In this document: piece by piece, positions 1 to 64,000 of the stretch | Position numbering within the stretch: the stretch's first letter is position 1 | Layout: every line of letters starts with the position of its first letter | Origin: a virus | Taxonomy: Duplodnaviria > Heunggongvirae > Uroviricota > Caudoviricetes | Length of the DNA: 64,000 bases | Virus record (IMG/VR): IMGVR_UViG_3300033146_002139 | Location: 103,707-167,706 of that record | Reading direction: 5' to 3' (one strand) | The notes under the pieces: model-generated | What the model was told of the DNA's origin: nothing | What the model saw: only the letters and a program-made list of their open reading frames with translations | The model's database searches: none | Made by a program: the position numbers and the translations under genes

Positions 1-484
1 AAACACAACTTTCTTTTGAATACAACTGCCCATCCCCATTGATGTCCTTATCTAGTTCGTATTTTTCAACTTTTTCTGCTATATTTTGAAAGCCTTTTAG
101 CTTAGCAACATCTTTTAGAAAATTTTGAAATATCAACCATTCTGTGGATACTTTAACATTCTTAGCTCCGTAAAATCTGTAGGCCTTGTTTTGTTGATTG
201 TAACACCTTGCTATAATGTTTATCCAAATGTTGTAAATTTTTTCGTTCCCTTTTTTATTAGCGTTCCCAATACTTGCAACACCATATATCTTTGGATAGT
301 AAATGTCTTTAACTTCCCCGTTTACGATTTCTCTTATAGAAGCTTTTGTTTTATGTTTCGTTAACAAAAATTCTATTAAAAACTGCCTTTTTTTGTTTTT
401 GCTATCTAGCTCTGTAATTATCTTAAACTTGCCATAGTTATTTGAATTAAATACAGAGCCGTTAGGGATACTTCTTTTTCTCAT
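1..484 (-). CDS. hypothetical protein, partial (N-terminus at 484; continues past window start)
   Basis: The reverse complement from ATG (482-484) reads MRKRSIPNGSVFNSNNYGKFKIITELDSKNKK... and stays open to position 1. This start overlaps the stop of the upstream minus-strand gene (TAATG). The plus-strand ORF 125-364 in the track is probably its shadow. Confidence 0.4.
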   Translation of the reverse strand, partial: MRKRSIPNGSVFNSNNYGKFKIITELDSKNKKRQFLIEFLLTKHKTKASIREIVNGEVKDIYYPKIYGVASIGNANKKGNEKIYNIWINIIARCYNQQNKAYRFYGAKNVKVSTEWLIFQNFLKDVAKLKGFQNIAEKVEKYELDKDINGDGQLYSKESCV

Positions 485-1389
485 TACAACACCATCTCAG
501 TTGATTTTACAATATTTATATTGTATTTCTTTTTAAGGACTTCGTAATCATCGTTGGTTTTTGCCTTATCTATTATAGTAGATGTGCAATCTTCTAAAAT
601 ATAGATTTTAGATGTTATATCAGGTCTTGTTTCGTAGTGCTCTAATATTTGTTTTATAGATTCTATAACACAAAAATCCTTAGCTTCTCCACCAATAATT
701 ATCTTATCGTACTTCTCTAGTTTGTTTAAAAAATCAATATTAACTTGGTTTTTAGGGGAGTATTCCGGCTTTAAAATCCCATACATTTCACTCATTGGGT
801 CTTGTCCTTTTACTAGATATTGTATTGCAGATTTCTTGGCAACACTGTAAAAGTATATCATATTTGTTAATTGGTTTTCTATTGCTGCGCCTTGAGTTCC
901 TTGTAGGCAGTGATATGGCCATATAACTAAAACTTTCTTTCCTAATTTCTCTAGGTTTTCTACATAATCCCTAGAGCCTATAGGATTTATAACAGGCTTC
1001 CACTTCCCATCGTTCAAATCGTCAAGCGTTATTGCTGTCAGAGGTGCAGGATTATCTCCATTCTCATCAACCCACCAGCAAGGATGGAATATTTGAAAAG
1101 GATTGTGAGTGTCAATAGACACCGCTACTCTTGAAATTTTATCCATATTATTATAGATAAATCTAGTAAAATTTTCTACATCTTTATGCGCTCCTGGAAC
1201 ACCAAGGCTACCATTTTCCATAAAATCATTTTGAAAATCTATTCCAATGACAAGTATGTTTTCAGGGTTTTTTGCTGACGGAGACAGATTCTCCTTGTTC
1301 GCTAAAGATAACAAATCACCTTGCACTAAAGGGTTTGTAGTATCTCCAATGCTTGATACATTTACAATTTCTTCATAATTAGTTTTCAT
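484..1389 (-). CDS. isochorismatase-family hydrolase, probable nicotinamidase (PncA-like) with about 50-aa N-terminal extension
   Basis: ILVIGIDFQNDF (Asp), SIDTHNP...FHPCWW (DWHP-like metal site) and GGEAKDFCVIES (catalytic Cys in the G-x-A-x-D-x-CV context) match the Asp-Lys-Cys cysteine-hydrolase pattern. Confidence 0.55.
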   Translation of the reverse strand: MKTNYEEIVNVSSIGDTTNPLVQGDLLSLANKENLSPSAKNPENILVIGIDFQNDFMENGSLGVPGAHKDVENFTRFIYNNMDKISRVAVSIDTHNPFQIFHPCWWVDENGDNPAPLTAITLDDLNDGKWKPVINPIGSRDYVENLEKLGKKVLVIWPYHCLQGTQGAAIENQLTNMIYFYSVAKKSAIQYLVKGQDPMSEMYGILKPEYSPKNQVNIDFLNKLEKYDKIIIGGEAKDFCVIESIKQILEHYETRPDITSKIYILEDCTSTIIDKAKTNDDYEVLKKKYNINIVKSTEMVL

Positions 1390-1669
1390 CTTTCTTCTCC
1401 GTTTTTGTTTTTGAGTCTTCGTTGCTACTTATGTACTTTATGTACTTCACGGGAATACCGTGTATCGTTTCTTCTTTGGTCATGTGGTTATCAACTTCGC
1501 CCATCACAAATCCTACTAACATGCCTACCCCAGCTATGTATCTGTAATTTTCGATAATTCCGGACGACACTAACACCCCTATAATTTGAAACCCTGAGAA
1601 TATTATAAAAAATCTTACAATACCTGCTTTGTATTTTTTTAAAAACTTCTTTATTTTATTCCATTTCAT
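1379..1669 (-). CDS. small membrane protein (2 predicted TM helices)
   Basis: Hydrophobic stretches FFIIFSGFQIIGVLVSSGII and AGVGMLVGFVMG; ATGA overlap with the downstream gene. Confidence 0.4.
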   Translation of the reverse strand: MKWNKIKKFLKKYKAGIVRFFIIFSGFQIIGVLVSSGIIENYRYIAGVGMLVGFVMGEVDNHMTKEETIHGIPVKYIKYISSNEDSKTKTEKKDEN

Positions 1670-1672
1670 GTA

Positions 1673-2182
1673 TTATTCTCCAAGAAATATGGTTTTAGCT
1701 ATTATTGTTTTTGGGTCTACAAATGACATACTCTCAACTTCCTTTTTACTTTTCCATTCAGCTTTTGTAACTTCATCGCCCTCTATCATAGTATCTGTGG
1801 ATTTTGATGTAACAAGTATTTTATATATGGTCATTGTGCTATCGCTATTTCCTACATTTATAAAGTACTTAGCGACCTCCCTAATATCCTTTATGTCAAA
1901 TTCCGGAATATTGCACTCTTCTTTCAACTCTTCAATCATGATTTTGTCATCAGGAAGTTGTTTGTCTATGATTCCGGCGGGTATTTCGTATGTTAAGCCC
2001 TCAATACAAGGGCGGTACTGCATAACTAGCAACATTTTTCCATCTTCGTTTACAACCAAAGCACTAACTGCAGAATTAAGGTCAACTTTTTCATAAGTTT
2101 TTTTATTATAACGGTAGGTTTTTACCTTAACAAATCCATCATACACAATCTTTTCACTACTCATCGCCATTAAAACCCTCAC
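1673..2182 (-). CDS. Nudix hydrolase (ADP-ribose pyrophosphatase-like)
   Basis: Nudix-box-like PAGIIDKQLPDDKIMIEELKEECNI (GX5EX7REUXEEXGU pattern). The size (169 aa) and layout resemble NudF/ADPRase. Confidence 0.6.
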   Translation of the reverse strand: MRVLMAMSSEKIVYDGFVKVKTYRYNKKTYEKVDLNSAVSALVVNEDGKMLLVMQYRPCIEGLTYEIPAGIIDKQLPDDKIMIEELKEECNIPEFDIKDIREVAKYFINVGNSDSTMTIYKILVTSKSTDTMIEGDEVTKAEWKSKKEVESMSFVDPKTIIAKTIFLGE

Positions 2183-2441
2183 TGTCTATATTGTAAGCAT
2201 CTTTAATATCCGTCTTCTGTAAGAAATTACTGTCATTATCACAGTTTTCACACATTAATGACGATGGATAATACTCACATTTATGACACTTTGAATACGT
2301 TGCTTTTCTAAATTTATACACTCCATATGCAAGATATGTTAGTATAAGAATGCTTATTATTGCTACAAACCAAATCAAATTAAACATGTTGACTCCATTT
2401 TTTGGATTGTTGTAAAATAACCTTAAAGTCAATTCCAGCAT
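2157..2441 (-). CDS. small membrane protein with CxxC...CxxC cluster
   Basis: TM helix LIWFVAIISILILTYLAYGVY followed by CHKCEY...CENC; overlaps its neighbours. Confidence 0.35.
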   Translation of the reverse strand: MLELTLRLFYNNPKNGVNMFNLIWFVAIISILILTYLAYGVYKFRKATYSKCHKCEYYPSSLMCENCDNDSNFLQKTDIKDAYNIDSEGFNGDE

Positions 2442-3396
2442 CTCCTATAAGACGAGAGCTGTATTTTGAATAAAAATGTTTTAAAATGTTTTCCGGGTTT
2501 CTTTTTCTATTCATTTTAAATTTAATTTTAGTAACTTCTTTTTGTATTCTGCTGTTTTTAAGAAAGCAATTGCTCAATCTTTCTGGAGCTATAACCCCAT
2601 CTTTTACAAATACTATTTTCTTGTTTACTCTTCTTGCTTTAAACCCTTTTATCATTTTATCCGGAATGGTGTCTACATAAGCTAAGTCTCTATTGTTTAA
2701 GTCTTTAGCTTTAGCTTTAAATCCTTTCCACGATTCAACTATTTTAGAGGCATTCCATTCTACATCCCATGAGCTTGGAGTTTTCCTGTCTCTATCTAGC
2801 GAAATTCTTGATGGCGGGAAGTTATATGCGTATGTTAACTTCGGAATATTCGTAACAAAAAGACCTCCAACATAAATATCTCCAGCATTCTTATCTATTA
2901 TTTGCCCATAGTATTCATTTTCATGGATTATGTCATTTCTTTTTGCTAGCTTAGCATCATATTCCCTAAAACTATCCTTGTCGATGTCAAACTCAATAGA
3001 GAAAGGCATTCTGTTTGCGGTTTCGTGTATCTCTATTCCAAAACATTCTCCAAGATGAATATCGTCATAAAACACTGGGACTAATCTCTTTCCTGGAATA
3101 TCTATTGCAACATCAAGTTCTTCTCTAAGAAGTATGAGTAATGCCATCTTAAGACCTTCTCCATGTTGTCCTATTTTAGAATTATCACCCCTCTTTCCTG
3201 AGATTCCTATCTTTAAAAATTCTAGGCTAGTAGGATTAAAATTGTTCGACATTTTAACAGAGAATGTGTCTTCATCGTTCTCTTCGGTATCGAACACTCC
3301 AAAATCTTCAAAATTTTGAAAAATTTCTCTGAGAGCTTCGTCAATTCCCCAGTTAGGTAAGTACTCTCTGCTTATTCCGTATTTAATTAAGTCCAT
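2380..3396 (-). CDS. hypothetical protein, possible GHKL (Bergerat-fold) ATPase-like N-terminus
   Basis: 338-aa ORF. EIFQNFEDFG (N-box-like E..N..D) and GISGKRGDNSKIGQHGEGLK (G1/G2-like glycine motifs) give a weak GHKL signature. Confidence 0.5.
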   Translation of the reverse strand: MDLIKYGISREYLPNWGIDEALREIFQNFEDFGVFDTEENDEDTFSVKMSNNFNPTSLEFLKIGISGKRGDNSKIGQHGEGLKMALLILLREELDVAIDIPGKRLVPVFYDDIHLGECFGIEIHETANRMPFSIEFDIDKDSFREYDAKLAKRNDIIHENEYYGQIIDKNAGDIYVGGLFVTNIPKLTYAYNFPPSRISLDRDRKTPSSWDVEWNASKIVESWKGFKAKAKDLNNRDLAYVDTIPDKMIKGFKARRVNKKIVFVKDGVIAPERLSNCFLKNSRIQKEVTKIKFKMNRKRNPENILKHFYSKYSSRLIGDAGIDFKVILQQSKKWSQHV

Positions 3397-3514
3397 GTTT
3401 CTTTCCTTTATAAGTAAGCGACCGCCCCTTGAAATTATCGTGGTTAACTATATCTTCTTTACCTTCCTAGTTAGGTGTATAGAGACTAGAAGTCGCTTTT
3501 GTTTAGCAATTACC

Positions 3515-4603
3515 TTACTCTTTTACATCACCTGTTTCAGTAACAACACTTTCTTTTTTAGCTACTTTAGGCTTTCTTTTAGCCTTTGGTTTTACAATCT
3601 TGATTCTACTATCAACAGGAATGCTTATCTCTACAATACCTGCATCAATATTGTATTCCAGTCTTTCAACTTCAAATTTTTCCGGTATAAGAAATGCGTT
3701 CTCTGTTTCAAGGTCAACACTCTCTCCAATAAAAGAGGTTACTTTTGAGTAGTCTACTTTTAAGTAAACAGAATTACTTTTGGTGTCAATCGTTACTTTT
3801 GTGTTTGACTCCGTAGAACCTGGTACTAATACTGCTAGCTTGTAACTTTCAAGTGTTTCTCTAATTGCTTTAATCATTTTGTTCTCCTTTTGTTTTCCAA
3901 TACAACTGACAAAATTATTTTTTAATCTCTGCCAACTTTCAGGCATTGGCTCTTGCATTGGTAATATTTTTATATCATCTTTATTTTTTAATTTAGGATA
4001 GTAAGGTCTACATGTAGGAAATAACACCTCTGCACTTACTTCTTTTCCGTACTCTTCTAGGTACTCTACTAAAGCATCTGTTATATCGTTTTCATGTTCA
4101 TATAGTCTAACAAAATACTTATAGAGGTTTACTAATTTCTCATAATCATTAACAAATTTACTTGTCTGTCCTCCGTCTATACTAACCATCTCTTTTGCAT
4201 TTGGAGAGGTAGGTATTTTCATTGGAAACAAAGGGAATCTTGTCAGTTTAAAATCATATTCACTTTCAAACTCTCCTATAAAGTCGTCCTCACCTCTTTC
4301 ACATCTAGAACCCTCGCATCCGGTGTGCATCGAGCCACCGCCAGCATGTCCTTCAAAATGAACATCGTTGCATCTCTCGCAAAGAGCATCCCTATTCTCT
4401 TCTATTAATAATTCTTGAAGTTTTTCTGCGGTTTGGAGAATAGTATTTTCTTTTTTTGTTTCGGTGTATTCCCCGCTTTCCCACTCACCAAGAACCTCTC
4501 TTCTGTAGCGGGCTGCATCCTTATCTACTAAATCTTTCATTTCTCTAGCCTTACTTTCGCACCAGTCGATGTCGTATAAAATTCCTTTTTCTTTTACAAT
4601 CAT
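3515..4603 (-). CDS. hypothetical protein (Cys/His-rich central region)
   Basis: 362-aa ORF containing CERCNDVHFEGHAGGGSMHTGCEGSRCERGED; no family recognised. Confidence 0.55.
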   Translation of the reverse strand: MIVKEKGILYDIDWCESKAREMKDLVDKDAARYRREVLGEWESGEYTETKKENTILQTAEKLQELLIEENRDALCERCNDVHFEGHAGGGSMHTGCEGSRCERGEDDFIGEFESEYDFKLTRFPLFPMKIPTSPNAKEMVSIDGGQTSKFVNDYEKLVNLYKYFVRLYEHENDITDALVEYLEEYGKEVSAEVLFPTCRPYYPKLKNKDDIKILPMQEPMPESWQRLKNNFVSCIGKQKENKMIKAIRETLESYKLAVLVPGSTESNTKVTIDTKSNSVYLKVDYSKVTSFIGESVDLETENAFLIPEKFEVERLEYNIDAGIVEISIPVDSRIKIVKPKAKRKPKVAKKESVVTETGDVKE

Positions 4604-4682
4604 TTTAAATCCTTATTTAATCTTACGAATGCTAACTCCAACAGGAAACCTAGGTTTGTCAGTATTATCGGTAAGCTCAAAC

Positions 4683-5348
4683 CTAATCAGTCTCATGTTC
4701 TACAAGTTTCTTGGCAAATTCTAAAACTATATCATCTTCCCATGTATGTTTTGCGTAATTGTAAATCATGCAGACAAGCTGAATATTATCTTTTGTATAT
4801 CCTTTTCCTGGAATTATTTGGTCTATAGACGGCCCGTAAGGGGACTTTCCTTTTTTTTTAAGTTCAAACGAGACACCGGTTTTTGCACATTTCCAATTTT
4901 GCTTTTCTGCTAATGAAACGACATAATCACTGGTGATGTCGTAAAACCCAAACTTTTTTGCCCTGCCTATTATAACTCTAGCTATTTCCCTTATATTGCT
5001 CTCTAAGGACATGGTTCTAATTAGCCTGCCTCTTTGCCTTCTGTATTCATCTCTACATTCGCTACTACATCTCTTTCTATTTTTAATACCTACATAATTA
5101 AACTTCCTATTACATACAGTACAAGTAGATGTTTTAGTTGTCGTTAGTCGCTTTTGCATGAATTCTTTAGCTAGGCATCCACAACTCTTAGTTCCTTCTT
5201 TTCTTACAAGGGATGATGCTCTTACTGTTTTTTCTCCACCGCAGCTACACTTGCATAGCCAAGCAGGTTTCCCATCTTTATTACTTGCTCTTGCTTTGAC
5301 AGTTAATCTTCCAAATTCTCTATTAGTTAAATCAGTAGGAGTAGACAT
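4683..5348 (-). CDS. zinc-ribbon protein with C-terminal HNH/His-Me-finger-like region
   Basis: CKCSCGGEKTV...SCGCLAKE and CTVCNRKF...CSSEC near the N-terminus; C-terminal IDQIIPGKGYTKDNIQLVCMIYNYAKHTW resembles an HNH-type nuclease core. Confidence 0.5.
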   Translation of the reverse strand: MSTPTDLTNREFGRLTVKARASNKDGKPAWLCKCSCGGEKTVRASSLVRKEGTKSCGCLAKEFMQKRLTTTKTSTCTVCNRKFNYVGIKNRKRCSSECRDEYRRQRGRLIRTMSLESNIREIARVIIGRAKKFGFYDITSDYVVSLAEKQNWKCAKTGVSFELKKKGKSPYGPSIDQIIPGKGYTKDNIQLVCMIYNYAKHTWEDDIVLEFAKKLVEHETD

Positions 5349-5399
5349 AAAAATCCTTTTTTAAGGCAATATACTATTTGTAAGGGCAAGTGTCAATAG

Positions 5400-6704
5400 T
5401 TATTTAATTTTTCTTATTGATACTCCAACAGGAAACCTTGGAATACCGTTATCATCTCCGGTTTCAAAATACCTTATAGTGAGCATCTCACCTATAAAAG
5501 ATGCTGCCCTTTCAAAAAGGTCTTTTCTGTAGTTTCTAGCACCTTTTGGTTTGCAGTCAAATTCATATCCTTGCTTCGTGATACATCTCCAAACGACCGT
5601 ACCTATGTCGTTTCCATCTGCCTCTTTATATCCTATTATCTCAAACTCGTCATCTTCAAAATCTTTCTTTTTTAGTAAGTTTTCAGACCTTTTGTCGATT
5701 TCGTAAATGCCTTCCATATTTCTTATTATAGAACCTTCGTACCCTTCAAGGATAAGCTTTTTATGTATCTCGTCAACCTCTTCCCAATTCTGTGCAATAT
5801 AATTAGGAACTATTTCAAGGTATTCGCATTGGTCAACTATCTTTTTTGCTTCATTGTATCTTGTCATAAAAACTTCTGCAGAGACCTCAAATTTATCTAT
5901 TTTACCTTTAGGACATTTGCCTAGATAATCAATCCAAAATGAATCGTACACCATTAATTTTATTTTTAATTGGTCAGCAATTTTATCTGCTGTCATATTC
6001 TTTTCTCTGGCAACAATACTTGTTATCTCTTGGAAAGTAAGCTCGTGAGAATAAAGCTCTCCATCAAGCACTCTGTTTCTTGGTGCAAAATCCTCAACTT
6101 CTCTTTTAATATGGTCAAAAAGCTCAAATACTGTATTCTCTCTTGATTGCATTCTAGCTTTTATTTTTCTTTGTCCATTATTGTCAGGTATTCTTGTAAA
6201 GCTGTTTTTTACAGTACATCTTATCCCGTCTAATTTAGGTTGGACTACAACAGGGAATGTAATTTTTTCTTTTACAGGTTTTTTAGGTGATGTTGACTTG
6301 CCGATTTTTTTAGCAGTCTTTCTTATATCACTTTCTTTCTTTGCCAGCATAGGCAGTATAACTAATCTGTGTTCTGCTTCATAAGCGCTTATAAAATAAC
6401 CTACTTTCTTTTTCTTTTTCCACATTGATAAAGCCTGAGAAATAGCCTGTTCTTCTACTGTAGTCTCATTAGCTTTTCCAATATTTTTGCCGGATTTAAT
6501 AATCTTCCCTTTATCGATTGTTAATTTACCATCTACATAACCTCTATATGTCTTTATGACTATATTATAATTGTCGTTAAATGGATTCGGGTCGTTTATA
6601 TCTGCACCATCTTTAAGTATAGACTCAACTTTGATAGTGTTTTTCTGTATCTTGCCTGTACTAGCTTTTTTATAAAGGGATGGCATTTCTTTTATAATGC
6701 TCAT
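5400..6704 (-). CDS. ATP-dependent DNA ligase (with about 140-aa N-terminal extension)
   Basis: Motif I VVVQPKLDGIRCTV (KxDGxR), EGYEGSIIRNMEGIYE (motif IV) and LLKKKDFEDDEFEIIGY (motif V/KxK), consistent with a nucleotidyltransferase-superfamily ligase. Confidence 0.7.
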   Translation of the reverse strand: MSIIKEMPSLYKKASTGKIQKNTIKVESILKDGADINDPNPFNDNYNIVIKTYRGYVDGKLTIDKGKIIKSGKNIGKANETTVEEQAISQALSMWKKKKKVGYFISAYEAEHRLVILPMLAKKESDIRKTAKKIGKSTSPKKPVKEKITFPVVVQPKLDGIRCTVKNSFTRIPDNNGQRKIKARMQSRENTVFELFDHIKREVEDFAPRNRVLDGELYSHELTFQEITSIVAREKNMTADKIADQLKIKLMVYDSFWIDYLGKCPKGKIDKFEVSAEVFMTRYNEAKKIVDQCEYLEIVPNYIAQNWEEVDEIHKKLILEGYEGSIIRNMEGIYEIDKRSENLLKKKDFEDDEFEIIGYKEADGNDIGTVVWRCITKQGYEFDCKPKGARNYRKDLFERAASFIGEMLTIRYFETGDDNGIPRFPVGVSIRKIK

Positions 6705-6713
6705 ATTAATCTC

Positions 6714-8117
6714 CTAAAGTTTTTTTAATAGTAATTCACCTAGCAATTCTTTATCTGTACTCTTATATCTTTTTTCAAAAGACTCAGCAGGTTTTGTTGA
6801 GTAGGAAGATTCATTTATTGTTTTTGTAACTGCATCAATATATTTGCTAAACCTACCTTCAGTAGTATGGTAAAAGACTTTAGAGATGCTATTCTTTTTC
6901 AAAAGCTTTTCATATTTAAGTGCTAACGATGTGTCTATTGCAAATGAGATGTATTCAGTTTTATTTATAAACTCTACCCAATCTACGGTATATATTTTTT
7001 CTTTTATCTCGGAAGCTCTACCTGTATTTTTAAATCCCAATAGAAGCATTTTAGTACCGTATAGCTTTTTTTCCTCTATAAAGTTAATGACCTTTTTAAA
7101 TTCCGAAAGAGACTCTAATCCCATGACATAATGCAACGTGATATTATATAGATTCGGTCTGTGTTTTAAAATCTTCTCTATATCTGACACGGTGTTAATT
7201 GATATTCCAATACTTCCTGTTATATTAAACAGTCTATCTGCAAATGATGGGTATTTTAGCCAATCTGTTTCTCTTGTTGTAAAATTAGGTGTAATACCTT
7301 TTTCTCTTGTGTATTCTAAAATCTCTAATAGTCTAGGATGGTTAGTTGTTTCTCCGCCGCCAAAAGCTATTTCAAAAACACCTTTTTCTGCTAGTACATC
7401 AATAATATCATTTACATATAAAGTTTCTTTCCCATCAGGAGTTGAATTGTTATAGCAAAAAGAACAATTGTGTTCACATTTGTGCGATATTCTTAAGTCT
7501 ATTAAGTCAGGAGTTATGTTGTTGTTATTTTCTATGCTATCCATCTCTTCGAGTTTGTTAGAGTATCTGATTTTATTCCCGTAGTTTACATCAAACAGTG
7601 TCCATCCAAAAGATTCTTTCCTTATTTTGTAATAAGAACTTTCTCTCATTATAGGTTCGTATACGACTCCAATTTGGGGCCTAAATTTGTCATCGCAGTT
7701 ATCGTTTCCACCTTCAATGACAAGGTTTTCATTGTTTGCTATTGAATATGCAAATTCTTTAAAAAAATCTATAGCATATTCGCCATCTGCATATTTTGGC
7801 ACTTCAAATAAAGACTGATGGTCAACATAATCTCCGCTATCAAATTCAACATCAGGAAATGCTTTAGCAACTATGCGTTTTTTCTTTGACTTATCTTTTT
7901 CGTTATCTTCCCATCTACCTCCGATATTTGTCCATAATGTTGCAGCGAAGTATCTAAGTTTAGACTCTTTGCTTAAACAAAGGAAAGTATTCCATCCAAA
8001 TTCCCCGTCGCTATCATCATCATATAAGTCTTTTTTATTTTTCGCACTCACTTTTATTATAGAGTGACTGCTACTACTGTTTGTGGCAAATCCTCTTCTT
8101 ATATTTATAGCTTTCAT
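6714..8117 (-). CDS. radical SAM domain protein with about 200-aa N-terminal domain of unknown function
   Basis: CEHNCSFCYN (Cx3Cx2C) followed by FGGGETTNHP (glycine-rich SAM-binding region); 467 aa. Confidence 0.6.
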   Translation of the reverse strand: MKAINIRRGFATNSSSSHSIIKVSAKNKKDLYDDDSDGEFGWNTFLCLSKESKLRYFAATLWTNIGGRWEDNEKDKSKKKRIVAKAFPDVEFDSGDYVDHQSLFEVPKYADGEYAIDFFKEFAYSIANNENLVIEGGNDNCDDKFRPQIGVVYEPIMRESSYYKIRKESFGWTLFDVNYGNKIRYSNKLEEMDSIENNNNITPDLIDLRISHKCEHNCSFCYNNSTPDGKETLYVNDIIDVLAEKGVFEIAFGGGETTNHPRLLEILEYTREKGITPNFTTRETDWLKYPSFADRLFNITGSIGISINTVSDIEKILKHRPNLYNITLHYVMGLESLSEFKKVINFIEEKKLYGTKMLLLGFKNTGRASEIKEKIYTVDWVEFINKTEYISFAIDTSLALKYEKLLKKNSISKVFYHTTEGRFSKYIDAVTKTINESSYSTKPAESFEKRYKSTDKELLGELLLKKL

Positions 8118-8698
8118 TTTATATCCAATTTTTTAAGTTTAACTTCTATAGAGTGATTTTTATAGTCAGATTCGTTGAGCTTTCTTTTTTCTACAGTACC
8201 TATAACTAAAGATTTCGAATCGTTGCTTATTTCTAAGTAGTCTTTGATATGTAGATTATCAGTGTCTATAAGAAATATTTGCTTATTTTTAGTATCGTTA
8301 CCACGTATAGCTTTTCTTATTTTAGACATAGCATGTGTTTGAGGATAAAAAACTATGCTATTTTTTTTCTTAAGGAGTTCTATTTCCATTTCTGCATCAT
8401 TTACTTTTTTGTTTGTTCCTGTTTTTATCCCTTTTGAGCATTCGTTTTTTGATACCTCTTTATTCGTTGCCGAGTGCAAGAACAGTGGGTGTAATGCTGT
8501 ATCTGTATTATTAAAAAAAACAATGTCCACATTTTCATTATTCCTCAATATACTAATAGCAAAATCCATTAGTATTGTAGTTTTTCCTGAATTTGCATAT
8601 CCTGTTAAAGCATAGGCAGTATTTTCTAATGCATTTAGTTGCTTTTTGCTGTCAAGACTGATGTCTCCATTGTACATTTCATTTCCAATTTTAATCAT
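8114..8698 (-). CDS. small RecA-like P-loop ATPase (Sak4/DnaB-C-terminal-like?)
   Basis: Walker A LTGYANSGKTTILMDFA and Walker B-like KQIFLIDTDNL in 194 aa; ATGA-coupled to the radical SAM gene; sits near ssb. Confidence 0.5.
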   Translation of the reverse strand: MIKIGNEMYNGDISLDSKKQLNALENTAYALTGYANSGKTTILMDFAISILRNNENVDIVFFNNTDTALHPLFLHSATNKEVSKNECSKGIKTGTNKKVNDAEMEIELLKKKNSIVFYPQTHAMSKIRKAIRGNDTKNKQIFLIDTDNLHIKDYLEISNDSKSLVIGTVEKRKLNESDYKNHSIEVKLKKLDIK

Positions 8699-8764
8699 AA
8701 TCCTTCTCCGAATAAAAAAGCAGTACGATTAAATACTGCTTTAGATTGATATTGTAACTTGCGG

Positions 8765-9262
8765 TTATTTCGTTAGAGTTGATAATAAAGAGGTGTGGCT
8801 ATCTTTTGAGTCAAGCAATACCCCCTTTAGATTCCTATACATCTTTCTCTCTTGGTCGTAGACCATAAATCTGTGAAGTAAGCTATGCTCTTCGTTTGTT
8901 AAGTGTATAATATCTTTAAAATGCTTATCATTGTAACTCCAATGATGCCTATGTTCTTTTTCTTTGGGCATTCTTTGTGATGCTATTTTGGCGTAGTATT
9001 TTTCAGGGTATTTTTCTTTGTGTCTTCTGATTGTTTCTGCTTTTTTTTCAGAGCTTGGTTTTTTGCATCCAAGTCTATGATATTTTTCACGACCTCTTTC
9101 TTTTTCTTTTTCGACCCAATCTGGGTTTGTTTCTCTCAACTTCTTTTCTCTTGCAGAAGTTCTTTTTCTAACACACTCTTTACAGGTTCTAGCCGTAGAA
9201 TAAAAATCTGTAATATTTTTTTCTGTGTTACACCCAGGGCAATTCTTTTTTAATTCACTCAT
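8765..9262 (-). CDS. hypothetical basic zinc-finger protein
   Basis: CPGCNTEKN...CKECVRKR at the N-terminus, Lys/Arg/Glu-rich middle, HRHHW...H C-terminal region. Confidence 0.5.
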   Translation of the reverse strand: MSELKKNCPGCNTEKNITDFYSTARTCKECVRKRTSAREKKLRETNPDWVEKEKERGREKYHRLGCKKPSSEKKAETIRRHKEKYPEKYYAKIASQRMPKEKEHRHHWSYNDKHFKDIIHLTNEEHSLLHRFMVYDQERKMYRNLKGVLLDSKDSHTSLLSTLTK

Positions 9263-9338
9263 TTAAGCTCCTTTTTTAAGTTACCTGCAATATAACACAG
9301 AAAGGTAGATATGTCAAGATAATTTTACCGTTCCTATA

Positions 9339-9767
9339 TTAAAATGGCAAATCATCTGACTCGTCTTGTTTCGTTGCAGGCGGAGTACTTGGTGCAGTTG
9401 CCTTTGAATCTCCATCTTGCTTAGGAGCTGACTTCTTATTTAGTGCCACAAGCTGATTGATATTGATATCTTTCTTTTCTTTTGGAGTTCCATCTTCTGC
9501 TGTCCACTTATTTGTCTTAATCTTTCCGACAACATATACAGAATCTCCTTTACCAAGATTTTGTCTGTCAATAAACTCAGCACTTTTACCCCATGCTATA
9601 ATATTATGCCATTCAACTTCGTCTTTGTAAGTCCCATCTTTTTGCTTGTACCCCTCACTTGTCGCAAGTGAAAACTTTACCATTGCCGTTCCATTTCCTA
9701 ATACTTTTGATTCTACATCACTTCCTATTCTTCCTAGAAGAGTTACTGCATTCACGCTGTTTGCCAT
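9339..9767 (-). CDS. ssb: single-stranded DNA-binding protein
   Basis: OB-fold signature VTLLGRIG..., WHNIIAWGKSAEF, and an acidic tail ending DESDDLPF. Confidence 0.85.
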   Translation of the reverse strand: MANSVNAVTLLGRIGSDVESKVLGNGTAMVKFSLATSEGYKQKDGTYKDEVEWHNIIAWGKSAEFIDRQNLGKGDSVYVVGKIKTNKWTAEDGTPKEKKDININQLVALNKKSAPKQDGDSKATAPSTPPATKQDESDDLPF

Positions 9768-9816
9768 AATTTTTACATCCTTTTTTTTGTTAGTTATTTA
9801 ATTGTGCTGACAAAGA

Positions 9817-9854
9817 CCAATATACAAAATTTTTTCTCATTTGTCAACATTTAT
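9817..9854 (-). promoter_or_regulatory. sigma70-like promoter (TTGACA-17-TATATT) driving ssb; 38-bp copy of the 27790-27827 element
   Basis: The reverse complement of 9817-9854 is ATAAATGTTGACAAATGAGAAAAAATTTTGTATATTGG, identical to 27790-27827. Confidence 0.55.
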
Positions 9855-9932
9855 TTTTCCTTTTTGTAAAATAATTGTAAACAAAAATTATTTTATTTGT
9901 ATTTAGCTACATTTATTTGTGTATACCTTTAT

Positions 9933-10256
9933 TTACTTGTTTTTAAGCCCTTTATTGAGTTTTAACAAACCCATAACATTATCTAGTCTACAAACAGGAC
10001 ATCTCTCTTGTTTAGTCTCTATTGAGTGATAAAATCCACTACTACAAGATTTACAATTATGTAGTTTTAAGGCTGACAAATTTTGATTACTTAATGTAAG
10101 CAAAGAAGCTTGTATCTTTATATCCTCTTCGCATTCTTTCATTCTTTCCTGTAGCACTTTTTCTCCGCAAGTTTTACAGATAAAATTACCAGGCATTGAT
10201 ACTACACTTTCATTTGATTTTCTGTAGCTTCCTCTACATATAATACAATTATTCAT
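9933..10256 (-). CDS. hypothetical Cys-rich protein
   Basis: 107 aa with CIICRG...CKTCG and CKSC...CPVC pairs. Confidence 0.5.
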   Translation of the reverse strand: MNNCIICRGSYRKSNESVVSMPGNFICKTCGEKVLQERMKECEEDIKIQASLLTLSNQNLSALKLHNCKSCSSGFYHSIETKQERCPVCRLDNVMGLLKLNKGLKNK

Positions 10257-10295
10257 GACACATCCTTTACGTAAGTTATTGTAATAGTAATTTTA

Positions 10296-11477
10296 TTAAA
10301 TCATTGAAATTTTAACCGGGTTAGCCACGAACCCTATATCGGATACAAAATTATCTCCGATTACTTTTCTTAAAATATTTGTTGCTCCGTTCCAGTCTGC
10401 ATTCACTAATTTATTGATACTTGACTGAAATAATCCTCGCTTAATTCTTTTACCTTTATACTTCTTGTGCTTACCTATCTTTTCAAGAGCTAAAGCATCA
10501 CATTTACTGGTATAGCTTTCTTCATTTCTTATCACTTTAATTCCAATTTCTTCTGATTTATACTCTAATTGCTGAATAAATCGCAAATAAGGGATGTTTA
10601 CAAAGTTTTGATTATTAACCTTACCAATGTTAGCATTTTGTTTCCAGCCTTGATTATAGCCAACTACAATATTTTTAATATCATTCTCCAAACAGTAGTT
10701 AATTATATATCTTGAGCTTTTATGCAGGTAATCATTAATCTTGTTGTTCCTTTTTAAAGTTAATCTGTTAATTCTATTAGATAATTGCTTATCGCCTACA
10801 AAACTCTGTAATTTAGCTTTCTTTTTATTGTAGTATTGATTTATGGATTTTAATGGTTTGCCATTACCAATTATAGGTTTTAAACCTGCATTGGTTGAAG
10901 TTGCAAATAAATTATTAACTCCTAAATCAAGACTGATGTATAAATCTTCGTTTAGATTTTCATAGGCTTTTACCTCCTTTTTGTAAACTATTTCAATAAT
11001 ATTATATCCAACTCTAGGAAGTATCCTAACTTGATTTACATTATTTACTTTAGTCTTTAATGGATTTATATTAGATTTTTTAGGAAACAATATAAATCCA
11101 TTTTTAAGTTTAACTTGCTGATTAGTAAAGATAATAATATTTTTACCGTTTTTATCTTTATACTTTGGTATTCTAGGTTTAGCTTTAAACTTCTTTGGAT
11201 TCTTAAAAAAAGCTTTTTCTGCTTTAATAAAAGACTTCCAGTTTTTAAATAAAACTTTAATTATTTGCTGAGATGTTTGAGCAAGTAAAGCTCTGTAATC
11301 GGACTGGTTCTCTTTAGCTAATTGAGTTGTTAAGGTATATTCTGACAATAAGTTACCATTACCTATAAACTCTTGACGAATTAAGTAATTACAGTAGTTG
11401 TATAAATTCTTGGATAAGAAATGTAAGCTATCCATATTTGAATTTTGTTTTACAATATGTCTCTCAACTCTTTGCAT
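10296..11477 (-). CDS. tnpB: TnpB-like protein (IS200/IS605 OrfB family), apparently lacking the RuvC-II Glu and the zinc finger
   Basis: N-terminal OrfB_IS605 region (QRVERHIV...LYNYCNYLIRQ), RuvC-I ISLDLGVNNLFAT and RuvC-III NADWNGATNIL are present. At the RuvC-II position it has NIVVGYNQGW where the paralogues have IIIETLDLK / LYFETLDIK / ISIEDLKIK. The C-terminus has a single Cys instead of CxxC..CxxC. Confidence 0.75.
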   Translation of the reverse strand: MQRVERHIVKQNSNMDSLHFLSKNLYNYCNYLIRQEFIGNGNLLSEYTLTTQLAKENQSDYRALLAQTSQQIIKVLFKNWKSFIKAEKAFFKNPKKFKAKPRIPKYKDKNGKNIIIFTNQQVKLKNGFILFPKKSNINPLKTKVNNVNQVRILPRVGYNIIEIVYKKEVKAYENLNEDLYISLDLGVNNLFATSTNAGLKPIIGNGKPLKSINQYYNKKKAKLQSFVGDKQLSNRINRLTLKRNNKINDYLHKSSRYIINYCLENDIKNIVVGYNQGWKQNANIGKVNNQNFVNIPYLRFIQQLEYKSEEIGIKVIRNEESYTSKCDALALEKIGKHKKYKGKRIKRGLFQSSINKLVNADWNGATNILRKVIGDNFVSDIGFVANPVKISMI

Positions 11478-11611
11478 TATTCAGAAAGTCCTTTTAATCT
11501 TAAGTAAGCAGATTTTGTTAATCCAAGTTTTTCAGCTTTTTTAGTTATTATAGTATCCTCTTCTTTTGACACTCTAATCCTAAGTATTTTTTCTCTCTTA
11601 TTTTTTTTCAT
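11477..11611 (-). CDS. ribbon-helix-helix (MobC/CopG-like) mini-protein coupled to tnpB
   Basis: My own reverse-complement translation gives MKKNKREKILRIRVSKEEDTIITKKAEKLGLTKSAYLRLKGLSE (44 aa). The stop overlaps the tnpB ATG (TAATG). Confidence 0.55.
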   Translation of the reverse strand: MKKNKREKILRIRVSKEEDTIITKKAEKLGLTKSAYLRLKGLSE

Positions 11612-11689
11612 CTATACCCCTTGTGTACCACAAAGATACCACAAATATTACAGTTGTCAAGCTTTTTATTAAAAATTATAATGTCGCAG

Positions 11690-12004
11690 TTATTCATAAT
11701 ACCTCCGTTTTAATATTTTGTCGTCGTAAACCCAAATTCCATCTTCTCTTATTATTCTATCTATCTTACTCTTAGTATGAGCCTCTATGTTAAAGACATC
11801 GTTAACTTTATTGTTTAAATATAGATAACCATTTCCGTCCTCAACAATGCCAACACTGTCTTTTGTACAATCTAGTGTTCTTCCGTTTTTCCATATTATT
11901 AACAATACTTGGTTTTTTACTTTTCTTAAGGGATATTTTAATGTCCTAGGGTCTTTAATTTGCTCTTCTATCTCTAACTTGCGTTCCTTTCCTTTTGTTC
12001 GCAA
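11690..12004 (-). CDS. hypothetical protein
   Basis: 104-aa ORF from the track; no family recognised. Confidence 0.45.
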   Translation of the reverse strand: MRTKGKERKLEIEEQIKDPRTLKYPLRKVKNQVLLIIWKNGRTLDCTKDSVGIVEDGNGYLYLNNKVNDVFNIEAHTKSKIDRIIREDGIWVYDDKILKRRYYE

Positions 12005-12070
12005 TCTTCACAAATCTCTCTGTCACCACATTCCTCGTAAAACTCTTCACAATGCCAGCATTTGTAGTAT

Positions 12071-12529
12071 TTATTCATATTTCCTCCCTTCTTTAACAGA
12101 ATTGATTAAAACTTCTATATACTCTCTATCTTCATCTGAAATGTATGATTTTTCGTATTCTCCATACGACCCTTTTTTGCAGACTATCATCCATATTTTA
12201 TCTATCGCTATTTCGTAGTCGTCTGTATTTATATCTTGCTTTTCTGTTTGAGCTGTTGAGATATACTTTTCATCTTTATGGTCGTTGTCAAAATCGTTTT
12301 CAGCATTATGCTTATTTGAATATTTTCTGTACCACTTAGCATAGTCGCTATCTTTTTCAGCGGTTTCGTACTGCCTAAGTGCCTGACCTTTATTACTCAT
12401 TATAAACTCTTTTGCAGCTGCTTCATCAGTATGTATTTGGAAAGTTAAACACGCAGGTATAGCAACAGCGGCTAAAATAGCTACGATAACAGCAATAACC
12501 ATTACTTCGATTAGTGTAAATCCTTTCAT
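12071..12529 (-). CDS. type IV pilin-like protein (prepilin-type N-terminal cleavage/methylation motif)
   Basis: MKGFTLIEVMVIAVIVAILAAVAIPA has a canonical class III signal (G|FTLIE) plus a hydrophobic helix; 152 aa. Confidence 0.55.
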   Translation of the reverse strand: MKGFTLIEVMVIAVIVAILAAVAIPACLTFQIHTDEAAAKEFIMSNKGQALRQYETAEKDSDYAKWYRKYSNKHNAENDFDNDHKDEKYISTAQTEKQDINTDDYEIAIDKIWMIVCKKGSYGEYEKSYISDEDREYIEVLINSVKEGRKYE

Positions 12530-12957
12530 TTCTTTTCTCCTTTCAACTTTCTATATAAAACTTGCTGATACGACAGTCCGTTGTTTTTTTTCTTAAACTC
12601 TTCTTTAAGTTTTTTTCTTATTTTCTTGTCATTATCTGCTTTCGCTTTGTTAATAGTCTTTCTTTCTAATTTTCTTTTTTTTCTTCCTTCTTTTGTTACT
12701 TTAGCATCTTCCATGTTGGTTATATATGCTTCTTTAAGGCTTTTAAGAGTTGCATTATTTCTGTGAGCACTAACTGGAAGTGCGGTATGATGGTCCCGAC
12801 AGAGATAGACTAAATTAGACGGACTGTCGCTTCCGCCAGAACCTTTAGTCATTAAGTGATGAATTTCAAGGTTGAAAGTACGGTCGCAACCCTTATAGCC
12901 GCACTTTCCATTTGTTTTTGCGAATATAATTTCTAACTCTTCTTGGGTTAGCTTCAT
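12526..12957 (-). CDS. HNH endonuclease
   Basis: CGYKGCDRTFNLEIHHLMTKGSGGSDSPSNLVYLCRDHHT (HNH with Zn Cys pairs) and a basic C-terminal tail; ATGA overlap. Confidence 0.7.
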   Translation of the reverse strand: MKLTQEELEIIFAKTNGKCGYKGCDRTFNLEIHHLMTKGSGGSDSPSNLVYLCRDHHTALPVSAHRNNATLKSLKEAYITNMEDAKVTKEGRKKRKLERKTINKAKADNDKKIRKKLKEEFKKKNNGLSYQQVLYRKLKGEKK

Positions 12958-12960
12958 TAA

Positions 12961-13473
12961 CTAATCCTCTATCTTAGTTTGTGCTTTATCTTCTGGTTCT
13001 GTGTTGGCCTCGTATGCATCGGTTTTGAAAAATTCAAAATCAATGTGTGCTTTCATGTACTTGAATAATTGTCCATAGCTACCATTGTCATAAGGAATAT
13101 CTATTGTAAAGTTATATACAGGAACATTATCGCTAATCTTTATTTCAAATCCTGATATCAAAACATTACTAAAATCATATTCCTCTATAGTCGGCATGCT
13201 TGGTAATTCATTCTCCAAATGCATTTTAAACTTAAACCCCATTCCAAACCTAGATTGGTCTCCAAAATTTACAGACTTAAATGGTATTGGCTGAATATTA
13301 AGTAATGTAGCGCTTATAACTGGGTCAAACTCTGCTATTGAATCGTAATCTATATTAGCACTCTCCAATTTAATTCTTACATATCCATCTTTTGTAGTTT
13401 CGTCTGGATTAGACTTTGTATCTACCTTTCCTGTTGCACTTGCAATCATTCCTATAAAACTTTTATCAAACAT
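12961..13473 (-). CDS. hypothetical protein
   Basis: 170-aa ORF directly downstream of dcm. Confidence 0.5.
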   Translation of the reverse strand: MFDKSFIGMIASATGKVDTKSNPDETTKDGYVRIKLESANIDYDSIAEFDPVISATLLNIQPIPFKSVNFGDQSRFGMGFKFKMHLENELPSMPTIEEYDFSNVLISGFEIKISDNVPVYNFTIDIPYDNGSYGQLFKYMKAHIDFEFFKTDAYEANTEPEDKAQTKIED

Positions 13474-14466
13474 TTATTTCTCCTTTATAATTAAATTTGG
13501 TATAATTTTTTCAAATAATTTAACCAATACATTTTTGCTCATTGCATTCCCTGCTTGTTTGTGTAGTTGTGTGTTACTTACCTTACTTGGGAACTTGAAT
13601 TTTTCATCAAACCCTTGTAAGTTAAAACATTCTCTAGGTGTGGTTCTCCTAAAAATAGAGTTTTCCCTGTCGTAAACATAGTGGCTATTATTGTTGGCTC
13701 TAATAGTCGGAACTGTTTTTAATCCAATTTTATTATCCTGCCAACCGCTAGTGGCTTTTGAGACATAAAAATCCTTTTCGCTTACAAGAATACTATCCAT
13801 ATCTCTAGCGAAATTTTTTGCTACCGAAGGCTTAATAGTAGTGCTTATCGCAATAGGCAAATTCTCATCGTTAGGAGTTAAATACTTTTTGTCTACATCC
13901 TTCTCAAGCATAGCTCCGATAGAATTTGACAATTCTTCTTTTTGTGGGAATGTAAAAGAAGCTTTATTTAGAAATCCTACAATATACAGCCTCTCTCTAT
14001 TTTGAGGAATGTTATAATCCTTAGTATTTAACACTGATGAAAAAACATTATAACCTAGACTAACAAAAACTTCTTTAAAATTTTTAAAGGTACTGCCTTT
14101 GTCTATACTGGTAAATCCTTTGACATTTTCAAAAATAAATACTTTTGGCAAGGTCTGTTTTACTATCCTGAAATATTCGTAGATTAGTGCTCCTCTACTG
14201 TCTGCTAGTCCTTTTCTTTTTCCTGCTGATGAAAAAGACTGGCAACTTGAGCCACCTATCAAAATGTCTATATCCTTGTAATCATTTCCGTTGATATCGT
14301 ATACATTTTCATAAAACCGTATTGGGGTTGTATTGTTTTCAAGATATGTCTCTCTTGCATACTTGTCTATTTCGCAAGCAAATACCGTTTGGTGGTCAAT
14401 TTTTAATTCGTCTAATGCTAGTTCTGGTGTTCCTACTCCTGAGAATAGTGATGCTATTTTTATCAT
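13474..14466 (-). CDS. DNA (cytosine-5)-methyltransferase
   Basis: Motif I IASLFSGVGTPELAL, motif IV GGSSCQSFSSAGKRKG (a Ser-Cys-Gln variant of PCQ), motif VI ENVKG and a QxRxR-like NRERLYIVGF. Confidence 0.8.
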   Translation of the reverse strand: MIKIASLFSGVGTPELALDELKIDHQTVFACEIDKYARETYLENNTTPIRFYENVYDINGNDYKDIDILIGGSSCQSFSSAGKRKGLADSRGALIYEYFRIVKQTLPKVFIFENVKGFTSIDKGSTFKNFKEVFVSLGYNVFSSVLNTKDYNIPQNRERLYIVGFLNKASFTFPQKEELSNSIGAMLEKDVDKKYLTPNDENLPIAISTTIKPSVAKNFARDMDSILVSEKDFYVSKATSGWQDNKIGLKTVPTIRANNNSHYVYDRENSIFRRTTPRECFNLQGFDEKFKFPSKVSNTQLHKQAGNAMSKNVLVKLFEKIIPNLIIKEK

Positions 14467-14479
14467 TTACTACCTCTTG

Positions 14480-14965
14480 TTAGCTAAATTCAACCCCAAT
14501 ATGTTTCGTTATTTTTATTGGACAATTATTTCTTATCATTTCATCAAACTCTTTTCCTGTAAACTTCCTCCCATATTCATCTTTAATGACCTTTTTATTC
14601 CATACTCTTTTTAAATATTTTGACAGCTCTGCCTGAGACCTTGCATAGTTAAACGAACTGCAAGATTGAACACCTGTTCTTTTTTTACTATTATCGTTAT
14701 TAGGCTCTTCAAATCCTAATTCGATAAGAGCTGCGTTTGTATCATTTGTTCTTTTTTCGCCACATACAGGACAAGACTTGTGCCATCCTTTGTTAATATC
14801 AGAGTCGGTAAATCCAAATCCGTTCTTGGCAAAATGTCTGCTAGATTGGTGTACTAAGTCTTCTCCGCCTTCTCTTAATGTCATATTGCAGGACCAACAG
14901 TAACTCCCAGCCGCACTTCTTTTTCCTATGTGTTTTCCGTTTCCTTTGTAAAAGTTCGTTCCCAT
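14480..14965 (-). CDS. hypothetical zinc-finger protein
   Basis: CWSCN...CPVCG; 161 aa. Confidence 0.5.
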   Translation of the reverse strand: MGTNFYKGNGKHIGKRSAAGSYCWSCNMTLREGGEDLVHQSSRHFAKNGFGFTDSDINKGWHKSCPVCGEKRTNDTNAALIELGFEEPNNDNSKKRTGVQSCSSFNYARSQAELSKYLKRVWNKKVIKDEYGRKFTGKEFDEMIRNNCPIKITKHIGVEFS

Positions 14966-14974
14966 TCTTTCCTC

Positions 14975-15535
14975 CTACATCTCACTTGTTATATTTTTTG
15001 AATACGTATAAGCATAGTCACTTATACCAAAGTACCTACGGAGAGCTATTTCGGTACTTCCGTATTTATCTATGTAGTAATCAATAACAAAGCATCCGGC
15101 ATCTATTCCGTTATAAAGAATGTGTAGGTCTGACTCTTTTTTACAGATACTGTTCTCTATTAGCTTATCTCTCCATACCGCCCACATTACCTGCATTGCT
15201 CCTTTTGCTCCGAACTTAGACTCAGCCTTGGCATTAAAACTTGATTCATGCTTTATTATGGACAATACAAGCTTAGGATTTAAGTTGTACTTCTTGCTAA
15301 GCTTATAAATTATATATGTCCAAGTAGTATGGTAGCTTTCTTTGTACCTGTAACCTAGAAAATCTTTTATATAAAGGGATGTTGAATTGATACTTTCAAT
15401 TTCGATAGAACTTACTGTCTCGTATTGCTTTTTTAAGTTATCTTCATTGTTAGTTCTGTAAGTATCATAATCGGCTTCAAAAGAATTGACGATTACAAGG
15501 TAAGTAAATACAATTGGTATATAAAATTTTAACAT
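14975..15535 (-). CDS. lytic transglycosylase (SLT domain) with N-terminal signal/anchor
   Basis: LVLSIIKHESSFNAKAESKFGAKGAMQVM matches the SLT catalytic E-S...GLMQ motif; N-terminus MLKFYIPIVFTYLVIVNSF. Confidence 0.7.
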   Translation of the reverse strand: MLKFYIPIVFTYLVIVNSFEADYDTYRTNNEDNLKKQYETVSSIEIESINSTSLYIKDFLGYRYKESYHTTWTYIIYKLSKKYNLNPKLVLSIIKHESSFNAKAESKFGAKGAMQVMWAVWRDKLIENSICKKESDLHILYNGIDAGCFVIDYYIDKYGSTEIALRRYFGISDYAYTYSKNITSEM

Positions 15536-15536
15536 A

Positions 15537-16325
15537 CTACTCCACTATTAAATTAGTACCTTTAAGAGCAAAACCCTTAAATTCATCTGTTTGTGCTTTC
15601 TCAATCCATTCATTATCAACATTATCTCCGTAATGGATAAGTAACATTTTACTCTTAATTTTACTAGCCAATTTTTTTAGTCCGTTGTAGTGTGCATGAA
15701 CACCACTTTCAAATGGAGATGTTTCACAATCTTGAATTATTAAGTCAACATCATCATAAAGACCCATAAGCTGATTTGGAGCATGTTGAGAATCGGTAGT
15801 CATCAATACCTTACTATTCCCTGTGTCTACTACTAAACCATAAGAGTCCATATAATTAAAACCGTTTACAATATGAATCATTTGAGCCGGTGTGAATTTT
15901 ACACCATCTATCGTAAAACTATTGTTATCTTTTATAGAATTAGGTTCAAAGTAGGTATGTAGTGTAGCCTCTTTTTCTCCATTTTTCATTTGGTGGCTAG
16001 CTAAACTTCCGAGCCCACCTGATAAAGAATTGCTCCATAATGTTTTCATTACATTGTGATTTGCAAAAAGTTTTATTTTTTCTTTTGTTGGGTCAAAGTA
16101 TGTCATAAAAGCCATATATTCTAACCCTCCAATATGGTCTGCATGAGCGTGGCTAATATAAATCCAATCTATGTCTGATGGTGAAAGTCTATAATCAGCT
16201 AGACTAATTTTAGTATCAAATCCACAATCTATAAGACCTTTAGTCTTATCTGTTTCAACAAGTATTAATGTGTTGTTGAATATTAAAGAGCTCATGTTCC
16301 CTGAGCCTAAAAATGTTAATTTCAT
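15537..16325 (-). CDS. MBL-fold metallo-hydrolase
   Basis: ISHAHADHIGG (HxHxDH motif) plus downstream D and H residues; 262 aa. Confidence 0.7.
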   Translation of the reverse strand: MKLTFLGSGNMSSLIFNNTLILVETDKTKGLIDCGFDTKISLADYRLSPSDIDWIYISHAHADHIGGLEYMAFMTYFDPTKEKIKLFANHNVMKTLWSNSLSGGLGSLASHQMKNGEKEATLHTYFEPNSIKDNNSFTIDGVKFTPAQMIHIVNGFNYMDSYGLVVDTGNSKVLMTTDSQHAPNQLMGLYDDVDLIIQDCETSPFESGVHAHYNGLKKLASKIKSKMLLIHYGDNVDNEWIEKAQTDEFKGFALKGTNLIVE

Positions 16326-16337
16326 TTTTTCTCCTTG

Positions 16338-16664
16338 TTATAGTTTTACAAATTCATGTCTTATTATTTTTACAGTAAAAGATTTAGTGTTTTTCTTTCG
16401 CTCGTCAATATAAATATCGAAACACCTCTCAACTTCCTCTTTATTAGAAAATCTCTCCGCAGTCGTGTCATAGTATGATATAGCACCGCTTCCACCTGAG
16501 CTTTTACGAAGACCTCCCCACTGCGGGGAAACTATATTAAGAAACGAAAATAGTCCGTCCCAAATGTTGTGTTTAATGAAACATTTGTAGTATACATTAA
16601 TATTTCCTTCGTAATCAATTTCCTCTGTGTGTGTTATTTTATACTCAATCGTTATATCACTCAT
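16338..16664 (-). CDS. hypothetical protein
   Basis: 108-aa ORF, ATGA-coupled to the next gene. Confidence 0.45.
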   Translation of the reverse strand: MSDITIEYKITHTEEIDYEGNINVYYKCFIKHNIWDGLFSFLNIVSPQWGGLRKSSGGSGAISYYDTTAERFSNKEEVERCFDIYIDERKKNTKSFTVKIIRHEFVKL

Positions 16665-17071
16665 AATTCTCCCTTATACTTTTCTAGCTTACCGCCTAAT
16701 TTATCATTGACTAATTTATATATATATTCCCAATCAACTTCATCTTCGTTCATTGGAAGCTTGATTAAGCTTTTGTCATCTATGTAAATATCAGCACCTA
16801 TTTTCCTTGAATCATTTCCAAAAGCAGTTATCCAAGACGGATTATTTTCATTGAATTTATCATATTTAATATCATCTGCTTTTAATGCGAATTTCGCCGT
16901 TTCTACATCAATTCCTAGTGTTCTGCAAGAATTAATTACTATATAGTAACCGTCTCTATGTAGAAGATTTATATATTCTCTTGCTGTTTTAAAAACCACT
17001 CCCACTTCGGGAAATTCACTGTTGTAAATTGTTTTGTCGAAATCTATTGCAACTACCGGTTGTAAGTTCAT
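16661..17071 (-). CDS. hypothetical protein (possible HAD-like phosphatase: VAIDFDKTI)
   Basis: A DxDxT-like motif IDFDKTI near the N-terminus; 136 aa. Confidence 0.45.
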   Translation of the reverse strand: MNLQPVVAIDFDKTIYNSEFPEVGVVFKTAREYINLLHRDGYYIVINSCRTLGIDVETAKFALKADDIKYDKFNENNPSWITAFGNDSRKIGADIYIDDKSLIKLPMNEDEVDWEYIYKLVNDKLGGKLEKYKGEL

Positions 17072-17829
17072 TTTAACTCCTCTTTATATTTGAATAATTT
17101 TTCTACTGATGTTTTGCTTTTTCCTGCAATTCCATTAGCCGATAAAGAGCTTTTAGCTTCTTTTTCCCATATACACTCAAAATCATCAGGAGCTTCATAT
17201 TCGCTAATAAAAACATCAAACCCTAATAAGCTTTTTTCTCTAGCCCAATCCCAAAATTCGCTGTGGTTAAATCCTTTGCTTGTAGAGTATTGTGTTGTTC
17301 CTTTATATGGAATATCGCAGTAAACAATACTGTCCTTGGGTAAGAAAACATCTTTATAATCTTTGCAGGTAAAAGTAATATCTTCCATATTTGGGATTTG
17401 TTTTTTTATGTTTCTAACACTTTCTGCAATATAATCTCTAGTAGTCCCTATTTTAGTAACAGATTTTCCGCTGTATCCTCCCTCAAAAAATCTACCATTA
17501 GCACTTCCAATAAATCCAATCCATCCGACTATATCATCTGTCATATTCATAGTATGCTCGTATCTTTTTTCTTTACCATTGAAAACATCTCTTGCTAAAC
17601 TATACAAATCTTTTGGTATCTCTTCTGGATATACAACTCCTGACAATATTCCTTTCCACATAGCTATTAAATATTTGTTGTTGTCATTCGCAAACCTTAC
17701 TCCGTCAACCTTATCTATAACATTCATTCCTCCGGCAAAAGGTTCTATATAACTTCTGTCGTTTTTGTTCTCAAGTATAATTGGTAATATTTCTTTTGCA
17801 AATCTAGCTTTACTTCCTACATATTTCAA
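17068..17829 (-). CDS. DNA adenine methyltransferase (Dam/D12 class N6-MTase)
   Basis: KYVGSKARFAKEILPII, EPFAGGMNV (SAM motif) and IVYCDIPYKGTTQY (DPPY-type catalytic motif). Confidence 0.8.
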   Translation of the reverse strand: MKYVGSKARFAKEILPIILENKNDRSYIEPFAGGMNVIDKVDGVRFANDNNKYLIAMWKGILSGVVYPEEIPKDLYSLARDVFNGKEKRYEHTMNMTDDIVGWIGFIGSANGRFFEGGYSGKSVTKIGTTRDYIAESVRNIKKQIPNMEDITFTCKDYKDVFLPKDSIVYCDIPYKGTTQYSTSKGFNHSEFWDWAREKSLLGFDVFISEYEAPDDFECIWEKEAKSSLSANGIAGKSKTSVEKLFKYKEELK

Positions 17830-17830
17830 A

Positions 17831-18616
17831 TTATTTCTCCAATATTTTTTTAATTTCCTTTGTCAAATCGACACAATTATGAACTTGATATTTAGTTTTG
17901 GTGCTACTAAAATAAGATAATTTCATTCCGCCATTAATTTTAAGTTTTGTATTCTTCTCGATAATATACTTATAAAGGCTAAGTTGTAGTGAATAATGGT
18001 AAAAGTTAGCATCAGGAAACTTTTTAAATGGAGCAAGCATTGTTGACCATTTATTTTCAAACTTAAGCTCTTTGTTGGTCTTGTGGTCAAATATATACAG
18101 TTTTCCATCATTCCCAAGGCTTAAATTGTCTAACATACCTGCTATATCCGACTTTTTATCTGCAACCATAAGTTCATTGACTATGCTTGTATATCCCTTT
18201 TTATAATCAGTATAAAAAGAATCTCCCATTTGCTTCAAGTGTTCGTTGTCATACTCCATAACCTTACCATCTAGTAAGAATTCCATATAAAGATGATGCA
18301 GTGTTCCTTTGGCATTTGCTATGTCTGATATCTCTTTCCATCTGTCAAGCATCTCTTGTTGAGTGATGCCCTCTTCTTCTGCTTTTTTCTTTGACCAAAA
18401 ATTGGCATCGAATGGCTTCACAAATTTATGCACCCACCCTGTACCACTTATAGAGAATTCTTTTTTAACTGGAAATACATTTGGGTTTTTACCTTCCCCA
18501 TAATCTAAATAAGAATACCTATGTGTTGGTTCGTCAAAATCTATGTACTTAAAAACTTCAAGCTCTTTTTTTATTTCTACTATTTTTTTTATTATTTCAC
18601 TTCTTGTCAATTTCAA
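17831..18616 (-). CDS. PD-(D/E)XK-family nuclease-like protein
   Basis: DIAGMLDNL...LYIFDHKTNKELK...YSLQLSLYKY resembles the RecB/Cas4-type D...D/ExK and QxxxY motifs; no Cys cluster. Confidence 0.5.
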   Translation of the reverse strand: MKLTRSEIIKKIVEIKKELEVFKYIDFDEPTHRYSYLDYGEGKNPNVFPVKKEFSISGTGWVHKFVKPFDANFWSKKKAEEEGITQQEMLDRWKEISDIANAKGTLHHLYMEFLLDGKVMEYDNEHLKQMGDSFYTDYKKGYTSIVNELMVADKKSDIAGMLDNLSLGNDGKLYIFDHKTNKELKFENKWSTMLAPFKKFPDANFYHYSLQLSLYKYIIEKNTKLKINGGMKLSYFSSTKTKYQVHNCVDLTKEIKKILEK

Positions 18617-18748
18617 AATATTCCTCGAATGTTTTAGTTGTTTTTATAAGCTTGTTTTTAATATAATAATCAAACTTATTTCTAAGTGATGGTAAAAACC
18701 AGTCAGACGACTGTGTTCTCGGTGTATTTTTAATATAATCTCTAACCT

Positions 18749-18949
18749 TTAGCAAGTCTTTTTCATTTCTTCTACCGTAGTATTGAGACTTAGCCAATCG
18801 GCTGAAGTTTCAAATAGCCGTTTAGCCGTTTCACTGGCCAATCCATATTCAAATCCGCATTTACAACAGGTGAATTTTTTTTCACTCTCATTGCCTAGAT
18901 TTTGTTTTGAAAAAGAGCATTTGCATTTCGGGCAACCTTTGTTTGTCAT
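18749..18949 (-). CDS. small zinc-ribbon protein
   Basis: CPKCKCSF...CCKCGFEY; it overlaps the weaker ORF 18597-18797, whose true start is uncertain. Confidence 0.4.
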   Translation of the reverse strand: MTNKGCPKCKCSFSKQNLGNESEKKFTCCKCGFEYGLASETAKRLFETSADWLSLNTTVEEMKKTC

Positions 18950-19144
18950 TTAATTCTCCTTTGCGAATTTATTCAACTCTTTCTTGTATTTAATTATTTC
19001 TTCATTTGTAGCGTGGTATATAGTGGTCATTTTACAATCCCAATCGTCTTGTGTGTAAGTAGAAAAGATACAGTCCTTACAGTTTCCGTCAGGATGAGAA
19101 TGACAATAATCCCTCATTAGTGTTATGTAATCTTTACTTTTCAC
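18950..19144 (-). CDS. small hypothetical protein (His/Cys-containing)
   Basis: 64-aa ORF with CHSHPDGNCKDC. Confidence 0.4.
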   Translation of the reverse strand: MKSKDYITLMRDYCHSHPDGNCKDCIFSTYTQDDWDCKMTTIYHATNEEIIKYKKELNKFAKEN

Positions 19145-19385
19145 CTATTCTCCTATGTTTTAGACCTAGTAGATTTATTTCATCATTTGTCAACATATCT
19201 ATTCCCCAAAATCCACAACCTTTAAATAATGCGTAGTCTATATCTTTTGTTAATAGATATATTTTACTTGCCCTTCTAACATCTTTTGCATCGGCCATAA
19301 ATCCATTTGCCAAAAGAAAACTATATATTTTTCTTGCTGTAAAAGTAATTCTTAACGCTCCTATTGTTTTGCAAAATATATTCAC
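19134..19385 (-). CDS. small hypothetical protein
   Basis: 83-aa ORF overlapping both neighbours by a few nt. Confidence 0.4.
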   Translation of the reverse strand: MNIFCKTIGALRITFTARKIYSFLLANGFMADAKDVRRASKIYLLTKDIDYALFKGCGFWGIDMLTNDEINLLGLKHRRIGEK

Positions 19386-20642
19386 TTAATTCTCCAATTC
19401 TATAAGATATTTTATTGTTGTCTGATTTCCTCTGTAGACAATCATTTCATTATTCTTTAAATCTATTCCTCCATGCGCGAAAACAGAATCATAGTCTCCT
19501 TTATTTTTTAATGTGTTAGCTGAAAGATTATAACAGCTTGAATCGTGTTTATGTATATCCATTTGCTTTCCAGTGTGAACTTTAAATACCGCCATAAATC
19601 CCGTATTATCACTACCACCTGACCAATAAGAACCTCTTAAAGATGTATATCCAAGAGATTTTCTTGCTTTATCTGCAAAGTATATCCCATCACCAAACAT
19701 AGAACCTGTGTAAACTGCAGAAGATGGTCTTATTAAAAGTCCTGTCTTCATTATATTTATAAAGTTCTCATTCCTGGAGCCGTGGAATAACAATGCTGTC
19801 GTTTTATCTTTGGAATCGGCAATGTTTTTATTAAAAACTTTTAATGTAGCTTTATTTGTAACTTCGTATGCCGTTTTAAACTTGTTAGATATTCCGCCAA
19901 GATGTTTTTTAATTTCAACTTCCTGTTTTGGATTGATTGTACTAACAGAAATACCAAGGACATCCAACATTGTTTTGTTGTCTAAAGTTTCTCCGGTTTC
20001 TTCTTCAGCCTCTAGTATCCCTACTTTTGTTGCCATAGAATCAAGATTGTCCTGTTCTTGTATAAGCATTTTTTTTATTTCAGCTACATTTTTTCTTAAA
20101 ATACCTGCCGTTTCTTCTATGAGATGGTCTGATACTCTCCCCATTCTTCGAGGTATTACCTGAAATAGGTCTGTAAGTGTTTCGTTGAAAAAGGTTACTT
20201 CTCTGCCTGTTTTAGCGTTAGAAAATAAGATATTTAGTAGTCTTTGTGCTTCGTCAACTTGCGACTGAGTAACAGACTCGGCAGATACAGTATAATTCGC
20301 TGCCACAGACTTGTTGGTATAATTCATTAATTGGATTATCAATTTTTCTATAACGGCGTTAGGAATTGGAGTATATCCAGATGATTTCGAGACAACCTTA
20401 ATCGAACGTCTTTCTGTTTCATCTTTATATCCTTTTGCTATTTTAGACTTATATACTTTATCCCATTTGTACATAGGGTAAATCTTCTCAGCCATACTAG
20501 CCCCATATCTTCCATACTCGGCTCTAAATCTGTCTCCGGTGATTTCTGTCATTCTATAAATCTTGTTGTTGTTTCTTCCCCCTGTTCCGTTTACCATTAT
20601 TAGCTCTACTGCTTGTCCATTCTCCACGTTTCCTGCTAACAA
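19386..20642 (-). CDS. PARP-like ADP-ribosyltransferase (WGR domain + helical region + H-Y-E catalytic domain)
   Basis: WGR-like N-terminus (KIYRMTEITGDRFRAEYGRYGAS...KWDKVYKSKIAKGYKDET). Catalytic LLFHGSRNENFINIMKTGLL (His-Gly-Ser), GSMFGDGIYFADKARKS (Tyr) and NNEMIVYRGNQ (Glu) match the PARP1-type H-Y-E signature. Confidence 0.75.
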   Translation of the reverse strand: MLAGNVENGQAVELIMVNGTGGRNNNKIYRMTEITGDRFRAEYGRYGASMAEKIYPMYKWDKVYKSKIAKGYKDETERRSIKVVSKSSGYTPIPNAVIEKLIIQLMNYTNKSVAANYTVSAESVTQSQVDEAQRLLNILFSNAKTGREVTFFNETLTDLFQVIPRRMGRVSDHLIEETAGILRKNVAEIKKMLIQEQDNLDSMATKVGILEAEEETGETLDNKTMLDVLGISVSTINPKQEVEIKKHLGGISNKFKTAYEVTNKATLKVFNKNIADSKDKTTALLFHGSRNENFINIMKTGLLIRPSSAVYTGSMFGDGIYFADKARKSLGYTSLRGSYWSGGSDNTGFMAVFKVHTGKQMDIHKHDSSCYNLSANTLKNKGDYDSVFAHGGIDLKNNEMIVYRGNQTTIKYLIELEN

Positions 20643-20753
20643 AAATTTACATAAATATAAACTTTTGAGTTTTACTGCTTCATCGTACTCGATTTCAATA
20701 TGATTCTCTCTACTCTCGTTGATTTTAATACTCCGCAGTCGTTAATTTCCTTA

Positions 20754-21896
20754 TTAGCCTAAGGTATTATATTTTACACAATTCTTAATATTGATACTTG
20801 CATTCAAATCTCTGTCCATTGAAAAACCACATTTGCAATTATATGTTCTATCTGTGAGCTTTAAGTCTCTTTTTATACTTCCACATTTAGAACAAGTTTT
20901 ACTACTTGGAAACCATTTGTCTATTATTCTTAGCTCAATATTATATTTTTTGCATTGTTGAGTAAGAAACTCTCTAAAATAATAAAACATTTGGTCTTTA
21001 ATTGCTTTTGATAAATGCTTATTTTTCAACATACTTTTAATTTTCAAATCTTCAATACTAATAAATTTTGGGTTTAGACTAACCAGTGAATTTACTACAA
21101 ATCTTACACATTCGACTCTAATATTGCTTAAGCGATAATGTAATCTTTGAACTCTTAATTTGTTTTTATATATGTTTCTGCTAGACTCTCCTTTTGTCTT
21201 AGTTTTAAATTTACGACTTAATTGTCGCTGTGATTTTTTTAATTTCTTTTCTAATCTTTTTATTTTCTTAGTTTTGTTTATATTTTTAAAGAATTCACCC
21301 TCACTTGTAACCGCAAATTCTTTAATTCCTAAATCGATTCCGATAGCTTTAGTTTTCTTTTTTGGATTCATCTTTTTGGATTCTTCCTCAACTAAAACAC
21401 TTACAAAGTATCTATCAGCTATTCGAGATACAGTTCCGGACTTAACTTTAGAATTTAAGGGAATATATCCAAATTCTTTTAATCTTACAAATCCTAATGT
21501 GGGGATTTTAATTCTATGTCTTTCTAAAGTCCAATCATTTTTATTGTTCTTAGGTAGGTACATCTTGACTTTGCTATCTTTCTTTTTAAATCTTGGAAAT
21601 TTAGACTGTTTTTTAAAAAACTTCTTAAATGCCTTTTCTCCATTGAAAATAGACTGCTTTACAGATTTACTACTAACTTCTTTTATCCAGGAAAATTCCT
21701 TGTTAAATAATAGAAAATTATTATTAAGCCACTTGCTGAAGCTCATTGCAGATACAAATCTTTGTTCTTTTTCGTAAATCTCTTTATTGTATTTCAAGTA
21801 AAAATTATAAATAAATCTACAAGTCCCAAGAGTTTTATGCACTTTTTCTTTCTGCTTATCGTTTAGCTTTATTTCTATTTTATAGGATTTTAGCAT
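20754..21896 (-). CDS. tnpB: TnpB (OrfB, RuvC-like RNA-guided nuclease family)
   Basis: OrfB N-terminal domain, RuvC-I IGIDLGIKEFAVT, RuvC-II ISIEDLKIKSM, CSKCGS...CKCGF zinc finger, and RuvC-III DRDLNASINI. Confidence 0.8.
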   Translation of the reverse strand: MLKSYKIEIKLNDKQKEKVHKTLGTCRFIYNFYLKYNKEIYEKEQRFVSAMSFSKWLNNNFLLFNKEFSWIKEVSSKSVKQSIFNGEKAFKKFFKKQSKFPRFKKKDSKVKMYLPKNNKNDWTLERHRIKIPTLGFVRLKEFGYIPLNSKVKSGTVSRIADRYFVSVLVEEESKKMNPKKKTKAIGIDLGIKEFAVTSEGEFFKNINKTKKIKRLEKKLKKSQRQLSRKFKTKTKGESSRNIYKNKLRVQRLHYRLSNIRVECVRFVVNSLVSLNPKFISIEDLKIKSMLKNKHLSKAIKDQMFYYFREFLTQQCKKYNIELRIIDKWFPSSKTCSKCGSIKRDLKLTDRTYNCKCGFSMDRDLNASINIKNCVKYNTLG

Positions 21897-22307
21897 CTAA
21901 AACTCTTTTGAAATTAAGTCAAGACTTTTAGTAATTTTAAATGCTGTATTATTCTCTGCGTTTTCGGCTTTTACTTTATACTTTGAGATAAAAGCTCCTT
22001 TCTCTAGTATGCCTATTTTTAGATAACCATCTTTATATTCTCCAAAAGCAGTACAATTATCATCTCCTACATTGATACTAAAGCCTGAAAATGTAAAAAC
22101 ATCTTCAGAAATTCTTGTTACAAGGTTCTTGTGTAGCATTGCATAGCCATGTACTCCTCCCATGTAGTCAAAATACTGAGACTCTGAATAATATCTAGTA
22201 CCACCGTCTGTTATTTTGACTGGAATTAAAGAACGGTTTTTATGCCAAGTCCTTAAAGTCTTGGATGTGACACCTATTTTTTTTGCAAATTTACCTGATG
22301 AAAACAT
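21897..22307 (-). CDS. MerR-type HTH protein resembling the N-terminal DNA-binding domain of IS607 TnpA but without a serine-recombinase catalytic domain
   Basis: KFAKKIGVTSKTLRTWHKNRSLIPVKITDGGTRYY (MerR-like HTH). The rest (136 aa in total) has no S-recombinase motif. It abuts tnpB (stop to start 21897/21896). Confidence 0.5.
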   Translation of the reverse strand: MFSSGKFAKKIGVTSKTLRTWHKNRSLIPVKITDGGTRYYSESQYFDYMGGVHGYAMLHKNLVTRISEDVFTFSGFSINVGDDNCTAFGEYKDGYLKIGILEKGAFISKYKVKAENAENNTAFKITKSLDLISKEF

Positions 22308-22392
22308 TTGTTCCTCCTATTTTATTTAAAGATACAACAAAAGGATATAAAAGTCAAGGTTTTTTTAAATAAGTATAGATTTGTTTCCTCCT

Positions 22393-24669
22393 TTATCTTT
22401 TGACGACTTCTCCTGGCTGATTTTTTAAGAAGTTGGAATTTTCATCGTTCTTCTTAACGGCAATGCCGGATTGGTCCTCGTACATTTCACGGGTTAATCG
22501 TTGGTCTTTCCCTTCCGTAATTATCCCTCTGTCTCTTATAAACTCTGTATACATAGCTCCTTTATAGCCTGATAATTTGTTTTTTGCATATTTTGTTTTT
22601 ACTGCAACCTTTTCTGCATCAATACCTATATCACTATTGAAGCATAATAGCCATACTAGATTTGCATTATAAGCAAATTTTCCTGTTTCCATAATATCAT
22701 CTAATGTAGGTTCTTTATACCTTCCATCGTGACTACTTTTCTTTCTTAATTCTACCGTAACAAATAATGGGATATTATAGGTATCTACTAAGTTTTTAAC
22801 TAGATTTGCTCTAAGTATATTTTGAAGTCTCAAATCCATATGTCCTACATCAAGATTAAAAACTCCATCTATAAGAACCATAACATCTTTACTTTTATAA
22901 CTTTCAATAGTCTTTTCTAGGTGGTATCTTAAAATGTCGTAGCTCACGATAGTTTCTATGTCAAATATCAACAATCTATCATTTAGCCATTCTTGTAATT
23001 TATTTGTCGCATATGTGTATATACCTCGAAGAGACATCATTTCTATTCTTGTTTCTGCATTAACACCATCATCAGCTTTTATTTCAAACTCTATATTAGC
23101 AACATCAGACAAATGTCTAGGTTTTTGTATTTGGTTTATAGTCAAATTTCCTTGACTTAAAATTGCTACAATTCTGTTTATCATTATGTCGAAATTATCA
23201 TCAAGTGAATATATTATTTGGTAGAGCTTTTTGTTTGATATCATTGCATCTACGAACACATTTAAAGAAATCTGTGTGTTGTGGGTAAGTATAAAATCTT
23301 TAGTAGCATAAAGATGGTCTTTTGAATCAACAGATATGCAAGTAGCATAATCATCAAAAGCATATTCTATTGATTTAATATAATTATATTCTCCCTTTTT
23401 TGCAGGTTTTACTTTTTCAGCTTTTCTTTTTAACTTAAAAGGATTTATGTCAGAGCTGAATTTTACATACACTCTGTAATTTATCCTAGTTTCCTTGTAA
23501 GAGCCATCTGCTAATTTATATCCTCCCATTCTTTGAGAGAAAGATGCTCTAGCCCCTAACGACCTAGCAATCTGAATTACATTGTCTTTTAGTTTTTCGG
23601 AAGTAGTAGAATACTCCGTAACTCTGCTACTCTCCACATAAGAACCGTCTGTATCAAACAACCCTCTTAGCATTTCTAGTCTATCATCTATTGTTGACAT
23701 TAGGTAATCCGACGGTATGAATTTTTCAAAACTTTTTTTATTTTTTAATCCATAGCTATCCAATACTCTTCTGAAGTCCTGTATTCCAGAGACGAAGTAA
23801 TCGCAATTATCTCCCTTTCTCTTTTTTAAAACCCCTTTGTGTTTTTTAAGTAGCATATTAAAGTCGTCAACCATCTCCTTGTCTAAAGATGCAAATCCAA
23901 AAAAATTCCCTGAATAACAACCATCTCCAAGAAACATCCCTAGTAAATAAGGGTGCATTTTTAATTCTTTTTTTGCATACTGAACAGGAGCTATTCTTTT
24001 TATTGCGTGTCTTTTTGCCCCGTTATTGCGGTGTAATGTTGCAACGATTTCTTTAGTAGTTTTTATAGAACCAGTCTTTTCTCCTTTTCTATTTTTATTG
24101 GTATAGGTGTACCATCTATGTTCTAAATCAGCAAAAGTAATAGACCCATCAGACATAGTAACTTTGTAAAGAGGTCTCTTATTTTGAGGGAAAACATCTA
24201 AAACTTTGGTAGGTTTTCCGTCTGACCCTATAACAAAATCTCCGACTTTTAAGTCCCCATTTTTTACATATCCATCTGGAGTTGGAATGAGTTCATTGTC
24301 CCAAAGCGCCTTTCCGATATTACTAGCCCCTCCTATAATGTATAGCCCATTCTGAACCCCATCCAATAAACCTTCTGTCTGACTAAATGTTCTCAGTTTA
24401 TGCCCTATTAAATCTTCTCTTGCATAATCCCTTGTTATCTTATCTGATAATCTTTTTTTCAAATCAGGGACTTCGTATTCGGTATAAGTACCTGCTACTG
24501 AATTTGAAAACAGGTTTGATACAAATTCTACATCGTTATCGCTAAACTCACTTACCTTTGTTCCGGTTTTCTTTTCTATAAAATCAACAAACTCTGATAC
24601 GAAAAACATCCTGTTTGTTTCTGGGATATCCTGCTTAGGAGTGTTGTTGAATATTTCAGCATGATTCAT
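22393..24669 (-). CDS. DnaB-like replicative helicase interrupted by an intein
   Basis: The Walker A GGASNIGK | TQISL is split by a 344-aa insert. The C-extein has Walker B VMVLIDGVFNLD and a RecA-fold C-terminal domain. ATGA-coupled to the primase. Confidence 0.8.
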   Translation of the reverse strand: MNHAEIFNNTPKQDIPETNRMFFVSEFVDFIEKKTGTKVSEFSDNDVEFVSNLFSNSVAGTYTEYEVPDLKKRLSDKITRDYAREDLIGHKLRTFSQTEGLLDGVQNGLYIIGGASNIGKALWDNELIPTPDGYVKNGDLKVGDFVIGSDGKPTKVLDVFPQNKRPLYKVTMSDGSITFADLEHRWYTYTNKNRKGEKTGSIKTTKEIVATLHRNNGAKRHAIKRIAPVQYAKKELKMHPYLLGMFLGDGCYSGNFFGFASLDKEMVDDFNMLLKKHKGVLKKRKGDNCDYFVSGIQDFRRVLDSYGLKNKKSFEKFIPSDYLMSTIDDRLEMLRGLFDTDGSYVESSRVTEYSTTSEKLKDNVIQIARSLGARASFSQRMGGYKLADGSYKETRINYRVYVKFSSDINPFKLKRKAEKVKPAKKGEYNYIKSIEYAFDDYATCISVDSKDHLYATKDFILTHNTQISLNVFVDAMISNKKLYQIIYSLDDNFDIMINRIVAILSQGNLTINQIQKPRHLSDVANIEFEIKADDGVNAETRIEMMSLRGIYTYATNKLQEWLNDRLLIFDIETIVSYDILRYHLEKTIESYKSKDVMVLIDGVFNLDVGHMDLRLQNILRANLVKNLVDTYNIPLFVTVELRKKSSHDGRYKEPTLDDIMETGKFAYNANLVWLLCFNSDIGIDAEKVAVKTKYAKNKLSGYKGAMYTEFIRDRGIITEGKDQRLTREMYEDQSGIAVKKNDENSNFLKNQPGEVVKR
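23278..24309 (-). mobile_element. class 3 intein with LAGLIDADG homing endonuclease (within the helicase gene)
   Basis: Ala1 start (ALWDNELIPTPDG), block B GSITFADLEHRW (T..H..W), LAGLIDADG motifs LLGMFLGDG and LRGLFDTDGS, block F DDYATCISV (Cys), block G FILTHN followed by Thr+1. Together these give the WCT triplet. Confidence 0.65.
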
Positions 24670-25856
24670 ATTTTATTTTCTTCCCATAGTTTTAGTAATA
24701 AAGAATTAGCGTCTTTAATGTATCCTCCAACACCATACTGTTTTGCTATATCTTTGACCGTTCTTCTTTCTACATTAAAGCAACTATCTTGCATATAATT
24801 CATCAACACCTCCTTAGCACGTTCTCCTGGAATGTCATTATCCAATAGTAATACAATTTTATACCCTTTTAAAACATCTAGTTGCTGAAGTTTTTCACTA
24901 TCCCTCCTAGCGCTTGCATCCATAAGTGCTACAGAGTTAACCCCTAGAGTTTGAAGGCTTAGAGCATCTACGACACCTTCCGTTATAAATATAGGAGTTT
25001 TGAATTTATTAAAGCTCTTTGGAATATATAATAGAGGCTTTTCTCTTCCTCCCATATAAGAATACTTCTTGTAATTTCTTTGTGCATCTCCAACCGAGAT
25101 ACCTTGAAAATAACTTATAAACCTTTCTTTATTCCCTTGCCCTACCGGAACATCTGCATTAAAATCATCGTTGATATTATAAAAAGGTATAAGGTACGAA
25201 GAATACTTAAAAGCTACCAATCCACTAGATTCAATAGCTTCTCTTATTTTTTCATTTGGAAGTGTTTTGTTTTCCATTAAAAGGTAGCCTAATAGGGATT
25301 GCCATTCTCCATATTTAGATATCTTCTTGCCTTTTAATAACTTTTTTAGAACGTCCGCATCTTTATTTACGATGTTGTTTTCTCGAACAACTTCTTTGCT
25401 TATTTTTCTTTCTGTAACCAAATAATGGCTATCAATATCTTCGGTTAATAAAATCACCAAGCTATTGTATAAATTCTCATAATCATTAGTCGTTATCTCA
25501 TATTCCTTTTCTACTTCTGACTCGATTTTTACTTTTTTAATTTCAGCTATATAGTTTTTCTTTTTATACTTCCATAGCTTGTCTCCAGGTTTTACATCAA
25601 AATGCTCATTAAACCATTCCATTGTGTCTACAAAGTCAAGGCCTAATACTTCTTGTACTAAATCAATACTATCTGTTCCAATTCCACATCCAAAACACTT
25701 AAAGGTATTTCGCCTGATATCGAAACTTAAACTTGCAGTATTAGAGTCATGTCCCTTTATACAAGGAATATTTCTATTACCCTTGTGGTTGATATCTAAC
25801 TCTTTTGCAACGTCAAGAATTGGCACCGATTTAGCAACTTCTTCAACTCCTGCCAT
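24666..25856 (-). CDS. DnaG-type DNA primase
   Basis: CHC2 zinc finger (IPCIKGHDSNTASLSFD...FKCFGCGIGTDSIDLV) and a Toprim domain (IFITEGVVDALSL...LLLDNDIPGERA). Confidence 0.8.
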   Translation of the reverse strand: MAGVEEVAKSVPILDVAKELDINHKGNRNIPCIKGHDSNTASLSFDIRRNTFKCFGCGIGTDSIDLVQEVLGLDFVDTMEWFNEHFDVKPGDKLWKYKKKNYIAEIKKVKIESEVEKEYEITTNDYENLYNSLVILLTEDIDSHYLVTERKISKEVVRENNIVNKDADVLKKLLKGKKISKYGEWQSLLGYLLMENKTLPNEKIREAIESSGLVAFKYSSYLIPFYNINDDFNADVPVGQGNKERFISYFQGISVGDAQRNYKKYSYMGGREKPLLYIPKSFNKFKTPIFITEGVVDALSLQTLGVNSVALMDASARRDSEKLQQLDVLKGYKIVLLLDNDIPGERAKEVLMNYMQDSCFNVERRTVKDIAKQYGVGGYIKDANSLLLKLWEENKI

Positions 25857-25858
25857 CT

Positions 25859-27136
25859 TTACCCCTTATTATTTCGCCAACCTTCTTTTTTATTTATATC
25901 TCCAAGGAAGTTTAACAATCCTTTGTAAACATGAGATACTCTTAGGTTTGGAGATGATGTGTATTTTGTAAAGAAACTTTCGTATCTTTCTAAAATTTGG
26001 TTACTAGATAACATACACTCTCCGAATATATGTTGGTCTAAATGTAAAAATTGTTTTATTATGATAATTAGTTCATCTTTAGGAAAGTTTTCTAACCACC
26101 ATCTTAAAACCTTAGAATAGTCGAAATCGGATTCATCAATCGGAAGAATCATTTCTCTGTCCCATATAAAAGTATTGCTATCTATTTTACTGCAAGCATC
26201 AGATAGATAAATAGAGCGAAACTTATTTCTAGTTCTGTTGTCATTCAATTTTCTATCGAATTGATTTTTAAGTGTTTCCCATAATAAAGAATATCTTCTA
26301 CTGTATGTAGGCATCCAAGCCTTCATATCATTAGATATTCTGTCAAATTGAACACCTTTGTACTTTTGTTGCAACTGCTCTCTTTCCTTTATAGGAACAT
26401 TATCTAAGAACCAATTTATTACCTTTTCGTAACTTCCTTTTGTTCCACCGACTTTATTTAGCTTAACTCCAGTATGCCACTCTAAACCTTCTCCCTCTAT
26501 ACAAAGAGCTGCTTTGTCTACATTCATAGGTTTTCTTGAATATTGAGGGTTTATATCATCTCCGTTGTTTATAGACTCATCGAATAAGCTTCCCTTGTTA
26601 TCAGATTTGTTAGCCTTGTCTAATATTGTAGACGACTTTTCTCCCCTAGAACCCCTCTTAGAACTATAAGGTTTAATTAATCTATAATATTTATTATTAA
26701 TCTCTAATTTATTATTAATCTTTAAATCATTATTAATCTCTAATATATTATTATTAATCTCTAAGTTAATCTTTAATAAATCATAATACTTTATATTAAT
26801 TAAATTAATACTATGCGTCGCATGTACACATGAAGGATGTCTAAAATTACTTGAAAAAACTTTGATAACATCGTCATCAAAAAGCTTAATTAAATTTAAT
26901 TTTTTAAGTCTCCTTTTGTATGTCTCGATTTTCTTATCACTCCACCCATAAAGCCTGTGCAAGCTTATATTAGGGCATTTAATAACCTCATCTTCTGCTG
27001 ATGCACTTTTAGCTAGATAGTAAGTATACATAGCTAGTAAGTTAGCAGGGTCGCTCGCAGTTAGGATTATTTTAAGAGCATATTTCGGGGTTGGTAGTAT
27101 CTCAAACATCTCACTTGTTTCTATTTCTGAACTCAT
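25859..27136 (-). CDS. hypothetical protein, candidate replication initiator (carries internal iterons)
   Basis: 425 aa. Its internal repeat region encodes INNNILEINNDLKINNKLEINNKYY. It sits directly upstream of the primase and helicase genes. Confidence 0.5.
   Translation of the reverse strand: MSSEIETSEMFEILPTPKYALKIILTASDPANLLAMYTYYLAKSASAEDEVIKCPNISLHRLYGWSDKKIETYKRRLKKLNLIKLFDDDVIKVFSSNFRHPSCVHATHSINLINIKYYDLLKINLEINNNILEINNDLKINNKLEINNKYYRLIKPYSSKRGSRGEKSSTILDKANKSDNKGSLFDESINNGDDINPQYSRKPMNVDKAALCIEGEGLEWHTGVKLNKVGGTKGSYEKVINWFLDNVPIKEREQLQQKYKGVQFDRISNDMKAWMPTYSRRYSLLWETLKNQFDRKLNDNRTRNKFRSIYLSDACSKIDSNTFIWDREMILPIDESDFDYSKVLRWWLENFPKDELIIIIKQFLHLDQHIFGECMLSSNQILERYESFFTKYTSSPNLRVSHVYKGLLNFLGDINKKEGWRNNKG
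26685..26800. repeat. iteron-like direct repeats (about 4-5 copies of ATTATTAATCT(C/T)TAA at roughly 20-bp spacing)
   Basis: The sequence ...tattattaatctctaatttattattaatctttaaatcattattaatctctaatatattattattaatctctaagttaatctttaat... lies inside the CDS. Confidence 0.5.
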
Positions 27137-27161
27137 GTTTTCTTCCTTTCTTTTATAACGG

Positions 27162-27572
27162 CTATTTTTTTACTAAAGCCCAAACCTTACTTCTCAATGT
27201 GTCTGATATCATCTCTGTGTTTCTTAGGATATTGGTAACAGTTCTCCCAGTAACACTTAGTTTTTTTGCTATGCAATCGTTTTTCAATCCGTTGTGTAGT
27301 TTATACACATATAGCGATTCGCTGACAGTTAGTTCTGTTGAATGTGTCACATTCCAATCTTTTATACTCATATTCATAACTTCTGATATTTTTACTTTCC
27401 CTGAACGCTTTGGTTGCTTATCGCTGTGAACCCACATTGATAAAGAAGCTCTTGATAATCCTACCAAATCGGACAGTTCTTCAGTCGTTTTGTTTACTCG
27501 AAGCAGTTCTATTGCGAACTTTTCATTTGGCTTCAAAACAAACGTTCGAAGAGCCTGTTTTTTGTTTTTCAT
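27162..27572 (-). CDS. putative HTH transcriptional regulator
   Basis: 136 aa; the C-terminal CIAKKLSVTGRTVTNILRNTE looks like an HTH. It is the first gene of the leftward block at the divergent promoter region. Confidence 0.45.
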   Translation of the reverse strand: MKNKKQALRTFVLKPNEKFAIELLRVNKTTEELSDLVGLSRASLSMWVHSDKQPKRSGKVKISEVMNMSIKDWNVTHSTELTVSESLYVYKLHNGLKNDCIAKKLSVTGRTVTNILRNTEMISDTLRSKVWALVKK

Positions 27573-27796
27573 TTTTTGCCTTGTTAGTTAAATTATAGTT
27601 AATTACGGACAAAACCAAGATACAAAATAAATCAAATAAAGTCAAGACATTTTTTCTCTTTTTTCAATTAAGGATGATATTAATATTGCGAAAAAAAAGA
27701 GATAGTATTTTTATTAAATATATAAGATTTACTATATACCTTATATATAGGCTGTTTTTTAGTGTAAATTTATTTTACAAAAAGGAAAAATAAATG

Positions 27797-27825
27797 TTGA
27801 CAAATGAGAAAAAATTTTGTATATT
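27797..27825 (+). promoter_or_regulatory. sigma70-like promoter TTGACA-17-TATATT for the rightward block
   Basis: ttgacaaatgagaaaaaattttgtatatt lies 55 bp upstream of the TTG start at 27880 (RBS aagaggat). Confidence 0.55.
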
Positions 27826-27879
27826 GGTATCGTTGCCTAAAGAGCAATTTTTTATTTTAAAAACAATAAAGAGGATATT

Positions 27880-28476
27880 TTGAAAGGTTTCTACAAAAAG
27901 ATAAAAATCAACGGATTCGATACTAGAACAGGAGAGTTGTTAGATGGGAAGGAGGTTTTAATTCCTACCGATTGGCAAACAGAAGAACACTTAACAAAGA
28001 AGTGGGAGTTCGATAAAACATATGAAGTCGAACAAAAAAAAGCACGTAATTCTGAATTTCATAAAAAGTATATGGCTCTTGTTCGATTTGCACTAATAAA
28101 TTTACACGAGAGATATAGCAGGATTATTTCTGATTTTGATTCTTTACGAAACATTATAAAAATGGAGACAAGACATGTTGACTATGTGTGGACACTTCCA
28201 TCCAAGACTATAGTTTTTGACAGGGACTTATTTGTCTTAAATGTGAGTTCTAAAAGTGCACATACTTCAGAGGAGGTTATTAAGATTGCAGACGAATCTT
28301 ACAGTTCCAAGGAAGAAAGTAAAGTGTTAATGATACCTCGTTCCATAGCATTTAACAAAATGAAACAAGATGAATTCGAAGCTTTTTACAATAAGACTGT
28401 GGATATAGTCACACTTTTAATAAGAACAGACAAACAAACTTTACTTGATGAACTCGATGAGTTTAGAGGAGAATAA
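27880..28476 (+). CDS. hypothetical protein (TTG start)
   Basis: 198-aa ORF; first gene after the promoter; GAGG RBS. Confidence 0.5.
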   Translation: MKGFYKKIKINGFDTRTGELLDGKEVLIPTDWQTEEHLTKKWEFDKTYEVEQKKARNSEFHKKYMALVRFALINLHERYSRIISDFDSLRNIIKMETRHVDYVWTLPSKTIVFDRDLFVLNVSSKSAHTSEEVIKIADESYSSKEESKVLMIPRSIAFNKMKQDEFEAFYNKTVDIVTLLIRTDKQTLLDELDEFRGE

Positions 28477-28832
28477 TGAAGAGGTATACGGAAGTAACAA
28501 AAGAACAACTGATAAACAAATCAGACGAAGAAATAAAAGCTTTAGCTTACCTAGAGATGGCACATGAGGGAGTTAACTTAGACGATGAAGATACGCTTTC
28601 TAACATTATAAGAAAAATAAAAGCATCGCAGTCAGAAGCAAAAGCCCATAGTAACAGATATGTTGACATTGAGGATGTTTTTAAAAGATATCTTGTTATA
28701 GCCGAGGGAAATATTACTATTGCTAAAGATTTTTTTAGCAAAGCATATAAAAACCACAAAAACTACAAAGACTTAAAAGAACATATCTATAAAAACACAG
28801 AAAAAATCAAAAACTCTACAAAGGAGAAGTAA
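28476..28832 (+). CDS. hypothetical protein
   Basis: 118 aa; ATGA-coupled. Confidence 0.5.
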   Translation: MKRYTEVTKEQLINKSDEEIKALAYLEMAHEGVNLDDEDTLSNIIRKIKASQSEAKAHSNRYVDIEDVFKRYLVIAEGNITIAKDFFSKAYKNHKNYKDLKEHIYKNTEKIKNSTKEK

Positions 28833-29783
28833 ATGAGTGAAAAATGGTGGATTGAAACATCGCAAAAACTAAACGAGCCATTTCCTGAAAAGGATATCGA
28901 ATGGAGAGTTCAGCAGTCAGGTGAATACGGAGATTCAGTATGGGCTATGGTATTAGCTTATGTAACAAACAGGGCCATAATGGAAAGGCTTGATGATGTA
29001 TTCGGAATGGAGAATTGGCAAAATCACTTTTCGACAGGCCCTGGCGGTGGAATAGTGTGTGCTATCAGTGTCAGAAAGAATGACGAAAGCGAATGGATAA
29101 CAAAAGAAGATGGTGCTAGCAACACTGAGGTTGAAGCTGTAAAAGGTGGATTATCAGGAGCAATGAAAAGAGCAGGTGTGCAATTAGGAATAGGAAGATA
29201 CCTTTACAAGCTAGAATCTAATTTTGCAAAAACTTATGGAGGCAAGGACAAAAGTGCACCAAAAGGAGCTTTCAAGGCTAAGACTAAAAAAGGTACTCAA
29301 TTCAAATGGTCTGCACCTGAACTTCCAATTTGGGCATTACCCCCTATGACAGCAGGAGCTAAAACTCCAAAAGCAAAAGTAATACCAGCACCAGCAAAAA
29401 CACCTGTAGAAAAGTCAAAAGCTAAGCCAAATACAAAGGCAGAACCAAATACCGAAACAGAAAAGCCAAACAACGGAGAAAGACTTAAGAGTATCTTAGG
29501 AAAAGCAAACATCACCAACCAGGCTAAATTTCTAAAGGCTTTTAATGTGAATATTAAAAAAGCAAAAGAAATTGACGGATTGTTCACAGAAAAAATAACG
29601 GTAGGAGGAAAGGAAGCTGTTAAGATATTTCTATATGTAAAATATCATACAGTAGTAAGCGGAAAGGTTGATGATTTTGAGGATTATATGAGCAAGATGG
29701 ACCCAAATTCTGACCTTATGATTTCTCATATCGAAAAAGATGCGGAACTAGAAAAGTATTTAGCTTTTTATAAAAAATATTAA
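28833..29783 (+). CDS. Rad52/Sak-family single-strand annealing protein
   Basis: LSGAMKRAGVQLGIGRYLY (the Rad52-family GIGRYLY signature); Lys/Pro/Ala-rich low-complexity C-terminal region. Confidence 0.7.
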   Translation: MSEKWWIETSQKLNEPFPEKDIEWRVQQSGEYGDSVWAMVLAYVTNRAIMERLDDVFGMENWQNHFSTGPGGGIVCAISVRKNDESEWITKEDGASNTEVEAVKGGLSGAMKRAGVQLGIGRYLYKLESNFAKTYGGKDKSAPKGAFKAKTKKGTQFKWSAPELPIWALPPMTAGAKTPKAKVIPAPAKTPVEKSKAKPNTKAEPNTETEKPNNGERLKSILGKANITNQAKFLKAFNVNIKKAKEIDGLFTEKITVGGKEAVKIFLYVKYHTVVSGKVDDFEDYMSKMDPNSDLMISHIEKDAELEKYLAFYKKY

Positions 29784-29797
29784 ATAGGAGAATTAAA

Positions 29798-30133
29798 ATG
29801 AGACACACAACAAGAGATGGGCAAGTTATGCTTATAGCGGAAATGACCGATAAGCACCTTAAAAACACCATAAGTCTTTATATAGACAGCCTTGGACATG
29901 CAAAGAATGTTATCAACGGAAAGACTGATACCTTTCAAAATAAGCTTGTAGGAAATAGAGATTCTAAAGTTGATGCCGAAAGATTTGTAGACGGCTATAA
30001 CAACTTATTCCCAAGCTATATATTTGAGGCGGTACTAAGAGGAGTTGATATTGAGAAGTATATGAAAAAAGTAAGAAAACTTCACGATAGAGATTCTCAA
30101 TTAGCCGCAATGATAGAGCTTCCAGCTCCGTAA
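29798..30133 (+). CDS. hypothetical protein
   Basis: 111-aa ORF with an AGGAG RBS. Confidence 0.5.
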   Translation: MRHTTRDGQVMLIAEMTDKHLKNTISLYIDSLGHAKNVINGKTDTFQNKLVGNRDSKVDAERFVDGYNNLFPSYIFEAVLRGVDIEKYMKKVRKLHDRDSQLAAMIELPAP

Positions 30134-30145
30134 CAATTAAACAGT

Positions 30146-30254
30146 AATCGTATAGCATCAAGTGGTAGAGCAAGTTGCTTATTAAATGATTTGAAAAATC
30201 GTCCAATTGCGGATTATCAGCTAAGGGTTGCAGGTTCGAGTCCTGTTGCGATTA
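30146..30254 (+). tRNA. tRNA-like element of atypical length (about 109 nt): acceptor pairing, D-arm-like GCAT-CAAGTGGTA-GAGC, GAA anticodon-loop-like hairpin, canonical T-arm GCAGG-TTCGAGT-CCTGT
   Basis: AATCGTA (30146-52) pairs with TGCGATT (30247-53). The T-loop GGTTCGAGTCC is present. The hairpin ATGAT-TTGAAAA-ATCGT (30186-30202) mimics a Phe anticodon loop. The spacing does not fit a standard cloverleaf. Confidence 0.35.
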
Positions 30255-30271
30255 CTTTATAAGGGAAAAAT

Positions 30272-31210
30272 ATGACAGAAAAAAAACTACCCAAAGGTTT
30301 GACTTTTGACGCAGATACTCACACATATCTTGAGAACGATATACCCGTAACTTCAGTAACTCAATTTTTGGGGGATTTGGGGTTCGGGCCTCAAGGTGGG
30401 TTTACTAGCGAAGCTATGCAAAAAGGAGCCAATACAGGGAATATAGTTCATAAAGATTATGAAAATTGGGGAATTGCAAATAGCAGAGTAACCACAGAAG
30501 GATATGAGGGTTACGGAGATGCTTTTGAAAGATTCTTGGCAGACCACGATGTTAAGTTTGTGCATACAGAAAGAGTTATGGTCGGAGATTTATTCGGAGT
30601 GAGAATAGCCGGAACAGTAGACTTAATAGCTACAGTAGATGGAGAGCTTTGTATTATAGACTATAAGACATCAAAAACTATACAAAAGTATTATGCTTTA
30701 CAGTTGGTTATGTATGCTATGTTATTCGGAAATCCAAACATGCCGAAGTATGTACTAAAAGTGATGGCAAACGGACAGTATGCATTTGTTAATGCGGAAA
30801 CGATAATGCCTAACTGCGGAAATATAACTGGAGATGCTTTTAAAGCTTTTTTGGCAAATGAAGAGTTTAAGATTTACAAAAAATTTGAAAAAGAAAAACT
30901 ATCAAAAAAATGGTTTGACTTGAAAATGAAAGAGGAAAAACTTAAAAAACAAATATCTTCAGCAGAAACATACCTCAAAAAAGCAATAGACTATCCGTCA
31001 GGAGGAGATAAGTATTTCACGTACTCATACAAACGTCCTTCTATAACGGAAAAATTTGAGCTCCCTAAATTTATTGCCGATATAAATAGTGGAGAACTAT
31101 ATACTGGGAGTGAAATTTTTAAAATGATTGGAGAGCACTCTACAGTATCAATTGGAAAATCTTCTTCATTTTCGTTTAAAAAGGTAAAACAAGAGGAACC
31201 TGATGAATGA
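30272..31210 (+). CDS. PD-(D/E)XK exonuclease (RecB/Cas4-like fold, no Fe-S cluster)
   Basis: GTVDLIATVDGELCIIDYKTSK (D...ExK) and YALQLVMYA (QxxxY). Confidence 0.65.
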   Translation: MTEKKLPKGLTFDADTHTYLENDIPVTSVTQFLGDLGFGPQGGFTSEAMQKGANTGNIVHKDYENWGIANSRVTTEGYEGYGDAFERFLADHDVKFVHTERVMVGDLFGVRIAGTVDLIATVDGELCIIDYKTSKTIQKYYALQLVMYAMLFGNPNMPKYVLKVMANGQYAFVNAETIMPNCGNITGDAFKAFLANEEFKIYKKFEKEKLSKKWFDLKMKEEKLKKQISSAETYLKKAIDYPSGGDKYFTYSYKRPSITEKFELPKFIADINSGELYTGSEIFKMIGEHSTVSIGKSSSFSFKKVKQEEPDE

Positions 31211-31586
31211 CCGAAACATTTTTCAAATAAACTTAGAGATTGATAATCGTGGTTACACAAACGAGCACTTTGAAAAAAATTTTAAAATTAACAGTGCGAA
31301 ACGCAGAATCGTAGCAGAGTTTAATCAAATCCTCTTAGATAAGCTTGAAAACGGAGGTCTCAGCATTACTAAAACGGACAGTTATCGAGGCGAGACTACT
31401 CTAATTTCAGCAAAACTATTCATAGCAACAGAAAGAGAAATGCGAGACTCAGGGCGATATGTAGAGATAAATACCACAATCAAAAGCTTTGACGAGGCTG
31501 ATTACGAAAGGCTAAAAGATGTAGAGGCTAAGAACGAAGATAATTACAATATCGACGAATATTTAAGAAAAAAAGCAAAGGGATAA
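31203..31586 (+). CDS. hypothetical protein
   Basis: 127-aa ORF. Confidence 0.5.
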   Translation: MNDRNIFQINLEIDNRGYTNEHFEKNFKINSAKRRIVAEFNQILLDKLENGGLSITKTDSYRGETTLISAKLFIATEREMRDSGRYVEINTTIKSFDEADYERLKDVEAKNEDNYNIDEYLRKKAKG

Positions 31587-31588
31587 TT

Positions 31589-31921
31589 ATGAGCAATAAT
31601 TGTGAGAACTGTTTAAAATTACATCCCAATAAAAAAGGATGCGGAAAGTACAACAAATTCCCTAAAAAATTCGATATTACAAAAGAGTTGTGTGATGACT
31701 TTAAGATTAAAAATGCTAATACTATCTTGTCGCCATTCAAGGCAATTGTCTATGTAATAATGTTTTTCATACTTTACGGAATAATGATACCGTTAAGTAT
31801 TGGTGGGCGAAATTTCGCTGCAATGCTCTTTACTGGATTATTAGGAGTTGCAGGTGGAGTTTTTATAGTTAAAAAACTATTTAAAATAATGGAAAGAAAC
31901 GAAAACAAAAAGGAGAACTAA
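31589..31921 (+). CDS. small membrane protein with N-terminal Cys cluster
   Basis: CENCLKLHPNKKGCGKY followed by two TM helices. Confidence 0.5.
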   Translation: MSNNCENCLKLHPNKKGCGKYNKFPKKFDITKELCDDFKIKNANTILSPFKAIVYVIMFFILYGIMIPLSIGGRNFAAMLFTGLLGVAGGVFIVKKLFKIMERNENKKEN

Positions 31922-31923
31922 AG

Positions 31924-33147
31924 ATGAAAGGAATGAGTAATTTAAAGATTCAAGTTAGTGCTATTGTAGGAGTAGTTTTATTCGCAATAGTAGGTTTTAT
32001 GTCAAGCGAGATAGTTGAAACAAACTACAATGGATACTACCAAATAAAGCAAGCCGCAGTTACAGGAAGTATGTCTGTAATTAATGAACCCGGCCTTTAT
32101 ATGCAAAATTTTGGAGATATACATACATATCAAATATCTGATATGGTATACTTCTCTAAACGTTCAGAGGAAGGTGGAGATGGCATTACAGCAGAGCCTA
32201 TACAAGTAAGATATAATGATGGAGCTCAAGCTATTATCTCAGGAAGTGTAAAATTTAAACTATCTCAAAAAGAAGAGAATGAACTGGAATTGCACAAAGA
32301 TTTTAAGAGTTACGAGTCAGTGCGAAGTGATTTAGTTAGACAGGTTATGGTAGAAGCTTTAATGCAAACAGCAACTCTAATGAAAGCTGAAGAGTGCTAC
32401 AGTACTAGAAGAGCAGAATTTACAGCACTGTCGGAAGCTCAAATTAAAAACGGTATATATGAAACAATTTCGATAGAAAAAGAATTTACAGACGCTCAAG
32501 GGCAAAAGTTTATAAAAAGAGAAGTTATAGTAAAGTTAGACAAGGATGGACATCCAATAGTAAGAAAGATATCTCCATTCGCAAGATACGGAATAACAAT
32601 CCTTCAATTTGTCGTAAAGGAAATTGACTACGAAAAAACAATTGATGAGCTCATATCTAAGAAAAAGAAAGCAGAACAGCAAAAAGTAGTCGCTAAGGCA
32701 AACGCAGAAAAAGCAAAACAAGATGCAATTACAGCACTAGAACAGGGAAAAGCAGACATAGCTAAGGCTAAGGCAACAGAAGAAGTTGAGAAGATAAAAG
32801 CAGTTACTCAAGCAAATAAAGAAAAAGAAGTTGCAGAACTTAAAGCTGAAAAAGAATTTAACATAGCAAAGTTTGAAGCAAAACAAGCAAAAGAAGTTGC
32901 AAAGAAAATCAGAGAAGAGGGTAAGGCTCAGGCAGATGCAGATAGATTTAAAGTAATTGCGGGATTAAGCCCGCAAGAGGCAGCGGAATGGAAGTATAAG
33001 ACAGCCGTTGGAGTTGCAGAGAAATTAGCAGGAGTTAATGTTCCATCTATAGTAATAGGTGGCGGTAAAGGAGGTGCAGGTGCTAACCCACTAGAAATGA
33101 TTGGGGTTAATATGCTGCTTGATATTAAAAAGAAACTAGAGAACTAA
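31924..33147 (+). CDS. SPFH/band-7 (prohibitin/flotillin-like) membrane protein with long coiled-coil tail
   Basis: N-terminal TM, then an SPFH-like core (AEPIQVRYNDGAQAIISGSVKFKL...), then a KAEKAKQ-rich coiled coil. Confidence 0.65.
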   Translation: MKGMSNLKIQVSAIVGVVLFAIVGFMSSEIVETNYNGYYQIKQAAVTGSMSVINEPGLYMQNFGDIHTYQISDMVYFSKRSEEGGDGITAEPIQVRYNDGAQAIISGSVKFKLSQKEENELELHKDFKSYESVRSDLVRQVMVEALMQTATLMKAEECYSTRRAEFTALSEAQIKNGIYETISIEKEFTDAQGQKFIKREVIVKLDKDGHPIVRKISPFARYGITILQFVVKEIDYEKTIDELISKKKKAEQQKVVAKANAEKAKQDAITALEQGKADIAKAKATEEVEKIKAVTQANKEKEVAELKAEKEFNIAKFEAKQAKEVAKKIREEGKAQADADRFKVIAGLSPQEAAEWKYKTAVGVAEKLAGVNVPSIVIGGGKGGAGANPLEMIGVNMLLDIKKKLEN

Positions 33148-33215
33148 GACAGTTTAACTGTCTTAGTGTCCGAGTAAAGTGTCTTATTATGCGAATTTCG
33201 TGTAACTAAGACACT
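33144..33215. terminator. tandem hairpins built from four alternating copies of TAAGACA; possible terminator/operator
   Basis: CTAAGACAG-tttaa-CTGTCTTAG (33144-33166) and AGTGTCTTA-18 nt-TAAGACACT (33179-33215) lie immediately after the stop of the SPFH gene. Confidence 0.4.
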
Positions 33216-33236
33216 TGCCAGGACATTAGGAGGATT

Positions 33237-33698
33237 ATGGAAATAATTATTACAGTATTATTAGCATACATAAGTTATTTATATTATAAACTAGCGACAG
33301 GGCTGAAGCAAAACAACACATACAAAATGCTGTTTGACGAAATAACAAAATCCAAAGTAGATAAAGATGGTAATATAGAAATGTCCAACCAAGTACTAGA
33401 AGTGCTGATGTCTAATTACTTTTGGGATTTATTCGAAAAAGCCAAAGCTACAGATTTGGTATCTATCAAGTTAAGCGCTTCTAATCAATTAAAACCGGTA
33501 TTAGTAGTAAATGTTCACAAAGAAACAGGAAAAGCTCCAGTAGAGATATTAAAAAAATATTCAGAGATATTTGGAAGGATTGAGCAAATAAAAGTAAGAG
33601 AGGTATTATCAGGAATTAAACTTAGAGACCTAAAAATCCAAGAGCAAGTTTCTTTTGACGACGACAAAGAGTATATATTTTCTATAACGGAGAGATAA
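33237..33698 (+). CDS. hypothetical membrane-anchored protein
   Basis: N-terminal TM IIITVLLAYISYLYY; AGGAGG RBS. Confidence 0.5.
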   Translation: MEIIITVLLAYISYLYYKLATGLKQNNTYKMLFDEITKSKVDKDGNIEMSNQVLEVLMSNYFWDLFEKAKATDLVSIKLSASNQLKPVLVVNVHKETGKAPVEILKKYSEIFGRIEQIKVREVLSGIKLRDLKIQEQVSFDDDKEYIFSITER

Positions 33699-34213
33699 TG
33701 AAAAAAACTATAGTTTGCATTATAGGCGAGAGCGGCTCAGGGAAGACTACTTTTGCGGAATATACTAAAAACAAACATAACGTCAATATGATAGAAAGTT
33801 ATACTGATAGAGAAAAGAGAACCCCGGACGAAATAGGACATACATTTCTTTCTAAAAAAGAATTCGATAATTTACACCACGAGGATATGATAGCTTTTAC
33901 GGAATTTGGAGGCAAAAGATACTGTTGTTTGCATTCTCAAGTTGAGGATTTATGCACCTATGTTATAGATGAATTTGGACTGGGGATGCTTCAGCGACTA
34001 TACAGCCTAAAGTATAACCTTGTTTCCGTAAGACTTATTCGTCCTGTTTTTACAAGAAAGGAGCATGTGGGGCAAGACAGGATTGACAGAGACGTGGGGA
34101 AATTTGGGACACCTTTGGAAAAATTTGATTATATAGTAGAATCTCTGGCTCTTGATGATTTACATAAAGATGCTGACAGAATAATCCTTGACATAAAACG
34201 AAACAATGAATGA
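33698..34213 (+). CDS. guanylate-kinase-like nucleoside monophosphate kinase
   Basis: P-loop IIGESGSGKTT; ESYTDREKRTPDEIGHTFLSKKEF parallels the guanylate-kinase TTRPPRxGExDGxDYxFVSxEEF motif. Confidence 0.55.
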   Translation: MKKTIVCIIGESGSGKTTFAEYTKNKHNVNMIESYTDREKRTPDEIGHTFLSKKEFDNLHHEDMIAFTEFGGKRYCCLHSQVEDLCTYVIDEFGLGMLQRLYSLKYNLVSVRLIRPVFTRKEHVGQDRIDRDVGKFGTPLEKFDYIVESLALDDLHKDADRIILDIKRNNE

Positions 34214-34280
34214 TAAAGACTACAATACTAAGCAAAACAGCGATAATGTATAGCATATCATACATTAAGGAGTTTATAGG

Positions 34281-34520
34281 ATGAGAAAAACAAAAGCCGA
34301 AAATATTAAGCAAATGAAGAAAATAGATTGCAAAAAGTTCGGAGATAGGGACGATGAACATACAATAACAGTAAAAGATAGACACACATCGTTTCAAAGG
34401 TGGAATATGGAGAAGCTACACTTATCTAAGTCAAGTGAAGTTTATAGGCTATTAAAAAAAGCTACTAAAGCAGAATTTGATAATATGCGTGCAACAAATA
34501 GAGGTATTTATGAACAATGA
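34281..34520 (+). CDS. hypothetical protein
   Basis: 79-aa ORF with a GGAG RBS. Confidence 0.45.
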   Translation: MRKTKAENIKQMKKIDCKKFGDRDDEHTITVKDRHTSFQRWNMEKLHLSKSSEVYRLLKKATKAEFDNMRATNRGIYEQ

Positions 34521-34785
34521 AAAAATGAGAGACGAACTTCTTACGGAAATGTTTAAGATGGTTGACCTTACGTACAATGCGAAAGAAAACAGAAATAGAA
34601 ATGAGAATTGGTTTGCAGAGCATTCATGGACCGAAGCTCAACAAAAATTATTTACCGATTTTGGCGTTGCATTGCTGAGGAAAAAGAAGCGACTTACAAA
34701 AAGAGCCGCTGAAAAAGGAATGTCTTGGTTTATACTTGGCTACGGATGGAAGGTTGAATATAAGGAGCAAGAATGTATAAAATAA
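34510..34785 (+). CDS. hypothetical protein
   Basis: ATG at 34510 (MNNEKMRDELL...), chosen as the likelier start than the track's 34477. Confidence 0.4.
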   Translation: MNNEKMRDELLTEMFKMVDLTYNAKENRNRNENWFAEHSWTEAQQKLFTDFGVALLRKKKRLTKRAAEKGMSWFILGYGWKVEYKEQECIK

Positions 34786-35345
34786 TTATTTGGATTTCAG
34801 GTATTTTGCTTTGCTCATTTATGGCAGTAAATATACTTATTCCTATAGATAGGACTGAAAAAAAAGACAGCCAAAAGAAAGGCTCAATAGATTACACTAA
34901 GTATTCAGAGGAAGAATCACTAACAAAAGAGACACTGTTTCTTGGAGACACGATACCGATAGACACTTCTATTATGGACACTGTGTATGTAATAGACAGT
35001 AATCAACTAAAAACACACATGACATATGGAACACTATCTGTAACAGATATAGAGAAAAAGGATGGCTTTATATATCTTACAGCAGACAAGGTAGATTATA
35101 AGATTCCATTGGACAAATATAACAACATTCCAGATTACAGGAAAACCATAAAAGTTTTTGAAAGGAATGGGATATACAAAGTAATTAATATGCGAGATTC
35201 TAGCGATGTATTCGCTAAAAGGCGGAGCACAAGCAAGCAAGAAGCAATAAGAGATGCTCAGTATGCTATGGAATACTACTTGCTAGAAAGAATAAAAGAG
35301 TATGAATATGAAGCCACCATAGATGATTGGAGGATTATAGAATGA
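34773..35345 (+). CDS. hypothetical membrane-anchored protein
   Basis: N-terminal TM IIIWISGILLCSFMAVNILI. Confidence 0.5.
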   Translation: MYKIIIWISGILLCSFMAVNILIPIDRTEKKDSQKKGSIDYTKYSEEESLTKETLFLGDTIPIDTSIMDTVYVIDSNQLKTHMTYGTLSVTDIEKKDGFIYLTADKVDYKIPLDKYNNIPDYRKTIKVFERNGIYKVINMRDSSDVFAKRRSTSKQEAIRDAQYAMEYYLLERIKEYEYEATIDDWRIIE

Positions 35346-35539
35346 ATCAATATGATGTTTATTTTACGATATTTGGTAAGAAGTTAAAAGTACAAATTGA
35401 TGCTAATAGCGAGCAAAATGCTATACAAACTATTAAAGATAAAATTGTTTTTAATAAGATAAAAAAAATAAAAACCAACCCTTTTGAAGAAGGCAAGGAA
35501 ATATTTGAAAAAATGTTTGGGTCTAAACCGGAGATATAA
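35327..35539 (+). CDS. hypothetical protein
   Basis: 70 aa. Confidence 0.45.
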   Translation: MEDYRMNQYDVYFTIFGKKLKVQIDANSEQNAIQTIKDKIVFNKIKKIKTNPFEEGKEIFEKMFGSKPEI

Positions 35540-35935
35540 ATGATTGAATTTAAAGATAAGTACGGTTCTGTAATAACAACTAATCAAGGAAATATAACTA
35601 TTAAAGACTATAAGAGAGATTCTATAGTAGAGATAATTGGAACAAAATCCATGTTTAAGGTATCGCAAGAAACTATTGAGGATATCTTACTTCAAATAAA
35701 AAAAGAAGAGGATAAAGATGGGGATTTCCTTTTATCTACAATGCCAGGTGTTTTAGTACAAGTGCTCCAGGAAGTCAAAAAAGGACAAAATATTGACAAA
35801 AAAGTTCAGCACATCGAAAGAAGAGACTACTTAACTTATTTAGATAAAAAAAGCGGCTTGTCAGAATCCGAAGCAAAAGAATTCGACTATCTAAATTGGT
35901 GGGTTCCAAATAAAAGATGGGAACATTACGAATAG
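35540..35935 (+). CDS. hypothetical protein
   Basis: 131 aa; ATGA-type coupling. Confidence 0.5.
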   Translation: MIEFKDKYGSVITTNQGNITIKDYKRDSIVEIIGTKSMFKVSQETIEDILLQIKKEEDKDGDFLLSTMPGVLVQVLQEVKKGQNIDKKVQHIERRDYLTYLDKKSGLSESEAKEFDYLNWWVPNKRWEHYE

Positions 35936-36504
35936 GAGCTACGATGAATATAATAATGATAGAAGATACTGTCTCCGGATACAAACACAGAACAATGGAA
36001 AATGCAAGTGCAGACGTTACTATAGCTATAGCAGCTGATTTCAATACCGCAGGAGAAAAGCTAACAAAAAAATCTGTTAAAGAACAGGGAAAGCTCTTTA
36101 TTCCATTAAAATTTGAACCTCTAAGAGCGGAGGAACAGGCTAACTATGTTATAAGCAAGATAAAGAACTATGAAGAAACTCTAAAAGATAGGGTTAAAAG
36201 TTTAAATATTGCTGGAAATGGAATATACACAATCGCAAAGCACAACCATGTTACTCAATTTCATATTGATGCTTATTTGTACGACCTGCTTAAAATAATA
36301 CTTCCCAAAACAAAGGTAGTACTAGTTCGTTCAGGAGGACAATCCGGAGTTGACGAAGCAGGAGTTAAAGCATCGTCACTACTTGGGGTAAGTTCATTAG
36401 TATTGGCACCAAAAGGGTGGAAATTTAGAGACTTGCTTAACAGAGATTTTAGTGACAAATTGGCTTTTAAGCATAGGTTTATGCTTTATGTAGGAGAACA
36501 GTAG
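35917..36504 (+). CDS. hypothetical protein, possible SLOG/DprA-like Rossmann domain
   Basis: VVLVRSGGQSGVDEAGVKAS resembles the DprA/Smf-type G-x-x-G-x-D-x-A Rossmann-like motif. Confidence 0.45.
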   Translation: MGTLRIGATMNIIMIEDTVSGYKHRTMENASADVTIAIAADFNTAGEKLTKKSVKEQGKLFIPLKFEPLRAEEQANYVISKIKNYEETLKDRVKSLNIAGNGIYTIAKHNHVTQFHIDAYLYDLLKIILPKTKVVLVRSGGQSGVDEAGVKASSLLGVSSLVLAPKGWKFRDLLNRDFSDKLAFKHRFMLYVGEQ

Positions 36505-36870
36505 ATGAAAAATAGAGCAATGAGAATTGGTACAATGTATTTGGAAGTGGGAAGCCTAAACAGTCTTGATATTAAGGTTCTAGGAGAAAGTCGAGGGTTT
36601 ATTGGAACTGTTAGTTTTGATGGAGAATGTCATATTCTATGCACAAGTATTTTCGTGTCAAATTATGAGTATTGGATTGAGCAAGGCAGAAAGACGGACG
36701 ATACTACAACTATACACTGGAAAGGAAAAGACTATGCCATTATAGATAGTGTTTTGAGATGCTTAACAGACAGCACAAATGTATACGACTTTGGAACCTC
36801 TTCTGCAAATGATGCGTGCACCGATAACAACATAATGAGGATGAAATCTGGAAAGCCAATTTTATTTTAG
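36505..36870 (+). CDS. hypothetical protein
   Basis: 121 aa. Confidence 0.5.
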   Translation: MKNRAMRIGTMYLEVGSLNSLDIKVLGESRGFIGTVSFDGECHILCTSIFVSNYEYWIEQGRKTDDTTTIHWKGKDYAIIDSVLRCLTDSTNVYDFGTSSANDACTDNNIMRMKSGKPILF

Positions 36871-37024
36871 CGAGGTAGCGATGAGCAACAAAGCACTAGT
36901 AACAATTGTAAGGATAGTTTCAGTTAGCCTACTTAGTTTTATAATGTACAATGCAGATGTAATGTGGGGGCTTTAGTCGCAATATATTTATTGGCGGATA
37001 ATGTAGATTAAATAAGGGTTTAAA

Positions 37025-37798
37025 ATGAAAGAAAAGTTTAGAGCATTAAAAGGGTCTGAATTACTATCACTTAAAGATAAGTGGTTAATGAGAAAAGGTA
37101 TGCCACATATACACTATAATGTGACGGATATAAATACAGATACCGATTGTGTTATCGTAGGCAATGATTGGCGTTCAGCCACTCAGTTATTAAATGATTG
37201 GATTTACACAAACGATAAACCTGTAGGAATAGAGATAGAGTTAAGTTCAGATGGCTATACACTTGAAGAGTTTTTAGTTAGAGCCAATGATGACTGTAGT
37301 AATGTAGAGTTTAATGATGACGTGGAATGGCACATTACAAAAGCAAAGAACAGAGAAGAGTTGTCTAATTCTATTGTAGACGGATTAGATAATTATCGTA
37401 TCAAGCCTACACCTAAATACATTCGTCCTAAAGTAGGCTTTCGTGGTAGAATTAAAGGGGAGTTTTACAATCCTTTATTTTCAAGATGGGAGGAAGCTTC
37501 TTGCGTATCGATTATAAATGAAACAAGGTGTGAAGACCCTGGTGGAAATGGAATAGGGTATCTTTTATTATCAAAAGACAACACTTCTTTCTTTGCTAAT
37601 GAGTTTAGACTACTACCATTCTCAGCAGAGAATCCACCACCAGTGGGGACGAGGTTTAGAAAAGAAGGATGGGATAGTGATTATTGGGAAAGATACTACT
37701 CAGACGATAAAGACGGAGGTGTCTTTAGTGAAAACGGAAAATCCTACAAATGGAGCGAAGTAGAATTTATTGATTTTGAAAAATGCAAGGAGACTTAG
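37025..37798 (+). CDS. hypothetical protein
   Basis: 257 aa. Confidence 0.55.
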   Translation: MKEKFRALKGSELLSLKDKWLMRKGMPHIHYNVTDINTDTDCVIVGNDWRSATQLLNDWIYTNDKPVGIEIELSSDGYTLEEFLVRANDDCSNVEFNDDVEWHITKAKNREELSNSIVDGLDNYRIKPTPKYIRPKVGFRGRIKGEFYNPLFSRWEEASCVSIINETRCEDPGGNGIGYLLLSKDNTSFFANEFRLLPFSAENPPPVGTRFRKEGWDSDYWERYYSDDKDGGVFSENGKSYKWSEVEFIDFEKCKET

Positions 37799-38008
37799 AT
37801 GCAGAAAAGTTGCGGGAGTTGCAGATATTTTACGAAAATGTTAAATACAAAGCCAGGAACGATAAACGGTCTTTGCGAGATAGACGACTGCGGAGTTAGT
37901 ACAGACACCATATGTACAAAATGGAAAAGCATTAAAAACAAAAGAAACAAATATAAAACAAGAGAAAACATAAAAAATTATTTTTTAACGGAGACAGAAG
38001 ATGAGTAG
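37799..38008 (+). CDS. small Cys-rich protein
   Basis: CGSCRYF...CEIDDCG...CTKW. Confidence 0.45.
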   Translation: MQKSCGSCRYFTKMLNTKPGTINGLCEIDDCGVSTDTICTKWKSIKNKRNKYKTRENIKNYFLTETEDE

Positions 38009-38195
38009 CTCAAATAATAGTTCAGGCGGAGTAGGATTTTTAGGATTGTTAACAATAGTATTTATAGTATTGAAATTAACAGAAGTTATAAGTTGGAGTT
38101 GGATTTGGGTATTATCGCCTATTTTTATTCCAGCTGCAATTCTTGTCATTGTGGCAATAGGAACATTGATATTTTTAGGCTTGAGGGATATGTAA
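38001..38195 (+). CDS. small membrane protein (2 TM)
   Basis: GFLGLLTIVFIVL and IFIPAAILVIVAIGTLIFLGL. Confidence 0.45.
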   Translation: MSSSNNSSGGVGFLGLLTIVFIVLKLTEVISWSWIWVLSPIFIPAAILVIVAIGTLIFLGLRDM

Positions 38196-38389
38196 TGACA
38201 TACCTACATATATTAAACGAAACTAAAAAAGAAACAACAGTAAAAGAACTAAAAGACCATTGCGAAGAATATATGACAAACGATGAGAATATGGGTTGCG
38301 GAGAATGCAAATATAGAAGATTTTGCGAGGAATTTATCAAAAATAACAAATACCTGAGGGACACACCTCTTGAACTATTACTAAAATAA
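38195..38389 (+). CDS. small Cys-containing protein
   Basis: MTYLHILNETKK...CGECKYRRFCEEF; ATGA-type overlap with the preceding gene. Confidence 0.4.
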   Translation: MTYLHILNETKKETTVKELKDHCEEYMTNDENMGCGECKYRRFCEEFIKNNKYLRDTPLELLLK

Positions 38390-38429
38390 TCGAAAAATAA
38401 CTTGACAAAAAAGAAATAAAAGGTTACAT

Positions 38430-38786
38430 TTGATTACTACTTTTAAGGGCTATGAGATGAAAAAATTATACAGATACTCGTATCAAATCGACCACTCTAA
38501 CTTTTTCACTTTAGCTGTTGATGTGAAATTTATAAAAGAAGAATATTTTGTTTTAAAAGAAACAGAAAAATCATACATTATAAACTATGGATTCAGACAG
38601 AAGGTTGTAAGAAAAAAAGGAATAAATCTATTTGCTTTTGATACAGAAGAAAAAGCATTTTACAATTTTACCAATAGAAAAAAAAGTCAGCAAGAACATT
38701 TAAAAGCTAAACTTGCAGTAATAAATACTGTTGTTGAAAAGATAGATAAAGAGGGTTTTGATGGACAAAACAAATTTAGGAAATAG
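38430..38786 (+). CDS. hypothetical protein
   Basis: Preceded by TTGACA-17-TACATT at 38402-38430; an alternative start at ATG 38456 (MKKLYRY). Confidence 0.45.
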   Translation: MITTFKGYEMKKLYRYSYQIDHSNFFTLAVDVKFIKEEYFVLKETEKSYIINYGFRQKVVRKKGINLFAFDTEEKAFYNFTNRKKSQQEHLKAKLAVINTVVEKIDKEGFDGQNKFRK

Positions 38787-39576
38787 AATAAAAGACTATG
38801 AGGCGATAGAAAAAAAGAAGCTTTTTTCGCAAATTCCAATAGTAATTAGATTGGATGGTAAAAATTTTTCAAGATTTACAAAAGGAATGGAAAGACCATT
38901 TGACTTAAAGTTTAAAGAGATGATGCAAAAAACAACTAAATTCTTAGTTGACTATACAAATGCGAAAATAGGATACACACAGTCAGATGAAATATCGTTA
39001 GTGTTGTATTCTGATAACCACAAAAGACAAGTTTTTTTAGACGGAAAGAAGGATAAAATAAATTCTTTAATTGCTTCAAAATGCTCTGTGTTTTTCAATT
39101 CTTTACTTGAGGATTATTTTCCAGAAAGAAAAAGCTTGTTACCTATATTTGATTGTAGAAGTTTTAATGTTCCAACACTAGAAGAAGGGGTAAATGCAAT
39201 TCTATGGAGAGAATTAGATGCTACAAAAAACAGCATATCTATGTTAGCTCGACATCACTTTTCTCATAAACATCTACATGGGGTGCATACAGGAGATATG
39301 CTTGATATGCTTTACAGTATTGGAATCAATTGGAATGAACTAGAGACAAGCCTTAAAAGAGGGACTTATTACCAAAGAGTAAAAAGGCTAACCAAATTCA
39401 CTACATCTGAAATAGAAAAACTTCCCCCTAACCACGATGCTCTAACAAATCCAAACTTAATGATAGAAAGAAGTCTTGTCGAGAAGCTTGAGATGCCGAT
39501 AATAACAAAAGTTACAAACCAAACTAATGTGTTTTTTTACGGAGCTTTACCCAAAATAGAACTAAAGGATGTATAG
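38758..39576 (+). CDS. Thg1-like protein (tRNA-His guanylyltransferase family 3'-5' nucleotidyltransferase)
   Basis: IPIVIRLDGKNFSRF and KIGYTQSDEISLVL (the conserved SDE), plus a C-terminal NSISMLARHHFS region. Confidence 0.75.
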   Translation: MMDKTNLGNRIKDYEAIEKKKLFSQIPIVIRLDGKNFSRFTKGMERPFDLKFKEMMQKTTKFLVDYTNAKIGYTQSDEISLVLYSDNHKRQVFLDGKKDKINSLIASKCSVFFNSLLEDYFPERKSLLPIFDCRSFNVPTLEEGVNAILWRELDATKNSISMLARHHFSHKHLHGVHTGDMLDMLYSIGINWNELETSLKRGTYYQRVKRLTKFTTSEIEKLPPNHDALTNPNLMIERSLVEKLEMPIITKVTNQTNVFFYGALPKIELKDV

Positions 39577-39789
39577 ATGACACTAAAAGAGGCGACAGAA
39601 AAAGCTAATAAACTAAAATCAAATTATCGAGAGATGAATAAGTTAGAAGACGAAAATTTTGATTTATATGACGAACTAGAAGTTTTTATAAAAAATTCGA
39701 TAGATACTGAAAATGAAGCGATACTAGAAGAAAGTGGATTAACACTTACATTTTTAAGAAAATACAAATTCGAAAGCACGGAGTTTTAA
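39577..39789 (+). CDS. hypothetical protein
   Basis: 70 aa. Confidence 0.45.
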   Translation: MTLKEATEKANKLKSNYREMNKLEDENFDLYDELEVFIKNSIDTENEAILEESGLTLTFLRKYKFESTEF

Positions 39790-40532
39790 TGTTTAAAGGA
39801 AAAGCAATATATAAACCAGCGGGAAAAGCTAAAGAATATGCAGAATGGGCTTGTAATTTTTATGTAGGATGCTCAAGCGAATGTACTTACTGTTACCTAA
39901 AACAAGGTAGGGGAGCTAAAATTCTTGGAGGTAACATTCCAACTTTAAAAAAATGTTTTAAAGATGAAGAAGATGCAATCGAAATTTTCGAGAAAGAGCT
40001 ACTAAAAAACCTTGACGAAATTAGGGAAGACGGAATATTTTTCAGTTTTTCTACAGACCCCGCTATTAAAGAAACTTTCGGAATGACTGTAAGAGCTATC
40101 AATACCTGTATGGAATACTATGTTCCTGTGACGATTTTAACTAAGAGTAAGTTAACAGCTTTTACCATGTTTAATTGGGTTAACAAGATATATCACAACA
40201 ACTACAAAAATCTAGTAACTGTCGGAATCACACTAACAAGACATGACGAACTAGAACCTAATGCAGACACTAATCAGGAAAGAATAACAGGATTGTCGAG
40301 TTGCTATAATGCAGGGTTTAAGACTTTCGTGTCTATAGAACCTATAATTGACTTTCCTAGCTCAAAAAAAATGATAGAAGAAACTGTAGATGTCTGTAAT
40401 ATGTATAAAATCGGAATCAATAAAGGACAATCTTACGATAAATACGAAGCGGTAAAGTTTGCAACGTGGGTCAAAAATAATGTTTCTAATTACATGTTTA
40501 AGGATAGCTTTAAAAAGCTAATTGGAGAATAG
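39789..40532 (+). CDS. radical SAM protein (SplB/COG1533-like?)
   Basis: WACNFYVGCSSECTYCYL (Cx3Cx2C); 247 aa. Confidence 0.6.
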   Translation: MFKGKAIYKPAGKAKEYAEWACNFYVGCSSECTYCYLKQGRGAKILGGNIPTLKKCFKDEEDAIEIFEKELLKNLDEIREDGIFFSFSTDPAIKETFGMTVRAINTCMEYYVPVTILTKSKLTAFTMFNWVNKIYHNNYKNLVTVGITLTRHDELEPNADTNQERITGLSSCYNAGFKTFVSIEPIIDFPSSKKMIEETVDVCNMYKIGINKGQSYDKYEAVKFATWVKNNVSNYMFKDSFKKLIGE

Positions 40533-40725
40533 TATGAAGTTTATAGGCAAGGAAGAAACAGGAATGAGCACAGCAAGTAAAATAACTACTAATACTGTAT
40601 GGTATATATTTTTTATTCCAGTCAAATGGAAGAAAGAAATTAGAGACAGAAATGGAAAAGTGCTAAATAACGAAATCTTTTCACTGTTCAACTTCGGGAA
40701 TAATATACAGCAGAACGGAGGCTAG
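40522..40725 (+). CDS. hypothetical protein
   Basis: 67 aa. Confidence 0.35.
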   Translation: MENSMKFIGKEETGMSTASKITTNTVWYIFFIPVKWKKEIRDRNGKVLNNEIFSLFNFGNNIQQNGG

Positions 40726-40726
40726 G

Positions 40727-40960
40727 ATGAGCACAACATTTGCAATAAAACGAAAAGGATTTGAAAAGATAGACCTAAACAACGAAAATTCCTTTATAGA
40801 GGTAGCTTTCCAAGTATCTTCTATTGGATGGAAAAATGAACTTGGACCGTATCTACCACACTCCTTAAAAGTATATCCTATAGACAATGATAATGACGAA
40901 ATCTTCACCATTGGAGATATCGTAAGAAAAATAGAACATCCCGATACACAGGAGCAATAA
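40727..40960 (+). CDS. hypothetical protein
   Basis: 77 aa. Confidence 0.45.
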   Translation: MSTTFAIKRKGFEKIDLNNENSFIEVAFQVSSIGWKNELGPYLPHSLKVYPIDNDNDEIFTIGDIVRKIEHPDTQEQ

Positions 40961-41392
40961 ATGAAGAATGAAAAAAGAATAGTACTTAATAGAATAAAAA
41001 CACCTGACGGAACTATATTAACCAGCCATTCAAGACATGACTATGTAGTTTATACTGATAGTAATGGCTTTAGGTATTCTGTTGATGGTGGAAATGACTA
41101 TTTAAAAAGAAGTTTCCAAGATGGAGCTCCGCATTGTAAAGAGCTTTCTGTGTATTCCGATTCGCCGTTTGAGGAAATAAGAAAATCCTATCATAGAGGT
41201 GGTACTATAACGGGTGTATTAAAATGGGTTCCTTTAAATGAGATGAGCAACAAGTGGCTAGCAAATTGCATCGACTATAACATAGACAAAGGATTTGAAA
41301 AAGATTGCTTTCCTAATCAGATGTATCAAAGAGAATTAGACTACAGAAAAAAGAAAGACATATTTATTCCGGACGATAGAAATGACAAGTGA
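40961..41392 (+). CDS. hypothetical protein
   Basis: 143 aa. Confidence 0.5.
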   Translation: MKNEKRIVLNRIKTPDGTILTSHSRHDYVVYTDSNGFRYSVDGGNDYLKRSFQDGAPHCKELSVYSDSPFEEIRKSYHRGGTITGVLKWVPLNEMSNKWLANCIDYNIDKGFEKDCFPNQMYQRELDYRKKKDIFIPDDRNDK

Positions 41393-41912
41393 AATATGGA
41401 AAGGCGTGAAAGGACATGCGTCAACTCACCAAGCCTCAAATCGAGGGAGAGTAAGGAGTATAAAGAAAACAGAAACAGGATGGGCTGTAGGAAGAATGCT
41501 TACTCCAAGAGTAGATTCTGGAGGATATCATATCGTTGACCTAGTAAAAAGAGGAAACAAGAAGACTGTTTATGTTCACAGATTAGTAGCTATCGCACAC
41601 ATACCAAACCCAAAAAATTTGCCAGAAGTAAATCATATAGATGGAAACAAAAGCCATAACAATGTGGAAAATTTAGAATGGATGTCTAAAAGCGATAACA
41701 TCAAACATGCTTTTGCAACCGGACTTATCAAGAGAAACAAAGGAATTAAGCACGGAAGGTCAAAACTCAGCAATCATGATGTCCTTGAAATAAGAGACTT
41801 ATATAAAAATGACAAGAAAAAATGGACACACAGAAGATTGGCATCAAAATTTAAAGTAAGTTCTAATGCAATATTCAACATAGTAAACAATAAAACTTGG
41901 ACACATATATAA
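41382..41912 (+). CDS. HNH homing endonuclease (HNH_3/NUMOD type)
   Basis: YVHRLVAIAHIPNPKNLPEVNHIDGNKSHNNVENLEWMSKSDNIKHA. Confidence 0.7.
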   Translation: MTSEIWKGVKGHASTHQASNRGRVRSIKKTETGWAVGRMLTPRVDSGGYHIVDLVKRGNKKTVYVHRLVAIAHIPNPKNLPEVNHIDGNKSHNNVENLEWMSKSDNIKHAFATGLIKRNKGIKHGRSKLSNHDVLEIRDLYKNDKKKWTHRRLASKFKVSSNAIFNIVNNKTWTHI

Positions 41913-42151
41913 TGAATATAAAAAAAATATACTTAATAGCAGAGATAAAAGAAACTGGGAGTTTCCATAAAATCCCACTATCAAAAGAACAATCAGATAT
42001 GATAATGAACAATATTTTTGACCTATCAAAAGGAGTTCATATAGAAAAAGCTCCTATAGATATAAAACTAAATAAGGACGAGGTAAATGACACTGATAGA
42101 ATCAGCAATAGAACAGATAAGAGAAGATTTGGAAAGAGACAATCTAATTGA
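41897..42151 (+). CDS. hypothetical protein
   Basis: 84 aa; the start may be ATG 41912. Confidence 0.4.
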   Translation: MDTYIMNIKKIYLIAEIKETGSFHKIPLSKEQSDMIMNNIFDLSKGVHIEKAPIDIKLNKDEVNDTDRISNRTDKRRFGKRQSN

Positions 42152-42275
42152 CCTAATGGGTTTCCTGGAGACAGTACCAGAATGGAAACTACAAGATTAC
42201 TTAAGACCCGAAAATAACCAAGAAGATGGTTTTAGTGAATTTGACGAACAATTTAGAGAGTACGGAGATTACTAA
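42087..42275 (+). CDS. small highly acidic protein
   Basis: 62 aa, Glu/Asp-rich (EDLERDNLIDLMGFLETVPEW...EDGFSEFDEQFREYGDY). Confidence 0.4.
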   Translation: MTLIESAIEQIREDLERDNLIDLMGFLETVPEWKLQDYLRPENNQEDGFSEFDEQFREYGDY

Positions 42276-42748
42276 TGGGACAATATGATTTTAAAGCTGA
42301 TATAAAAATAGCCGAAACAACAGAAAAAGAAATATCTCAATTTTTAGTAAAGTATTACGGGTTTGAACATAAGAGATTTAATAGCGACTATAAATTTGAC
42401 TTAGTAATGGTAACTAACAGAAAAAAAGGAATCTTCATAGAAGTAAAAGAAGATTTCATGACAAAGGCGACCGGAAATGTAGCTTTAGAATACGAGTGCA
42501 GAGGAAAACCTTCAGGGATAAATACCTCCAAGGCTGATGTGTTTATTTATAAAGTACATACTAAAGAAAAAATAGATTACATAATGATTCCGACCTCACT
42601 GCTAAGAAAAGAAATACAAAATAAAACATATTTTAAAACACATACTACAGGAGGAGACTCTGGAAGTAATACACATAATTACTTATTCAAATACGAAACA
42701 TTTTTAAGTTTCGGAGTAGTATTAGATTTTGAGGGTTTAGATGATTAA
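42275..42748 (+). CDS. hypothetical protein (possible PD-(D/E)XK-like core)
   Basis: FDLVMV...IFIEVKED weakly resembles D...ExK. Confidence 0.5.
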   Translation: MGQYDFKADIKIAETTEKEISQFLVKYYGFEHKRFNSDYKFDLVMVTNRKKGIFIEVKEDFMTKATGNVALEYECRGKPSGINTSKADVFIYKVHTKEKIDYIMIPTSLLRKEIQNKTYFKTHTTGGDSGSNTHNYLFKYETFLSFGVVLDFEGLDD

Positions 42749-43016
42749 AATTTTAAAATTCACATCTCCAACGTGTAGACCGTGTAAAGTTATAATGCCT
42801 GTGCTAGAAAAGATATCGGAAAAATATGGCATAAAATTAGTAGAAATAGATAGAGACTCTAACAAAGAACTTGTAGAAAAGTACAATGTGAGAGGATTGC
42901 CAACTACGATACTTAAAGATGGTGCTTTTGTATACAGCTTTGAGGGTTACTACAATACGATAAGAAAAGAGATAGAAGATAAAATAGAGGAACATTGTGG
43001 CAAAAAGAGCATATAG
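42741..43016 (+). CDS. thioredoxin/glutaredoxin-like protein
   Basis: FTSPTCRPCKVIMPVL (CxxC active site); 91 aa. Confidence 0.55.
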   Translation: MIKILKFTSPTCRPCKVIMPVLEKISEKYGIKLVEIDRDSNKELVEKYNVRGLPTTILKDGAFVYSFEGYYNTIRKEIEDKIEEHCGKKSI

Positions 43017-43341
43017 CTCACTGTCTTTTAGTGAGACTAAAACTTGGGAGAGAATATTTATTCCTGATAATGAGTATTGGGAATTTGTAGGAAAGTGGAC
43101 ACAAATACTAACGGACATCTTAAGGATAAGCCCATTAAGCATAGCTCCTGAAGGGTGGCTAAAGCTTCAAGAAGAAAAATGGGACAATCTTTACAAGCCA
43201 AAAACAGAAGAAGAGATACAAGCATACAAAGACAGAATAAAAAACCTACCAGGCATTCAAAAGGAAGAAAAACAAAAAAAGAAAACAAAAAAGGAAATAG
43301 CAATGCTCGATGCAAATGCAACAGAGTTAAGCTTATTTTAA
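42997..43341 (+). CDS. hypothetical protein
   Basis: 114 aa with a Lys-rich tail. Confidence 0.45.
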   Translation: MAKRAYSSLSFSETKTWERIFIPDNEYWEFVGKWTQILTDILRISPLSIAPEGWLKLQEEKWDNLYKPKTEEEIQAYKDRIKNLPGIQKEEKQKKKTKKEIAMLDANATELSLF

Positions 43342-43351
43342 GGAGAAGAAA

Positions 43352-43927
43352 ATGATTAACAGAAAAAACACAAAAGTCGGAGATGTACTATCTGAAATAC
43401 AACATTATAGAGTTACTGATTTAACTAAAACAGAGATAGAAGTCGTAAACGAAAGAAATGAAAAATTTTGGATTGAAAACACTATAGCTGAAAACGGATG
43501 TAATTCTGCCACAGAATTTAACGAAGAAATAAAAGTAACTCGAACAGAGATAATAGATATTTTTTTAAAATCCTCAAGAATAGCCATGACTGTTGTTTTT
43601 AATAAACAAAAAAAAGAATCAGAGGCGAAAAAAGAGCTATATGCCTTATACGCCAAGGACAGTGGTAAAATCATATCTAAAGATGAATACAAAAAAAATG
43701 TAAACACAGTTATGAAAACTATTTTCAAAGGAGAAGAAAGGGTTATGACTGGGAGACATTACGGAAATTTAGACGAAAGAGGACGTATGTTTTTTATTGA
43801 TATGAAACAGCCAAACGAAACTGTTACGGCAAAAGACGGGACAGAATACGATAAAAGACAACGATTAGTAGACGGAAGGACTATAACATCTCTTATAGTT
43901 GATAATATCCGATACATAGTAAAGTAA
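43352..43927 (+). CDS. hypothetical protein
   Basis: 191 aa. Confidence 0.5.
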   Translation: MINRKNTKVGDVLSEIQHYRVTDLTKTEIEVVNERNEKFWIENTIAENGCNSATEFNEEIKVTRTEIIDIFLKSSRIAMTVVFNKQKKESEAKKELYALYAKDSGKIISKDEYKKNVNTVMKTIFKGEERVMTGRHYGNLDERGRMFFIDMKQPNETVTAKDGTEYDKRQRLVDGRTITSLIVDNIRYIVK

Positions 43928-43939
43928 AACGGAGAATAA

Positions 43940-44512
43940 ATGAATATATTTTTTACATCAGACCTACATCTTTTTCATAAAAAGATAATAGAATTTGAAA
44001 ATAGACCCTTTGCCTCTATAGAAGATATGACCGAAAAGTTAATCGAAAATTGGAATAAAGTAGTAAACAAGGGAGATGAGGTATTTATCTTAGGAGACTT
44101 TTCATTTGGAAAGCCAGAGGAAACTATGGATGCTTTAAAAAGGCTCAACGGTCAAAAATTTTTGGTTGAAGGAAATCACGATAGGGTAACGCCGGAGATT
44201 AAAAAACAGTTTGTATGGGTCAAGCCATATGTTAAAATCAAAAGAAAAAACAAAACTATGGTATTATGCCACTATCCAATACATGTATGGGAAAACCAAC
44301 ATTGGGGAACATTGCATTTTTATGGACATGTGCATAACGATAAAGCTAGAAAAACAATAAAGTGCGATATGGTTAATTCTTATAATGTTGGTGTAGATGT
44401 AAACAACTTTACTCCAGTGTTGATGGAAGATGCAATAATACTTGCTAGGCAAACAGAAAACAGAGTACAACCCTATATTATAAAGTCCTCAAGCAGTAGC
44501 AATAAATCGTAA
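43940..44512 (+). CDS. calcineurin-like metallophosphoesterase
   Basis: FFTSDLHLFH, ILGDFSF and VEGNHD (the MPP motifs D-x-H, GD, GNH[D/E]). Confidence 0.65.
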   Translation: MNIFFTSDLHLFHKKIIEFENRPFASIEDMTEKLIENWNKVVNKGDEVFILGDFSFGKPEETMDALKRLNGQKFLVEGNHDRVTPEIKKQFVWVKPYVKIKRKNKTMVLCHYPIHVWENQHWGTLHFYGHVHNDKARKTIKCDMVNSYNVGVDVNNFTPVLMEDAIILARQTENRVQPYIIKSSSSSNKS

Positions 44513-44723
44513 ATGATATATTTATTTACAGGGACTTTGAGACTAAGCTGGTTGTTAAGCGATTTACTGTTATCGTGAGTTTGCCCAGCTACCTATCTAC
44601 ATTAAACACCTACGGATTAGTCTAGTTCGTAGCAACTGTGAGGCAAGGAGAATGTTCGAATTGTCGTTAAGAGATGTAGCGTAGTTTGTCGAAGACAATT
44701 AAAACCTAATGGAGATGACTTAA
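44513..44723 (+). ncRNA. candidate IscB omega-RNA (structured 210-bp non-coding leader upstream of iscB)
   Basis: A non-coding interval, locally GC-enriched, with many short complementary segments (gggactttgagactaagctgg...cccagctacc, gcgtagtttgtcgaagacaatt), lying immediately 5' of iscB. Confidence 0.5.
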
Positions 44724-45923
44724 ATGTCAAAAATTTTTGTAACAGATAATAAAGACAAACCTTTGCTTCCAACAAGTGAAGCTAGAGCTAGATTGTTATT
44801 GAAAAATAATAAAGCTACTGTTGTGTCTATATTCCCTTTTACAATAAAACTTAAAAAAGAAATACTAAAACCAGCAGGAGAGTTTAAATGTGGAATAGAT
44901 GACGGAGCGAAATGGATAGGGATTGCAATTGCGAATAACAAAAAAGTTGTATTTGCAGGTAACATAAAACTGAGGCAAGATGTTAGCAGAAAAATACTTT
45001 CACGAAGTCAATATAGGCGAGCTAGGAGGACTAGAAATTTAAGACACCGTAAGGCTAGATTTTTAAACAGAGGCTCTAAAGGTTGGATTCCGCCAACAAT
45101 AAAACAAAAGAAAGATTCAGTTTTAAGAGTTATTGACTTTATGAAAAAACGATTAAACATAACCGAATGTGTTGTCGAACAGGGACAGTTCGATATTTCC
45201 TCGATGAGTGCAGGTTACAAGCTAACTGGGAAAGAATACCAATTAAGTCAATATAAAGGTAGTAACTTTAGAGAAAAAGTCCTTTGGAGAGATAAATTTG
45301 AATGTCAAAAATGCAAGTCAAAAGAGAGGCTTCAGGTACATCATATTACCTTCAAATCTAACGGTGGAACTAATATTGTTTCCAATGGAACAACTCTTTG
45401 TGAAAAGTGCCATAAATCCCTACACAATAAAGAGTGGGCATTAAAAAAGAAAGTAAAACACTTTAAATACCCAACTCATCTTCAGCAAGGAAAGAATTAT
45501 TTATTCTCTGAATTAAGTAAAAGGATTAGTAGTACAAGAATTTGTTTTGGCTGGATGACAAGTAAAAACAGAAAAGAATTGGGCTTAGAAAAAGACCATT
45601 ATTTGGACGCAAGTGCAATGATTAAAACAAACAAGTTCAATTGTACTCCTTATCAGATTAAGCCTAGAAGAAGCAAATTAAATATTAAAAGTGCAACTAA
45701 AAAATGTACAGAAAAAAACGGCTTTAGACATTTTGATATTGTTAAAAGCCATAATAGAAATCATGGAATTATTGTAGGCTCAATACGAAGCTTGAAGAAA
45801 TCGGCAATAACCTTAAGAACCTCTTTTGATGATAATTTCGCAGTAAGTTATAATAAAAGTAAAATACTAGAGCGACCTAAAGGTTTGATATTTATAAATC
45901 TACAGGTTATACAAAAACTATAA
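44724..45923 (+). CDS. iscB: IscB (OMEGA RuvC-HNH RNA-guided nuclease, Cas9-ancestor family)
   Basis: PLMP domain (NKDKPLLPTSEARARLL), RuvC-I CGIDDGAKWIGIAI, Arg-rich bridge helix RSQYRRARRTRNLRHRKARF, HNH CQKCKS...LQVHHITFKSNGGTNIVSNGTTLCEKCHKSLHN, RuvC-III KDHYLDA. Confidence 0.8.
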   Translation: MSKIFVTDNKDKPLLPTSEARARLLLKNNKATVVSIFPFTIKLKKEILKPAGEFKCGIDDGAKWIGIAIANNKKVVFAGNIKLRQDVSRKILSRSQYRRARRTRNLRHRKARFLNRGSKGWIPPTIKQKKDSVLRVIDFMKKRLNITECVVEQGQFDISSMSAGYKLTGKEYQLSQYKGSNFREKVLWRDKFECQKCKSKERLQVHHITFKSNGGTNIVSNGTTLCEKCHKSLHNKEWALKKKVKHFKYPTHLQQGKNYLFSELSKRISSTRICFGWMTSKNRKELGLEKDHYLDASAMIKTNKFNCTPYQIKPRRSKLNIKSATKKCTEKNGFRHFDIVKSHNRNHGIIVGSIRSLKKSAITLRTSFDDNFAVSYNKSKILERPKGLIFINLQVIQKL

Positions 45924-45936
45924 AGGAAGAGGAAGA

Positions 45937-46356
45937 ATGAGATTTACTAAAGAAAATATAATAGATTTAAAAGAGAGTGAGGTGTTTGTTTTTGGTGCGA
46001 ATGAAAAAGGTATTCATGGGGCTGGAGCTGCTAGATTAGCATTACAATGGGGTGCTGTTTATGGAGAAGGCTATGGAATGAAAGGAATGACATTTGCAAT
46101 TCCAACTAAAGATAAAAATATTCAAACACTACCATTGCCTGATATAAAAATATACATTGATGCTTTTATACTTTTCGCTGCAACTCGTCCAGAATATACA
46201 TTTTTAGTAACAAAAATTGGAACAGGACTAGCGGGTCTTTTCATTAAAGACATAGCTCCATTATTCAAAGATGCAACACTATACAACAACATAATCCTAC
46301 CTGAAGAATTTTGGGATATATTATCCGAACAAATGGAGACAACCGATGAAACTTAG
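45937..46356 (+). CDS. hypothetical protein, possible Rossmann-like nucleotide-processing (SLOG/LOG/macro-like) domain
   Basis: VFVFGANEKGIHGAGAARLALQWG glycine-rich motif; 139 aa. Confidence 0.5.
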   Translation: MRFTKENIIDLKESEVFVFGANEKGIHGAGAARLALQWGAVYGEGYGMKGMTFAIPTKDKNIQTLPLPDIKIYIDAFILFAATRPEYTFLVTKIGTGLAGLFIKDIAPLFKDATLYNNIILPEEFWDILSEQMETTDET

Positions 46357-46633
46357 CGTTAAAGACAAGTCAGCAATAGCATCTTTAATGATTGCTCAGA
46401 CAGGAATGGTAAATTTTATAGACATCATAGAAGAATCCGTTAAATTTAAAAATGATGATGGAACAAAAAATGCTTTTATAGAGTTTCTAAAACAAGGAGA
46501 CGAGCTATTAAAGAAAATGGACGAAGTCGGAGATAAGTTAATAGAAGGAATGTCGAATCCTGAAATCAAAAAAATAATCAATAAATCAGTTCAGTATATG
46601 AAATTATTGGACACGGAAAAAGGAAGAGAATAA
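46346..46633 (+). CDS. hypothetical protein
   Basis: 95 aa. Confidence 0.45.
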   Translation: MKLSVKDKSAIASLMIAQTGMVNFIDIIEESVKFKNDDGTKNAFIEFLKQGDELLKKMDEVGDKLIEGMSNPEIKKIINKSVQYMKLLDTEKGRE

Positions 46634-46956
46634 TGAAATTATTCAAATGTAAAGATGAAAATTTAGGCGCTACTCTATACATATCTGCAGGAGAAAAAGG
46701 AATGCTAAGTATTATCGCAAGCCTTAAAGATATAGAAGAAGTTGTGGATGGTAGTAAAGAAAATATCGACAGCTATTTAAAGTCTGTTGACAAAGACTGC
46801 ATTATGTGTGGAAAGAAAAGCTCAAAGATAGAAGTTAAGAATTATGTCGGAGGATATGTTTGCAGTAAAAAATGCGAGAAAAAATTCAACATAAACTCAA
46901 AAAAAGAAGAATGGAAAAAGGATAAAGAAAGCGAAGCGGAAATTGTAGATGAGTAA
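46633..46956 (+). CDS. hypothetical Cys-containing protein
   Basis: CIMCGKK...CSKKCEKK. Confidence 0.45.
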   Translation: MKLFKCKDENLGATLYISAGEKGMLSIIASLKDIEEVVDGSKENIDSYLKSVDKDCIMCGKKSSKIEVKNYVGGYVCSKKCEKKFNINSKKEEWKKDKESEAEIVDE

Positions 46957-47100
46957 GAATAGAAAAATATTCACCAAAGAAGAATGGGCAATTATATTAC
47001 CGATAAAACAGCAGATACGCCAAGAGTTAAAAAGAGAAGGTGTAAGCCGTAGAATGGTAAGATATAGATTTGAAAGAATGTTTGTAAAAAAGGAGAGAAG

Positions 47101-47790
47101 ATGATAAAGATAGAACACCTTGAGACGCTAGGATGGGAACATGCGATAAGAGGGCTTCGCAATCCATTAAAAAGTTGGAAAAATTCAGATAGTGGATGGC
47201 ATAGAAAAGTAACGAAAATAGAACAATCTCCAGAAAGTTTTGCAGAGATAGTATATCAATTAGGAGAAAATGATTTAAAACTGGCTCTTAAACTAGTTAA
47301 AGCAGGTGCTAGCCATAGAAAGTTTTTAAGACATATAAGTATCTATTGTGATATTAGAGCAAACTTAAAATTTTACGACGAATTTGACACTTATCTTCAT
47401 GTTGTAAAAAATTCTACCAGCCAAATGCACGGATTAGGGACAAAAAAGTTTAAATTCACTGTAAATGACTTCAGCAATGTCTTAACAACTACTATAGCTA
47501 AAGACAATATGCTAAGAACATTAACTGACTTAAACATACTACACAATATGTATGTTGCTGAAACGAATGTTGATATGAGAAAGAAAATTTGGAGAGATAT
47601 GATTGAAATAAATAAACAATCATTCCTCTATACTAGAACTTGTATGTTTAATTATGAGGTTTTTATATCTATGTATTTTCTAAGAAAAGACCATAAGATG
47701 ATAGAGTGGAGAAGATTAATGAAAATCCTAAGAAGAGAACTTCCTTATATGAATGAAATTATAACAGCTTTAGAAGAGAAGAAAATATGA
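47101..47790 (+). CDS. hypothetical protein
   Basis: 229 aa; it resembles no family with confidence (ThyX considered and not supported). Confidence 0.5.
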   Translation: MIKIEHLETLGWEHAIRGLRNPLKSWKNSDSGWHRKVTKIEQSPESFAEIVYQLGENDLKLALKLVKAGASHRKFLRHISIYCDIRANLKFYDEFDTYLHVVKNSTSQMHGLGTKKFKFTVNDFSNVLTTTIAKDNMLRTLTDLNILHNMYVAETNVDMRKKIWRDMIEINKQSFLYTRTCMFNYEVFISMYFLRKDHKMIEWRRLMKILRRELPYMNEIITALEEKKI

Positions 47791-48000
47791 AAGCTAAAAC
47801 ACTGTGACGGAGAAACTAAAATGAATATTAAAATCGTTGACACGAATGAAGAGTGCCGTTGCAACTGTAAAGGACATGGAGAAGATTGCAAAAATGGAGC
47901 TTGGATTTATTACGACCTTAGAATAGAGAATGAAGAAAAATTTAATGGCTTAGGATGCTTTGTTATACGCTGGTGGGTAATTTAAAATTAAGGAGAAAAC

Positions 48001-48222
48001 ATGTTTGGATTTATAAAAAGAAAAATAACCTCTGTATTTTGTATTCACTACTATATGCCAACTTATGAGAATTATAGTTTTATGGGGGTATTGATTATCG
48101 AAATAAAATGCCCTAAATGTAGGAAGAAAAAAAATGTAGAGCTTACTTCTTTTAGGCAAGGTGTTGTACTATTAGAAGATATAAAGGAATATGGAGAGGT
48201 ACTACTGGCTAATCACGATTAG
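48001..48222 (+). CDS. small zinc-ribbon protein
   Basis: CPKCRKKKN. Confidence 0.4.
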   Translation: MFGFIKRKITSVFCIHYYMPTYENYSFMGVLIIEIKCPKCRKKKNVELTSFRQGVVLLEDIKEYGEVLLANHD

Positions 48223-48301
48223 CTTGCGTATAACGGTTAGAATACCAAGCCAGTTTTAATGAATAGGAATGCGATGTTATAGTTCGTTAAACGGGGAAAA
48301 C

Positions 48302-48553
48302 ATGAAAGTAAACAATATGAAACTGACACCTAAATTAAAAAAACTGCTTACTATTGTAAATGAGAATGAAGATTTAGAGTGTGGCGGTATATCGCAAATA
48401 TACTTTAAAGACAGGGATTATAGTGGTACAAAAATAAATAAAAGAAATTCAACTATTGCGAGCTGGATAAGTAAATTAGCAACAAGAGGGCTAATACACT
48501 TAACGCACAATAAATTAACCAAGTACGGACAGTTTTTTTTAAAAGGGGAATAA
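48302..48553 (+). CDS. hypothetical protein (possible winged-helix)
   Basis: ATG 48302 (MKVNNMKL...) with a GGGGAA RBS, preferred over the track's start at 48269. Confidence 0.45.
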   Translation: MKVNNMKLTPKLKKLLTIVNENEDLECGGISQIYFKDRDYSGTKINKRNSTIASWISKLATRGLIHLTHNKLTKYGQFFLKGE

Positions 48554-48639
48554 TGCACTATAATGGGTAGAACAATAAGTCGTTTCAATGACTGATAGTG
48601 CAGTGTTATCAGTATGTACACAATTAAAAGGGGAATAGA

Positions 48640-48912
48640 ATGGCAAATAAATTTATAATCGTAAATGACATGGTTATTTTAGGAAAAGTTGAGCTACACG
48701 AGGATTTATTACAAGAAGGTGAAGTTTGTAATTTTGGCGGGGGAACTTGGGTATATGACTCTTATAATTATACTATTGTGTTTTCTGGAAAATCTTATGG
48801 TTTTGGTGAATTTGACAAATACCAATTACAAGATATTATAGATAAGAAAGATAAAATATTCAGATATCCAGCTAGAGATATATCAGAAAAATATTATTTT
48901 AGGATAGAATAG
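48640..48912 (+). CDS. hypothetical protein
   Basis: 90 aa. Confidence 0.45.
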   Translation: MANKFIIVNDMVILGKVELHEDLLQEGEVCNFGGGTWVYDSYNYTIVFSGKSYGFGEFDKYQLQDIIDKKDKIFRYPARDISEKYYFRIE

Positions 48913-49029
48913 TATTACTGCTAACGGTTAGATGCAATATGACTATGAATGCGATGTTAGTTGTTGGATTTAGTCTTTTAAAATTACAAACAAAAAAATA
49001 AATATAAAGCAAAAAGCGAGTAGAAAAAT

Positions 49030-49455
49030 ATGAGGATAATATCTAAAACATACGACTATTACGATGGCGGAGCTACATACGGAATAGACAAGTCAATACT
49101 ATATCTTAGAAAAAGAGAAGAGATAGAAATGAAGAATAGGATTATCCTCGGAGACTTCAAGCTAATAGGATTTTGCGGAGAGATATACCTTTTTTCTATA
49201 AAGGGAGAGGGTAAAAAGAAAGTTGTTCTTTTTGGTAAAGACGCTGTCAGTAACGAGATAGAAGAATATACAGGTTACAACAACGAAACATTATACAGGA
49301 CTGTAGAAAGAAATAAAGGCTATTATCATCATATACACTCCAAGAGATATGATGAATTAAAAAATGATTCCTTTATAAAAAGTTTATTCCTAACCTACAA
49401 AACTCCTGTTTTTTTAATAGACCTTAAAAGAAATCCCTTGCTTTTTTTGGGGTGA
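49030..49455 (+). CDS. hypothetical protein
   Basis: 141 aa. Confidence 0.5.
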   Translation: MRIISKTYDYYDGGATYGIDKSILYLRKREEIEMKNRIILGDFKLIGFCGEIYLFSIKGEGKKKVVLFGKDAVSNEIEEYTGYNNETLYRTVERNKGYYHHIHSKRYDELKNDSFIKSLFLTYKTPVFLIDLKRNPLLFLG

Positions 49456-49468
49456 TAGAAAATAATAC

Positions 49469-49497
49469 TTGACATTTGTTTATACTTACCTTATATT
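49469..49497 (+). promoter_or_regulatory. TTGACA-17-TATATT promoter of the RHH-tnpB unit
   Basis: ttgacatttgtttatacttaccttatatt lies 27 bp upstream of the RHH ATG. Confidence 0.5.
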
Positions 49498-49523
49498 ACA
49501 GATATACAAAATAAGGAGCTATA

Positions 49524-49652
49524 ATGTCAAGAACTGAAACAATAATAATTAGACTAACAAAAGAAGAGAAGTCTAATATTGAAAGAAAAGCTAAAGAGCA
49601 AGGATTGTCGGTCTCATCTTACCTAAGAAGCTTAGGGATGAGAGATAAATAA
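49524..49652 (+). CDS. ribbon-helix-helix (MobC/CopG-like) mini-protein coupled to tnpB
   Basis: Translated by hand: MSRTETIIIRLTKEEKSNIERKAKEQGLSVSSYLRSLGMRDK; AAGGAG RBS; the stop TAA overlaps the tnpB ATG. Confidence 0.6.
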   Translation: MSRTETIIIRLTKEEKSNIERKAKEQGLSVSSYLRSLGMRDK

Positions 49653-50746
49653 TGATTAAAAAGCTTAACAAAGCATATAAATTTAGATTATATCCAAATG
49701 CGACACAGCAAGAGTATTTTGCAAAGACATTTGGAAGTGCTAGGTTTATCTACAATAAAATGTTAAGCGATAAAATTGATTATTATAAGCTAGAGAAGAA
49801 AACCTTAAACAATACTCCTGCTCAATATAAAAAAGAGTTTGAGTGGTTGAAAGAAGTGGATTCATTAGCTTTAGCAAATAGTCAAATGCAATTAAAAACT
49901 GCATTTATGAATTTTTTCAAAAGAAAAGGTGTTGGATTTCCTAATTTCAAAAGTAGAAGAAATAAAAAGTCATATAAAACTAATAATCTTAATGGTACAA
50001 TTAAAGTTGAATTAAATAATGTAAAACTGCCAAAGATAGGTTTTGTTAAAGCAGTAACACATCGTAGAGTTGAAGGTAAAATAAAAAGTGCAACAATATC
50101 TCAAACTCCAACTGGCAAATATTTTGTATCAATTTTAGTTGAATATGAAAAAGAGATAAAGGAAGTAAAAAGTAATAAAGTAATAGGATTAGATTTTTCA
50201 ATGAAAGATTTATATGTAAGTAGTGATAATGAGAAAGCCAATCAGCATCATTATTTTAGAAAATCTTTAGATAAAATCAAATTTGCTCAACGAAGTTTAT
50301 CAAGAAAAGTAAAAGGAAGTAGTAATCGTAACAAACAAAGACTTAGATTAGCTAAAGTTCACGAGAAAGTTAGCAACCAAAGAAACGACTTTTTGCATAA
50401 AACATCTACTTATTTATCAAAGAAATACGATGCTATAATAATTGAAACTCTTGATTTGAAAGAGATGAGCAAACACTTGAAGCTTGGAAAATCAGTACAC
50501 GATAATTCTTGGGCTACATTTGCAGCATTATTAAAATACAAATCAGAGCAATCAGGAAAGCAGTTAGTTCAAATTGATAAGTGGTTTCCAAGTAGCAAAA
50601 AATGTTCTAATTGTGGAAATGTAAAAGAGAAGTTAGAGTTGTCAGAACGAACATACAATTGTGGAAGCTGTAATCTTAGTATTGATAGGGATTACAATGC
50701 TTCATTAAATATTAAAATGGCTGGGACAGTCAAGTTAGCTTGGTAA
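49652..50746 (+). CDS. tnpB: TnpB (OrfB, RuvC-like RNA-guided nuclease family)
   Basis: RuvC-I IGLDFSMKDLYVSS, RuvC-II AIIIETLDLKEM, zinc finger CSNCGN...CGSCN, RuvC-III DRDYNASLNI. Confidence 0.8.
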   Translation: MIKKLNKAYKFRLYPNATQQEYFAKTFGSARFIYNKMLSDKIDYYKLEKKTLNNTPAQYKKEFEWLKEVDSLALANSQMQLKTAFMNFFKRKGVGFPNFKSRRNKKSYKTNNLNGTIKVELNNVKLPKIGFVKAVTHRRVEGKIKSATISQTPTGKYFVSILVEYEKEIKEVKSNKVIGLDFSMKDLYVSSDNEKANQHHYFRKSLDKIKFAQRSLSRKVKGSSNRNKQRLRLAKVHEKVSNQRNDFLHKTSTYLSKKYDAIIIETLDLKEMSKHLKLGKSVHDNSWATFAALLKYKSEQSGKQLVQIDKWFPSSKKCSNCGNVKEKLELSERTYNCGSCNLSIDRDYNASLNIKMAGTVKLAW

Positions 50747-51185
50747 GTATCTTTCGTTAGAAAGACCGACCCAAGAAGCCCCTTCCTTCAGGTGGGTGAG
50801 TTCACTAGAAGATGTTATGTATAAACTAAGTTAATACTAAATCCAGTACTTAAGGATTATAGTTTTTTCAAGCTATTTGAGACAACTCAAGCTTTCCAAG
50901 AAATAGAAATGTACTTGTCAAATGTACTAGTATCTGACGTAATGAAAGAACCAAAGTTTACAAGTGAAGACATCGGAACTAGCAAAGGATTTAATAAATA
51001 TTCATTTAGAAATACAAAGAAAGAACCTAAAAAATTTTAGGAGGAATTATGACTTTTTACAATCCAGACGAAGTCGTGAAAAAAGAAAGCCCAATGCTTT
51101 AGCTTTGTGGATGATTTTTTGAAAAAGGTCTTGACTTTTGTATTTTAATGTATTATCTTTATGTTATACCAATATAGGAGTTGTA

Positions 51186-51314
51186 ATGAAACGAACTGAA
51201 ACAATAATAATTAGGTTAACAAAAGAAGAAAAAGCTAATATTGAAAGAAAAGCTAAAGAGCAAGGTTTGTCTTTATCGTCTTATTTAAGAAGTTTAGGGA
51301 TGAAAGATAAATAG
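51186..51314 (+). CDS. ribbon-helix-helix mini-protein coupled to tnpB (paralogue of the 49524 copy)
   Basis: MKRTETIIIRLTKEEKANIERKAKEQGLSLSSYLRSLGMKDK. A TTGACT promoter-like element lies at 51131. The stop TAG overlaps the GTG start of tnpB. Confidence 0.6.
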   Translation: MKRTETIIIRLTKEEKANIERKAKEQGLSLSSYLRSLGMKDK

Positions 51315-52432
51315 TGAAAACCTATAAATATAAAATATACAATAGTAAAAAGAATAAGAAATTATGCCAAAAGATTAATATTGCTGGTGTGGTTTTTAAT
51401 TATTGTATTGCTCTTCAAAGAGGTTATTATAGGTTTTATGGTAAACAATTAAATATTTATCAACTACAAAAACACTTAACTAAAAAGAAAAAATTAAATA
51501 AGTATTTCTTTTGGAAAGAACTAAGCTCTCAAACTATTCAAGATATAACCGAGCGAATAGATAAATCGTATAAACAGTTTTACCGTAATTTAAAAAAGGG
51601 AGTTAAAACAAGCCCTCCTAAATTCAAAAAAGTTAAGAAATACAAATCTATAACTTTCAAGAATACTGGATATAAATTCGATGGTAATAAAATTGCAATA
51701 CAAAAAGATTTATTTAAGTTTTCAAATAGTAGAAAGTTTCAGGGGAATATTAAACGAGTAATAGTAAAGCGAAACAATCTAGGAATGATGTTTTTATATG
51801 TAATAACAGATTTTGTCGATATTCGAGCAATCAAGTCAGTTAAAAGTGCTGGTTGCGATTTTGGATTAAAACAATTTTTGTCGTTTTCAGATAAAAGCAC
51901 GATTGATTCACCTTTATTTTTCAAAAAGAATTTAAAGAAAGTAAAAAGATTATCTAAAAAATTTTCCAAGAAAAAGAAAGGTAGTAACAACAGGAAACGA
52001 GCAAAATATAATCTTGGCAAGTTAAACTATAAAATAATGAATAAAAGAACAGATTTTCATTATAAACTAGCAAAAGATTTAGCGATAGACTATGGTATTT
52101 TATACTTTGAAACACTGGATATTAAATCAATGCAGAGACGATGGGGAAGGAAAATAAATGACTTAGGATTTTATAATTTTCTTCAAATACTAAAACAACA
52201 AGGATTAAAATACGGTTGCGAAGTAGTCCAAATTGATAAGTGGTTTCCAAGTAGTAAAACTTGCTCAGGTTGTGGTTATATAAAGAAAGACTTAACTCTA
52301 AAAGATAGAGCGTATAACTGTCCTGAATGTAAATTATCAATCGACCGAGATTTGAATGCATCAATAAATATAAAACGAGAAGGGGTATCTTCTCTTAAAA
52401 CCAAGACAGTAAAACTTTCGAGTATGTCTTAA
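51314..52432 (+). CDS. tnpB: TnpB (OrfB family), GTG start
   Basis: RuvC-I AGCDFGLKQFLSFS, RuvC-II ILYFETLDIKSM, zinc finger CSGCGY...CPECK, RuvC-III DRDLNASINI. Confidence 0.8.
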   Translation: MKTYKYKIYNSKKNKKLCQKINIAGVVFNYCIALQRGYYRFYGKQLNIYQLQKHLTKKKKLNKYFFWKELSSQTIQDITERIDKSYKQFYRNLKKGVKTSPPKFKKVKKYKSITFKNTGYKFDGNKIAIQKDLFKFSNSRKFQGNIKRVIVKRNNLGMMFLYVITDFVDIRAIKSVKSAGCDFGLKQFLSFSDKSTIDSPLFFKKNLKKVKRLSKKFSKKKKGSNNRKRAKYNLGKLNYKIMNKRTDFHYKLAKDLAIDYGILYFETLDIKSMQRRWGRKINDLGFYNFLQILKQQGLKYGCEVVQIDKWFPSSKTCSGCGYIKKDLTLKDRAYNCPECKLSIDRDLNASINIKREGVSSLKTKTVKLSSMS

Positions 52433-52447
52433 TGGTTTTAGAATCCC

Positions 52448-52711
52448 TTGGCTTCAGCCTTGGGAGTATGTCAAAATCCAGACCTTAGCGATTGCAATCT
52501 TTACGATAGCGACGAGGTTACAGAATTAAAAAATAAAATAGCAGTGCAAAAAAACACTATTGAAAATCTTGAAAGTCTTATCAGACTATTAAAAGGTGAT
52601 ATGTCAAGAGTTGAGGGAGGAGAAGCAGTAATGTCAAAAAAACATAGCAACTATAAAGAATTGCCTGCGGTAAATCCAGATAGAATAAAAAAACTAAAGT
52701 GGGGATTTTAA
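52448..52711 (+). CDS. questionable ORF overlapping the predicted tnpB omega-RNA region
   Basis: 87-aa ORF; its 5' part lies in the GC-rich segment right after the tnpB stop. Confidence 0.3.
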   Translation: MASALGVCQNPDLSDCNLYDSDEVTELKNKIAVQKNTIENLESLIRLLKGDMSRVEGGEAVMSKKHSNYKELPAVNPDRIKKLKWGF

Positions 52712-53025
52712 TGATTAGAAATGGAAAGAATTATATAATAACAACTGACGGATGGTTTGTTGCAAGTGATGGAGAACAATACAAGTCGGTTTACGGAAAA
52801 TGCGAGATAAAAACAACTGAAGATGTTTTTGATTTTAAACCAAGCAGACCATCAACAAATTGGTTTGTTCTTGTCACAGGGACAGATTCGTCTTTAGAAG
52901 ATTCCGTATCAGAGATGATTGTAGCAGGATGCCAAATCCACTACGCTCTACAAGTAGAAGAACGACCGCTTAGAAAACCTAATTTTACTAAAGGTGAACC
53001 TGATAATAGAATTTTCTTTGTATAA
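52699..53025 (+). CDS. hypothetical protein
   Basis: 108 aa. Confidence 0.45.
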   Translation: MGILMIRNGKNYIITTDGWFVASDGEQYKSVYGKCEIKTTEDVFDFKPSRPSTNWFVLVTGTDSSLEDSVSEMIVAGCQIHYALQVEERPLRKPNFTKGEPDNRIFFV

Positions 53026-53053
53026 TTACAATATAAGATAAGTAGAGGATAAA

Positions 53054-53506
53054 ATGAGAGAAATAAATAAGATAGTAATTCATTGCAGTGATAGCGATTT
53101 TGGAAATGTTGATATTATTAAAGATTGGCATGTAAACGGAAATGGTTGGTCCGATATTGGATATCATTATGTAATCACTAATAGCCATCCAGTAAGTACA
53201 GCACACACTAAAAAAGATTCGGATGGTGTTAAAAATATAGGGAGGCCAATTGAAATAGCAGGGGCTCATGTAAGGGGGCATAACAGCGATAGTATTGGTA
53301 TTTGTGTTATAGGGACGGATTGGGACAGTTTTACTAACAAACAGCTAGACACATTGCTAAAGCTAATAAATCAGCTTATGACTGCTTATGACATAAGTAT
53401 AGACCATGTTTATGGTCACTATGAGCTGGATTCTAAAAAAGAGTGCCCCTGCATGGATATGGATTTTATTAGAGCCGGAATTGAAAATGCGAAGGATGTT
53501 CACTGA
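53054..53506 (+). CDS. N-acetylmuramoyl-L-alanine amidase (amidase_2/PGRP, T7-lysozyme-like endolysin)
   Basis: IVIHCSDSDFG, DIGYHYVI, GAHVRGHNSDSIGICVIG and a C-terminal HYELDSKKECPC (zinc ligands). Confidence 0.75.
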   Translation: MREINKIVIHCSDSDFGNVDIIKDWHVNGNGWSDIGYHYVITNSHPVSTAHTKKDSDGVKNIGRPIEIAGAHVRGHNSDSIGICVIGTDWDSFTNKQLDTLLKLINQLMTAYDISIDHVYGHYELDSKKECPCMDMDFIRAGIENAKDVH

Positions 53507-53651
53507 CAAGTAAAGGATATGTACTGAAGTTCGAAGATGCATTCCCAGAAGAATCTGCCACGTCAAAAACTTGCGATGAATGCAGATATTATTGGGAAAG
53601 GAAATGTGATTTATTCGATGTAAAAATCACCAACAAGCTTAGAGACGAAAA

Positions 53652-53915
53652 GTGCTTAAACTTCTCTCTAATATAGGAGAAAAAATGATAAATTTTAGAG
53701 GAGAACAATATCAGCCTATAGAGTTCAGACTCTCTAAAGTTAAATTAAGCTCTCCTATTATAAGAACAACTATAACCAAGGCTACAATAGAAACTCTAGT
53801 TGATGTTATTTGCGTGGATAAGCAGGAATACATTTTCTATGTATATTTAGGAGACGACAAGATAAAGGTGAATCCCTTGGAATATTGGGATATAATAGAG
53901 CAATCTAATAATTAA
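53652..53915 (+). CDS. hypothetical protein
   Basis: 87 aa. Confidence 0.45.
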   Translation: MLKLLSNIGEKMINFRGEQYQPIEFRLSKVKLSSPIIRTTITKATIETLVDVICVDKQEYIFYVYLGDDKIKVNPLEYWDIIEQSNN

Positions 53916-53938
53916 GCAAAGGAAATAAGGAGGATTAG

Positions 53939-54208
53939 ATGATAGAAATAAATAGCAGTGCAGGAAAGACTGTAATAAAAGACGGTTCTAAAATAAAAGG
54001 AATATCGCTAAGCGATTACAGAAGTACATTTTTTATAAAAAAATGGGTAATACAATGCACCACGACACAAGATGGAAGTAGTACTAATTTTACAATAAGA
54101 ATGCTAAAAGAAAAAGAAGCCCATATTATTTACGAAGGATTAAAAAATGCATCTGAAGGAACTAATATAAAAAGCAACAGTCATATAGTAGACACAAACC
54201 AAGAATAA
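53939..54208 (+). CDS. hypothetical protein
   Basis: 89 aa with an AGGAGG RBS. Confidence 0.45.
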   Translation: MIEINSSAGKTVIKDGSKIKGISLSDYRSTFFIKKWVIQCTTTQDGSSTNFTIRMLKEKEAHIIYEGLKNASEGTNIKSNSHIVDTNQE

Positions 54209-54216
54209 CTAATTAC

Positions 54217-54245
54217 TTGACAAACGCCTTTTTTTGTAGTATATT
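54217..54245 (+). promoter_or_regulatory. TTGACA-17-TATATT promoter upstream of the solo RHH copy
   Basis: ttgacaaacgcctttttttgtagtatatt. Confidence 0.5.
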
Positions 54246-54268
54246 TGTAGGAAGTAAACAGGAGGATT

Positions 54269-54425
54269 GATGAGTAAAGTCAATACAACAAAAAATAAAA
54301 CGAAAGAAATACGTGTTAGAGTCTCAGACGAAGAATACGAAATTATACTAAAAAAGGCAAACGAACTAGGTTTGACAAAATCTGGATATCTAAGGTTGAA
54401 AGGGTTGGGAGGTAAAGAGTGGTAA
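54269..54425 (+). pseudogene. frameshifted copy of the RHH mini-gene (no tnpB downstream)
   Basis: The N-terminal part MSKVNTTKNKTKEIRVRVSDEEYEIILKKA is in one frame. The RHH-like C-terminus NELGLTKSGYLRLKGLGGKEW is in the +1 frame after an A-run (ggcaaaacgaac has one extra A relative to the frame needed). Confidence 0.45.
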
Positions 54426-54724
54426 CACTGGCAATAGAAACAAGTATAAACAAATTTATAGAGCTATTCCTGAAAAAAGAAGGAGTAGATAGGTGTGATT
54501 GGGAATACGACTGGGTGGCAGATAGAGTTGCCGGCATTGTAAATATTGGAGATAATTTTTTCGCATTAGAAGATGTTATTCTTGACATGAAAACAAAACA
54601 ACCAAGCGGAAACATCTTCAATTGGCAAGATTCTATAACAGACATGTCCATAAAGGATAGTAACTTTAAGTATCAGAGTTATAATACTTGGATTACAAAT
54701 GGAAATAAACTACTGGAGATATAA
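54419..54724 (+). CDS. hypothetical protein (GTG start overlapping the RHH remnant)
   Basis: 101-aa ORF. Confidence 0.45.
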   Translation: MVTLAIETSINKFIELFLKKEGVDRCDWEYDWVADRVAGIVNIGDNFFALEDVILDMKTKQPSGNIFNWQDSITDMSIKDSNFKYQSYNTWITNGNKLLEI

Positions 54725-55569
54725 TGAAATTTATAGAAAAGAAAAAAATAAAATCTACTTTTGATATTGATTTTGTAAGTGAGATTAAAAAGCAAAAAGC
54801 AGAAGATAGGATGTATTGCGTTACAAAAAAAGCTGAAGGGCATCAAATATCATCGTATTACAATGGTGATGAGTTTAAATTCGCAGATAAAGACGGTTTT
54901 TCAAAAATGAATAGTATTCCAAAAACTACTTTATCAGAAATAATCGCATTCCATAAGTGGTTATGGGGGTTTTTTCGTGGCAGTGTTGAGGAGTTGGTAT
55001 TACACTCTACAATAAAAGATTCGTCTGTAAATGTGTTTGATATGTCAGTTGACGGCAAATATATTTCTATGCATGGATTTACAAAGGCGATAAGAAGATT
55101 AAACAGTACCAAAGAACATAAGAACATATCCTATACAAAAATTTTTTTGATAGGGATTATTGATGACTGCATAAAATATACAAAACAAGAACCCGGAACA
55201 GATTTTATTGTAAAGCTATATGAAACAGACATTGCTTTAAATAATGGAGAAAGAGTTATACTACAAAGTAAGCAAAACAAGAAAGAGACGGTCAAGAATT
55301 TAACTCCGATGCAAGACTTAACAGCATATAAGATATTTTTATCTATAACGGAAGATAATTTAAAAGCAGTTGTTTCAGGGATAAAAAAAATAAAAACAAA
55401 AAAAGTAACCGCAATATCAAAAGCTTTTGCAAAAAAAGTCATAACAGAATGGAAAGAAAATAACGATATGGGAGAGGATTTTAATATCGTATCTAAAGCA
55501 GTTTCTGAAAAATGCAAGGATTTGGTTAAAAAAAATTATGATGATATTATAGAGGGTATTTTCATATGA
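54724..55569 (+). CDS. hypothetical protein
   Basis: 281 aa. Confidence 0.5.
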   Translation: MKFIEKKKIKSTFDIDFVSEIKKQKAEDRMYCVTKKAEGHQISSYYNGDEFKFADKDGFSKMNSIPKTTLSEIIAFHKWLWGFFRGSVEELVLHSTIKDSSVNVFDMSVDGKYISMHGFTKAIRRLNSTKEHKNISYTKIFLIGIIDDCIKYTKQEPGTDFIVKLYETDIALNNGERVILQSKQNKKETVKNLTPMQDLTAYKIFLSITEDNLKAVVSGIKKIKTKKVTAISKAFAKKVITEWKENNDMGEDFNIVSKAVSEKCKDLVKKNYDDIIEGIFI

Positions 55570-55772
55570 GCCTAGAAAGATTTAAAAAGAAAGTAGACTA
55601 TATATACGACAATAATAAAAGATGGAGGAAAGGGCAAGCTTTATTCAATATCCTTTATATTGAGTATCCTGATTTTGCAGATGAGATAAGGGGTACTATT
55701 TTCGACCCTTTTTATGACAACAATGCTATAGACAAGTGCTATATGAAGATGGAAAAAGATAAAATAATATAA
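55566..55772 (+). CDS. hypothetical protein
   Basis: 68 aa. Confidence 0.45.
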   Translation: MSLERFKKKVDYIYDNNKRWRKGQALFNILYIEYPDFADEIRGTIFDPFYDNNAIDKCYMKMEKDKII

Positions 55773-55781
55773 TAATCATTT

Positions 55782-55860
55782 GGGGATGGATTGGTTTCGA
55801 TTGGATGTAAAGCTTACAAGAGCAAATCTCAAGACAGCGGTTCGAATCCGCTCATCTCCA
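55782..55860 (+). tRNA. 79-nt tRNA-like / tmRNA tRNA-like-domain-like element (perfect acceptor + T-arm, non-canonical D/anticodon region)
   Basis: GGGGATG...AGCGG-TTCGAAT-CCGCT-CATCTCC-A gives a 7-bp acceptor stem and a canonical T-arm. The 5' end GGGGAUGGAUUGGUUUCGAUUGG resembles the tmRNA 5' end GGGGCUGAUUCUGGAUUCGACGGG. I could not find a 5-7-5 anticodon arm. Confidence 0.4.
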
Positions 55861-56097
55861 TCAATAGAGGCGAGAATGAAAGAAAGTGTGTTAATTAAGA
55901 GCAAGCCAAATTACTATGCAATAGAATACAGGAAAGGGACGGTGCTTTTGCAAAGAAAAGTGGTCGAGTGCGGGACAGACCCTGCAATATCAACTGAAGA
56001 AGAGGTTATTTTATATTTATGTAAAAAAATCGAAGAGTTAGAATGTAAAACAGGAGACAAAAAGTGAAGAATATATTTTGTTCAAAAAAGGAAATGT

Positions 56098-56589
56098 TTG
56101 ATGATAGAAATCATAGAAATCATAGATGAATTAGGCAAAAAAGAACAAGCAAGGATAACAATCGATGAAAGCGTAAAACAATACATGTCTCTTCCATATA
56201 CTACAATGACAATCCCAGAAGATGATGGGTCTATTTTTATCAAAATAAAAGAATTACCTGGATGTATGAGTGTTGGTAAAGACATTTCTGATGCATACGA
56301 GATGATTAAAGAAGCTATGGAAGGATGGCTTGAGGCCGCAATGATATCGGGATATGAAATTTTATTACCAGATGGAGTGAGTCCGGGAGACAAAAATAAA
56401 GATACATATGTGTACCAACTTGTATACACCGACTCTCCAAGAACAGGATGGGCAGTACTTAGCGTACACAGTACAATTTCAGGAGCATATAAGGCTTTAA
56501 ACGAAAGTAAGCTAGAAACTTACAATAGTCAAGGCATAATACATGAGGATGAAGATTGGATTGTAAAAAGAGTAAAACTTGAGGATTAG
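56098..56589 (+). CDS. hypothetical protein
   Basis: 163 aa. Confidence 0.5.
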   Translation: MMIEIIEIIDELGKKEQARITIDESVKQYMSLPYTTMTIPEDDGSIFIKIKELPGCMSVGKDISDAYEMIKEAMEGWLEAAMISGYEILLPDGVSPGDKNKDTYVYQLVYTDSPRTGWAVLSVHSTISGAYKALNESKLETYNSQGIIHEDEDWIVKRVKLED

Positions 56590-56591
56590 CA

Positions 56592-57146
56592 ATGAGACAT
56601 ACAACAGCGAAAACGAGGGTAATTAGAGAAGGAGAGTCTTGCGGATACAGCGGATGTTTGTTTCACGCGGCAGAACCCTGCAAGGGATGCGGAAGGATTG
56701 AAGGGAAAGGAAATATAAGACTGGCAGAAGAAACAGTAAGAGAAATAGAAAACTCTGTTAGCTACACAGCCTTTGACATGTTTATAGATTTTTTAAGAGC
56801 TTCTGAGGATAAAGGTATATACAGAGACAAGAATGGAGTTACAGTAAAAGACTATAATAATTCCGTTGCGACAAAACTATTGTTTTATTACTCTACCGAG
56901 AGCTATGTGGATATTCCATATATAGGAAAAGAGAAAAAACATGCTGCAGACTTTGCAAATTGGGTAGCTCTACAACAAAAAGTCGATATAATAACAAATT
57001 TAGAAGATAAATACTGCATCAATAGAGATACTATAAAAGGTTATACAACCTATGAGTTGTATGATGAATGGCAAAGACAACTAAAAGCGGGTTTATTGGA
57101 GGAAGATGGTAGTAGAGTGGACAAGAGCATTAGAAAAAAGCCCTGA
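56592..57146 (+). CDS. hypothetical protein (N-terminal Cys cluster)
   Basis: CGYSGCLFHAAEPCKGCG. Confidence 0.5.
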   Translation: MRHTTAKTRVIREGESCGYSGCLFHAAEPCKGCGRIEGKGNIRLAEETVREIENSVSYTAFDMFIDFLRASEDKGIYRDKNGVTVKDYNNSVATKLLFYYSTESYVDIPYIGKEKKHAADFANWVALQQKVDIITNLEDKYCINRDTIKGYTTYELYDEWQRQLKAGLLEEDGSRVDKSIRKKP

Positions 57147-57369
57147 ATATAATAAAGGCTTGTTGTATTGGTTTAAGTATACCGGATTTGGGATTGGACA
57201 TTGTAAACCAAGCGAAGTGATAGATGGATTAACTCTTGATTGCTTTGTCGGGGAGGGAGGTTTTCTTTGAGATGAGGATTTGTACTGGACGTACATTACA
57301 AAAGAAATAGAAGAGTACATGACTAAGACAAATAAATGGCCCGAAAAGCCAAAACCAGAGGAATAATAA

Positions 57370-57831
57370 ATGCTTAATATAAAGATGGAATATGTTGACC
57401 TACCAATCAGACACACAACAGCACAATCATCAGAAGCGGAGCTTAAAGTTGTTGTAAAAGGTAAGATAGAATATGTAAAAGACTTCGAAGACAAGCTTGA
57501 TGATTTTATAAAAAATTACAGTAAAAGTACACACGGAAAAGAGGATGCTCCTCAAAGAGAAGGACGAAGTGTACATTTACCAAAAGATACGGAAAAATAT
57601 ACAACAGAAGAACTAAAAGACTGGACAGAGGAATGGGAAGAAGGTTTGTACAATAGAGAATATGAATGTCTCCCAAGTGGTATGCAAGATATTTTATATG
57701 AATATTTTGATAATGGGGGAACTGCTTCTGAATATAATAAAACACTAGAGCTTGATATTCGTGAAGATAACCAAAACAGTGTCAAAAAATTAGTAGTAGC
57801 ACTTTATGAGGAATATTGCGAAGGCGAATAA
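57370..57831 (+). CDS. hypothetical protein
   Basis: 153 aa. Confidence 0.5.
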   Translation: MLNIKMEYVDLPIRHTTAQSSEAELKVVVKGKIEYVKDFEDKLDDFIKNYSKSTHGKEDAPQREGRSVHLPKDTEKYTTEELKDWTEEWEEGLYNREYECLPSGMQDILYEYFDNGGTASEYNKTLELDIREDNQNSVKKLVVALYEEYCEGE

Positions 57832-57846
57832 CAAAAAGGGGAAGGA

Positions 57847-58266
57847 ATGAATGAACTAATAAAGAAAGTAGAACAATGGGGAGCCGAAAAAGGATTTGTA
57901 AAGTTTGAGAATAGATTCCAACAATTAGCAAAAGTAATGGAAGAATTAGGAGAGTTGTCTTCAGCAATAATAAGAGAAGATGGAGAGTTGATTGACGATG
58001 GGATTGGAGATGTTTTTGTAACAGTAATATTATTAGCAAATATGCTCGGGAGAGACCCTAAAGAATGCTTACAAATAGCATATGATGAGATAAAAGATAG
58101 AAAGGGAGTTGTAAAGGAAGGATTGTTTATAAAAGAGTTCGATGGACCTACAGTCTTTGGACCTCCAAGTATGCTAACGGAAGAGCCTTGTTTGTTTGAT
58201 AATGTAGATGATGGAGTTGCAATGGGGTTGGTTTGTACTTGTTCTAAATGCAGTCCAAGATGTTAA
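57847..58266 (+). CDS. MazG-like nucleoside triphosphate pyrophosphohydrolase
   Basis: MEELGELSSAI...DGIGDVFVTVILLANMLG (the EExGE...E..D all-alpha NTP-PPase motifs). Confidence 0.7.
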   Translation: MNELIKKVEQWGAEKGFVKFENRFQQLAKVMEELGELSSAIIREDGELIDDGIGDVFVTVILLANMLGRDPKECLQIAYDEIKDRKGVVKEGLFIKEFDGPTVFGPPSMLTEEPCLFDNVDDGVAMGLVCTCSKCSPRC

Positions 58267-58380
58267 TATACGGTTAGAACGCCGGAGATAGGTAGCCCTT
58301 CTTTGCTTCAAAGACTGCCTATCTTTATAATTTATAAAGAAATGATAATGTTTATATAAATAAAGCATAAGGCAGACTCC

Positions 58381-58623
58381 ATGATTAGTAAGAAAAAATT
58401 AAGAGATAAATACGGAGATGGCAAATACTCAGGGAATAATTTTAATCCGAATTATGTTATTTGGCTAGAAAATTTATTATTAGAAAAGATAGCTGATTGC
58501 AAGGAAATAAGTATAGTCGCTAAAAAACTAAGAACGGCAGAATACGAGTCAGTCTTATCAGTAGATAAAGATATAGAAATTATTATCGAAAAATGTAAAA
58601 CAAGAGTTATCGACGAGGAATAA
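58381..58623 (+). CDS. hypothetical protein
   Basis: 80 aa. Confidence 0.45.
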   Translation: MISKKKLRDKYGDGKYSGNNFNPNYVIWLENLLLEKIADCKEISIVAKKLRTAEYESVLSVDKDIEIIIEKCKTRVIDEE

Positions 58624-58839
58624 ATGAGTATAAAAAAATTAAAAGAATATACAGAAAAAATGCTTTTAGATGCAGAGCTTTCTGACATAGACAAAGAATT
58701 ACTGCTACGCAGATGGATTGATAAAACTGAGGAGTCGGTGATGAGCACGGTAATGCACAGCTCAGAATTATTTGAAAGCACAAAGTATATTTCATATATG
58801 AGATTAGAATGTGACAAGCTAGCCAACAAAACAAATTGA
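58624..58839 (+). CDS. hypothetical protein
   Basis: 71 aa, ATGA-coupled. Confidence 0.45.
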   Translation: MSIKKLKEYTEKMLLDAELSDIDKELLLRRWIDKTEESVMSTVMHSSELFESTKYISYMRLECDKLANKTN

Positions 58840-58860
58840 ACAATACCGATAAGGATAATA

Positions 58861-59187
58861 ATGGACAAGACGACAACAAAAAGATTTAATTCAGATGTTA
58901 AGATATATGTTAATGACGAGCCGATTTATGCGAATATAAAAGATTTTGTAAAAGGAAATGATAAGACTATCATAATGAATAATACTGGGATGGAGGATGT
59001 AAACGGTACACCTATTTTTGATATGGATGGGTTAGACGCGAAGTCTAAATTTGGCGAGGAGAAGAAAAACGGAAAGTACATTGTCTATTATTCTTCTTAT
59101 AAAGGAATGTATAGAGTCAAAAACAATATTACAGATATGTCTCTATATTATTTGATGGGAGCGTTTGAGGTTTCTGTCGTAGTGTAG
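58861..59187 (+). CDS. hypothetical protein (last gene of the rightward block)
   Basis: 108 aa. Confidence 0.45.
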   Translation: MDKTTTKRFNSDVKIYVNDEPIYANIKDFVKGNDKTIIMNNTGMEDVNGTPIFDMDGLDAKSKFGEEKKNGKYIVYYSSYKGMYRVKNNITDMSLYYLMGAFEVSVVV

Positions 59188-59271
59188 TAAACAGCTTAAA
59201 CAAGGCACTTACTTAAAGTTAATACGATATTGTACTAACTTATGTTTAAATACCTTAAAATCGCTGTTTGT

Positions 59272-59490
59272 TTATCTTGCAATCTTTTTGCATATTGTTT
59301 TCAATAATATTTCAGCTTCGCACCATTGTACGGCTTTTTCTTTATTGTTAAAGCTTAATGGCTTATCTTCGGTAGAAACAAGATATGTTCCTATTTTCCC
59401 CTCATACAAATACTGCGGAGGTTTTAGGTAGAACCAACACTCGATAAACCATTTCTCATCTATTTTTATTGGAGTGTATTTATCTTTCAT
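59272..59490 (-). CDS. hypothetical protein
   Basis: 72 aa. Confidence 0.45.
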   Translation of the reverse strand: MKDKYTPIKIDEKWFIECWFYLKPPQYLYEGKIGTYLVSTEDKPLSFNNKEKAVQWCEAEILLKTICKKIAR

Positions 59491-59850
59491 TCATTCTCCT
59501 TGATTTTCTTTAATCATGTAAATCCCATAATTTCGCCCCCTTTTTCTAAAAGAAAATTTCCCTTTTATTTTGCCGCCTTTTTTTATACCTTTGTTTTTTA
59601 TTATATCAAACAAATCAATAATAAACATTTCGTAGTGAGTAGGAGTTTTAAGCATATCGGAACGGAAATTAGCCTTTACACTACTTCTTCCTCGTGATAA
59701 TCCAGTAAGGACAATTGTGTCGTCGAATATAAAATTATCTACAGAGTGTTCTCCAGCACCTAAAAATCCATCATAAATGACTTCGTCTATTTTTGTTGTT
59801 CTGTTTGTGAACTCATCTTTAGGTACTTTCATTTTTCTAAAATATTTCAT
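59491..59850 (-). CDS. hypothetical protein
   Basis: 119 aa. Confidence 0.45.
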   Translation of the reverse strand: MKYFRKMKVPKDEFTNRTTKIDEVIYDGFLGAGEHSVDNFIFDDTIVLTGLSRGRSSVKANFRSDMLKTPTHYEMFIIDLFDIIKNKGIKKGGKIKGKFSFRKRGRNYGIYMIKENQGE

Positions 59851-60143
59851 TATACCTCCAGTTTTACCGTGTTGACTGTTTCTTCTAATTTTTTAATAAT
59901 ACCGCACAATAAAGATGTTTCCTTGTTATGTTCTCCGGAATTAATACCGTATTTATCGTAAACCTCTTGACACTCTCCAACTGTTAATACTATTATATCA
60001 TTTCCAAATAAATCTTTATCTTTTATTTTACTTTCTTTGTTAAAAGAATCGTAAATCTTATCTATTTTTGACATTATAGCCCTAGGTTTTCCGTAGCTAT
60101 CTTTGTCACTCCGAAATAACTCTTTAGCTTCTTCTCTAGTCAT
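59850..60143 (-). CDS. hypothetical protein
   Basis: 97 aa. Confidence 0.45.
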   Translation of the reverse strand: MTREEAKELFRSDKDSYGKPRAIMSKIDKIYDSFNKESKIKDKDLFGNDIIVLTVGECQEVYDKYGINSGEHNKETSLLCGIIKKLEETVNTVKLEV

Positions 60144-60492
60144 TAATCACTCCTCTTGTTTTTATCTCATTTATCATCATGGAAATAACAGAAAGTAAGA
60201 ATACATATGCTATAACCAAACCGACGATTGTTAGAAGTTTCCACCCATCCTCATCACCACCTTCATAATAAGACCTATTAACGATATCTCCTGTATTACA
60301 TAATGGAGATACAGAAAAAACGTCTCCATCACTATTTACCCCATAAAATTTAGGAGTATGATTTCCATAGTCATCTTCTTTGAATGATTGTATTACCTTG
60401 ACTAATCTTTCTTGTTTAAAATACTCTCCCCTGCCGTCATCAAATGTAGAAAAAAGATAGTGAAGCCCTACTATGACCGTTATGTTAAGCAA
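60136..60492 (-). CDS. hypothetical membrane protein
   Basis: TM LLTIVGLVIAYVFLLSVISMMI. Confidence 0.45.
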   Translation of the reverse strand: MLNITVIVGLHYLFSTFDDGRGEYFKQERLVKVIQSFKEDDYGNHTPKFYGVNSDGDVFSVSPLCNTGDIVNRSYYEGGDEDGWKLLTIVGLVIAYVFLLSVISMMINEIKTRGVIND

Positions 60493-60523
60493 TAAAAAAA
60501 AATATAGCTGTTCTTATCATGTT

Positions 60524-60796
60524 TCACTCCTCTATTCCGGTTATATTATCAGGTGTAAGAAATTTCTCTGGATATCCACACTCAGTACAAGGGAAGCTGA
60601 CATAAATACAATCACTTTTTGAGAAATCGTTTATCATCTTATCTGTTATTTCTACCGAATGAGTCACTTGTTCGTCATCACAATTACTGCAATTATAATG
60701 AATTGTTACTCCATCTAAAATACCTTTTGCTATTAACTTAAAATATTTTTTAAATTCAAATAAAGCCTCTTCTTTAGAGTTTATTTTAATAAACAT
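60524..60796 (-). CDS. hypothetical Cys-containing protein
   Basis: CSNCDDE...CTECGYPE. Confidence 0.4.
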   Translation of the reverse strand: MFIKINSKEEALFEFKKYFKLIAKGILDGVTIHYNCSNCDDEQVTHSVEITDKMINDFSKSDCIYVSFPCTECGYPEKFLTPDNITGIEE

Positions 60797-60812
60797 ATTT
60801 ATTCTCCAATTT

Positions 60813-61019
60813 TTATGTCTCCTGTGGTTGTGAGTAAAAATAATAATCTTCAGGAGAAACTTTCATTCTTCCTGTGCCATTACAACTGCTACACTTAGGG
60901 CTTCCGTTATTATCATAATAACCGCTACCACTACAAGCAGTACAATTAACTTCTTTCCATCCTTTTACATATTTATCGTAATTGACTTTCCTTTCTTCTT
61001 TCCTGGACTTCCAACTCAT
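60813..61019 (-). CDS. small zinc-ribbon protein
   Basis: CTACSGSG...CSSCNGTG. Confidence 0.45.
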   Translation of the reverse strand: MSWKSRKEERKVNYDKYVKGWKEVNCTACSGSGYYDNNGSPKCSSCNGTGRMKVSPEDYYFYSQPQET

Positions 61020-61021
61020 AA

Positions 61022-61375
61022 TTATTCCTTTATTTGTATAATATTTGCATCTGTTATAACAACTTCTAATGATGTTGGGATGTCATATCCTTTATGCTTG
61101 AATACAAAAGCTTTATATTCTGGATGGTTAGTTATATATGTTTTCGCTTCCCAAAAATCCATAAGTTTACGATTAAGGAATTTTATATACTTTTTTGGTA
61201 TTTTAAAAGTATAAAGATTTTCTCCATTGCTACTATAATAATCAATCATTTTCTTATCATCTGAAAAAAAAGCATACACTCCTTCTCCATGTTGTCCTAC
61301 ACAAGAATTAAAATCCCATTTATCTGCAACTTTTTTATGCTGACACCTTTGTAGCCTAATGTATTCGTCATTCAT
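61022..61375 (-). CDS. hypothetical protein
   Basis: 117 aa. Confidence 0.45.
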   Translation of the reverse strand: MNDEYIRLQRCQHKKVADKWDFNSCVGQHGEGVYAFFSDDKKMIDYYSSNGENLYTFKIPKKYIKFLNRKLMDFWEAKTYITNHPEYKAFVFKHKGYDIPTSLEVVITDANIIQIKE

Positions 61376-61377
61376 AA

Positions 61378-62577
61378 TTATCCTTTTATAACCATTAATG
61401 GTGTTAGTTTATGCTCTATACTAACTAAGTCTTTTTGCTCTTCCATTACTATATCTATTGACTTGTAAGCTGAAGGAGCTTCGTCTAAATCATCTACAGT
61501 ATTTATAGAATGTATAATGCCTTGGGAATCAAGAATTTTTTTCTCGGAATCAATATCTAAATCTTCTTTAGCCTTGGTCCTGCTCATCTTTCTTCCAGCT
61601 CCATGACTTGCTGAGTTAAAAGAATCTTTATTTCCTAGACCCTTTACTATATAAGAAGACGTTCCCATTGACCCAGGAATTACACCGATTTCGCCTTTTC
61701 TTGCAGAGATAGCGCCTTTTCTATGCACCATAACATTTTTACCAAAGTGATTCTCAATTCTAGCATAGTTATGTTTTACGTCTATTAACCCAGAAAGGCT
61801 AAAATTGTATTTTTCGCTAAGGATGTTTTTAAAGCTTAGCATTATATTTTTCATCATTAGCAATCTATTTTCTCTTGCATATTCCACACAGTATTCCATT
61901 TCTCTTATATAGGACATTCCTACAGCAGAGTGTATAGGTAAAAATGCAAGGTCTAATTTTGGATTTACTACAGAATAATACTGTTCATTTACCTCTTTCG
62001 CCATTGCGTTGTAAGCCTTAGCAATTTGATAGCCTAAGTTTCGGCTTCCACTATGAATCATCACCCAAATAAAGTTATCTTTATCTTTTTGAATTTCGCA
62101 AAAATGATTCCCAGAGCCGAGGGTTCCTAGAGAATTTATTGCGTTATTATAGTGGTCTTCTAGTACGGGGCAATCTCCTTGAAGAGGAATTGATTCCATA
62201 ATATGTTTTCTTTCAGCATTTTCTAGTTGGTGCCTACTAAACCCTGTCGGTATTACTTTTTCTATCTCTGCCTTTATAAGTAAAAGTTTCTCCTTACTAA
62301 CTTCGTCGGTTTTCCATTTAGTCTTCAGTGCTGCGACTCCACACCCAATATCTACTCCGATTGCGTTTACAATTACTACATCTTCAGTAGCTAACACTCC
62401 TCCAATGGGCATCCCATATCCCTGGTGAACATCGGGCATTAATGCTATATGCTTGAAAGCAAAAGGTAAGTTTGCCAAATTAACTGCTTGGTCAATAGCT
62501 CCTTGTTCAGGATTGTCGCACCAAGACTTAATGTGCAGACGAATTGCATCTCCGCCAATATCATTTATATACAACAT
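61378..62577 (-). CDS. rtcB: RtcB-family RNA ligase (3'-phosphate/5'-OH RNA-splicing ligase)
   Basis: LMPDVHQGYGMPIGGV, GSGNHFCEIQ, HSGSRNLG, NYARIENHFG, PGSMGTSSYIV and SASHGAGRKMSR are all RtcB metal/GMP-site motifs. Confidence 0.8.
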   Translation of the reverse strand: MLYINDIGGDAIRLHIKSWCDNPEQGAIDQAVNLANLPFAFKHIALMPDVHQGYGMPIGGVLATEDVVIVNAIGVDIGCGVAALKTKWKTDEVSKEKLLLIKAEIEKVIPTGFSRHQLENAERKHIMESIPLQGDCPVLEDHYNNAINSLGTLGSGNHFCEIQKDKDNFIWVMIHSGSRNLGYQIAKAYNAMAKEVNEQYYSVVNPKLDLAFLPIHSAVGMSYIREMEYCVEYARENRLLMMKNIMLSFKNILSEKYNFSLSGLIDVKHNYARIENHFGKNVMVHRKGAISARKGEIGVIPGSMGTSSYIVKGLGNKDSFNSASHGAGRKMSRTKAKEDLDIDSEKKILDSQGIIHSINTVDDLDEAPSAYKSIDIVMEEQKDLVSIEHKLTPLMVIKG

Positions 62578-62586
62578 ATATTCTCC

Positions 62587-62853
62587 TTAAAAATCTTTTC
62601 CAGACTTAACACCGTCTAAATTATCGTTTATGTTTACCACAACTTCATCACCACTGGTTGTTATGTACAAAAAATTGCCAAGCTCTTTATTTGTAAGTAT
62701 GAAAACAGAGCTTTCACCGCTTTTCCAATCAACATAAGCTATACTGTAGCCTGGGTATTTTGCCAAGTATCTTTTTTTGTATTCTTCTTTTGTTGTACAA
62801 GATACTGTTATTGCTAAAAGTATTAGCATTAGAACAATTTTTATATGTCTCAT
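62587..62853 (-). CDS. putative lipoprotein
   Basis: Signal peptide MRHIKIVLMLILLAITVSC with a lipobox-like TVSC. Confidence 0.5.
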   Translation of the reverse strand: MRHIKIVLMLILLAITVSCTTKEEYKKRYLAKYPGYSIAYVDWKSGESSVFILTNKELGNFLYITTSGDEVVVNINDNLDGVKSGKDF

Positions 62854-62887
62854 TGTAATTCCTTTTTTATATTATTTTTAGGGCAGT

Positions 62888-63298
62888 CTATTTTAATCGG
62901 TTTATTATTGCAATTTTTGTTTCATCTGCATTTTCGATTACTTTTAGTCTTATAGATTTTGCTTTAAATTTCCTTTGTTGTAAGAAATGTAGGTCTTTAA
63001 AGTTAAGTCCGTTATACTCAGGGAGCTGTGTTAATCCTGTCAGTTCAAGTCTCCCATTTATAAAGTTACTTACCGATAAAAGGAAATCTCGACAAGACCA
63101 GTATAAGAATTTAGTTTTATAGTCTTTCTCTCTCCTAGAGACTATTACCTCTGGCAATGGAGCTCCTATTAAAATAGCTTCAATTTTCTGAGAAGATTGC
63201 CATTCACTAAATGCAGTATGCGTATTACTTAGGTCTTCGGCAAGTTCTTGTAGCGACATTTCTCTTGTATCGTATATGATACTACCATGCTTGTCCAT
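62888..63298 (-). CDS. hypothetical protein
   Basis: 136 aa. Confidence 0.45.
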   Translation of the reverse strand: MDKHGSIIYDTREMSLQELAEDLSNTHTAFSEWQSSQKIEAILIGAPLPEVIVSRREKDYKTKFLYWSCRDFLLSVSNFINGRLELTGLTQLPEYNGLNFKDLHFLQQRKFKAKSIRLKVIENADETKIAIINRLK

Positions 63299-63560
63299 AA
63301 GGCTCCCATTTTGTTCTGTGTTTAAGTCTTTTTGCTACAAAAATAAAAGCCTCACTGAAGCCTTGCCATAGGTCATCATATGTTTTTGCAATTTTCTTGT
63401 TCTTTACATGACCGGTTATCCATCCACCTTTATCTCTAACGGTGTGAAAGTAGTCTTCTCCATAAATAAACCCTTTATTCTTCATTCCGATATTAAAATC
63501 TTCTACAAGAAAGTTTAATCCATTATGAAGCAGTTTGCTGTATTTCATGTTGTTATTCAT
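63282..63560 (-). CDS. hypothetical protein
   Basis: 92 aa. Confidence 0.45.
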   Translation of the reverse strand: MNNNMKYSKLLHNGLNFLVEDFNIGMKNKGFIYGEDYFHTVRDKGGWITGHVKNKKIAKTYDDLWQGFSEAFIFVAKRLKHRTKWEPYGQAW

Positions 63561-63569
63561 TAAACCTCC

Positions 63570-63830
63570 TTAACTATTGGATTTTTTAAAAACTACACTG
63601 CATCTGTCTTTTCTTTCTAATGTTGCTCCATTTGAGAGTACAATCGACTGTTCCATACAACGATGGTTATGTATTGTTAGGTCAGTATATATATCATTGC
63701 ATTCATATCTCCAATCGCAGTGCTTACAATAATTTCCTAGTTGAGCATTATTAGTTGCTATATTCGTATAGTCTGATTTTAGTTTTGCATAAAATCCTTC
63801 AGGAGCTTCTTTTGGGTCGAGTATTTTCAT
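63570..63830 (-). CDS. hypothetical Cys/His-containing protein
   Basis: CKHCDWRYEC...HNHRC. Confidence 0.45.
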   Translation of the reverse strand: MKILDPKEAPEGFYAKLKSDYTNIATNNAQLGNYCKHCDWRYECNDIYTDLTIHNHRCMEQSIVLSNGATLERKDRCSVVFKKSNS

Positions 63831-63855
63831 ATTAGTCCTTTATAGGTAAATAACA

Positions 63856-64000
63856 CTATTGGTTGTCTTGTTTGTTATCCCAATTGATAAATTCTACTAC
63901 AGCTTTGTAGGTTGCAACGATAAGTTTATCATTATGAGCACTAATATATTTTCTATTTCTCCAATAACTACATTCTATCGTTACCCACGCTGTGCCTTGA
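63856..64000 (-). CDS. hypothetical protein, C-terminal fragment (gene starts beyond window end)
   Basis: My reverse-complement read is ...QGTAWVTIECSYWRNRKYISAHNDKLIVATYKAVVEFINWDNKQDNQ*, with stop TAG at 63856-63858. Confidence 0.35.
   Translation of the reverse strand, partial: QGTAWVTIECSYWRNRKYISAHNDKLIVATYKAVVEFINWDNKQDNQ

Follow-up and report, generated by a model that had tools for sequence, protein, structure and literature searches.

A phage-borne long-form nicotinamidase whose relatives head a mobile four-gene cassette near NAD+-rebuilding genes

Introduction

Three pathways by which phages reconstitute NAD+ have been described, namely NARP1 (Adps plus Namat), NARP2 (Nampt plus Nmnat) and NARP3 (PnuC plus NadR), and all three run through amidated intermediates. 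A quite different kind of system, the TerY-P triad, consists of a TerY-type vWA protein, a PP2C and a Ser/Thr kinase (Anantharaman et al. 2012, as cited in PMC11090510), and defence activity is ascribed to it by Gao et al. 2020, as cited in the same paper. Nicotinamidases are unmentioned in the NARP papers and the two viral NAD+-network surveys that we searched, and our literature search returned no paper that connects these enzymes with phage counter-defence or with TerY-P. Here we describe a virus-borne nicotinamidase-like gene found at the left end of a 64,000-nucleotide stretch of a viral contig (the whole stretch being referred to below as the window). The features that matter are these:

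1..484, minus strand: homing-endonuclease-like ORF, 5' part (161 codons), running off the window; recognised by homology to inserts in relatives
484..1389, minus strand: long-form nicotinamidase (PncA-like cysteine amidohydrolase), 301 aa; active-site residues, PDB matches, AF2/Foldseek
1379..1669, minus strand: 96-aa small protein with two hydrophobic (membrane-like) stretches; ORF and JGI gene call
1673..2182, minus strand: Nudix hydrolase of the ADP-ribose/NDP-sugar pyrophosphatase clade with a variant box; PF00293, Ndx4 match, AF2/Foldseek
19386..20642, minus strand: PARP-like ADP-ribosyltransferase; PF00644 at 2.5e-22, listed for context only

The long-form nicotinamidase

The initial annotation of this DNA assigned an isochorismatase-fold hydrolase of the nicotinamidase type to a 301-aa ORF at 484..1389 on the minus strand, and both the ORF and its quoted motifs (I50-D-F-Q-N-D-F56, D93-T-H-N-P97 and G233-G-E-A-K-D-F-C240-V) are indeed present. 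Compared with PDB sequences, these motifs align to D10, D52/H54, H71 and C133 of the P. horikoshii nicotinamidase. The putative catalytic triad is D51/K194/C240, in which D51 and the catalytic cysteine C240 align to D10 and C133 and K194 lies in a KG motif aligned to nicotinamidase 29IV, and it does not vary among 32 relatives, the most distant of which are 45% identical. Equally invariant in that set are the metal ligands D93/H95/H160 (D52, H54 and H71 of 1ILW), an additional histidine, H102, and the predicted ring stackers F56/W157. A metal site of the form Asp-x-His...His is what separates nicotinamidases from other isochorismatase-like hydrolases, and in solved PncA/Pnc1 structures the metal triad binds the free pyridine nitrogen.

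Structure points the same way. The five top PDB sequence matches of the protein are all nicotinamidases, and a Foldseek search of the PDB with an AF2 model (mean pLDDT 75.5) returned 2wta at 2.7e-9 and 3v8e at 3.1e-9, followed by 1ilw, 3r2j and 3o93, again nicotinamidases throughout, with TM on target of 0.64-0.73 for the top matches; pLDDT falls below 50 precisely in the active-site loops 94-104, 158-171 and 194-217. The family assignment, in active site and in fold, is therefore upheld by the PDB alignment, the 32 relatives and Foldseek, and from these directly observed properties we take nicotinamide to be the presumptive substrate.

This is nevertheless not a canonical PncA, given a score of 42 bits against the cut-off of 174 for the NCBIfam PncA model NF008623. 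Pfam Isochorismatase PF00857 does not match the protein at E<=0.01, and a precomputed match to it exists for only 11 of the 120 homologues listed. The ORF is far beyond chance, since 1092 homologues of about 302 aa exist, and the protein is a member of a distinct "long PncA" subfamily of about 300 aa, hosted by Bacillota (Firmicutes) chromosomes and by phages and prophages of Lachnospiraceae and other Clostridia. With the PncA/Pnc1 enzymes of known structure (1ILW/1IM5 of P. horikoshii, 2WTA of A. baumannii, 3V8E of yeast, 3PL1 of M. tuberculosis) it shares the fold, the Asp-Lys-Cys triad, the metal site and the aromatic pair round the pyridine, whereas its identity to solved nicotinamidases is only about 15-22%, its scores lie below the curated Pfam and NCBIfam thresholds, and it is about 100 residues longer. 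Part of the surplus is the N-terminal extension noted initially, which is real, conserved and helical but comes to about 41 aa rather than 50; the rest includes a second segment of about 48 aa, inserted between H95 and W157, in which the motif QIFHPxWWxD is invariant.

Megablast of positions 1-6000 against GenBank phages gave no DNA-level relatives, tblastn of the protein found only four records, all unannotated, scans of IMG/VR and metagenomes yielded relatives at no more than 70% identity, and none of the PADLOC models was matched by the nicotinamidase. In two loci (L031 and L153) a canonical short isochorismatase-family gene sits beside the long form. A chromosomal branch of the family, at 47-58% identity, lies among the housekeeping genes RlmH, HtrA, Fur and TadA and lacks the signalling genes described in the following section; an enzyme with such kin may simply perform ordinary NAD+ salvage in the phage.

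A four-gene cassette in relatives

Among 99 viral and metagenome loci with a called nicotinamidase gene, the genes that follow it encode a vWA protein in 58, a PP2C in 55 and a Ser/Thr kinase in 44, many of the loci without the full trio ending early; these counts, read directly from the loci, include duplicates between collections, such that the 58 vWA loci hold 40 distinct vWA sequences. Of the 80 best species genomes, 41 have the same trio downstream of the nicotinamidase. Spacing is tight, the gap between the nicotinamidase and vWA genes being at most 62 nt in 49 of the 58 loci. Upstream of the 44 complete cassettes stand 19 different neighbours and downstream of them 23, and the cassette is found in prophages as well as in plain chromosomal contexts. 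In the phage and mobile-element branch of the family, then, the cassette moves as a unit of which the nicotinamidase is the first gene, an operon-like association with signalling proteins that distinguishes it from PncA/Pnc1.

The trio resembles the TerY-P triad in its three domain types, their order, their tight linkage and their mobility. The vWA protein owes its identification to an invariant MIDAS motif (D35xS37xS39..T99..D135), to Pfam VWA matches in five of 19 members (best 1.5e-5) and to its JGI name, YegL; a profile search against the PDB gave noise only. Several differences from TerY-P have to be set against the likeness: a nicotinamidase gene precedes the triad; the vWA protein matches no PADLOC model at E<=0.01, and at the same threshold the models matched by the PP2C and the kinase carry labels other than TerY-P, the kinase weakly matching kinase models of defence systems (PD-T4-6, 3.8e-10); and the C-terminal 300 or so residues of the kinase have no PDB sequence match past the kinase core and no recognised Zn-ribbon or OB fold.

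It is in relatives that the triad is seen, for the window ends at coordinate 1. What follows the nicotinamidase there is the homing-endonuclease-like ORF, which begins directly after the stop, its ATG overlapping the TAA, and has no Pfam match. Its counterpart in L060 occupies the same position and shares 52% identity with it, while ORFs in L027, L034, L041 and L061 share 33%, and in all five loci the insert sits between the nicotinamidase and vWA genes. Because the window shares this insert with five loci in which vWA follows, the trio probably lies just beyond the left edge, after the endonuclease, in the phage studied here as well; it escaped the initial annotation because its genes would lie past coordinate 1.

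NAD+-rebuilding genes near the cassette

In relatives the cassette recurs beside genes of NARP1 (Adps plus Namat), NadE and NMNAT-like proteins. For one such neighbour, a 494-aa protein of L005, the match is to solved Namat structures (9W5X/9W5W, 1e-162), and a Prs-like Adps candidate adjoins it; we had also considered this 494-aa protein as a nicotinate-specific PncB, which would have made a Preiss-Handler operon, and rejected that identity on the strength of the Namat match. NadE neighbours were recognised by PF02540 (1e-60 and 1e-39). The order NadE-Adps-Namat-cassette is found in L159, L178, L179 and L184, other arrangements of NAD+ genes and cassette occur in L005-7, L031, L055, L168 and L113/115/122/138, and in 13 loci an NMNAT-like adenylyltransferase gene stands directly upstream. 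These neighbours strengthen the NAD+-related role initially suggested for the nicotinamidase. The window differs from the NARP systems in having no Adps, Namat, NMNAT or NadE gene of its own: tblastn with the relatives' Adps-like, Namat, NMNAT-like and NadE proteins found nothing in these 64 kb of a 167.7-kb contig. We also observe that NARP1 itself consumes nicotinamide, so that an adjacent nicotinamidase could compete with it and not help.

Nudix and PARP-like genes as candidate partners

The initial annotation had presented the nicotinamidase and Nudix genes as an adjacent pair and, with the PARP-like gene, as one module. They are not adjacent, since the 96-aa ORF fills the gap between them; this small protein has a 94-aa relative elsewhere (at least 90% identical) and no match in the family-model searches. 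Nor does a pairing emerge from relatives: across 190 related loci, no homologue of this Nudix protein turned up in the 6-10 kb around the nicotinamidase gene. Neither the Nudix protein nor the 96-aa ORF nor the next upstream proteins of 94, 338 and 362 aa gave tblastn matches in loci L001-L101, the Nudix protein gave none in the 80 genome loci L111-L190, and three Nudix relatives on short contigs have no context in common with the window. A 302-aa gene near one of those relatives proved unrelated. We take the Nudix gene to be an independent, lineage-specific accessory gene and no dedicated partner of the nicotinamidase.

The PARP-like gene encodes an H-Y-E triad (motifs LLFHGSR, GIYFAD and NEMIVY, which align to PARP1/2) and lies 18 kb upstream of the nicotinamidase gene, and its homologues occur near a nicotinamidase only in L019, L020 and L065, which represent two distinct phages, at a distance of 8-9 kb; a search of IMG/VR with the PARP-like protein returned no match. 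Neither the pair nor the three-part module is supported. A promoter and terminator scan found no minus-strand terminator-like site in positions 1-7000, so that transcription units there cannot be delimited.

What might the nicotinamidase do?

On balance, and with moderate confidence, we favour the view that the 301-aa protein is a catalytically competent nicotinamidase that heads a mobile four-gene cassette and feeds deamidated NAD+ salvage in an NAD+-centred conflict between phage and host. As a metal-dependent enzyme it would convert nicotinamide to nicotinate and NH3, the nicotinamide coming from NAD+-cleaving enzymes, which might be NADases of host defence or the PARP-like transferase of the phage itself. 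Nicotinate could then enter the deamidated Preiss-Handler route (PncB, NadD and NadE, whether host- or phage-encoded), from which NAD+ would be rebuilt; this direction of metabolic flow is presumed, as is any role in counter-defence. Conversion of nicotinamide would also clear a product inhibitor of ADP-ribosyltransferases, and the vWA/PP2C/kinase trio would probably act as a phosphorylation switch on or around the nicotinamidase step.

It could be asked whether the three genes of the window, the nicotinamidase, the Nudix hydrolase and the PARP-like transferase, do not after all form a single module for the two products of ADP-ribosylation by the phage itself, turning nicotinamide into nicotinate and ADP-ribose into AMP and ribose-5-phosphate. 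Judged by sequence, each of the three activities is plausible, with the PARP H-Y-E triad and nicotinamidase site intact and the Nudix protein in the ADPRase clade, the genes share one strand and one long block that has no minus-strand terminator match in positions 1-7000, and PARP-like homologues do occur 8-9 kb away in three loci; but linkage is not conserved, a third gene splits the supposed pair, the Nudix protein lacks the ADPRase signature proline, and a PARP puts ADP-ribose on targets, from which free ADP-ribose could be had only with a glycohydrolase as well, so that we regard this as unlikely. We are similarly disinclined to see here ordinary auxiliary metabolic genes, that is, a nicotinamidase of host origin and a Nudix protein with a housekeeping task, which together keep nucleotide and NAD+ pools healthy during phage replication, with no immunity role and the trio an unrelated neighbour. 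The chromosomal branch without the trio would fit such an account, and phages commonly carry Nudix proteins as accessory genes (phrog_1198), yet the four cassette genes are tightly spaced and stay together across at least 19 genomic backgrounds, they recur beside NARP1, a characterised counter-defence pathway, and the DNA ligase of the window is ATP-dependent, which implies no special demand for NAD+.

Still less probable, we think, is that the cassette is a conflict weapon in which a TerY-P-like sensor switch governs a nicotinamidase effector that destroys nicotinamide and would thereby block NAD+ resynthesis, for example by NARP1 or NARP2 of competing phages (superinfection exclusion) or by the host. 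Nicotinamide is required by both NARP1 and NARP2, the cassette is mobile and present in chromosomes and prophages, the kinase weakly matches PADLOC defence models, and triads of the TerY-P-like kind are reported to work against phages on their own (Gao et al. 2020, as cited in PMC11090510). A weapon of this sort would, however, harm the NARP1 and NadE genes that it repeatedly adjoins within one element, the counter-defence genes Apyc1 and Gad2 lie nearby in the window phage and in L001, and at E<=0.01 PADLOC labels none of the trio as TerY-P. Least convincing of all is the idea that the nicotinamidase scaffold acts on a different amide, perhaps another pyridine or pyrazine carboxamide or an unknown small amide, its pocket reshaped by the 48-aa insertion and the N-terminal extension. 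The failed PncA and Isochorismatase thresholds, the large invariant insertion motif next to the metal site, the poorly modelled active-site loops and the two loci with short and long forms side by side, which hint at non-redundancy, would all accommodate it; the invariance of the metal triad and both ring-stacking aromatics, together with a gene neighbourhood that is specifically NAD+-related, speaks for nicotinamide.

If our preferred reading of a salvage nicotinamidase is right, the cassette would share the proposed conflict logic of NARP1-3, which is that NAD+ is rebuilt from the leftovers of NADase defence, and would do so by a deamidated route (nicotinamide to nicotinate, and NaAD to NAD+ via NadE) that none of the three uses. 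A phage-borne nicotinamidase recurring beside NARP1 and NadE would accordingly point to nicotinate salvage as a further route. Lachnospiraceae are assumed to salvage nicotinamide via PncA/PncB, and if that assumption is true a nicotinate route would fit hosts of this type. A bolder proposal, tentative and in our opinion rather doubtful, is that in phages of Clostridia the nicotinamidase is the enzymatic arm of a TerY-P-type switch, and that the cassette with NadE, alongside NARP1, constitutes a fourth, deamidated strategy of NAD+ reconstitution and gives TerY-P triads their first metabolic partner. Through its tight coupling to the trio, the nicotinamidase gives a concrete point of entry for testing TerY-P-type modules, which were described in 2012 and whose mechanism has been enigmatic since. 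For those who annotate phage genomes there is also a warning, which is that neighbours in a long phage gene block need not be a functional module.

The Nudix hydrolase

The Nudix gene deserves attention in its own right. An ORF of 169 aa does run over 1673..2182 on the minus strand from a GTG, as first annotated, but the JGI call (P0121) is of 165 aa, from which the true start is probably the ATG at 2170. With 68 representative clusters of homologues at E<=1e-10 the ORF is far beyond chance. PF00293 matches at 8e-7 (29.6 bits against a cut-off of 21.1), NCBIfam matches fall far below their cut-offs, and the closest PDB sequences are the T. thermophilus ADPRase Ndx4 (6e-6, the best), NUDT14 (2e-5), the B. 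methanolicus ADPRase (1.5e-4) and NUDT5. Foldseek with the AF2 model (pLDDT 77.6) gave 509 PDB matches at E<=0.001, of which the best 50 are all Nudix hydrolases, mostly ADPRases or NDP-sugar hydrolases, with 8wv3, 3x0n, 1mqw, 5c7q, 1viq and 9gzv among the fold matches. The nearest neighbours in sequence and structure thus bear out the family first proposed, and the protein is most likely a pyrophosphatase of ADP-ribose or another NDP-sugar, which could as such convert ADP-ribose to AMP and ribose-5-phosphate.

Compared with Ndx4, NudF, Mtb ADPRase, NUDT5, NUDT14 and YffH it is of similar size (about 165-170 aa, like Ndx4) and has the N-terminal beta-strands, the QxRP and E-I-P-A-G motifs, the metal-binding glutamates and a DPKT C-terminal motif. 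In the box that the initial annotation called "ADPRase-like", the spacing is canonical, the three glutamates E85, E88 and E89 are retained and the catalytic glutamate equivalents of Ndx4 E82/E86 are kept, but the box reads G-x5-L-x7-E-E-L-K-E-E-C-N-I against the canonical GX5EX7REUXEEXGU, with L for E6, E for R14 and N for G21. ADPRases reportedly bear a signature proline some 15-16 residues after the Nudix box (Dunn et al. 1999); here that position is V110 (NVGNSDS against SPGFTDE of Ndx4), and only five of 64 members of the clade have a proline there. In the same 64-sequence alignment E85/E88/E89 and R57 are conserved in 62-64 sequences, and box positions 6 and 14 are E/R in 17, L/K/I plus E in 41 and other combinations in six, no mixed E-E or L-R pairs occurring. 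The clade is a small one, and the covariation of E6/R14 and L6/E14 within it suggests that the box of this protein is a maintained variant rather than a product of decay.

Gene layout and the proposed pair

The initial annotation read a nicotinamidase gene and a Nudix gene as a paired NAD+/ADP-ribose handling module that would act together with a PARP-like gene, and the two genes of the pair are indeed located where it put them, at 484..1389(-) (301 aa) and 1673..2182(-) (169 aa, GTG start), although the ATG at 2170 is the likelier Nudix start since the JGI product has 165 aa (P0121). They are not, however, adjacent as supposed: a 96-aa ORF at 1379..1669(-) occupies the whole gap, starting 4 nt past the Nudix stop codon and overlapping the nicotinamidase start by 11 nt. 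This ORF has two hydrophobic stretches, is a JGI gene call and has a relative of at least 90% identity on another contig. The left 27 kb of the window is a single minus-strand gene block, and positions 1-7000 hold no minus-strand terminator-like site, so adjacency says little on function here. Three genes upstream, none with a clear function, and the PARP-like gene are:

2157-2441, minus: 94-aa protein with a hydrophobic stretch and a Cys-rich tail
2380-3396, minus: 338-aa protein (phrog_6077, 7.8e-51), its N-terminus faintly sacsin/HATPase-like
3515-4603, minus: 362-aa orphan
19386-20642, minus: PARP1/2-like ADP-ribosyltransferase that retains the full H-Y-E triad (phrog_23333, 1.3e-57)

We gathered 190 loci with nicotinamidase relatives (L001-L190) from IMG/VR, metagenomes, assemblies and GTDB species genomes, using pattern-seeded searches that are biased to close relatives, and in none of the 190 does a homologue of the window's Nudix gene occur within the 6-10 kb flanks, so that a pair is not supported. 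Homologues of the 96-aa ORF and of the 94-, 338- and 362-aa upstream proteins are likewise absent from L001-L101, and the surroundings of Nudix relatives on three further contigs have nothing in common with the window; nothing that we found ties the Nudix protein to the nicotinamidase. The PARP-like gene does encode a genuine PARP1/2-like enzyme, but it lies 18 kb from the nicotinamidase gene, and L019, L020 and L065 are the only loci with a homologue near such a gene, at a distance of 8-9 kb on the upstream side. In L019 and L020 these relatives also carry WGR and PARP regulatory domains, with an NAD synthase gene adjoining (for L020, NadE at PF02540, 1e-60).

The Nudix protein

The description of this protein as ADPRase-like holds in part. 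It passes PF00293 (29.6 bits, cut-off 21.1), among solved proteins it is closest in sequence to T. thermophilus ADPRase Ndx4 (6e-6), followed by NUDT14, B. methanolicus ADPRase and NUDT5, and structure matches to its model (pLDDT 77.6) add Mtb ADPRase, a Bdellovibrio NDP-sugar hydrolase, NudF and YffH to the same enzymes. The Nudix box, however, is a variant, G-x5-L-x7-E-E-L-K-E-E-C-N-I, with E6, R14 and G21 substituted, and V110 stands where a proline follows the box. E85 and E89, which correspond to the Ndx4 positions changed in 1V8U (E82Q) and 1V8V (E86Q), are retained.

The clade is small, with 68 clusters at E<=1e-10 and only the protein itself at E<=1e-30 in a full search of 1.84 billion representatives. 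Among 64 aligned members (P0247-P0315), box positions 6 and 14 are E/R in 17, L/K/I with E in 41 and something else in 6, and E-E or L-R combinations do not occur; 62-63 of the 64 members keep each of E85, E88 and E89, and every one has R57. This strict covariation, together with the conserved glutamates, argues for a maintained variant rather than a decaying gene, in which both partners of the canonical salt bridge appear to have been exchanged together while the metal-binding glutamates stayed. The protein is probably active, and could yield ribose-5-phosphate and AMP from ADP-ribose in this phage, although its sequence gives no substrate reading.

A predicted long-form nicotinamidase

The Pfam Isochorismatase model does not match the 301-aa protein at E<=0.01 and the NCBIfam PncA model gives it 42 bits where the cut-off is 174, so the assigned family falls short by profile thresholds, but it is borne out by sequence and fold: the top five PDB sequence hits are all nicotinamidases (29IV at 7e-7, 1ILW, 2H0R, 2WT9, 3PL1), as are the best solved neighbours of the AlphaFold2 model (2wta, 3v8e, 1ilw, 3r2j, 3o93; TM ~0.65-0.73 on target), whose overall pLDDT is 75.5, with weak active-site loops. 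In the PDB alignments, P. horikoshii D10, D52/H54, H71 and C133 correspond to D51, D93/H95, H160 and C240, so that the catalytic Cys is present at the aligned site as had been proposed. K194 lies within a conserved K-G motif, and D51, K194, C240, D93, H95, H102, H160, F56 and W157 are invariant in 32 family members down to 45% identity. In solved PncA structures, the metal triad distinguishes nicotinamidases from other cysteine hydrolases of the same fold, and because this triad is kept we accept a predicted nicotinamidase-type chemistry on free pyridine carboxamide.

The N-terminal extension noted earlier exists but is about 41 rather than about 50 aa long, since canonical enzymes start at about residue 42 in the alignments; it is helical, modelled with confidence and conserved. 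A further ~48 additional residues between H95 and W157 bear an invariant QIFHPxWWxD motif. By sequence, then, this is a distinct long form of nicotinamidase. In Phage G a PncA-like gene is known from annotation only.

A vWA/PP2C/kinase cassette in relatives

In relatives of at least 55% identity, the nicotinamidase gene is followed, usually after a gap of at most 62 nt, by genes for a ~221-aa protein, a ~208-aa PP2C phosphatase and a ~567-aa Ser/Thr kinase. ORF clustering places these in 58, 55 and 44 of 99 loci respectively, many of the others being incomplete at their ends, and such counts include redundant entries (the 58 loci hold 40 distinct vWA sequences); the trio is downstream of the nicotinamidase in 41 of the best 80 species genomes. 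The order of the four genes is constant while their flanks vary (19 upstream and 23 downstream neighbours among 44 complete cassettes), and settings range from prophages beside portal/capsid genes and large phage contigs to plain chromosomal surroundings. A more distant branch (47-58% identity; Bacillus, Brevibacillus, Aneurinibacillus and human-gut Clostridia) is without the trio and sits among housekeeping genes.

The 221-aa protein is, on its sequence features, a TerY-type vWA domain: its MIDAS motif (D35xS37xS39...T99...D135) is invariant, Pfam VWA matches 5 of 19 family members (best 1.5e-5), there is a precomputed PF00092 hit, and JGI names it YegL. The same vWA, PP2C and kinase set makes up the "TerY-P triad" (Anantharaman et al. 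2012), variants of which act as anti-phage systems (both as cited in PMC11090510). No PADLOC model matched the vWA protein, and those that matched the PP2C and kinase bear labels other than TerY-P. In L001 the counter-defence genes Gad2 and Apyc1-like lie within the cassette or close to it, and RNA ligases other than RtcB adjoin it in L001, L019 and L020.

The window ends shortly before the place where the trio would be expected. Two genes are relevant here:

1-484, minus: ORF of 161 codons leaving the window at its left edge, its ATG overlapping the nicotinamidase TAA
4683-5348, minus: second homing-endonuclease-like gene, free-standing (HNH/endonuclease VII PHROGs, 3.9e-22)

The edge ORF, which has no Pfam match, shares 52% identity with an ORF in L060 and 33% with ORFs in L027, L034, L041 and L061. 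Each of these is placed precisely in the interval from the nicotinamidase gene to the vWA gene, which there widens to 830-882 nt. The edge ORF looks like a free-standing homing endonuclease, and its homologues at the identical site in five other phage loci suggest a recurrent homing site; in this phage we infer that the trio lies beyond window coordinate 1.

NAD+ genes near the cassette and a possible role

In L005-7, the kinase is followed by a Prs-like gene, a 494-aa protein and the NAD synthase NadE (L005 10003-12912). The 494-aa protein matches solved Namat (9W5X/9W5W) at 1e-162 against 1e-55 for ordinary NAMPT, and by homology these genes are NARP1, the Adps-Namat pathway of phage NAD+ reconstitution, plus NAD synthase. 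The order NadE-Adps-Namat-cassette recurs in L159, L178, L179 and L184, is reversed in L168, and becomes Namat-nicotinamidase-NadE in L055. In L031 (15619-20873), L113, L115, L122 and L138, genes for a canonical short isochorismatase-family protein and an Adps-like protein come after the cassette, with a Namat-like gene and NadE further on in the longer flank of L031, and an NMNAT-like adenylyltransferase is directly upstream in 13 loci (8 distinct sequences). The Lachnospiraceae/Clostridia elements look like an extended NAD+ island mixing amidated and deamidated routes. Within the 64-kb window itself there are no NadE, Adps, Namat or NMNAT homologues.

The deamidated route, from NaAD to NAD+, is the only one that requires NadE, and because this enzyme recurs with the nicotinamidase we think that these elements would push nicotinamide through nicotinate, complementing NARP1 or standing in for it if ADP-ribose is lacking or there is too much nicotinamide. 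With nicotinamide removed, ADP-ribosyltransferases, the phage PARP among them, would also be freed from product inhibition, a relief known for Pnc1 and Sir2, and the trio is best read as a probable phosphorylation switch tied to the nicotinamidase step. The cassette could conversely be a regulated weapon that destroys nicotinamide, the opposite of salvage; we give this a low probability, and keep it because NARP1 itself needs and consumes nicotinamide, which is the main tension for salvage.

Each enzyme adds a new member to a superfamily already known. The subfamily of long nicotinamidases, the TerY-P-like cassette and the NARP1/NadE recurrence are absent from the NARP1-3 papers and other literature found, and from two systematic surveys of viral NAD+/ADP-ribose systems.

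Other genes in the window

5400-6704: ATP-dependent DNA ligase, with the next two genes directly upstream
6714-8698, minus: 467-aa radical-SAM protein, then a P-loop protein of 194 aa that weakly matches an nSTAND NTPase
10296-11477 and 20754-21896, minus: two TnpB/IS605 OrfB-like genes (OrfB_IS605 and Cas12f1-like TNB domain)
12071-12529, minus: 152-aa protein whose N-terminus bears a prepilin-type methylation motif (PF07963, 2.2e-5)
15537-16325, minus: Apyc1 (anti-Pycsar) homologue (PF23023, 71 bits, cut-off 50) with metallo-beta-lactamase domains
22393-24669, minus: 758-aa protein with LAGLIDADG domains above Pfam cut-offs, and weak Hint and DnaB C-terminal matches below cut-off
24666-25856: DnaG-type primase, adjoining the 758-aa protein
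61378-62577, minus: RtcB RNA ligase (PF01139, 4.6e-112)

The 758-aa protein may be an intein-containing replicative helicase, and RtcB would fit a role in tRNA/RNA repair that counters anticodon nucleases of the host. The Apyc1 homologue is a counter-defence gene within the same minus-strand block. Both TnpB-like genes are inside the phage replication-gene block, a setting in which the prepilin-type motif protein is unusual.

Follow-up and report, generated by a model that had tools for sequence, protein, structure and literature searches.

On the minus strand of the window, by which we mean the whole 64-kb stretch of DNA that was analysed, lies an open reading frame of 418 amino acids that a first-pass annotation had described as a WGR-containing PARP. 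The frame is present as described, and all of the peptides quoted from it were found. Translation may begin with the TTG at 20642 or with a GTG at 20627; the latter would give 413 aa, as in the public gene call P0001. A start at the ATG at 20597 would remove the first conserved beta-strand. The features to which we refer below are:

19386..20642, minus strand: PARP gene, 418 aa including the TTG start, predicted WGR-HD-ART architecture
20409..20615, minus strand: predicted WGR domain, residues ~10-78 (family profile, PF05406 matches of relatives, AF2 model)
19881..20366, minus strand: predicted helical regulatory (HD) or PARP_reg-like domain, residues ~93-254 (profile-to-PDB alignment, AF2 model)
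19392..19880, minus strand: ART (PARP catalytic) domain, residues 255-417 (PF00644 match at residues 254-417)
19782..19784, minus strand: predicted catalytic His287 in FHGSR, aligned to WHGSR of PARP1/PARP2; codon checked
19680..19682, minus strand: predicted stacking Tyr321 in GIYFAD, aligned to GIYFAD...KSANY of PARP1/PARP2; codon checked
19647-19661, minus strand: K328, S329 and Y332, close to Tyr321; codons checked
19446..19448, minus strand: predicted catalytic Glu399 in NNEMIVY, aligned to YNEYIVY of PARP1/PARP2; codon checked
484-1389: nicotinamidase-like ORF, 301 aa; the best PDB matches are all nicotinamidases (7.3e-07)
1673-2182: ADP-ribose-pyrophosphatase-like Nudix ORF (PF00293, 29.6 bits against a cutoff of 21.1)
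5400-6704: ATP-dependent DNA ligase, in the strand block of the PARP gene

By its sequence, the gene product is a further divergent, intact member of an already known phage PARP family. Over residues 14-417 it matches positions 8-383 of the 383 in the profile of PHROG 23333 (E 1.3e-57). Relatives are found in at least 293 IMG/VR viral contigs and in 116 species-level genomes, mostly of Bacteroidota. Those in the genomes are 38-45% identical over the full length. Purifying conservation extends across hundreds of phage and Bacteroidota homologues. The closest relatives are metagenomic proteins (44-51% identity), and nothing in the searched databases exceeds 51%; among cultured or GenBank phages, the top match reaches only 32-39%. 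The phage PARPs (PARTs) that we compared, namely those of Cellulophaga phages phi4:1 and phi17:2 (gp031), Xanthomonas phage XacN1 (BBA65562.1), Klebsiella phage FBKp34 and the uncultured huge phage LR756500, together with the family PHROG 23333, are collinear over their full length, cover 97% of the query at 25-39% identity and are annotated 'poly (ADP-ribose) polymerase'. The enzyme of phi4:1, with a conserved H-Y-E triad, was published in 2014 (PMC4245714), and a 2022 survey counted PART/PARP among the most frequent viral ARTs (PMC9503650). As catalogues of phage PARPs go back to 2014 and such enzymes are common, the protein is of a known kind, and the novelty implied by the first-pass annotation was overstated: phage PARPs with H-Y-E have been published (PMC4245714, PMC7824862, PMC9503650) and are annotated in GenBank.

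The window itself is very likely a large phage-like element, in agreement with the phage origin assumed earlier. This rests on its recombination, replication, lysis-type and PHROG-only genes, which include a NinB/Rad52/PD-(D/E)XK recombination module, a primase, an intein-bearing helicase, Apyc1, an A1S_2505 phage protein, an endolysin-type amidase and many families known only as PHROGs; virion genes are absent from the 64 kb. A megablast search with the 7 kb around the PARP gene against 50,697 phage records returned no match, so that the element has no close sequenced relative among them, and tblastn with the window's primase gave weak partial matches only.

For the catalytic domain, the match to Pfam PF00644 (PARP) is significant (E 2.5e-22; 79.8 bits against a cutoff of 26.7), and the same family is matched by 34/34 relatives. 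In a phmmer search against the PDB, LLFHGSR, GIYFAD and NEMIVY aligned to LLWHGSR, GIYFAD and NEYIVY of PARP2/PARP1; none of these matches is due to chance. In PARP1 numbering, we take H287, Y321 and E399 to be H862, Y896 and E988, and K328, S329 and Y332 to be K903, S904 and Y907, with Gly863 as the pocket glycine. H287, G288, S289, M315, Y321, K328, S329, Y332 and E399 show no or almost no variation in the 34 relatives, the triad as well as G288 and S289 being invariant in all of them, and the family alignment has no substitution at the nicotinamide-pocket residues G288, K328, S329 and Y332. The AF2 model of the 418-aa protein (pLDDT 84.8, pTM 0.81) matches PARP catalytic domains in Foldseek (E 1e-15 to 3e-19), which points to an ART fold with a PARP1/2-type NAD pocket. 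The H-Y-E triad that had been read from the letters was thus borne out by the family search, by alignment to PARP1/PARP2 and by the predicted fold, and the protein is predicted to possess a complete NAD+ site around an intact triad.

The WGR-like N-terminus proposed earlier stood in the relatives and in the predicted structure, but not in a single-sequence search: Pfam WGR (PF05406) gave no match to the 418-aa protein itself, even at E<=1. However, 19/34 relatives, at 44-50% identity to the query, match PF05406 (best E 2.7e-09), positions 17-78 of the family profile align to the WGR domain of PARP2, and residues 11-69 of the AF2 model form a sheet of four strands with a helix. In Foldseek, chains that contain a WGR domain align over ~100 more columns and score higher than chains of the catalytic fragment only. 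The motifs are NNNKIY, Y43-G44-R45 (a 'YGR' variant of WGR) and KGYKD; N26, K27, Y29, G44, R45, W60, K70, G71 and Y72 are invariant in the relatives, in which an aromatic residue precedes the invariant G-R pair. Tyr is the commonest state at the first WGR position in bacterial PARPs (PMC5966428). At the level of the family and of the predicted structure, the WGR domain is therefore real.

The first-pass annotation had seen a layout of two parts, WGR and catalytic domain, and had overlooked the HD that profile alignment and AF2 helices place between them. The family profile aligns to PARP2 without a break from position 85 (PARP2 residue 239) through the HD into the ART domain, and to the PARP1 catalytic fragment from position 119 (fragment residue 40) into the ART domain. 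Helices are predicted at residues 96-116, 126-141, 149-162, 183-215 and 238-254, and IPRxM and EQxxLD are conserved motifs of this region. PF02877 (PARP_reg) does not match the 418-aa protein; bacterial PARPs likewise have a helical domain that Pfam does not detect (PMC5966428). Searched as a whole, the AF2 model has as its top Foldseek matches the WGR-HD-ART chains of PARP2 and PARP1 (3e-19 to 1e-17), and the DNA-break complexes 7aeo, 6x0l, 4dqy and 7s6m are among the best.

With human PARP2/PARP1, its best PDB relatives in sequence and fold, the protein shares the predicted WGR-HD-ART core, the WGR motifs NNNK[YF]Y and [WY]GR, the length of the donor loop, H-Y-E and the G/S/Y/K pocket residues; PARP3 was part of the same comparison. 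However, it lacks zinc fingers, a BRCT domain and a basic N-terminal tail, and overall identity to the human enzymes is ~19-20%. An HPF1 partner is, to our knowledge, not to be expected in bacteria.

Among cellular enzymes, the closest clade is the Cytophagales type, within 'Clade 1.1' of Garcia-Saura et al. 2018 (Bacteroidota, Cytophagales/Saprospiraceae). These PARPs share WGR plus PARP_cat, a helical domain that escapes Pfam and a Tyr as the first residue of the WGR motif (PMC5966428), but are usually followed by a winged-helix-like or a WH+WGR neighbour, neither of which is found in the window. PARP activity outside eukaryotes is known only for two bacterial PARPs, both distant from the present one: those of Herpetosiphon aurantiacus and Clostridioides difficile CD160, which set the precedent for DNA-stimulated PAR synthesis (PMC8120803, PMC5966428). 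Compared by description, they share the WGR-regulatory-catalytic layout and H-Y-E. They differ in belonging to clades 2.2 and 2.3, in a PARP_reg domain that Pfam detects and in a paired functional PARG, whereas no PARG was found in the 64-kb window.

It had further been proposed that H-Y-E implies a true ADP-ribosyl transferase, potentially one that forms poly(ADP-ribose), and not a mono-ART. The triad stands; on its own, it does not mean that a polymer is formed. Human PARP3 and PARP4 carry H-Y-E and yet are mono-transferases, and among our PDB matches the PARP4 chains are named 'mono-ADP-ribosyltransferase'. For the synthesis of ADP-ribose chains, H-Y-E is necessary, but not sufficient. The donor loop (residues 282-334) aligns to PARP1 and PARP2 without gaps, i.e., it has the same length, which is a weak hint that chains may be made. 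The position of PARP1 Y986 is occupied by Asn397, which we count against the main model presented below.

With respect to its surroundings, the PARP gene sits in a replication, recombination and repair block. Its strand block also contains a DnaB-like helicase, a primase, two DNA methylases and an SSB, and a PD-(D/E)XK exonuclease lies 0.8 kb downstream in the same block. A TnpB element with a RAGATH-18 RNA ends ~30 nt upstream of the PARP start codon and may change expression of the gene. We rejected the idea that the PARP is cargo of this element, since TnpB does not recur beside the gene at other PARP loci, where it appears in three lineages only. A scan for promoters and terminators around the gene was uninformative, as the counts equalled shuffled expectation, and a tRNA scan found none.

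To see the gene in a wider context, we grouped the IMG/VR sequences into 24 deep PARP clades, defined at <60% identity. In 12 of these 24 clades, a raw frequency, one or more genes for a ligase, PNKP, RlaP or CCA-adding enzyme are found no further than 8 kb from the PARP, and the association partly reflects the synteny of a single clade (40/84 loci). Rnl1- and Rnl2-type RNA ligases, PNKP and RlaP recur across several deep clades, as do CCA/poly(A) polymerase and ATP-dependent DNA ligase. In Cellulophaga phage phi17:2, CCA/poly(A) polymerase is followed by the PARP, a hypothetical protein and DNA ligase, an arrangement that is absent from the window. Here, 13 kb separate the PARP gene from the nearest ligase, which counts against a role in break repair.

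Erasers of ADP-ribosylation were sought as well. Among the ORFs of at least 60-80 aa in the window, which is part of a source contig of 167.7 kb, no member of the PARG, macrodomain, ARH or NADAR Pfam families was found, and no PARG, macro, ARH or NADAR gene recurs beside the PARP at 84 phage loci. There is thus no sign of a reversible signalling cycle. In cellular copies, a small winged-helix-like protein follows the PARP in 33/77 loci and a WH+WGR protein does so in 11; in Firmicutes, a macrodomain protein precedes the PARP in eight loci, and these are the only macrodomain neighbours. The window contains none of these three kinds of neighbour. Directly downstream of the PARP gene lies an ORF of 83 aa (19134-19385), without a Pfam, PHROG or NCBIfam match, whose motif TFTARKIYSFLLANGF resembled the small winged-helix-like partner by eye. 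It was rejected as a candidate for this partner, since the partner HMM does not match it; against six-frame fragments of the window the same HMM gave no match either (best E 0.09).

How might such an enzyme work? By its predicted architecture it is a clade-1-type PARP, pared down to the core found in PARP2/PARP3 and in bacterial PARPs. On balance, we favour the reading that it would be activated by nucleic-acid breaks and would serve the phage's replication and repair. The proposed mechanism is modelled on PARP1-3 and on the DNA-dependent enzyme of Herpetosiphon. At rest, the HD would block the NAD+ site. The WGR domain would bind a nucleic-acid break, e.g., a 5'-phosphorylated nick or end, arising from phage replication or recombination or from attack by a host nuclease. 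Binding would destabilize the HD and thereby switch on the transfer of ADP-ribose from NAD+ to the PARP itself and to nearby proteins, possibly also to the nucleic-acid end. The modified break would then be marked or shielded until end-processing and ligation enzymes of the phage act on it. That DNA breaks are the trigger is what we infer from the architecture and from the precedent of HaPARP and CdPARP (PMC5966428, PMC4245714).

The enzyme might instead be a host-takeover modifier that ADP-ribosylates RNA polymerase or translation factors like T4 Alt/ModA/ModB, but in chains, with the WGR domain only as a DNA tether. Iyer et al. suggested this function for the PARPs of jumbo phages (PMC7824862), and most phage ARTs are directed at the host (PMC9503650). 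However, the autoinhibitory WGR-HD module is conserved across the PARP family, and therefore ligand-gated rather than constitutive activity is favoured. The neighbours, too, are repair, ligation and replication genes and not head-packaging or immediate-early genes, and there is no MuF or portal fusion. The T4 enzymes are likewise phage-encoded and NAD+-dependent ADP-ribosyltransferases, but they are mono-transferases of the R-S-E cholera-toxin-like ART clade, have neither WGR nor HD and act as head-packaged or early host-takeover factors (PMC8120803, PMC9503650). We thus consider takeover unlikely.

Distinctly unlikely, in our judgement, is a third reading, in which the main target is the nucleic acid itself: ADP-ribose would be placed on terminal phosphates of DNA or RNA, a reaction that PARP1-3 carry out in vitro, either as a cap against host exonucleases or for end-healing together with PNKP, ligase, RlaP and CCA enzymes. 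That PARPs can modify DNA and RNA in vitro is well established (PMC8385414), and the recurrence of RNA ligases, PNKP, RlaP, CCA/poly(A) polymerase and DNA ligase beside PARPs in several deep clades would fit. Yet the case is built entirely on gene context, blocks of this sort are a generic, 'auxiliary' feature of large phages, and the window's own RtcB and Thg1 are 20-40 kb away from the PARP gene.

An NAD theme had also been suggested for this stretch, and as a matter of homology its two genes hold. The nicotinamidase-like ORF has no Pfam match and reaches 42 bits against a cutoff of 174 for NF008623, and it carries an extra insert of ~50 residues and an N-terminal extension; its IDFQNDF, WPYHC, VKGQD and DFCV align to conserved motifs of solved nicotinamidases (D..QNDF, WPxHC and DFCV). 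The Nudix ORF scores 20 bits against a cutoff of 169 for the NudE equivalog, and its best PDB matches are ADP-ribose pyrophosphatases (1v8i, 6e-06) and NUDT14/NUDT5. With these genes to clear the products, a break-triggered, hyperactive PARP could burn the NAD+ of the host as a weapon or counter-defence, and so cripple an NAD+-dependent host ligase, exclude competitors or disturb NAD-based immunity. An ATP-dependent ligase and the anti-Pycsar Apyc1 in the same window would suit this idea, as would an NAD synthase 3 kb upstream of one PARP homologue; no NAMPT was found in the window. However, the two genes lie 17-19 kb from the PARP gene, neither recurs near a PARP in the 84 phage loci, and phages as a rule protect NAD+ instead of using it up, which makes such a weapon highly improbable. 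Finally, that the protein is an inactive relic, carried along without catalysis, is hardly credible: a TnpB/RAGATH-18 element does abut its 5' end, and the WGR domain of this copy is below Pfam detection, but the frame is full-length, the structure is confidently predicted, and the catalytic and NAD-pocket residues are intact and invariant in relatives at 44-50% identity, for which reason we reject a pseudo-enzyme.

Nothing at the present locus departs from what published surveys predict. Three leads that can be tested emerge from the comparative work, namely that the family is very common in large phages, that phage PARPs tend to sit among ligation and end-repair genes, and that they are without an adjacent eraser, whereas cellular copies come with a conserved small winged-helix-like partner or a macrodomain. 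Cultured Cellulophaga phages that carry the gene offer a tractable system for this.

Beyond a PARP activated by breaks, it is possible, though doubtful, that phage WGR-HD-PARPs are the sensors of a widespread break-response module coupled to end-healing and sealing enzymes and to a small winged-helix-like partner. The partner enzymes could be ATP-dependent DNA ligase, Rnl1/Rnl2, PNKP, RlaP and the CCA-adding enzyme. The small winged-helix-like protein, previously undescribed and encoded directly beside the PARP in many lineages, could be coupled to it. If this is true, the module would be the counterpart, in prokaryotic viruses and without a dedicated eraser, of the eukaryotic PARP-ligase repair axis, and possibly its evolutionary source.

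The PARP gene that the first-pass annotation had placed on the minus strand (19386..20642) encodes 418 residues when read from a TTG, the numbering used here; all quoted peptides are present, and the unbroken frame is collinear end to end with relatives. It is not certain whether translation starts at this TTG or at the GTG at 20627, which fits the 413 aa of P0001, the identical protein in a public gene call, while an ATG start at 20597 would cost the protein its first conserved beta-strand. PF00644 matches residues 254-417 (79.8 bits, cutoff 26.7; E 2.5e-22), and a PDB sequence search returned PARP2 and PARP1 as top matches. LLFHGSRNENFINIMKTGLLIRPSSAVYTGSMFGDGIYFADKARKSLGY aligns without gaps to their His-Gly-Ser, donor-loop and GIYFAD..KS..Y segments, and NNEMIVY pairs with their YNEYIVY. 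Across 34 aligned relatives (42-51% identity), no variation is seen at H287, G288, S289, Y321, K328, S329, Y332 or E399, and almost none at M315. The proposed H-Y-E triad thus occupies positions equivalent to those of PARP1 and PARP2, with the following checked codons:

19782-19784, minus strand: H287
19680-19682, minus strand: Y321
19446-19448, minus strand: E399

Because of the PARP1/2 alignment and the invariance among relatives, triad and nicotinamide pocket are intact and under selection. H-Y-E also occurs in the mono-transferases PARP3 and PARP4. The donor loop of PARP1/2 length is at most a weak hint at polymer formation, and the residue aligned to PARP1 Y986 is an Asn.

Since the Pfam WGR model gives no match on the window sequence alone, even at E<=1, the claimed WGR domain needed independent support. 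PF05406 is matched individually by 19 of the 34 close relatives (best E 2.7e-09), and positions 17-78 of the family profile align to the PARP2 WGR domain, with the common motifs NNNK[YF]Y and [WY]GR[VI]G. A confident AlphaFold2 model from the family alignment (pLDDT 84.8, pTM 0.81) has a four-strand sheet and helix (residues 11-69) followed by a helical bundle (96-254), with the catalytic (ART) domain after these. Its top Foldseek matches in the PDB were full WGR-HD-ART chains of PARP2 (7aeo, 6x0l) and PARP1 (4dqy, 7s6m), all DNA-break complexes (E 3e-19 to 1e-17), and alignments to such chains are about 100 columns longer than those to catalytic-fragment-only entries. These lines agree on a WGR domain. 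The first-pass annotation, correct in observation and reading, had missed the helical regulatory domain (HD) between WGR and ART, through which the family profile runs unbroken in PARP1 and PARP2, while Pfam does not detect PF02877 in the window protein. In this Pfam-invisible helical domain and in its 'YGR' variant of 'WGR', the protein is like bacterial PARPs, where both are the norm (PMC5966428). The architecture is WGR-HD-ART, that of a minimal clade-1 PARP.

The window PARP is a divergent addition to a published, widespread family. PHROG 23333 spans it end to end, and tblastn shows that 16 phage records of GenBank have homologues over its full length; those in Cellulophaga phages phi4:1 and phi17:2 and in Xanthomonas phage XacN1 are annotated 'poly (ADP-ribose) polymerase'. 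More than 100 full-length relatives at 43-51% identity are present in a large protein database, where several bear the name poly [ADP-ribose] polymerase or WGR domain-containing protein. Relatives are encoded on at least 293 IMG/VR viral contigs of up to 425 kb and in 116 species-level genomes, mostly Saprospiraceae, Cytophagales and Microscillaceae, with some Firmicutes. Perina et al. 2014 described H-Y-E-conserving PARP genes in Cellulophaga phage phi4:1 and Aeromonas phage Aeh1 (PMC4245714), and Iyer et al. reported that jumbo phages carry PARPs (PMC7824862) and that PART/PARP is one of the commonest ART families in viruses (PMC9503650). No biochemical or genetic study of a phage PARP turned up in our literature search, and the only enzymes with documented in vitro activity are those of Herpetosiphon and C. 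difficile (PMC8120803, PMC5966428). One homologue-bearing record, JBBACR010000001.1 (L123; 425,361 bp), deposited as a 'Candidatus Pacearchaeota archaeon' MAG, is identical in size and PARP coordinates to the viral contig IMGVR_UViG_3300035208_004923 (L051), and probably represents a huge phage that was binned as archaeal.

The element carrying the window is very probably a phage. The window has a G+C content of 32.6%; a megablast of 7 kb around the PARP gene against 50,697 phage records gave no match at nucleotide level, and no virion genes lie within these 64 kb of the 167.7-kb contig. The gene content is typical of a large-phage replication, recombination and auxiliary region: DnaG-type primase, SSB, ATP-dependent DNA ligase, C5 and Dam-type methylases; Rad52-type annealase, NinB/Orf and two PD-(D/E)XK nucleases; an SLT transglycosylase and amidase for lysis; HNH endonucleases and many PHROG-only families; and Apyc1, helicase-like, Thg1, A1S_2505, MazG and RtcB genes, listed here together with a pilin-like and a SLOG ORF:

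12071-12529, minus strand: 152-aa ORF with prepilin-type N-terminal methylation motif (PF07963, 22.5 bits; PHROG 'pilin')
15537-16325, minus strand: homologue of the anti-Pycsar nuclease Apyc1, metallo-beta-lactamase fold (PF23023, 68 bits, cutoff 50)
22393-24669, minus strand: replicative-helicase-like ORF, 758 aa, interrupted near residues 120-470 by a LAGLIDADG homing-endonuclease (intein-like) insert
35917-36504, plus strand: circularly permuted YpsA-type SLOG protein (PF12694, 27.7 bits)
38758-39576, plus strand: Thg1-like tRNA-His guanylyltransferase (104.6 bits)
45937-46356, plus strand: A1S_2505-family 'phage non-structural protein' (NF049995, 131.5 bits)
57847-58266, plus strand: MazG
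61378-62577, minus strand: RtcB ligase (371.9 bits)

The helicase assignment comes from sequence reading and primase adjacency, because no helicase Pfam family matches above threshold. Apyc1, grouped with MazG, Thg1 and RtcB as counter-defence or auxiliary genes, also lies about 5 kb from the PARP gene at two further loci (L002, L003); Thg1-like, RtcB and MazG are tRNA/RNA repair or maintenance genes, and the pilin-like protein sits within the phage early region. SLOG domains bind or process nucleotide and ADPr-derived ligands (PMC9503650).

The window also carries mobile-element genes and two RNA-model matches:

10296-11477, minus strand: TnpB (OrfB_IS605 / Cas12f-like TNB)
20672-20739, minus strand: RAGATH-18 RNA (RF03064, 57.4 bits)
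20754-21896, minus strand: TnpB/IS605-OrfB
21897-22307, minus strand: 136-aa MerR-HTH ORF, matching transposase PHROGs at its N-terminus only
49652-50746, plus strand: TnpB
51314-52432, plus strand: TnpB
55782-55863, plus strand: 82-nt tmRNA-model match (Rfam, 54.2 bits, cutoff 47, model positions 1-374)

With four TnpB genes in 64 kb, the two plus-strand ones mutually adjacent, the load is unusually high for such a phage-like element. The RAGATH-18 RNA sits between the TnpB stop codon and the PARP start codon, its 3' end about 30 nt from the latter, and 20672-22307, with the MerR-HTH ORF upstream of TnpB, looks like an IS607-like unit inserted between helicase and PARP gene, possibly with a truncated TnpA. 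The tmRNA-model match comprises the tRNA-like domain alone (acceptor stem GGGGAUG...CAUCUCCA, T-arm, UCA end), with 21 nt where tmRNA has its ~312-nt mRNA and pseudoknot region. ARAGORN makes no call there, the single-sequence fold is unexceptional (z -1.5), a predicted 95-aa ORF (55780-56067) overlaps it, and it is absent from the 164 fetched loci; it may be a phage mini-tmRNA or a tRNA-like decoy.

With respect to genomic context, ORFs were called and neighbours clustered at 84 phage loci (the window and 83 fetched ones), which represent 54 lineages at <90% PARP identity and 24 deep clades at <60%, about half of the loci being one syntenic clade. ATP-dependent DNA ligase, Rnl1- and Rnl2-type RNA ligases, PNKP, RlaP, a CCA/poly(A) polymerase-type nucleotidyltransferase and a kinase-GIY-YIG protein recur, and 12 of the 24 deep clades have at least one such repair/ligation neighbour within 8 kb of PARP, as a raw count. 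Genes at the phi17:2 locus run CCA/poly(A) polymerase, PARP, hypothetical protein, DNA ligase, C5 methylase; in the window 13 kb separate PARP from the closest ligase, with RtcB and Thg1 at greater distances. The association of phage PARPs with ligation and repair genes is suggestive. In the largest phage clade (about 20 IMG/VR lineages), PARP is followed by a 324-aa protein without Pfam match (e.g., L032 9844-10818), peptidyl-tRNA hydrolase 2-like by eye in its C-terminal half, and then by a 208-aa protein (e.g., L059 10427-11053) with two H-x-[ST] motifs, 2H phosphoesterase-like by eye; both genes sit inside a block with DNA ligase, Rnl1, Rnl2 and RlaP.

With architecture, active-site integrity, conservation and genomic setting established, we infer, with moderate confidence, that the window PARP performs break-released ADP-ribosyltransfer. 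The helical domain would keep the enzyme autoinhibited until WGR binds a nick or end; ADP-ribose would then be moved onto the enzyme itself, nearby proteins and perhaps a nucleic-acid end, all as part of phage replication, recombination and repair. Among rival readings, an Alt/Mod-like takeover of the host is an unlikely role, and nucleic-acid end modification, which break-released transfer may include, is slightly more doubtful as the primary one.

The first-pass annotation had also proposed an NAD theme, citing two genes at 484-2182:

484-1389, minus strand: nicotinamidase-like ORF, 301 aa
1673-2182, minus strand: adjoining Nudix protein

Both stand as homologies. The former has a sub-threshold PncA match and no Pfam match; its best PDB relatives are all nicotinamidases, with Asp, metal-binding, Lys and Cys motifs aligned, and it keeps D..QNDF, WPxHC, KG and DFCV besides an N-terminal extension and an internal insert. 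The best solved relatives of the latter are ADP-ribose pyrophosphatases. The pair could process or dispose of both NAD+ cleavage products, nicotinamide and ADP-ribose, but it is 17-19 kb away from PARP and phage PARPs have neither member as a recurrent neighbour, so that a functional link is conjecture. Manipulation of the NAD+ pool by the phage PARP is quite improbable, and an inactive relic, given the conserved triad, scarcely credible.

At cellular loci, a small protein of ~85-100 aa directly follows the PARP gene in 33 of 77 cases. Its motif is TTTLEVKxxLRxxGYxAxQxxVSxxMD; it matches no Pfam family, gives weak winged-helix hints only, and is a conserved, apparently undescribed PARP partner (e.g., L085 9231-9647, L097 9255-9518, L090 9254-10198, L004 9206-9688 and L051 7422-7961, among others). 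Eleven further cellular loci have a ~290-aa form joining its N-terminus to a WGR domain (PF05406, 26.6 bits), and by HMM the small partner directly adjoins the PARP gene in 11 of the 54 phage lineages. In Firmicutes, its place is taken by a macrodomain gene immediately upstream (L163 7524-7958 and 7 other loci; 144 aa, PF01661, 33 bits). This writer-eraser pairing contrasts with the phage loci, where PARG, macrodomain, ARH and NADAR are absent from the recurrent neighbours of all 84 and from the window; neither the small partner nor its ~290-aa WGR form is detectable in the window. At the level of the family, the lack of erasers in phages, the small partner protein and the repair-gene neighbourhood are worth following.

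Follow-up and report, generated by a model that had tools for sequence, protein, structure and literature searches.

Our analysis showed that the open reading frame at 22393..24669 of the window (the whole 64,000-nucleotide stretch of phage DNA analysed here; all features given below lie on its minus strand) encodes an interrupted DnaB-like helicase. The insert is very probably a class 3 intein in the P-loop of this helicase, with splicing and the class 3 route predicted from the sequence and a structural model. In the ORF list the precursor has 758 aa, of which residues 121-464 constitute the insert (23278..24309; 344 aa, 39.4 kDa, Ala1 to Asn344), splitting the Walker A motif into GGASNIGK and TQISL. 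The N-extein (aa 1-120; 24310..24669) ends in YIIGGASNIGK, the first part of Walker A. The C-extein (aa 465-758 plus stop; 22393..23277) starts with TQISLNV; its first residue, Thr+1, is the Walker A Thr, and Walker B and the other motifs of DnaB_C lie further on. Rejoined, the two parts read GGASNIGKT. An earlier note, made from the sequence alone, had described this interruption of the P-loop, rejoined as GASNIGKT, and its boundaries were confirmed to the base. The sizes it gave, about 87 kDa for the precursor and about 47 kDa for the spliced protein, agree with the calculated masses of 86.9 kDa and 47.5 kDa (414 aa).

The insertion is in frame at a conserved host site, and homologues and related loci were checked and seen without the intein. 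In the alignment to intein-free homologues, Lys120 is invariant, Thr121 is at least 90% conserved, and the junction is gapless. Every inspected extein homologue that covers the P-loop has a contiguous xGK(T/S), and a LAGLIDADG Pfam domain or motif was found in none of the 120 spliced-extein homologues listed.

The spliced extein matched the Pfam model DnaB_C (9.5e-10; 38.7 bits against a threshold of 27 bits), whereas the intact precursor stayed below the threshold. The spliced extein also matched phrog_243. An extein profile matched DnaB helicases in the PDB (2e-26), and in this match Walker A reads vGKTaf and Walker B viDg; the profile was required, as phmmer with the single spliced extein gave no match in the PDB. 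Walker A, Walker B, and the downstream motifs of a RecA-like DnaB_C domain are present in the spliced protein, and all helicase residues invariant in its clade are retained in the alignment. The DnaB N-terminal domain (PF00772) was not detected in the spliced extein at E<=1, and only about 90 residues stand ahead of the ATPase domain. We therefore call the protein DnaB-like and not a canonical DnaB orthologue. A gene for a DnaG-type primase (CHC2 zinc ribbon and Toprim by Pfam and PHROGs; 24666..25856) precedes it, its stop overlapping the helicase start by four bases (ATGA) with the helicase just downstream. The same order, primase then helicase, is found beside an intein-free homologue, P0026. 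The overlapping primase gene and the conserved synteny support the prediction that the product is a phage-type DnaB-like replicative helicase.

A phmmer search of the PDB matched the insert to the class 3 DnaB inteins 6bs8, 6rix, and 6riy (E about 1e-12, best 1.8e-12), and also to PI-SceI. The Pfam models Intein_splicing and Hom_end_hint matched it below threshold only, so the case for an intein rests on the PDB homology and the wider family. The AlphaFold (AF2) model of the intein (pLDDT 90.2, pTM 0.89) matched HINT folds and structures of inteins with LAGLIDADG domains by Foldseek. Blocks A, B, F, and G of HINT inteins are all present, together with the terminal His-Asn and Thr+1. Block A (ALWDNELIPTPDG; 24271..24309) opens the insert, and its first residue is Ala, so that no N-terminal nucleophile is provided. 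Block B (GSITFADLEHRWYT; 24106..24147) aligned to 6bs8 and 6rix (ADAQHQW and ADAAHQW, by phmmer) and contains Asp61 at B:7, His64 at B:10, and Trp66 at B:12. His64 does not vary in intein alignment A1, where Trp66 is conserved at 90% or more. Block F (YATCISVDSKDHLYAT; 23302..23349) includes DDYATCISV. Its Cys324 (F:4; codon 23338..23340), the predicted initiating nucleophile, was placed by the alignment on the catalytic Cys of 6bs8 and 6rix (VRCVEVDNPxHLY). The insert ends with block G (DFILTHN; 23275..23298 together with Thr+1), which gives Thr342 at G:5, His343, and Asn344; the codon of Thr+1 is 23275..23277.

Class 3 inteins are defined by a non-nucleophile residue 1, Trp at B:12, Cys at F:4, and Thr at G:5, and by an obligate block F Cys nucleophile with a block F branched intermediate (PMC2807308). 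Ala1, the WCT triplet (Trp66, Cys324, and Thr342), and Thr+1 were all found in the present insert. Most of the features read from the letters by the earlier note were thus upheld, namely Ala1 in place of Cys/Ser, the internal block F Cys, the THN terminus followed by Thr+1, and the W-C-T constellation of class 3, whose Trp and Cys are both aligned to 6bs8 and 6rix. Its description of block B as T..H followed by Trp was right for Trp66 but not for Thr. In the string GSITFADLEHRW (intein residues 55-66), the Thr of GSIT is block B position 4, whereas Asp61 stands three before His64 (A-D-L-E-H-R-W). The motif is therefore DxxH, as described for Mycobacterium smegmatis (Msm) DnaBi1.

The closest solved systems are Msm DnaBi1 and M. 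chimaera (Mch) DnaB1 (6bs8, 6rix, and 6riy). Their P-loop site ('insertion site b', with Lys before it and the Mg-coordinating Ser/Thr after it) is the same, they share Ala1, the DxxH-x-W of block B, the catalytic Cys at F:4, and the THN terminus, and their splicing lobes are 37-39% identical to that of the present intein. However, these are mini-inteins without endonuclease in cellular DnaB with Ser+1, while the present one has an endonuclease and Thr+1 and is hosted by a short, DnaB_C-only phage helicase. In addition, the redox partner of Msm DnaBi1, Cys48, is Leu here, and the only other intein cysteines, 131 and 169, are both in the endonuclease domain.

The biochemical prototype of class 3 is the MP-Be DnaB intein of mycobacteriophage Bethlehem (341 aa, with an endonuclease domain and Thr+1; PMC2807308). 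By its published description, its His65, Trp67, Cys320, Thr339, and Asn341 correspond to His64, Trp66, Cys324, Thr342, and Asn344 here, while it differs in having Pro1 after Gln-1 and Ser at B:7 (PMC2807308). The block F spacing of C, I(+1), D(+4), H(+8), and an aromatic (+10) is that of MP-Be Cys320, Ile321, Asp324, His328, and Phe330. A mycobacteriophage DnaB intein had been named as the prototype in the earlier note. The phage prototype stands, but its host, Bethlehem gp51, was labelled an RDF in a later study, whereas the present host is a DnaB-like helicase.

Among cultured phages, the DnaB-like helicase gp057 of Enterococcus phage EFP01 ('helicase/primase', KY549443) and other Schiekvirus helicases carry such an intein; that of gp057 is 34% identical to the present one over its whole length. 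The gp057 sequence reads APTGGGK/ALVDSE...EHIW...MTCISV...VATHN/TTW (slashes mark the junctions) and has two LAGLIDADG motifs. It belongs to a different helicase lineage, and the intein is unmarked in the annotation table of the record. A metagenomic helicase of the same clade as the present one, P0165 (ENA contig k141_598022), carries its intein at the same place, behind residue 120. This intein has LAGLIDADG motifs, keeps Trp B:12 and Cys F:4, and is 43% identical to the present one, but it has Phe1, Ser at G:5 (VISHN), and Ser+1. PI-SceI (the VMA1 intein), archaeal VMA inteins, and PI-PfuI have the same two-domain build, HINT and LAGLIDADG (Foldseek E 1e-18, TM about 0.7), and the catalytic Asp/Lys/Asp of PI-SceI is conserved in the present intein. 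Their chemistry is of class 1 (C1A mutants are listed for the solved constructs), and they have other host proteins and larger target chains (361-454 residues versus 344).

The best of 25 matches to the intein among 5.8 billion proteins reached 3.7e-47, and an exhaustive search found 5,018 cluster representatives of the family at E<=1e-30, with 803 phage records. The first intein residue of the relatives, after GK, is A, G, P, or F, and they share a non-nucleophile residue 1, H-x-W, the Cys, and THN followed by T (or S), mostly after a P-loop GK; THN before T or S was seen in nearly all of them. The P-loop junction between GK and T is the classic class 3 insertion site in the literature. The element is a divergent example of a well-known, very large intein family at a textbook site. 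Across 1.8 billion representatives, IMG/VR, and INPHARED, no relative of the intein exceeded 46% identity. An exact look-up of the product gave no match, but the identical 758-aa protein is present once in the public collection (a JGI/IMG contig; exhaustive representative search). Neither the gene nor the 10-34 kb part of the window had a megablast match among 50,697 phage records. When IMG/VR was scanned, none of the three queries (extein, intein, and extein profile) brought up a close relative or a locus bearing an intein, and a scan of GTDB genomes returned intein-free relatives only (33-52% identical over the best matched segment). No second intein was found in the window by tblastn and motif scan.

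The homing-endonuclease domain, of the LAGLIDADG type, spans approximately intein residues 85-300 (about 23410..24057) according to Pfam (LAGLIDADG_3 3e-12, Hom_end 6.6e-5), the model, and Foldseek (PI-SceI, TliVMA, PI-PfuI, and I-DmoI). Both motif strings given in the earlier note were found with their acidic residues kept. Motif 1 (LLGMFLGDG, intein 122-130; 23920..23946) contains catalytic Asp129 and aligned to YLLGLWIGDG of PI-SceI (D218), and motif 2 (LRGLFDTDG, intein 214-222; 23644..23670) contains catalytic Asp221 and aligned to FLAGLIDSDG (D326). Lys196 in FEKFIPS, upstream of motif 2 (23722..23724), aligned to PI-SceI K301. Alignment A1 shows no variation at D219 and G222 and at least 90% conservation at D221. 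The domain thus has the two motifs of a monomeric LAGLIDADG enzyme, each with an acidic residue, and alpha/beta secondary structure in the model. That the endonuclease is intact, as the earlier note had read it, is a sound inference from sequence and model, and it is predicted to be active. The reconstructed intein-free site would be ATTATAGGAGGGGCTAGTAATATCGGAAAG joined to ACACAGATTTCTTTAAATGTGTTCGTAGAT.

However, the intein may have lost its mobility with the activity of its homing endonuclease and be kept, still able to splice, as a fixed passenger inherited vertically. We regard this as quite possible, though we lean against it. GC and GC3 are equal in intein and exteins (0.262 vs 0.266), by which the idea of a compositional island was rejected. 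Together with the lack of a relative above 46% identity in any of the collections searched, this suggests that the intein is an old resident, whose endonuclease could be inactive despite its intact motifs. Moreover, motif 1 is degenerate in several relatives (LLCNG, FLASPN, and FLGNG), which indicates that decay is common in the family. Against this, both acidic residues and the K301 equivalent are kept, and the entire domain is modelled at high confidence. In addition, the inteins of P0165 and the present allele are 43% identical while their exteins are only 29% identical, and P0026, a nearer relative of P0165 (51% extein identity), is intein-free. An intein identity above the extein identity, with an intein-free sister, is the pattern that would be expected under homing.

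We propose that a mobile class 3 intein was inserted in the P-loop directly after the invariant Lys and ahead of the Thr that coordinates Mg. The 87-kDa precursor would then be made with its ATP site split by 344 residues. As residue 1 is Ala, the attacking nucleophile would be the block F Cys324, with His64 as its activator and Trp66 and Thr342 packing it. It would attack the Lys120-Ala1 peptide bond and form a thioester branch on the intein. Transesterification would transfer the N-extein to Thr+1, and cyclisation of Asn344, assisted by His343, would release the intein. An O-to-N shift would finally restore GASNIGKT in the 47.5-kDa helicase. The excised 39-kDa intein presumably cuts intein-free helicase alleles at the P-loop codons and spreads in this way, for which the sporadic distribution and the excess of intein over extein identity speak indirectly. 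That helicase function depends on splicing, as the earlier note had proposed, can on sound grounds be predicted.

It is improbable that the intein is defective in splicing or capable of cleavage only, with the helicase gene effectively a pseudogene or a source of fragments. The WCT triplet is necessary but by itself no guarantee of splicing, since its graft onto gp41-1 gave cleavage and no splicing (PMC7664689), and decay is on record for one class 3 relative, the Arth_1007 intein of Arthrobacter, which is listed as a pseudogene. But the key residues of MP-Be are all present here (His B:10, Trp B:12, Cys F:4, and Ile F:5), as are the aromatic residue at F:14, Asn G:7, and Thr+1, which are important in MP-Be. 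The frame is also open over 758 codons with the clade-invariant helicase residues retained, and the primase overlap is as in intein-free relatives. In a scan of window ORFs (64 kb of the 168-kb contig), no further helicase came to notice. Even less credible is the class 2 (KlbA-like) route, in which Thr+1 makes the direct attack on the N-terminal junction, with a structural role only for the block F Cys. Ala1 is indeed shared with KlbA inteins, but in class 2 the WCT triplet is absent and F:4 is Asp (PMC2807308). Here WCT is present, the F:4 Cys coincides in the alignment with the catalytic Cys of two class 3 inteins of solved structure, and across the family WCT co-varies with the loss of the residue-1 nucleophile. 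Finally, an ordinary accessory helicase domain with the true P-loop elsewhere, which the earlier note had named as the reading that would overturn its claim, can be dismissed, because the alignment revealed no other GxxxxGK(T/S) in the protein aligned to Walker A, the homologues are colinear over the junction, where the profile places Walker A, DnaB_C rises above threshold once the insert is removed, and the insert is homologous to inteins of unrelated hosts (PhoH-like, terminase, SNF2, SecA, and DnaB).

The class 3 intein might also act as a conditional switch besides being a mobile element. As splicing would hinge on a single exposed catalytic Cys324, oxidative or zinc stress could reversibly block helicase maturation and so gate phage replication post-translationally. 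Conditional splicing has been shown for mycobacterial DnaBi1, but the switch proposed here would be viral and would lack the Cys48 disulfide partner. By this analogy we consider the switch a speculative and rather unlikely function.

These results leave the current understanding unchanged, as class 3 was defined in phage and the P-loop GK-T junction is its classic site. In practice, when the intein is unrecognised, the gene falls below the DnaB_C threshold, and the helicase would be mis-sized or missed. For protein engineering, class 3 inteins with Thr+1 hold some interest. What the present case adds to the family is a divergent member from an AT-rich, uncultured large phage, a class 3 intein of full length that retains its endonuclease and shares no more than 46% identity with any other known. 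Together with the same-site intein of P0165 and the intein-free P0026, it provides a small natural set for studies of homing at the P-loop.

The helicase-intein precursor is encoded by an ORF of 758 residues (22393..24669, − strand, by ORF call), and exact coordinate mapping placed the 344-residue insert at residues 121-464 of it (23278..24309, −). With slashes marking the splice sites, the junctions read ...GLYIIGGASNIGK / ALWDNELIPTPDG ... KDFILTHN / TQISLNVFVD..., and removal of the 344 residues restored GGASNIGKT. These positions match exactly the insertion splitting Walker A that was described in the earlier note, and all the strings quoted there were found in the sequence. The calculated masses are 86.9 kDa for the precursor, 47.5 kDa for the ligated exteins, and 39.4 kDa for the insert. 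Because the Lys and Thr of GKT lie 344 residues apart in the precursor, ATPase activity would be unlikely before splicing.

Pfam DnaB_C matched the full unspliced protein with an E value of 0.0022, under the Pfam threshold, and the spliced 414-aa sequence with 9.5e-10 (38.7 bits; threshold 27 bits) in a single uninterrupted stretch. The spliced sequence also matched PHROG 243, the DnaB-like replicative helicase. When 5.8 billion proteins were queried with the spliced extein, 125 homologues came back, the best with 38-43% identity. None of the 120 listed contained a LAGLIDADG domain; four of these 120 were fragments beginning downstream of the P-loop, and all inspected homologues spanning it had a contiguous xGK[T/S]. 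In the alignment with intein-free homologues, the junction carried no gap, Lys120 was invariant, and Thr121 was kept in at least 90% of rows. The profile of this alignment matched the DnaB crystal structures 2vye and 2r6a at about 2e-26, with their Walker A aligned to vGKTaf and their Walker B to viDg. The reading of the insert as an ordinary helicase domain was refuted. No DnaB N-terminal domain was detectable in the spliced helicase, so "DnaB-like" is the accurate label.

In the C-extein (22393..23277, −), an invariant A-K-N-K-L-S of this helicase clade aligned with A-K-Q-R-N-G of Geobacillus DnaB. We take the arginine finger to lie within that DnaB stretch, which would put Lys in place of Arg in the clade. 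The same alignment showed an invariant M-E-T-G-K against R-E-S-G in DnaB.

The best phmmer matches of the insert to PDB sequences were class 3 DnaB mini-inteins at about 1e-12 (M. chimaera 6rix and 6riy; M. smegmatis 6bs8), with gp41-1 and PI-SceI ranking next. Its ADLEHRW fell on ADAQHQW or ADAAHQW of these mini-inteins, and its ATCISVDSKDHLY on VRCVEVDNPxHLY. These alignments identify His64 as B:10, Trp66 as B:12, and Cys324 (codon 23338..23340, −) as F:4. Class 3 is defined by a non-nucleophilic residue 1 that co-varies with Trp at B:12, Cys at F:4, and Thr at G:5, together with Thr or Ser at +1, and its members mostly occupy ATPase P-loops of helicase-like proteins (PMC2807308); the marker positions are restated in PMC5050341. 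All five markers were present here (Ala1, Trp66, Cys324, Thr342, and Thr+1), which supports the class 3 assignment proposed earlier. The block B proposed with it held for the His followed two residues on by Trp, but not for "T..H": B:7 is Asp61, so the block is DxxH. Block F has its residues at the same intervals (Cys, Ile +1, Asp +4, His +8, aromatic +10) as those mutagenised in the mycobacteriophage Bethlehem prototype. DxxH and the P-loop position "site b" are both shared with Msm DnaBi1 (PMC6195587), and insertion at GK/T has been termed "classic" (PMC5050341). The redox partner Cys48 of Msm DnaBi1 is Leu here, which precludes this one regulatory disulfide.

The middle of the insert matched Pfam LAGLIDADG_3 (3e-12) and Hom_end (6.6e-5). 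An AlphaFold2 model of the intein, built from 22 sequences, had a mean pLDDT of 90.2 and a pTM of 0.89. By Foldseek, the whole intein-endonuclease matched PI-SceI (E 1e-18, TM about 0.7), TliVMA, PhoVMA, and PI-PfuI; the splicing lobe matched class 3 DnaB inteins with 37-39% identity, and the central domain matched I-DmoI. D129, K196, and D221 aligned with PI-SceI D218, K301, and D326, presumably its catalytic residues. The first acidic residue is gone in some relatives and retained in this copy. The endonuclease is probably active; an inactive one is plausible, though less likely.

Class 3 splicing, which would be initiated by Cys324 and rejoin the exteins into an intact P-loop, is the reading best supported by these sequence features. 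WCT is needed, yet insufficient, for splicing (PMC7664689), and a splicing-dead intein is quite unlikely. A class 2-like chemistry, set against the five class 3 markers, is more improbable still.

Directly upstream of the helicase gene lies a gene for a DnaG-type primase with CHC2 zinc ribbon and Toprim domains. Its stop overlaps the helicase start, and the same primase-helicase order was found at the intein-free relative P0026. Directly upstream of the primase, a 425-aa ORF (25859..27136, −) with a low-complexity stretch of repeated (L/K)EINN units had no Pfam or PHROG match, and could encode a replication-module protein that binds the origin or acts as a loader. Directly downstream of the helicase gene is an IS607/IS605-like unit (20672..22307, −). 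It comprises a 136-aa ORF whose sole domain is a MerR-type HTH (21897..22307, −), which may, at a guess, be a truncated IS607 TnpA; a 380-aa TnpB (20754..21896, −; OrfB_IS605 and Cas12f1-like TNB); and, at the 3′ end of the TnpB gene, a RAGATH-18 RNA (20672..20739, −; 57 bits), probably the guide-RNA scaffold. Three further TnpB/OrfB-type "transposase" ORFs (phrog_506; 10296..11477, −; 49652..50746, +; 51314..52432, +) bring the number in the 64-kb window to four, of which two are neighbours, and a free-standing HNH endonuclease is encoded at 44724..45923 (+). The genome is rich in selfish elements. No second intein was found within the window. Among the larger ORFs scanned are genes for DNA metabolism and other enzymes of the sort expected in a large phage: an ATP-dependent ligase, a radical SAM protein, a methyltransferase, Erf, an exonuclease, a Thg1-like enzyme, and RtcB. 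The ORF at 19386..20642 (−), labelled "polymerase" by PHROGs, encodes a 418-aa PARP catalytic-domain protein (ADP-ribosyltransferase), as its PF00644 match (2.5e-22) overrules that label. ARAGORN found no tmRNA or tRNA in the whole window. The Rfam tmRNA model (positions 1-374) matched only 82 nt (55782..55863, +; 54 bits, E 1.6e-18), and this match, absent when the search was restricted to 55600..56050, may represent an att-site remnant or an element that consists of a tRNA-like domain alone. A Thg1-like tRNA-His guanylyltransferase (38758..39576, +) and an RtcB RNA ligase (61378..62577, −) in a window without tRNA genes hint at tRNA repair or counter-defence.

In an exhaustive search, the precursor encoded in this window came up once, as a singleton. 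The same search found P0165, a 745-aa metagenomic helicase of the same clade whose intein likewise follows residue 120 (GTPNSGK/FLPNHTE...DHLW...STCIAV...VISHN/STL). Identity between the two proteins is 43% over the intein and only 29% over the exteins; the P0165 extein is 51% identical to the intein-free P0026. Such a sporadic distribution, with inteins more alike than their hosts, is the pattern that would be expected of homing. Among the three alleles, the reconstructed 60-bp sites share 57-65% identity. GC (0.339) and GC3 (0.262) of the intein equal the extein values, and no close copy was found in IMG/VR, GTDB genomes, or INPHARED, which together mark the insertion as old.

A word-indexed search gave 25 intein relatives with at most 37% identity, hosted by PhoH-like, AAA_30, DnaB, SecA, and AAA_24 proteins; in nearly all, GK is followed by a non-nucleophilic residue and further on by H-x-W, Cys F:4, and THN/T(S). 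In the exhaustive search, the intein matched 19,657 representatives at E≤1e-3, of which 5,018 also passed E≤1e-30. Many of the strongest (P0147-P0164) are about 900-2,200 aa long with 2-5 separate matching stretches each, and appear to be host proteins with several related inteins. By tblastn, relatives occur in 803 deposited phage genomes. Among their hosts are mycobacteriophage terminases (35% identity), Enterococcus Schiekvirus helicases (34%; APTGGGK/ALVD...VATHN/TTW), and, in an uncultured phage of 484 kb, an SNF2-type helicase (37.5%; GVGK/AGPL...LTHN/TIE). These counts and hosts indicate that this kind of intein is abundant and its location typical. The class 3 insertion in the helicase P-loop is confirmed as an observation and supported as an interpretation. 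It is of modest interest: the intein is new and divergent, but of a well-known kind and at the classic site of that kind.
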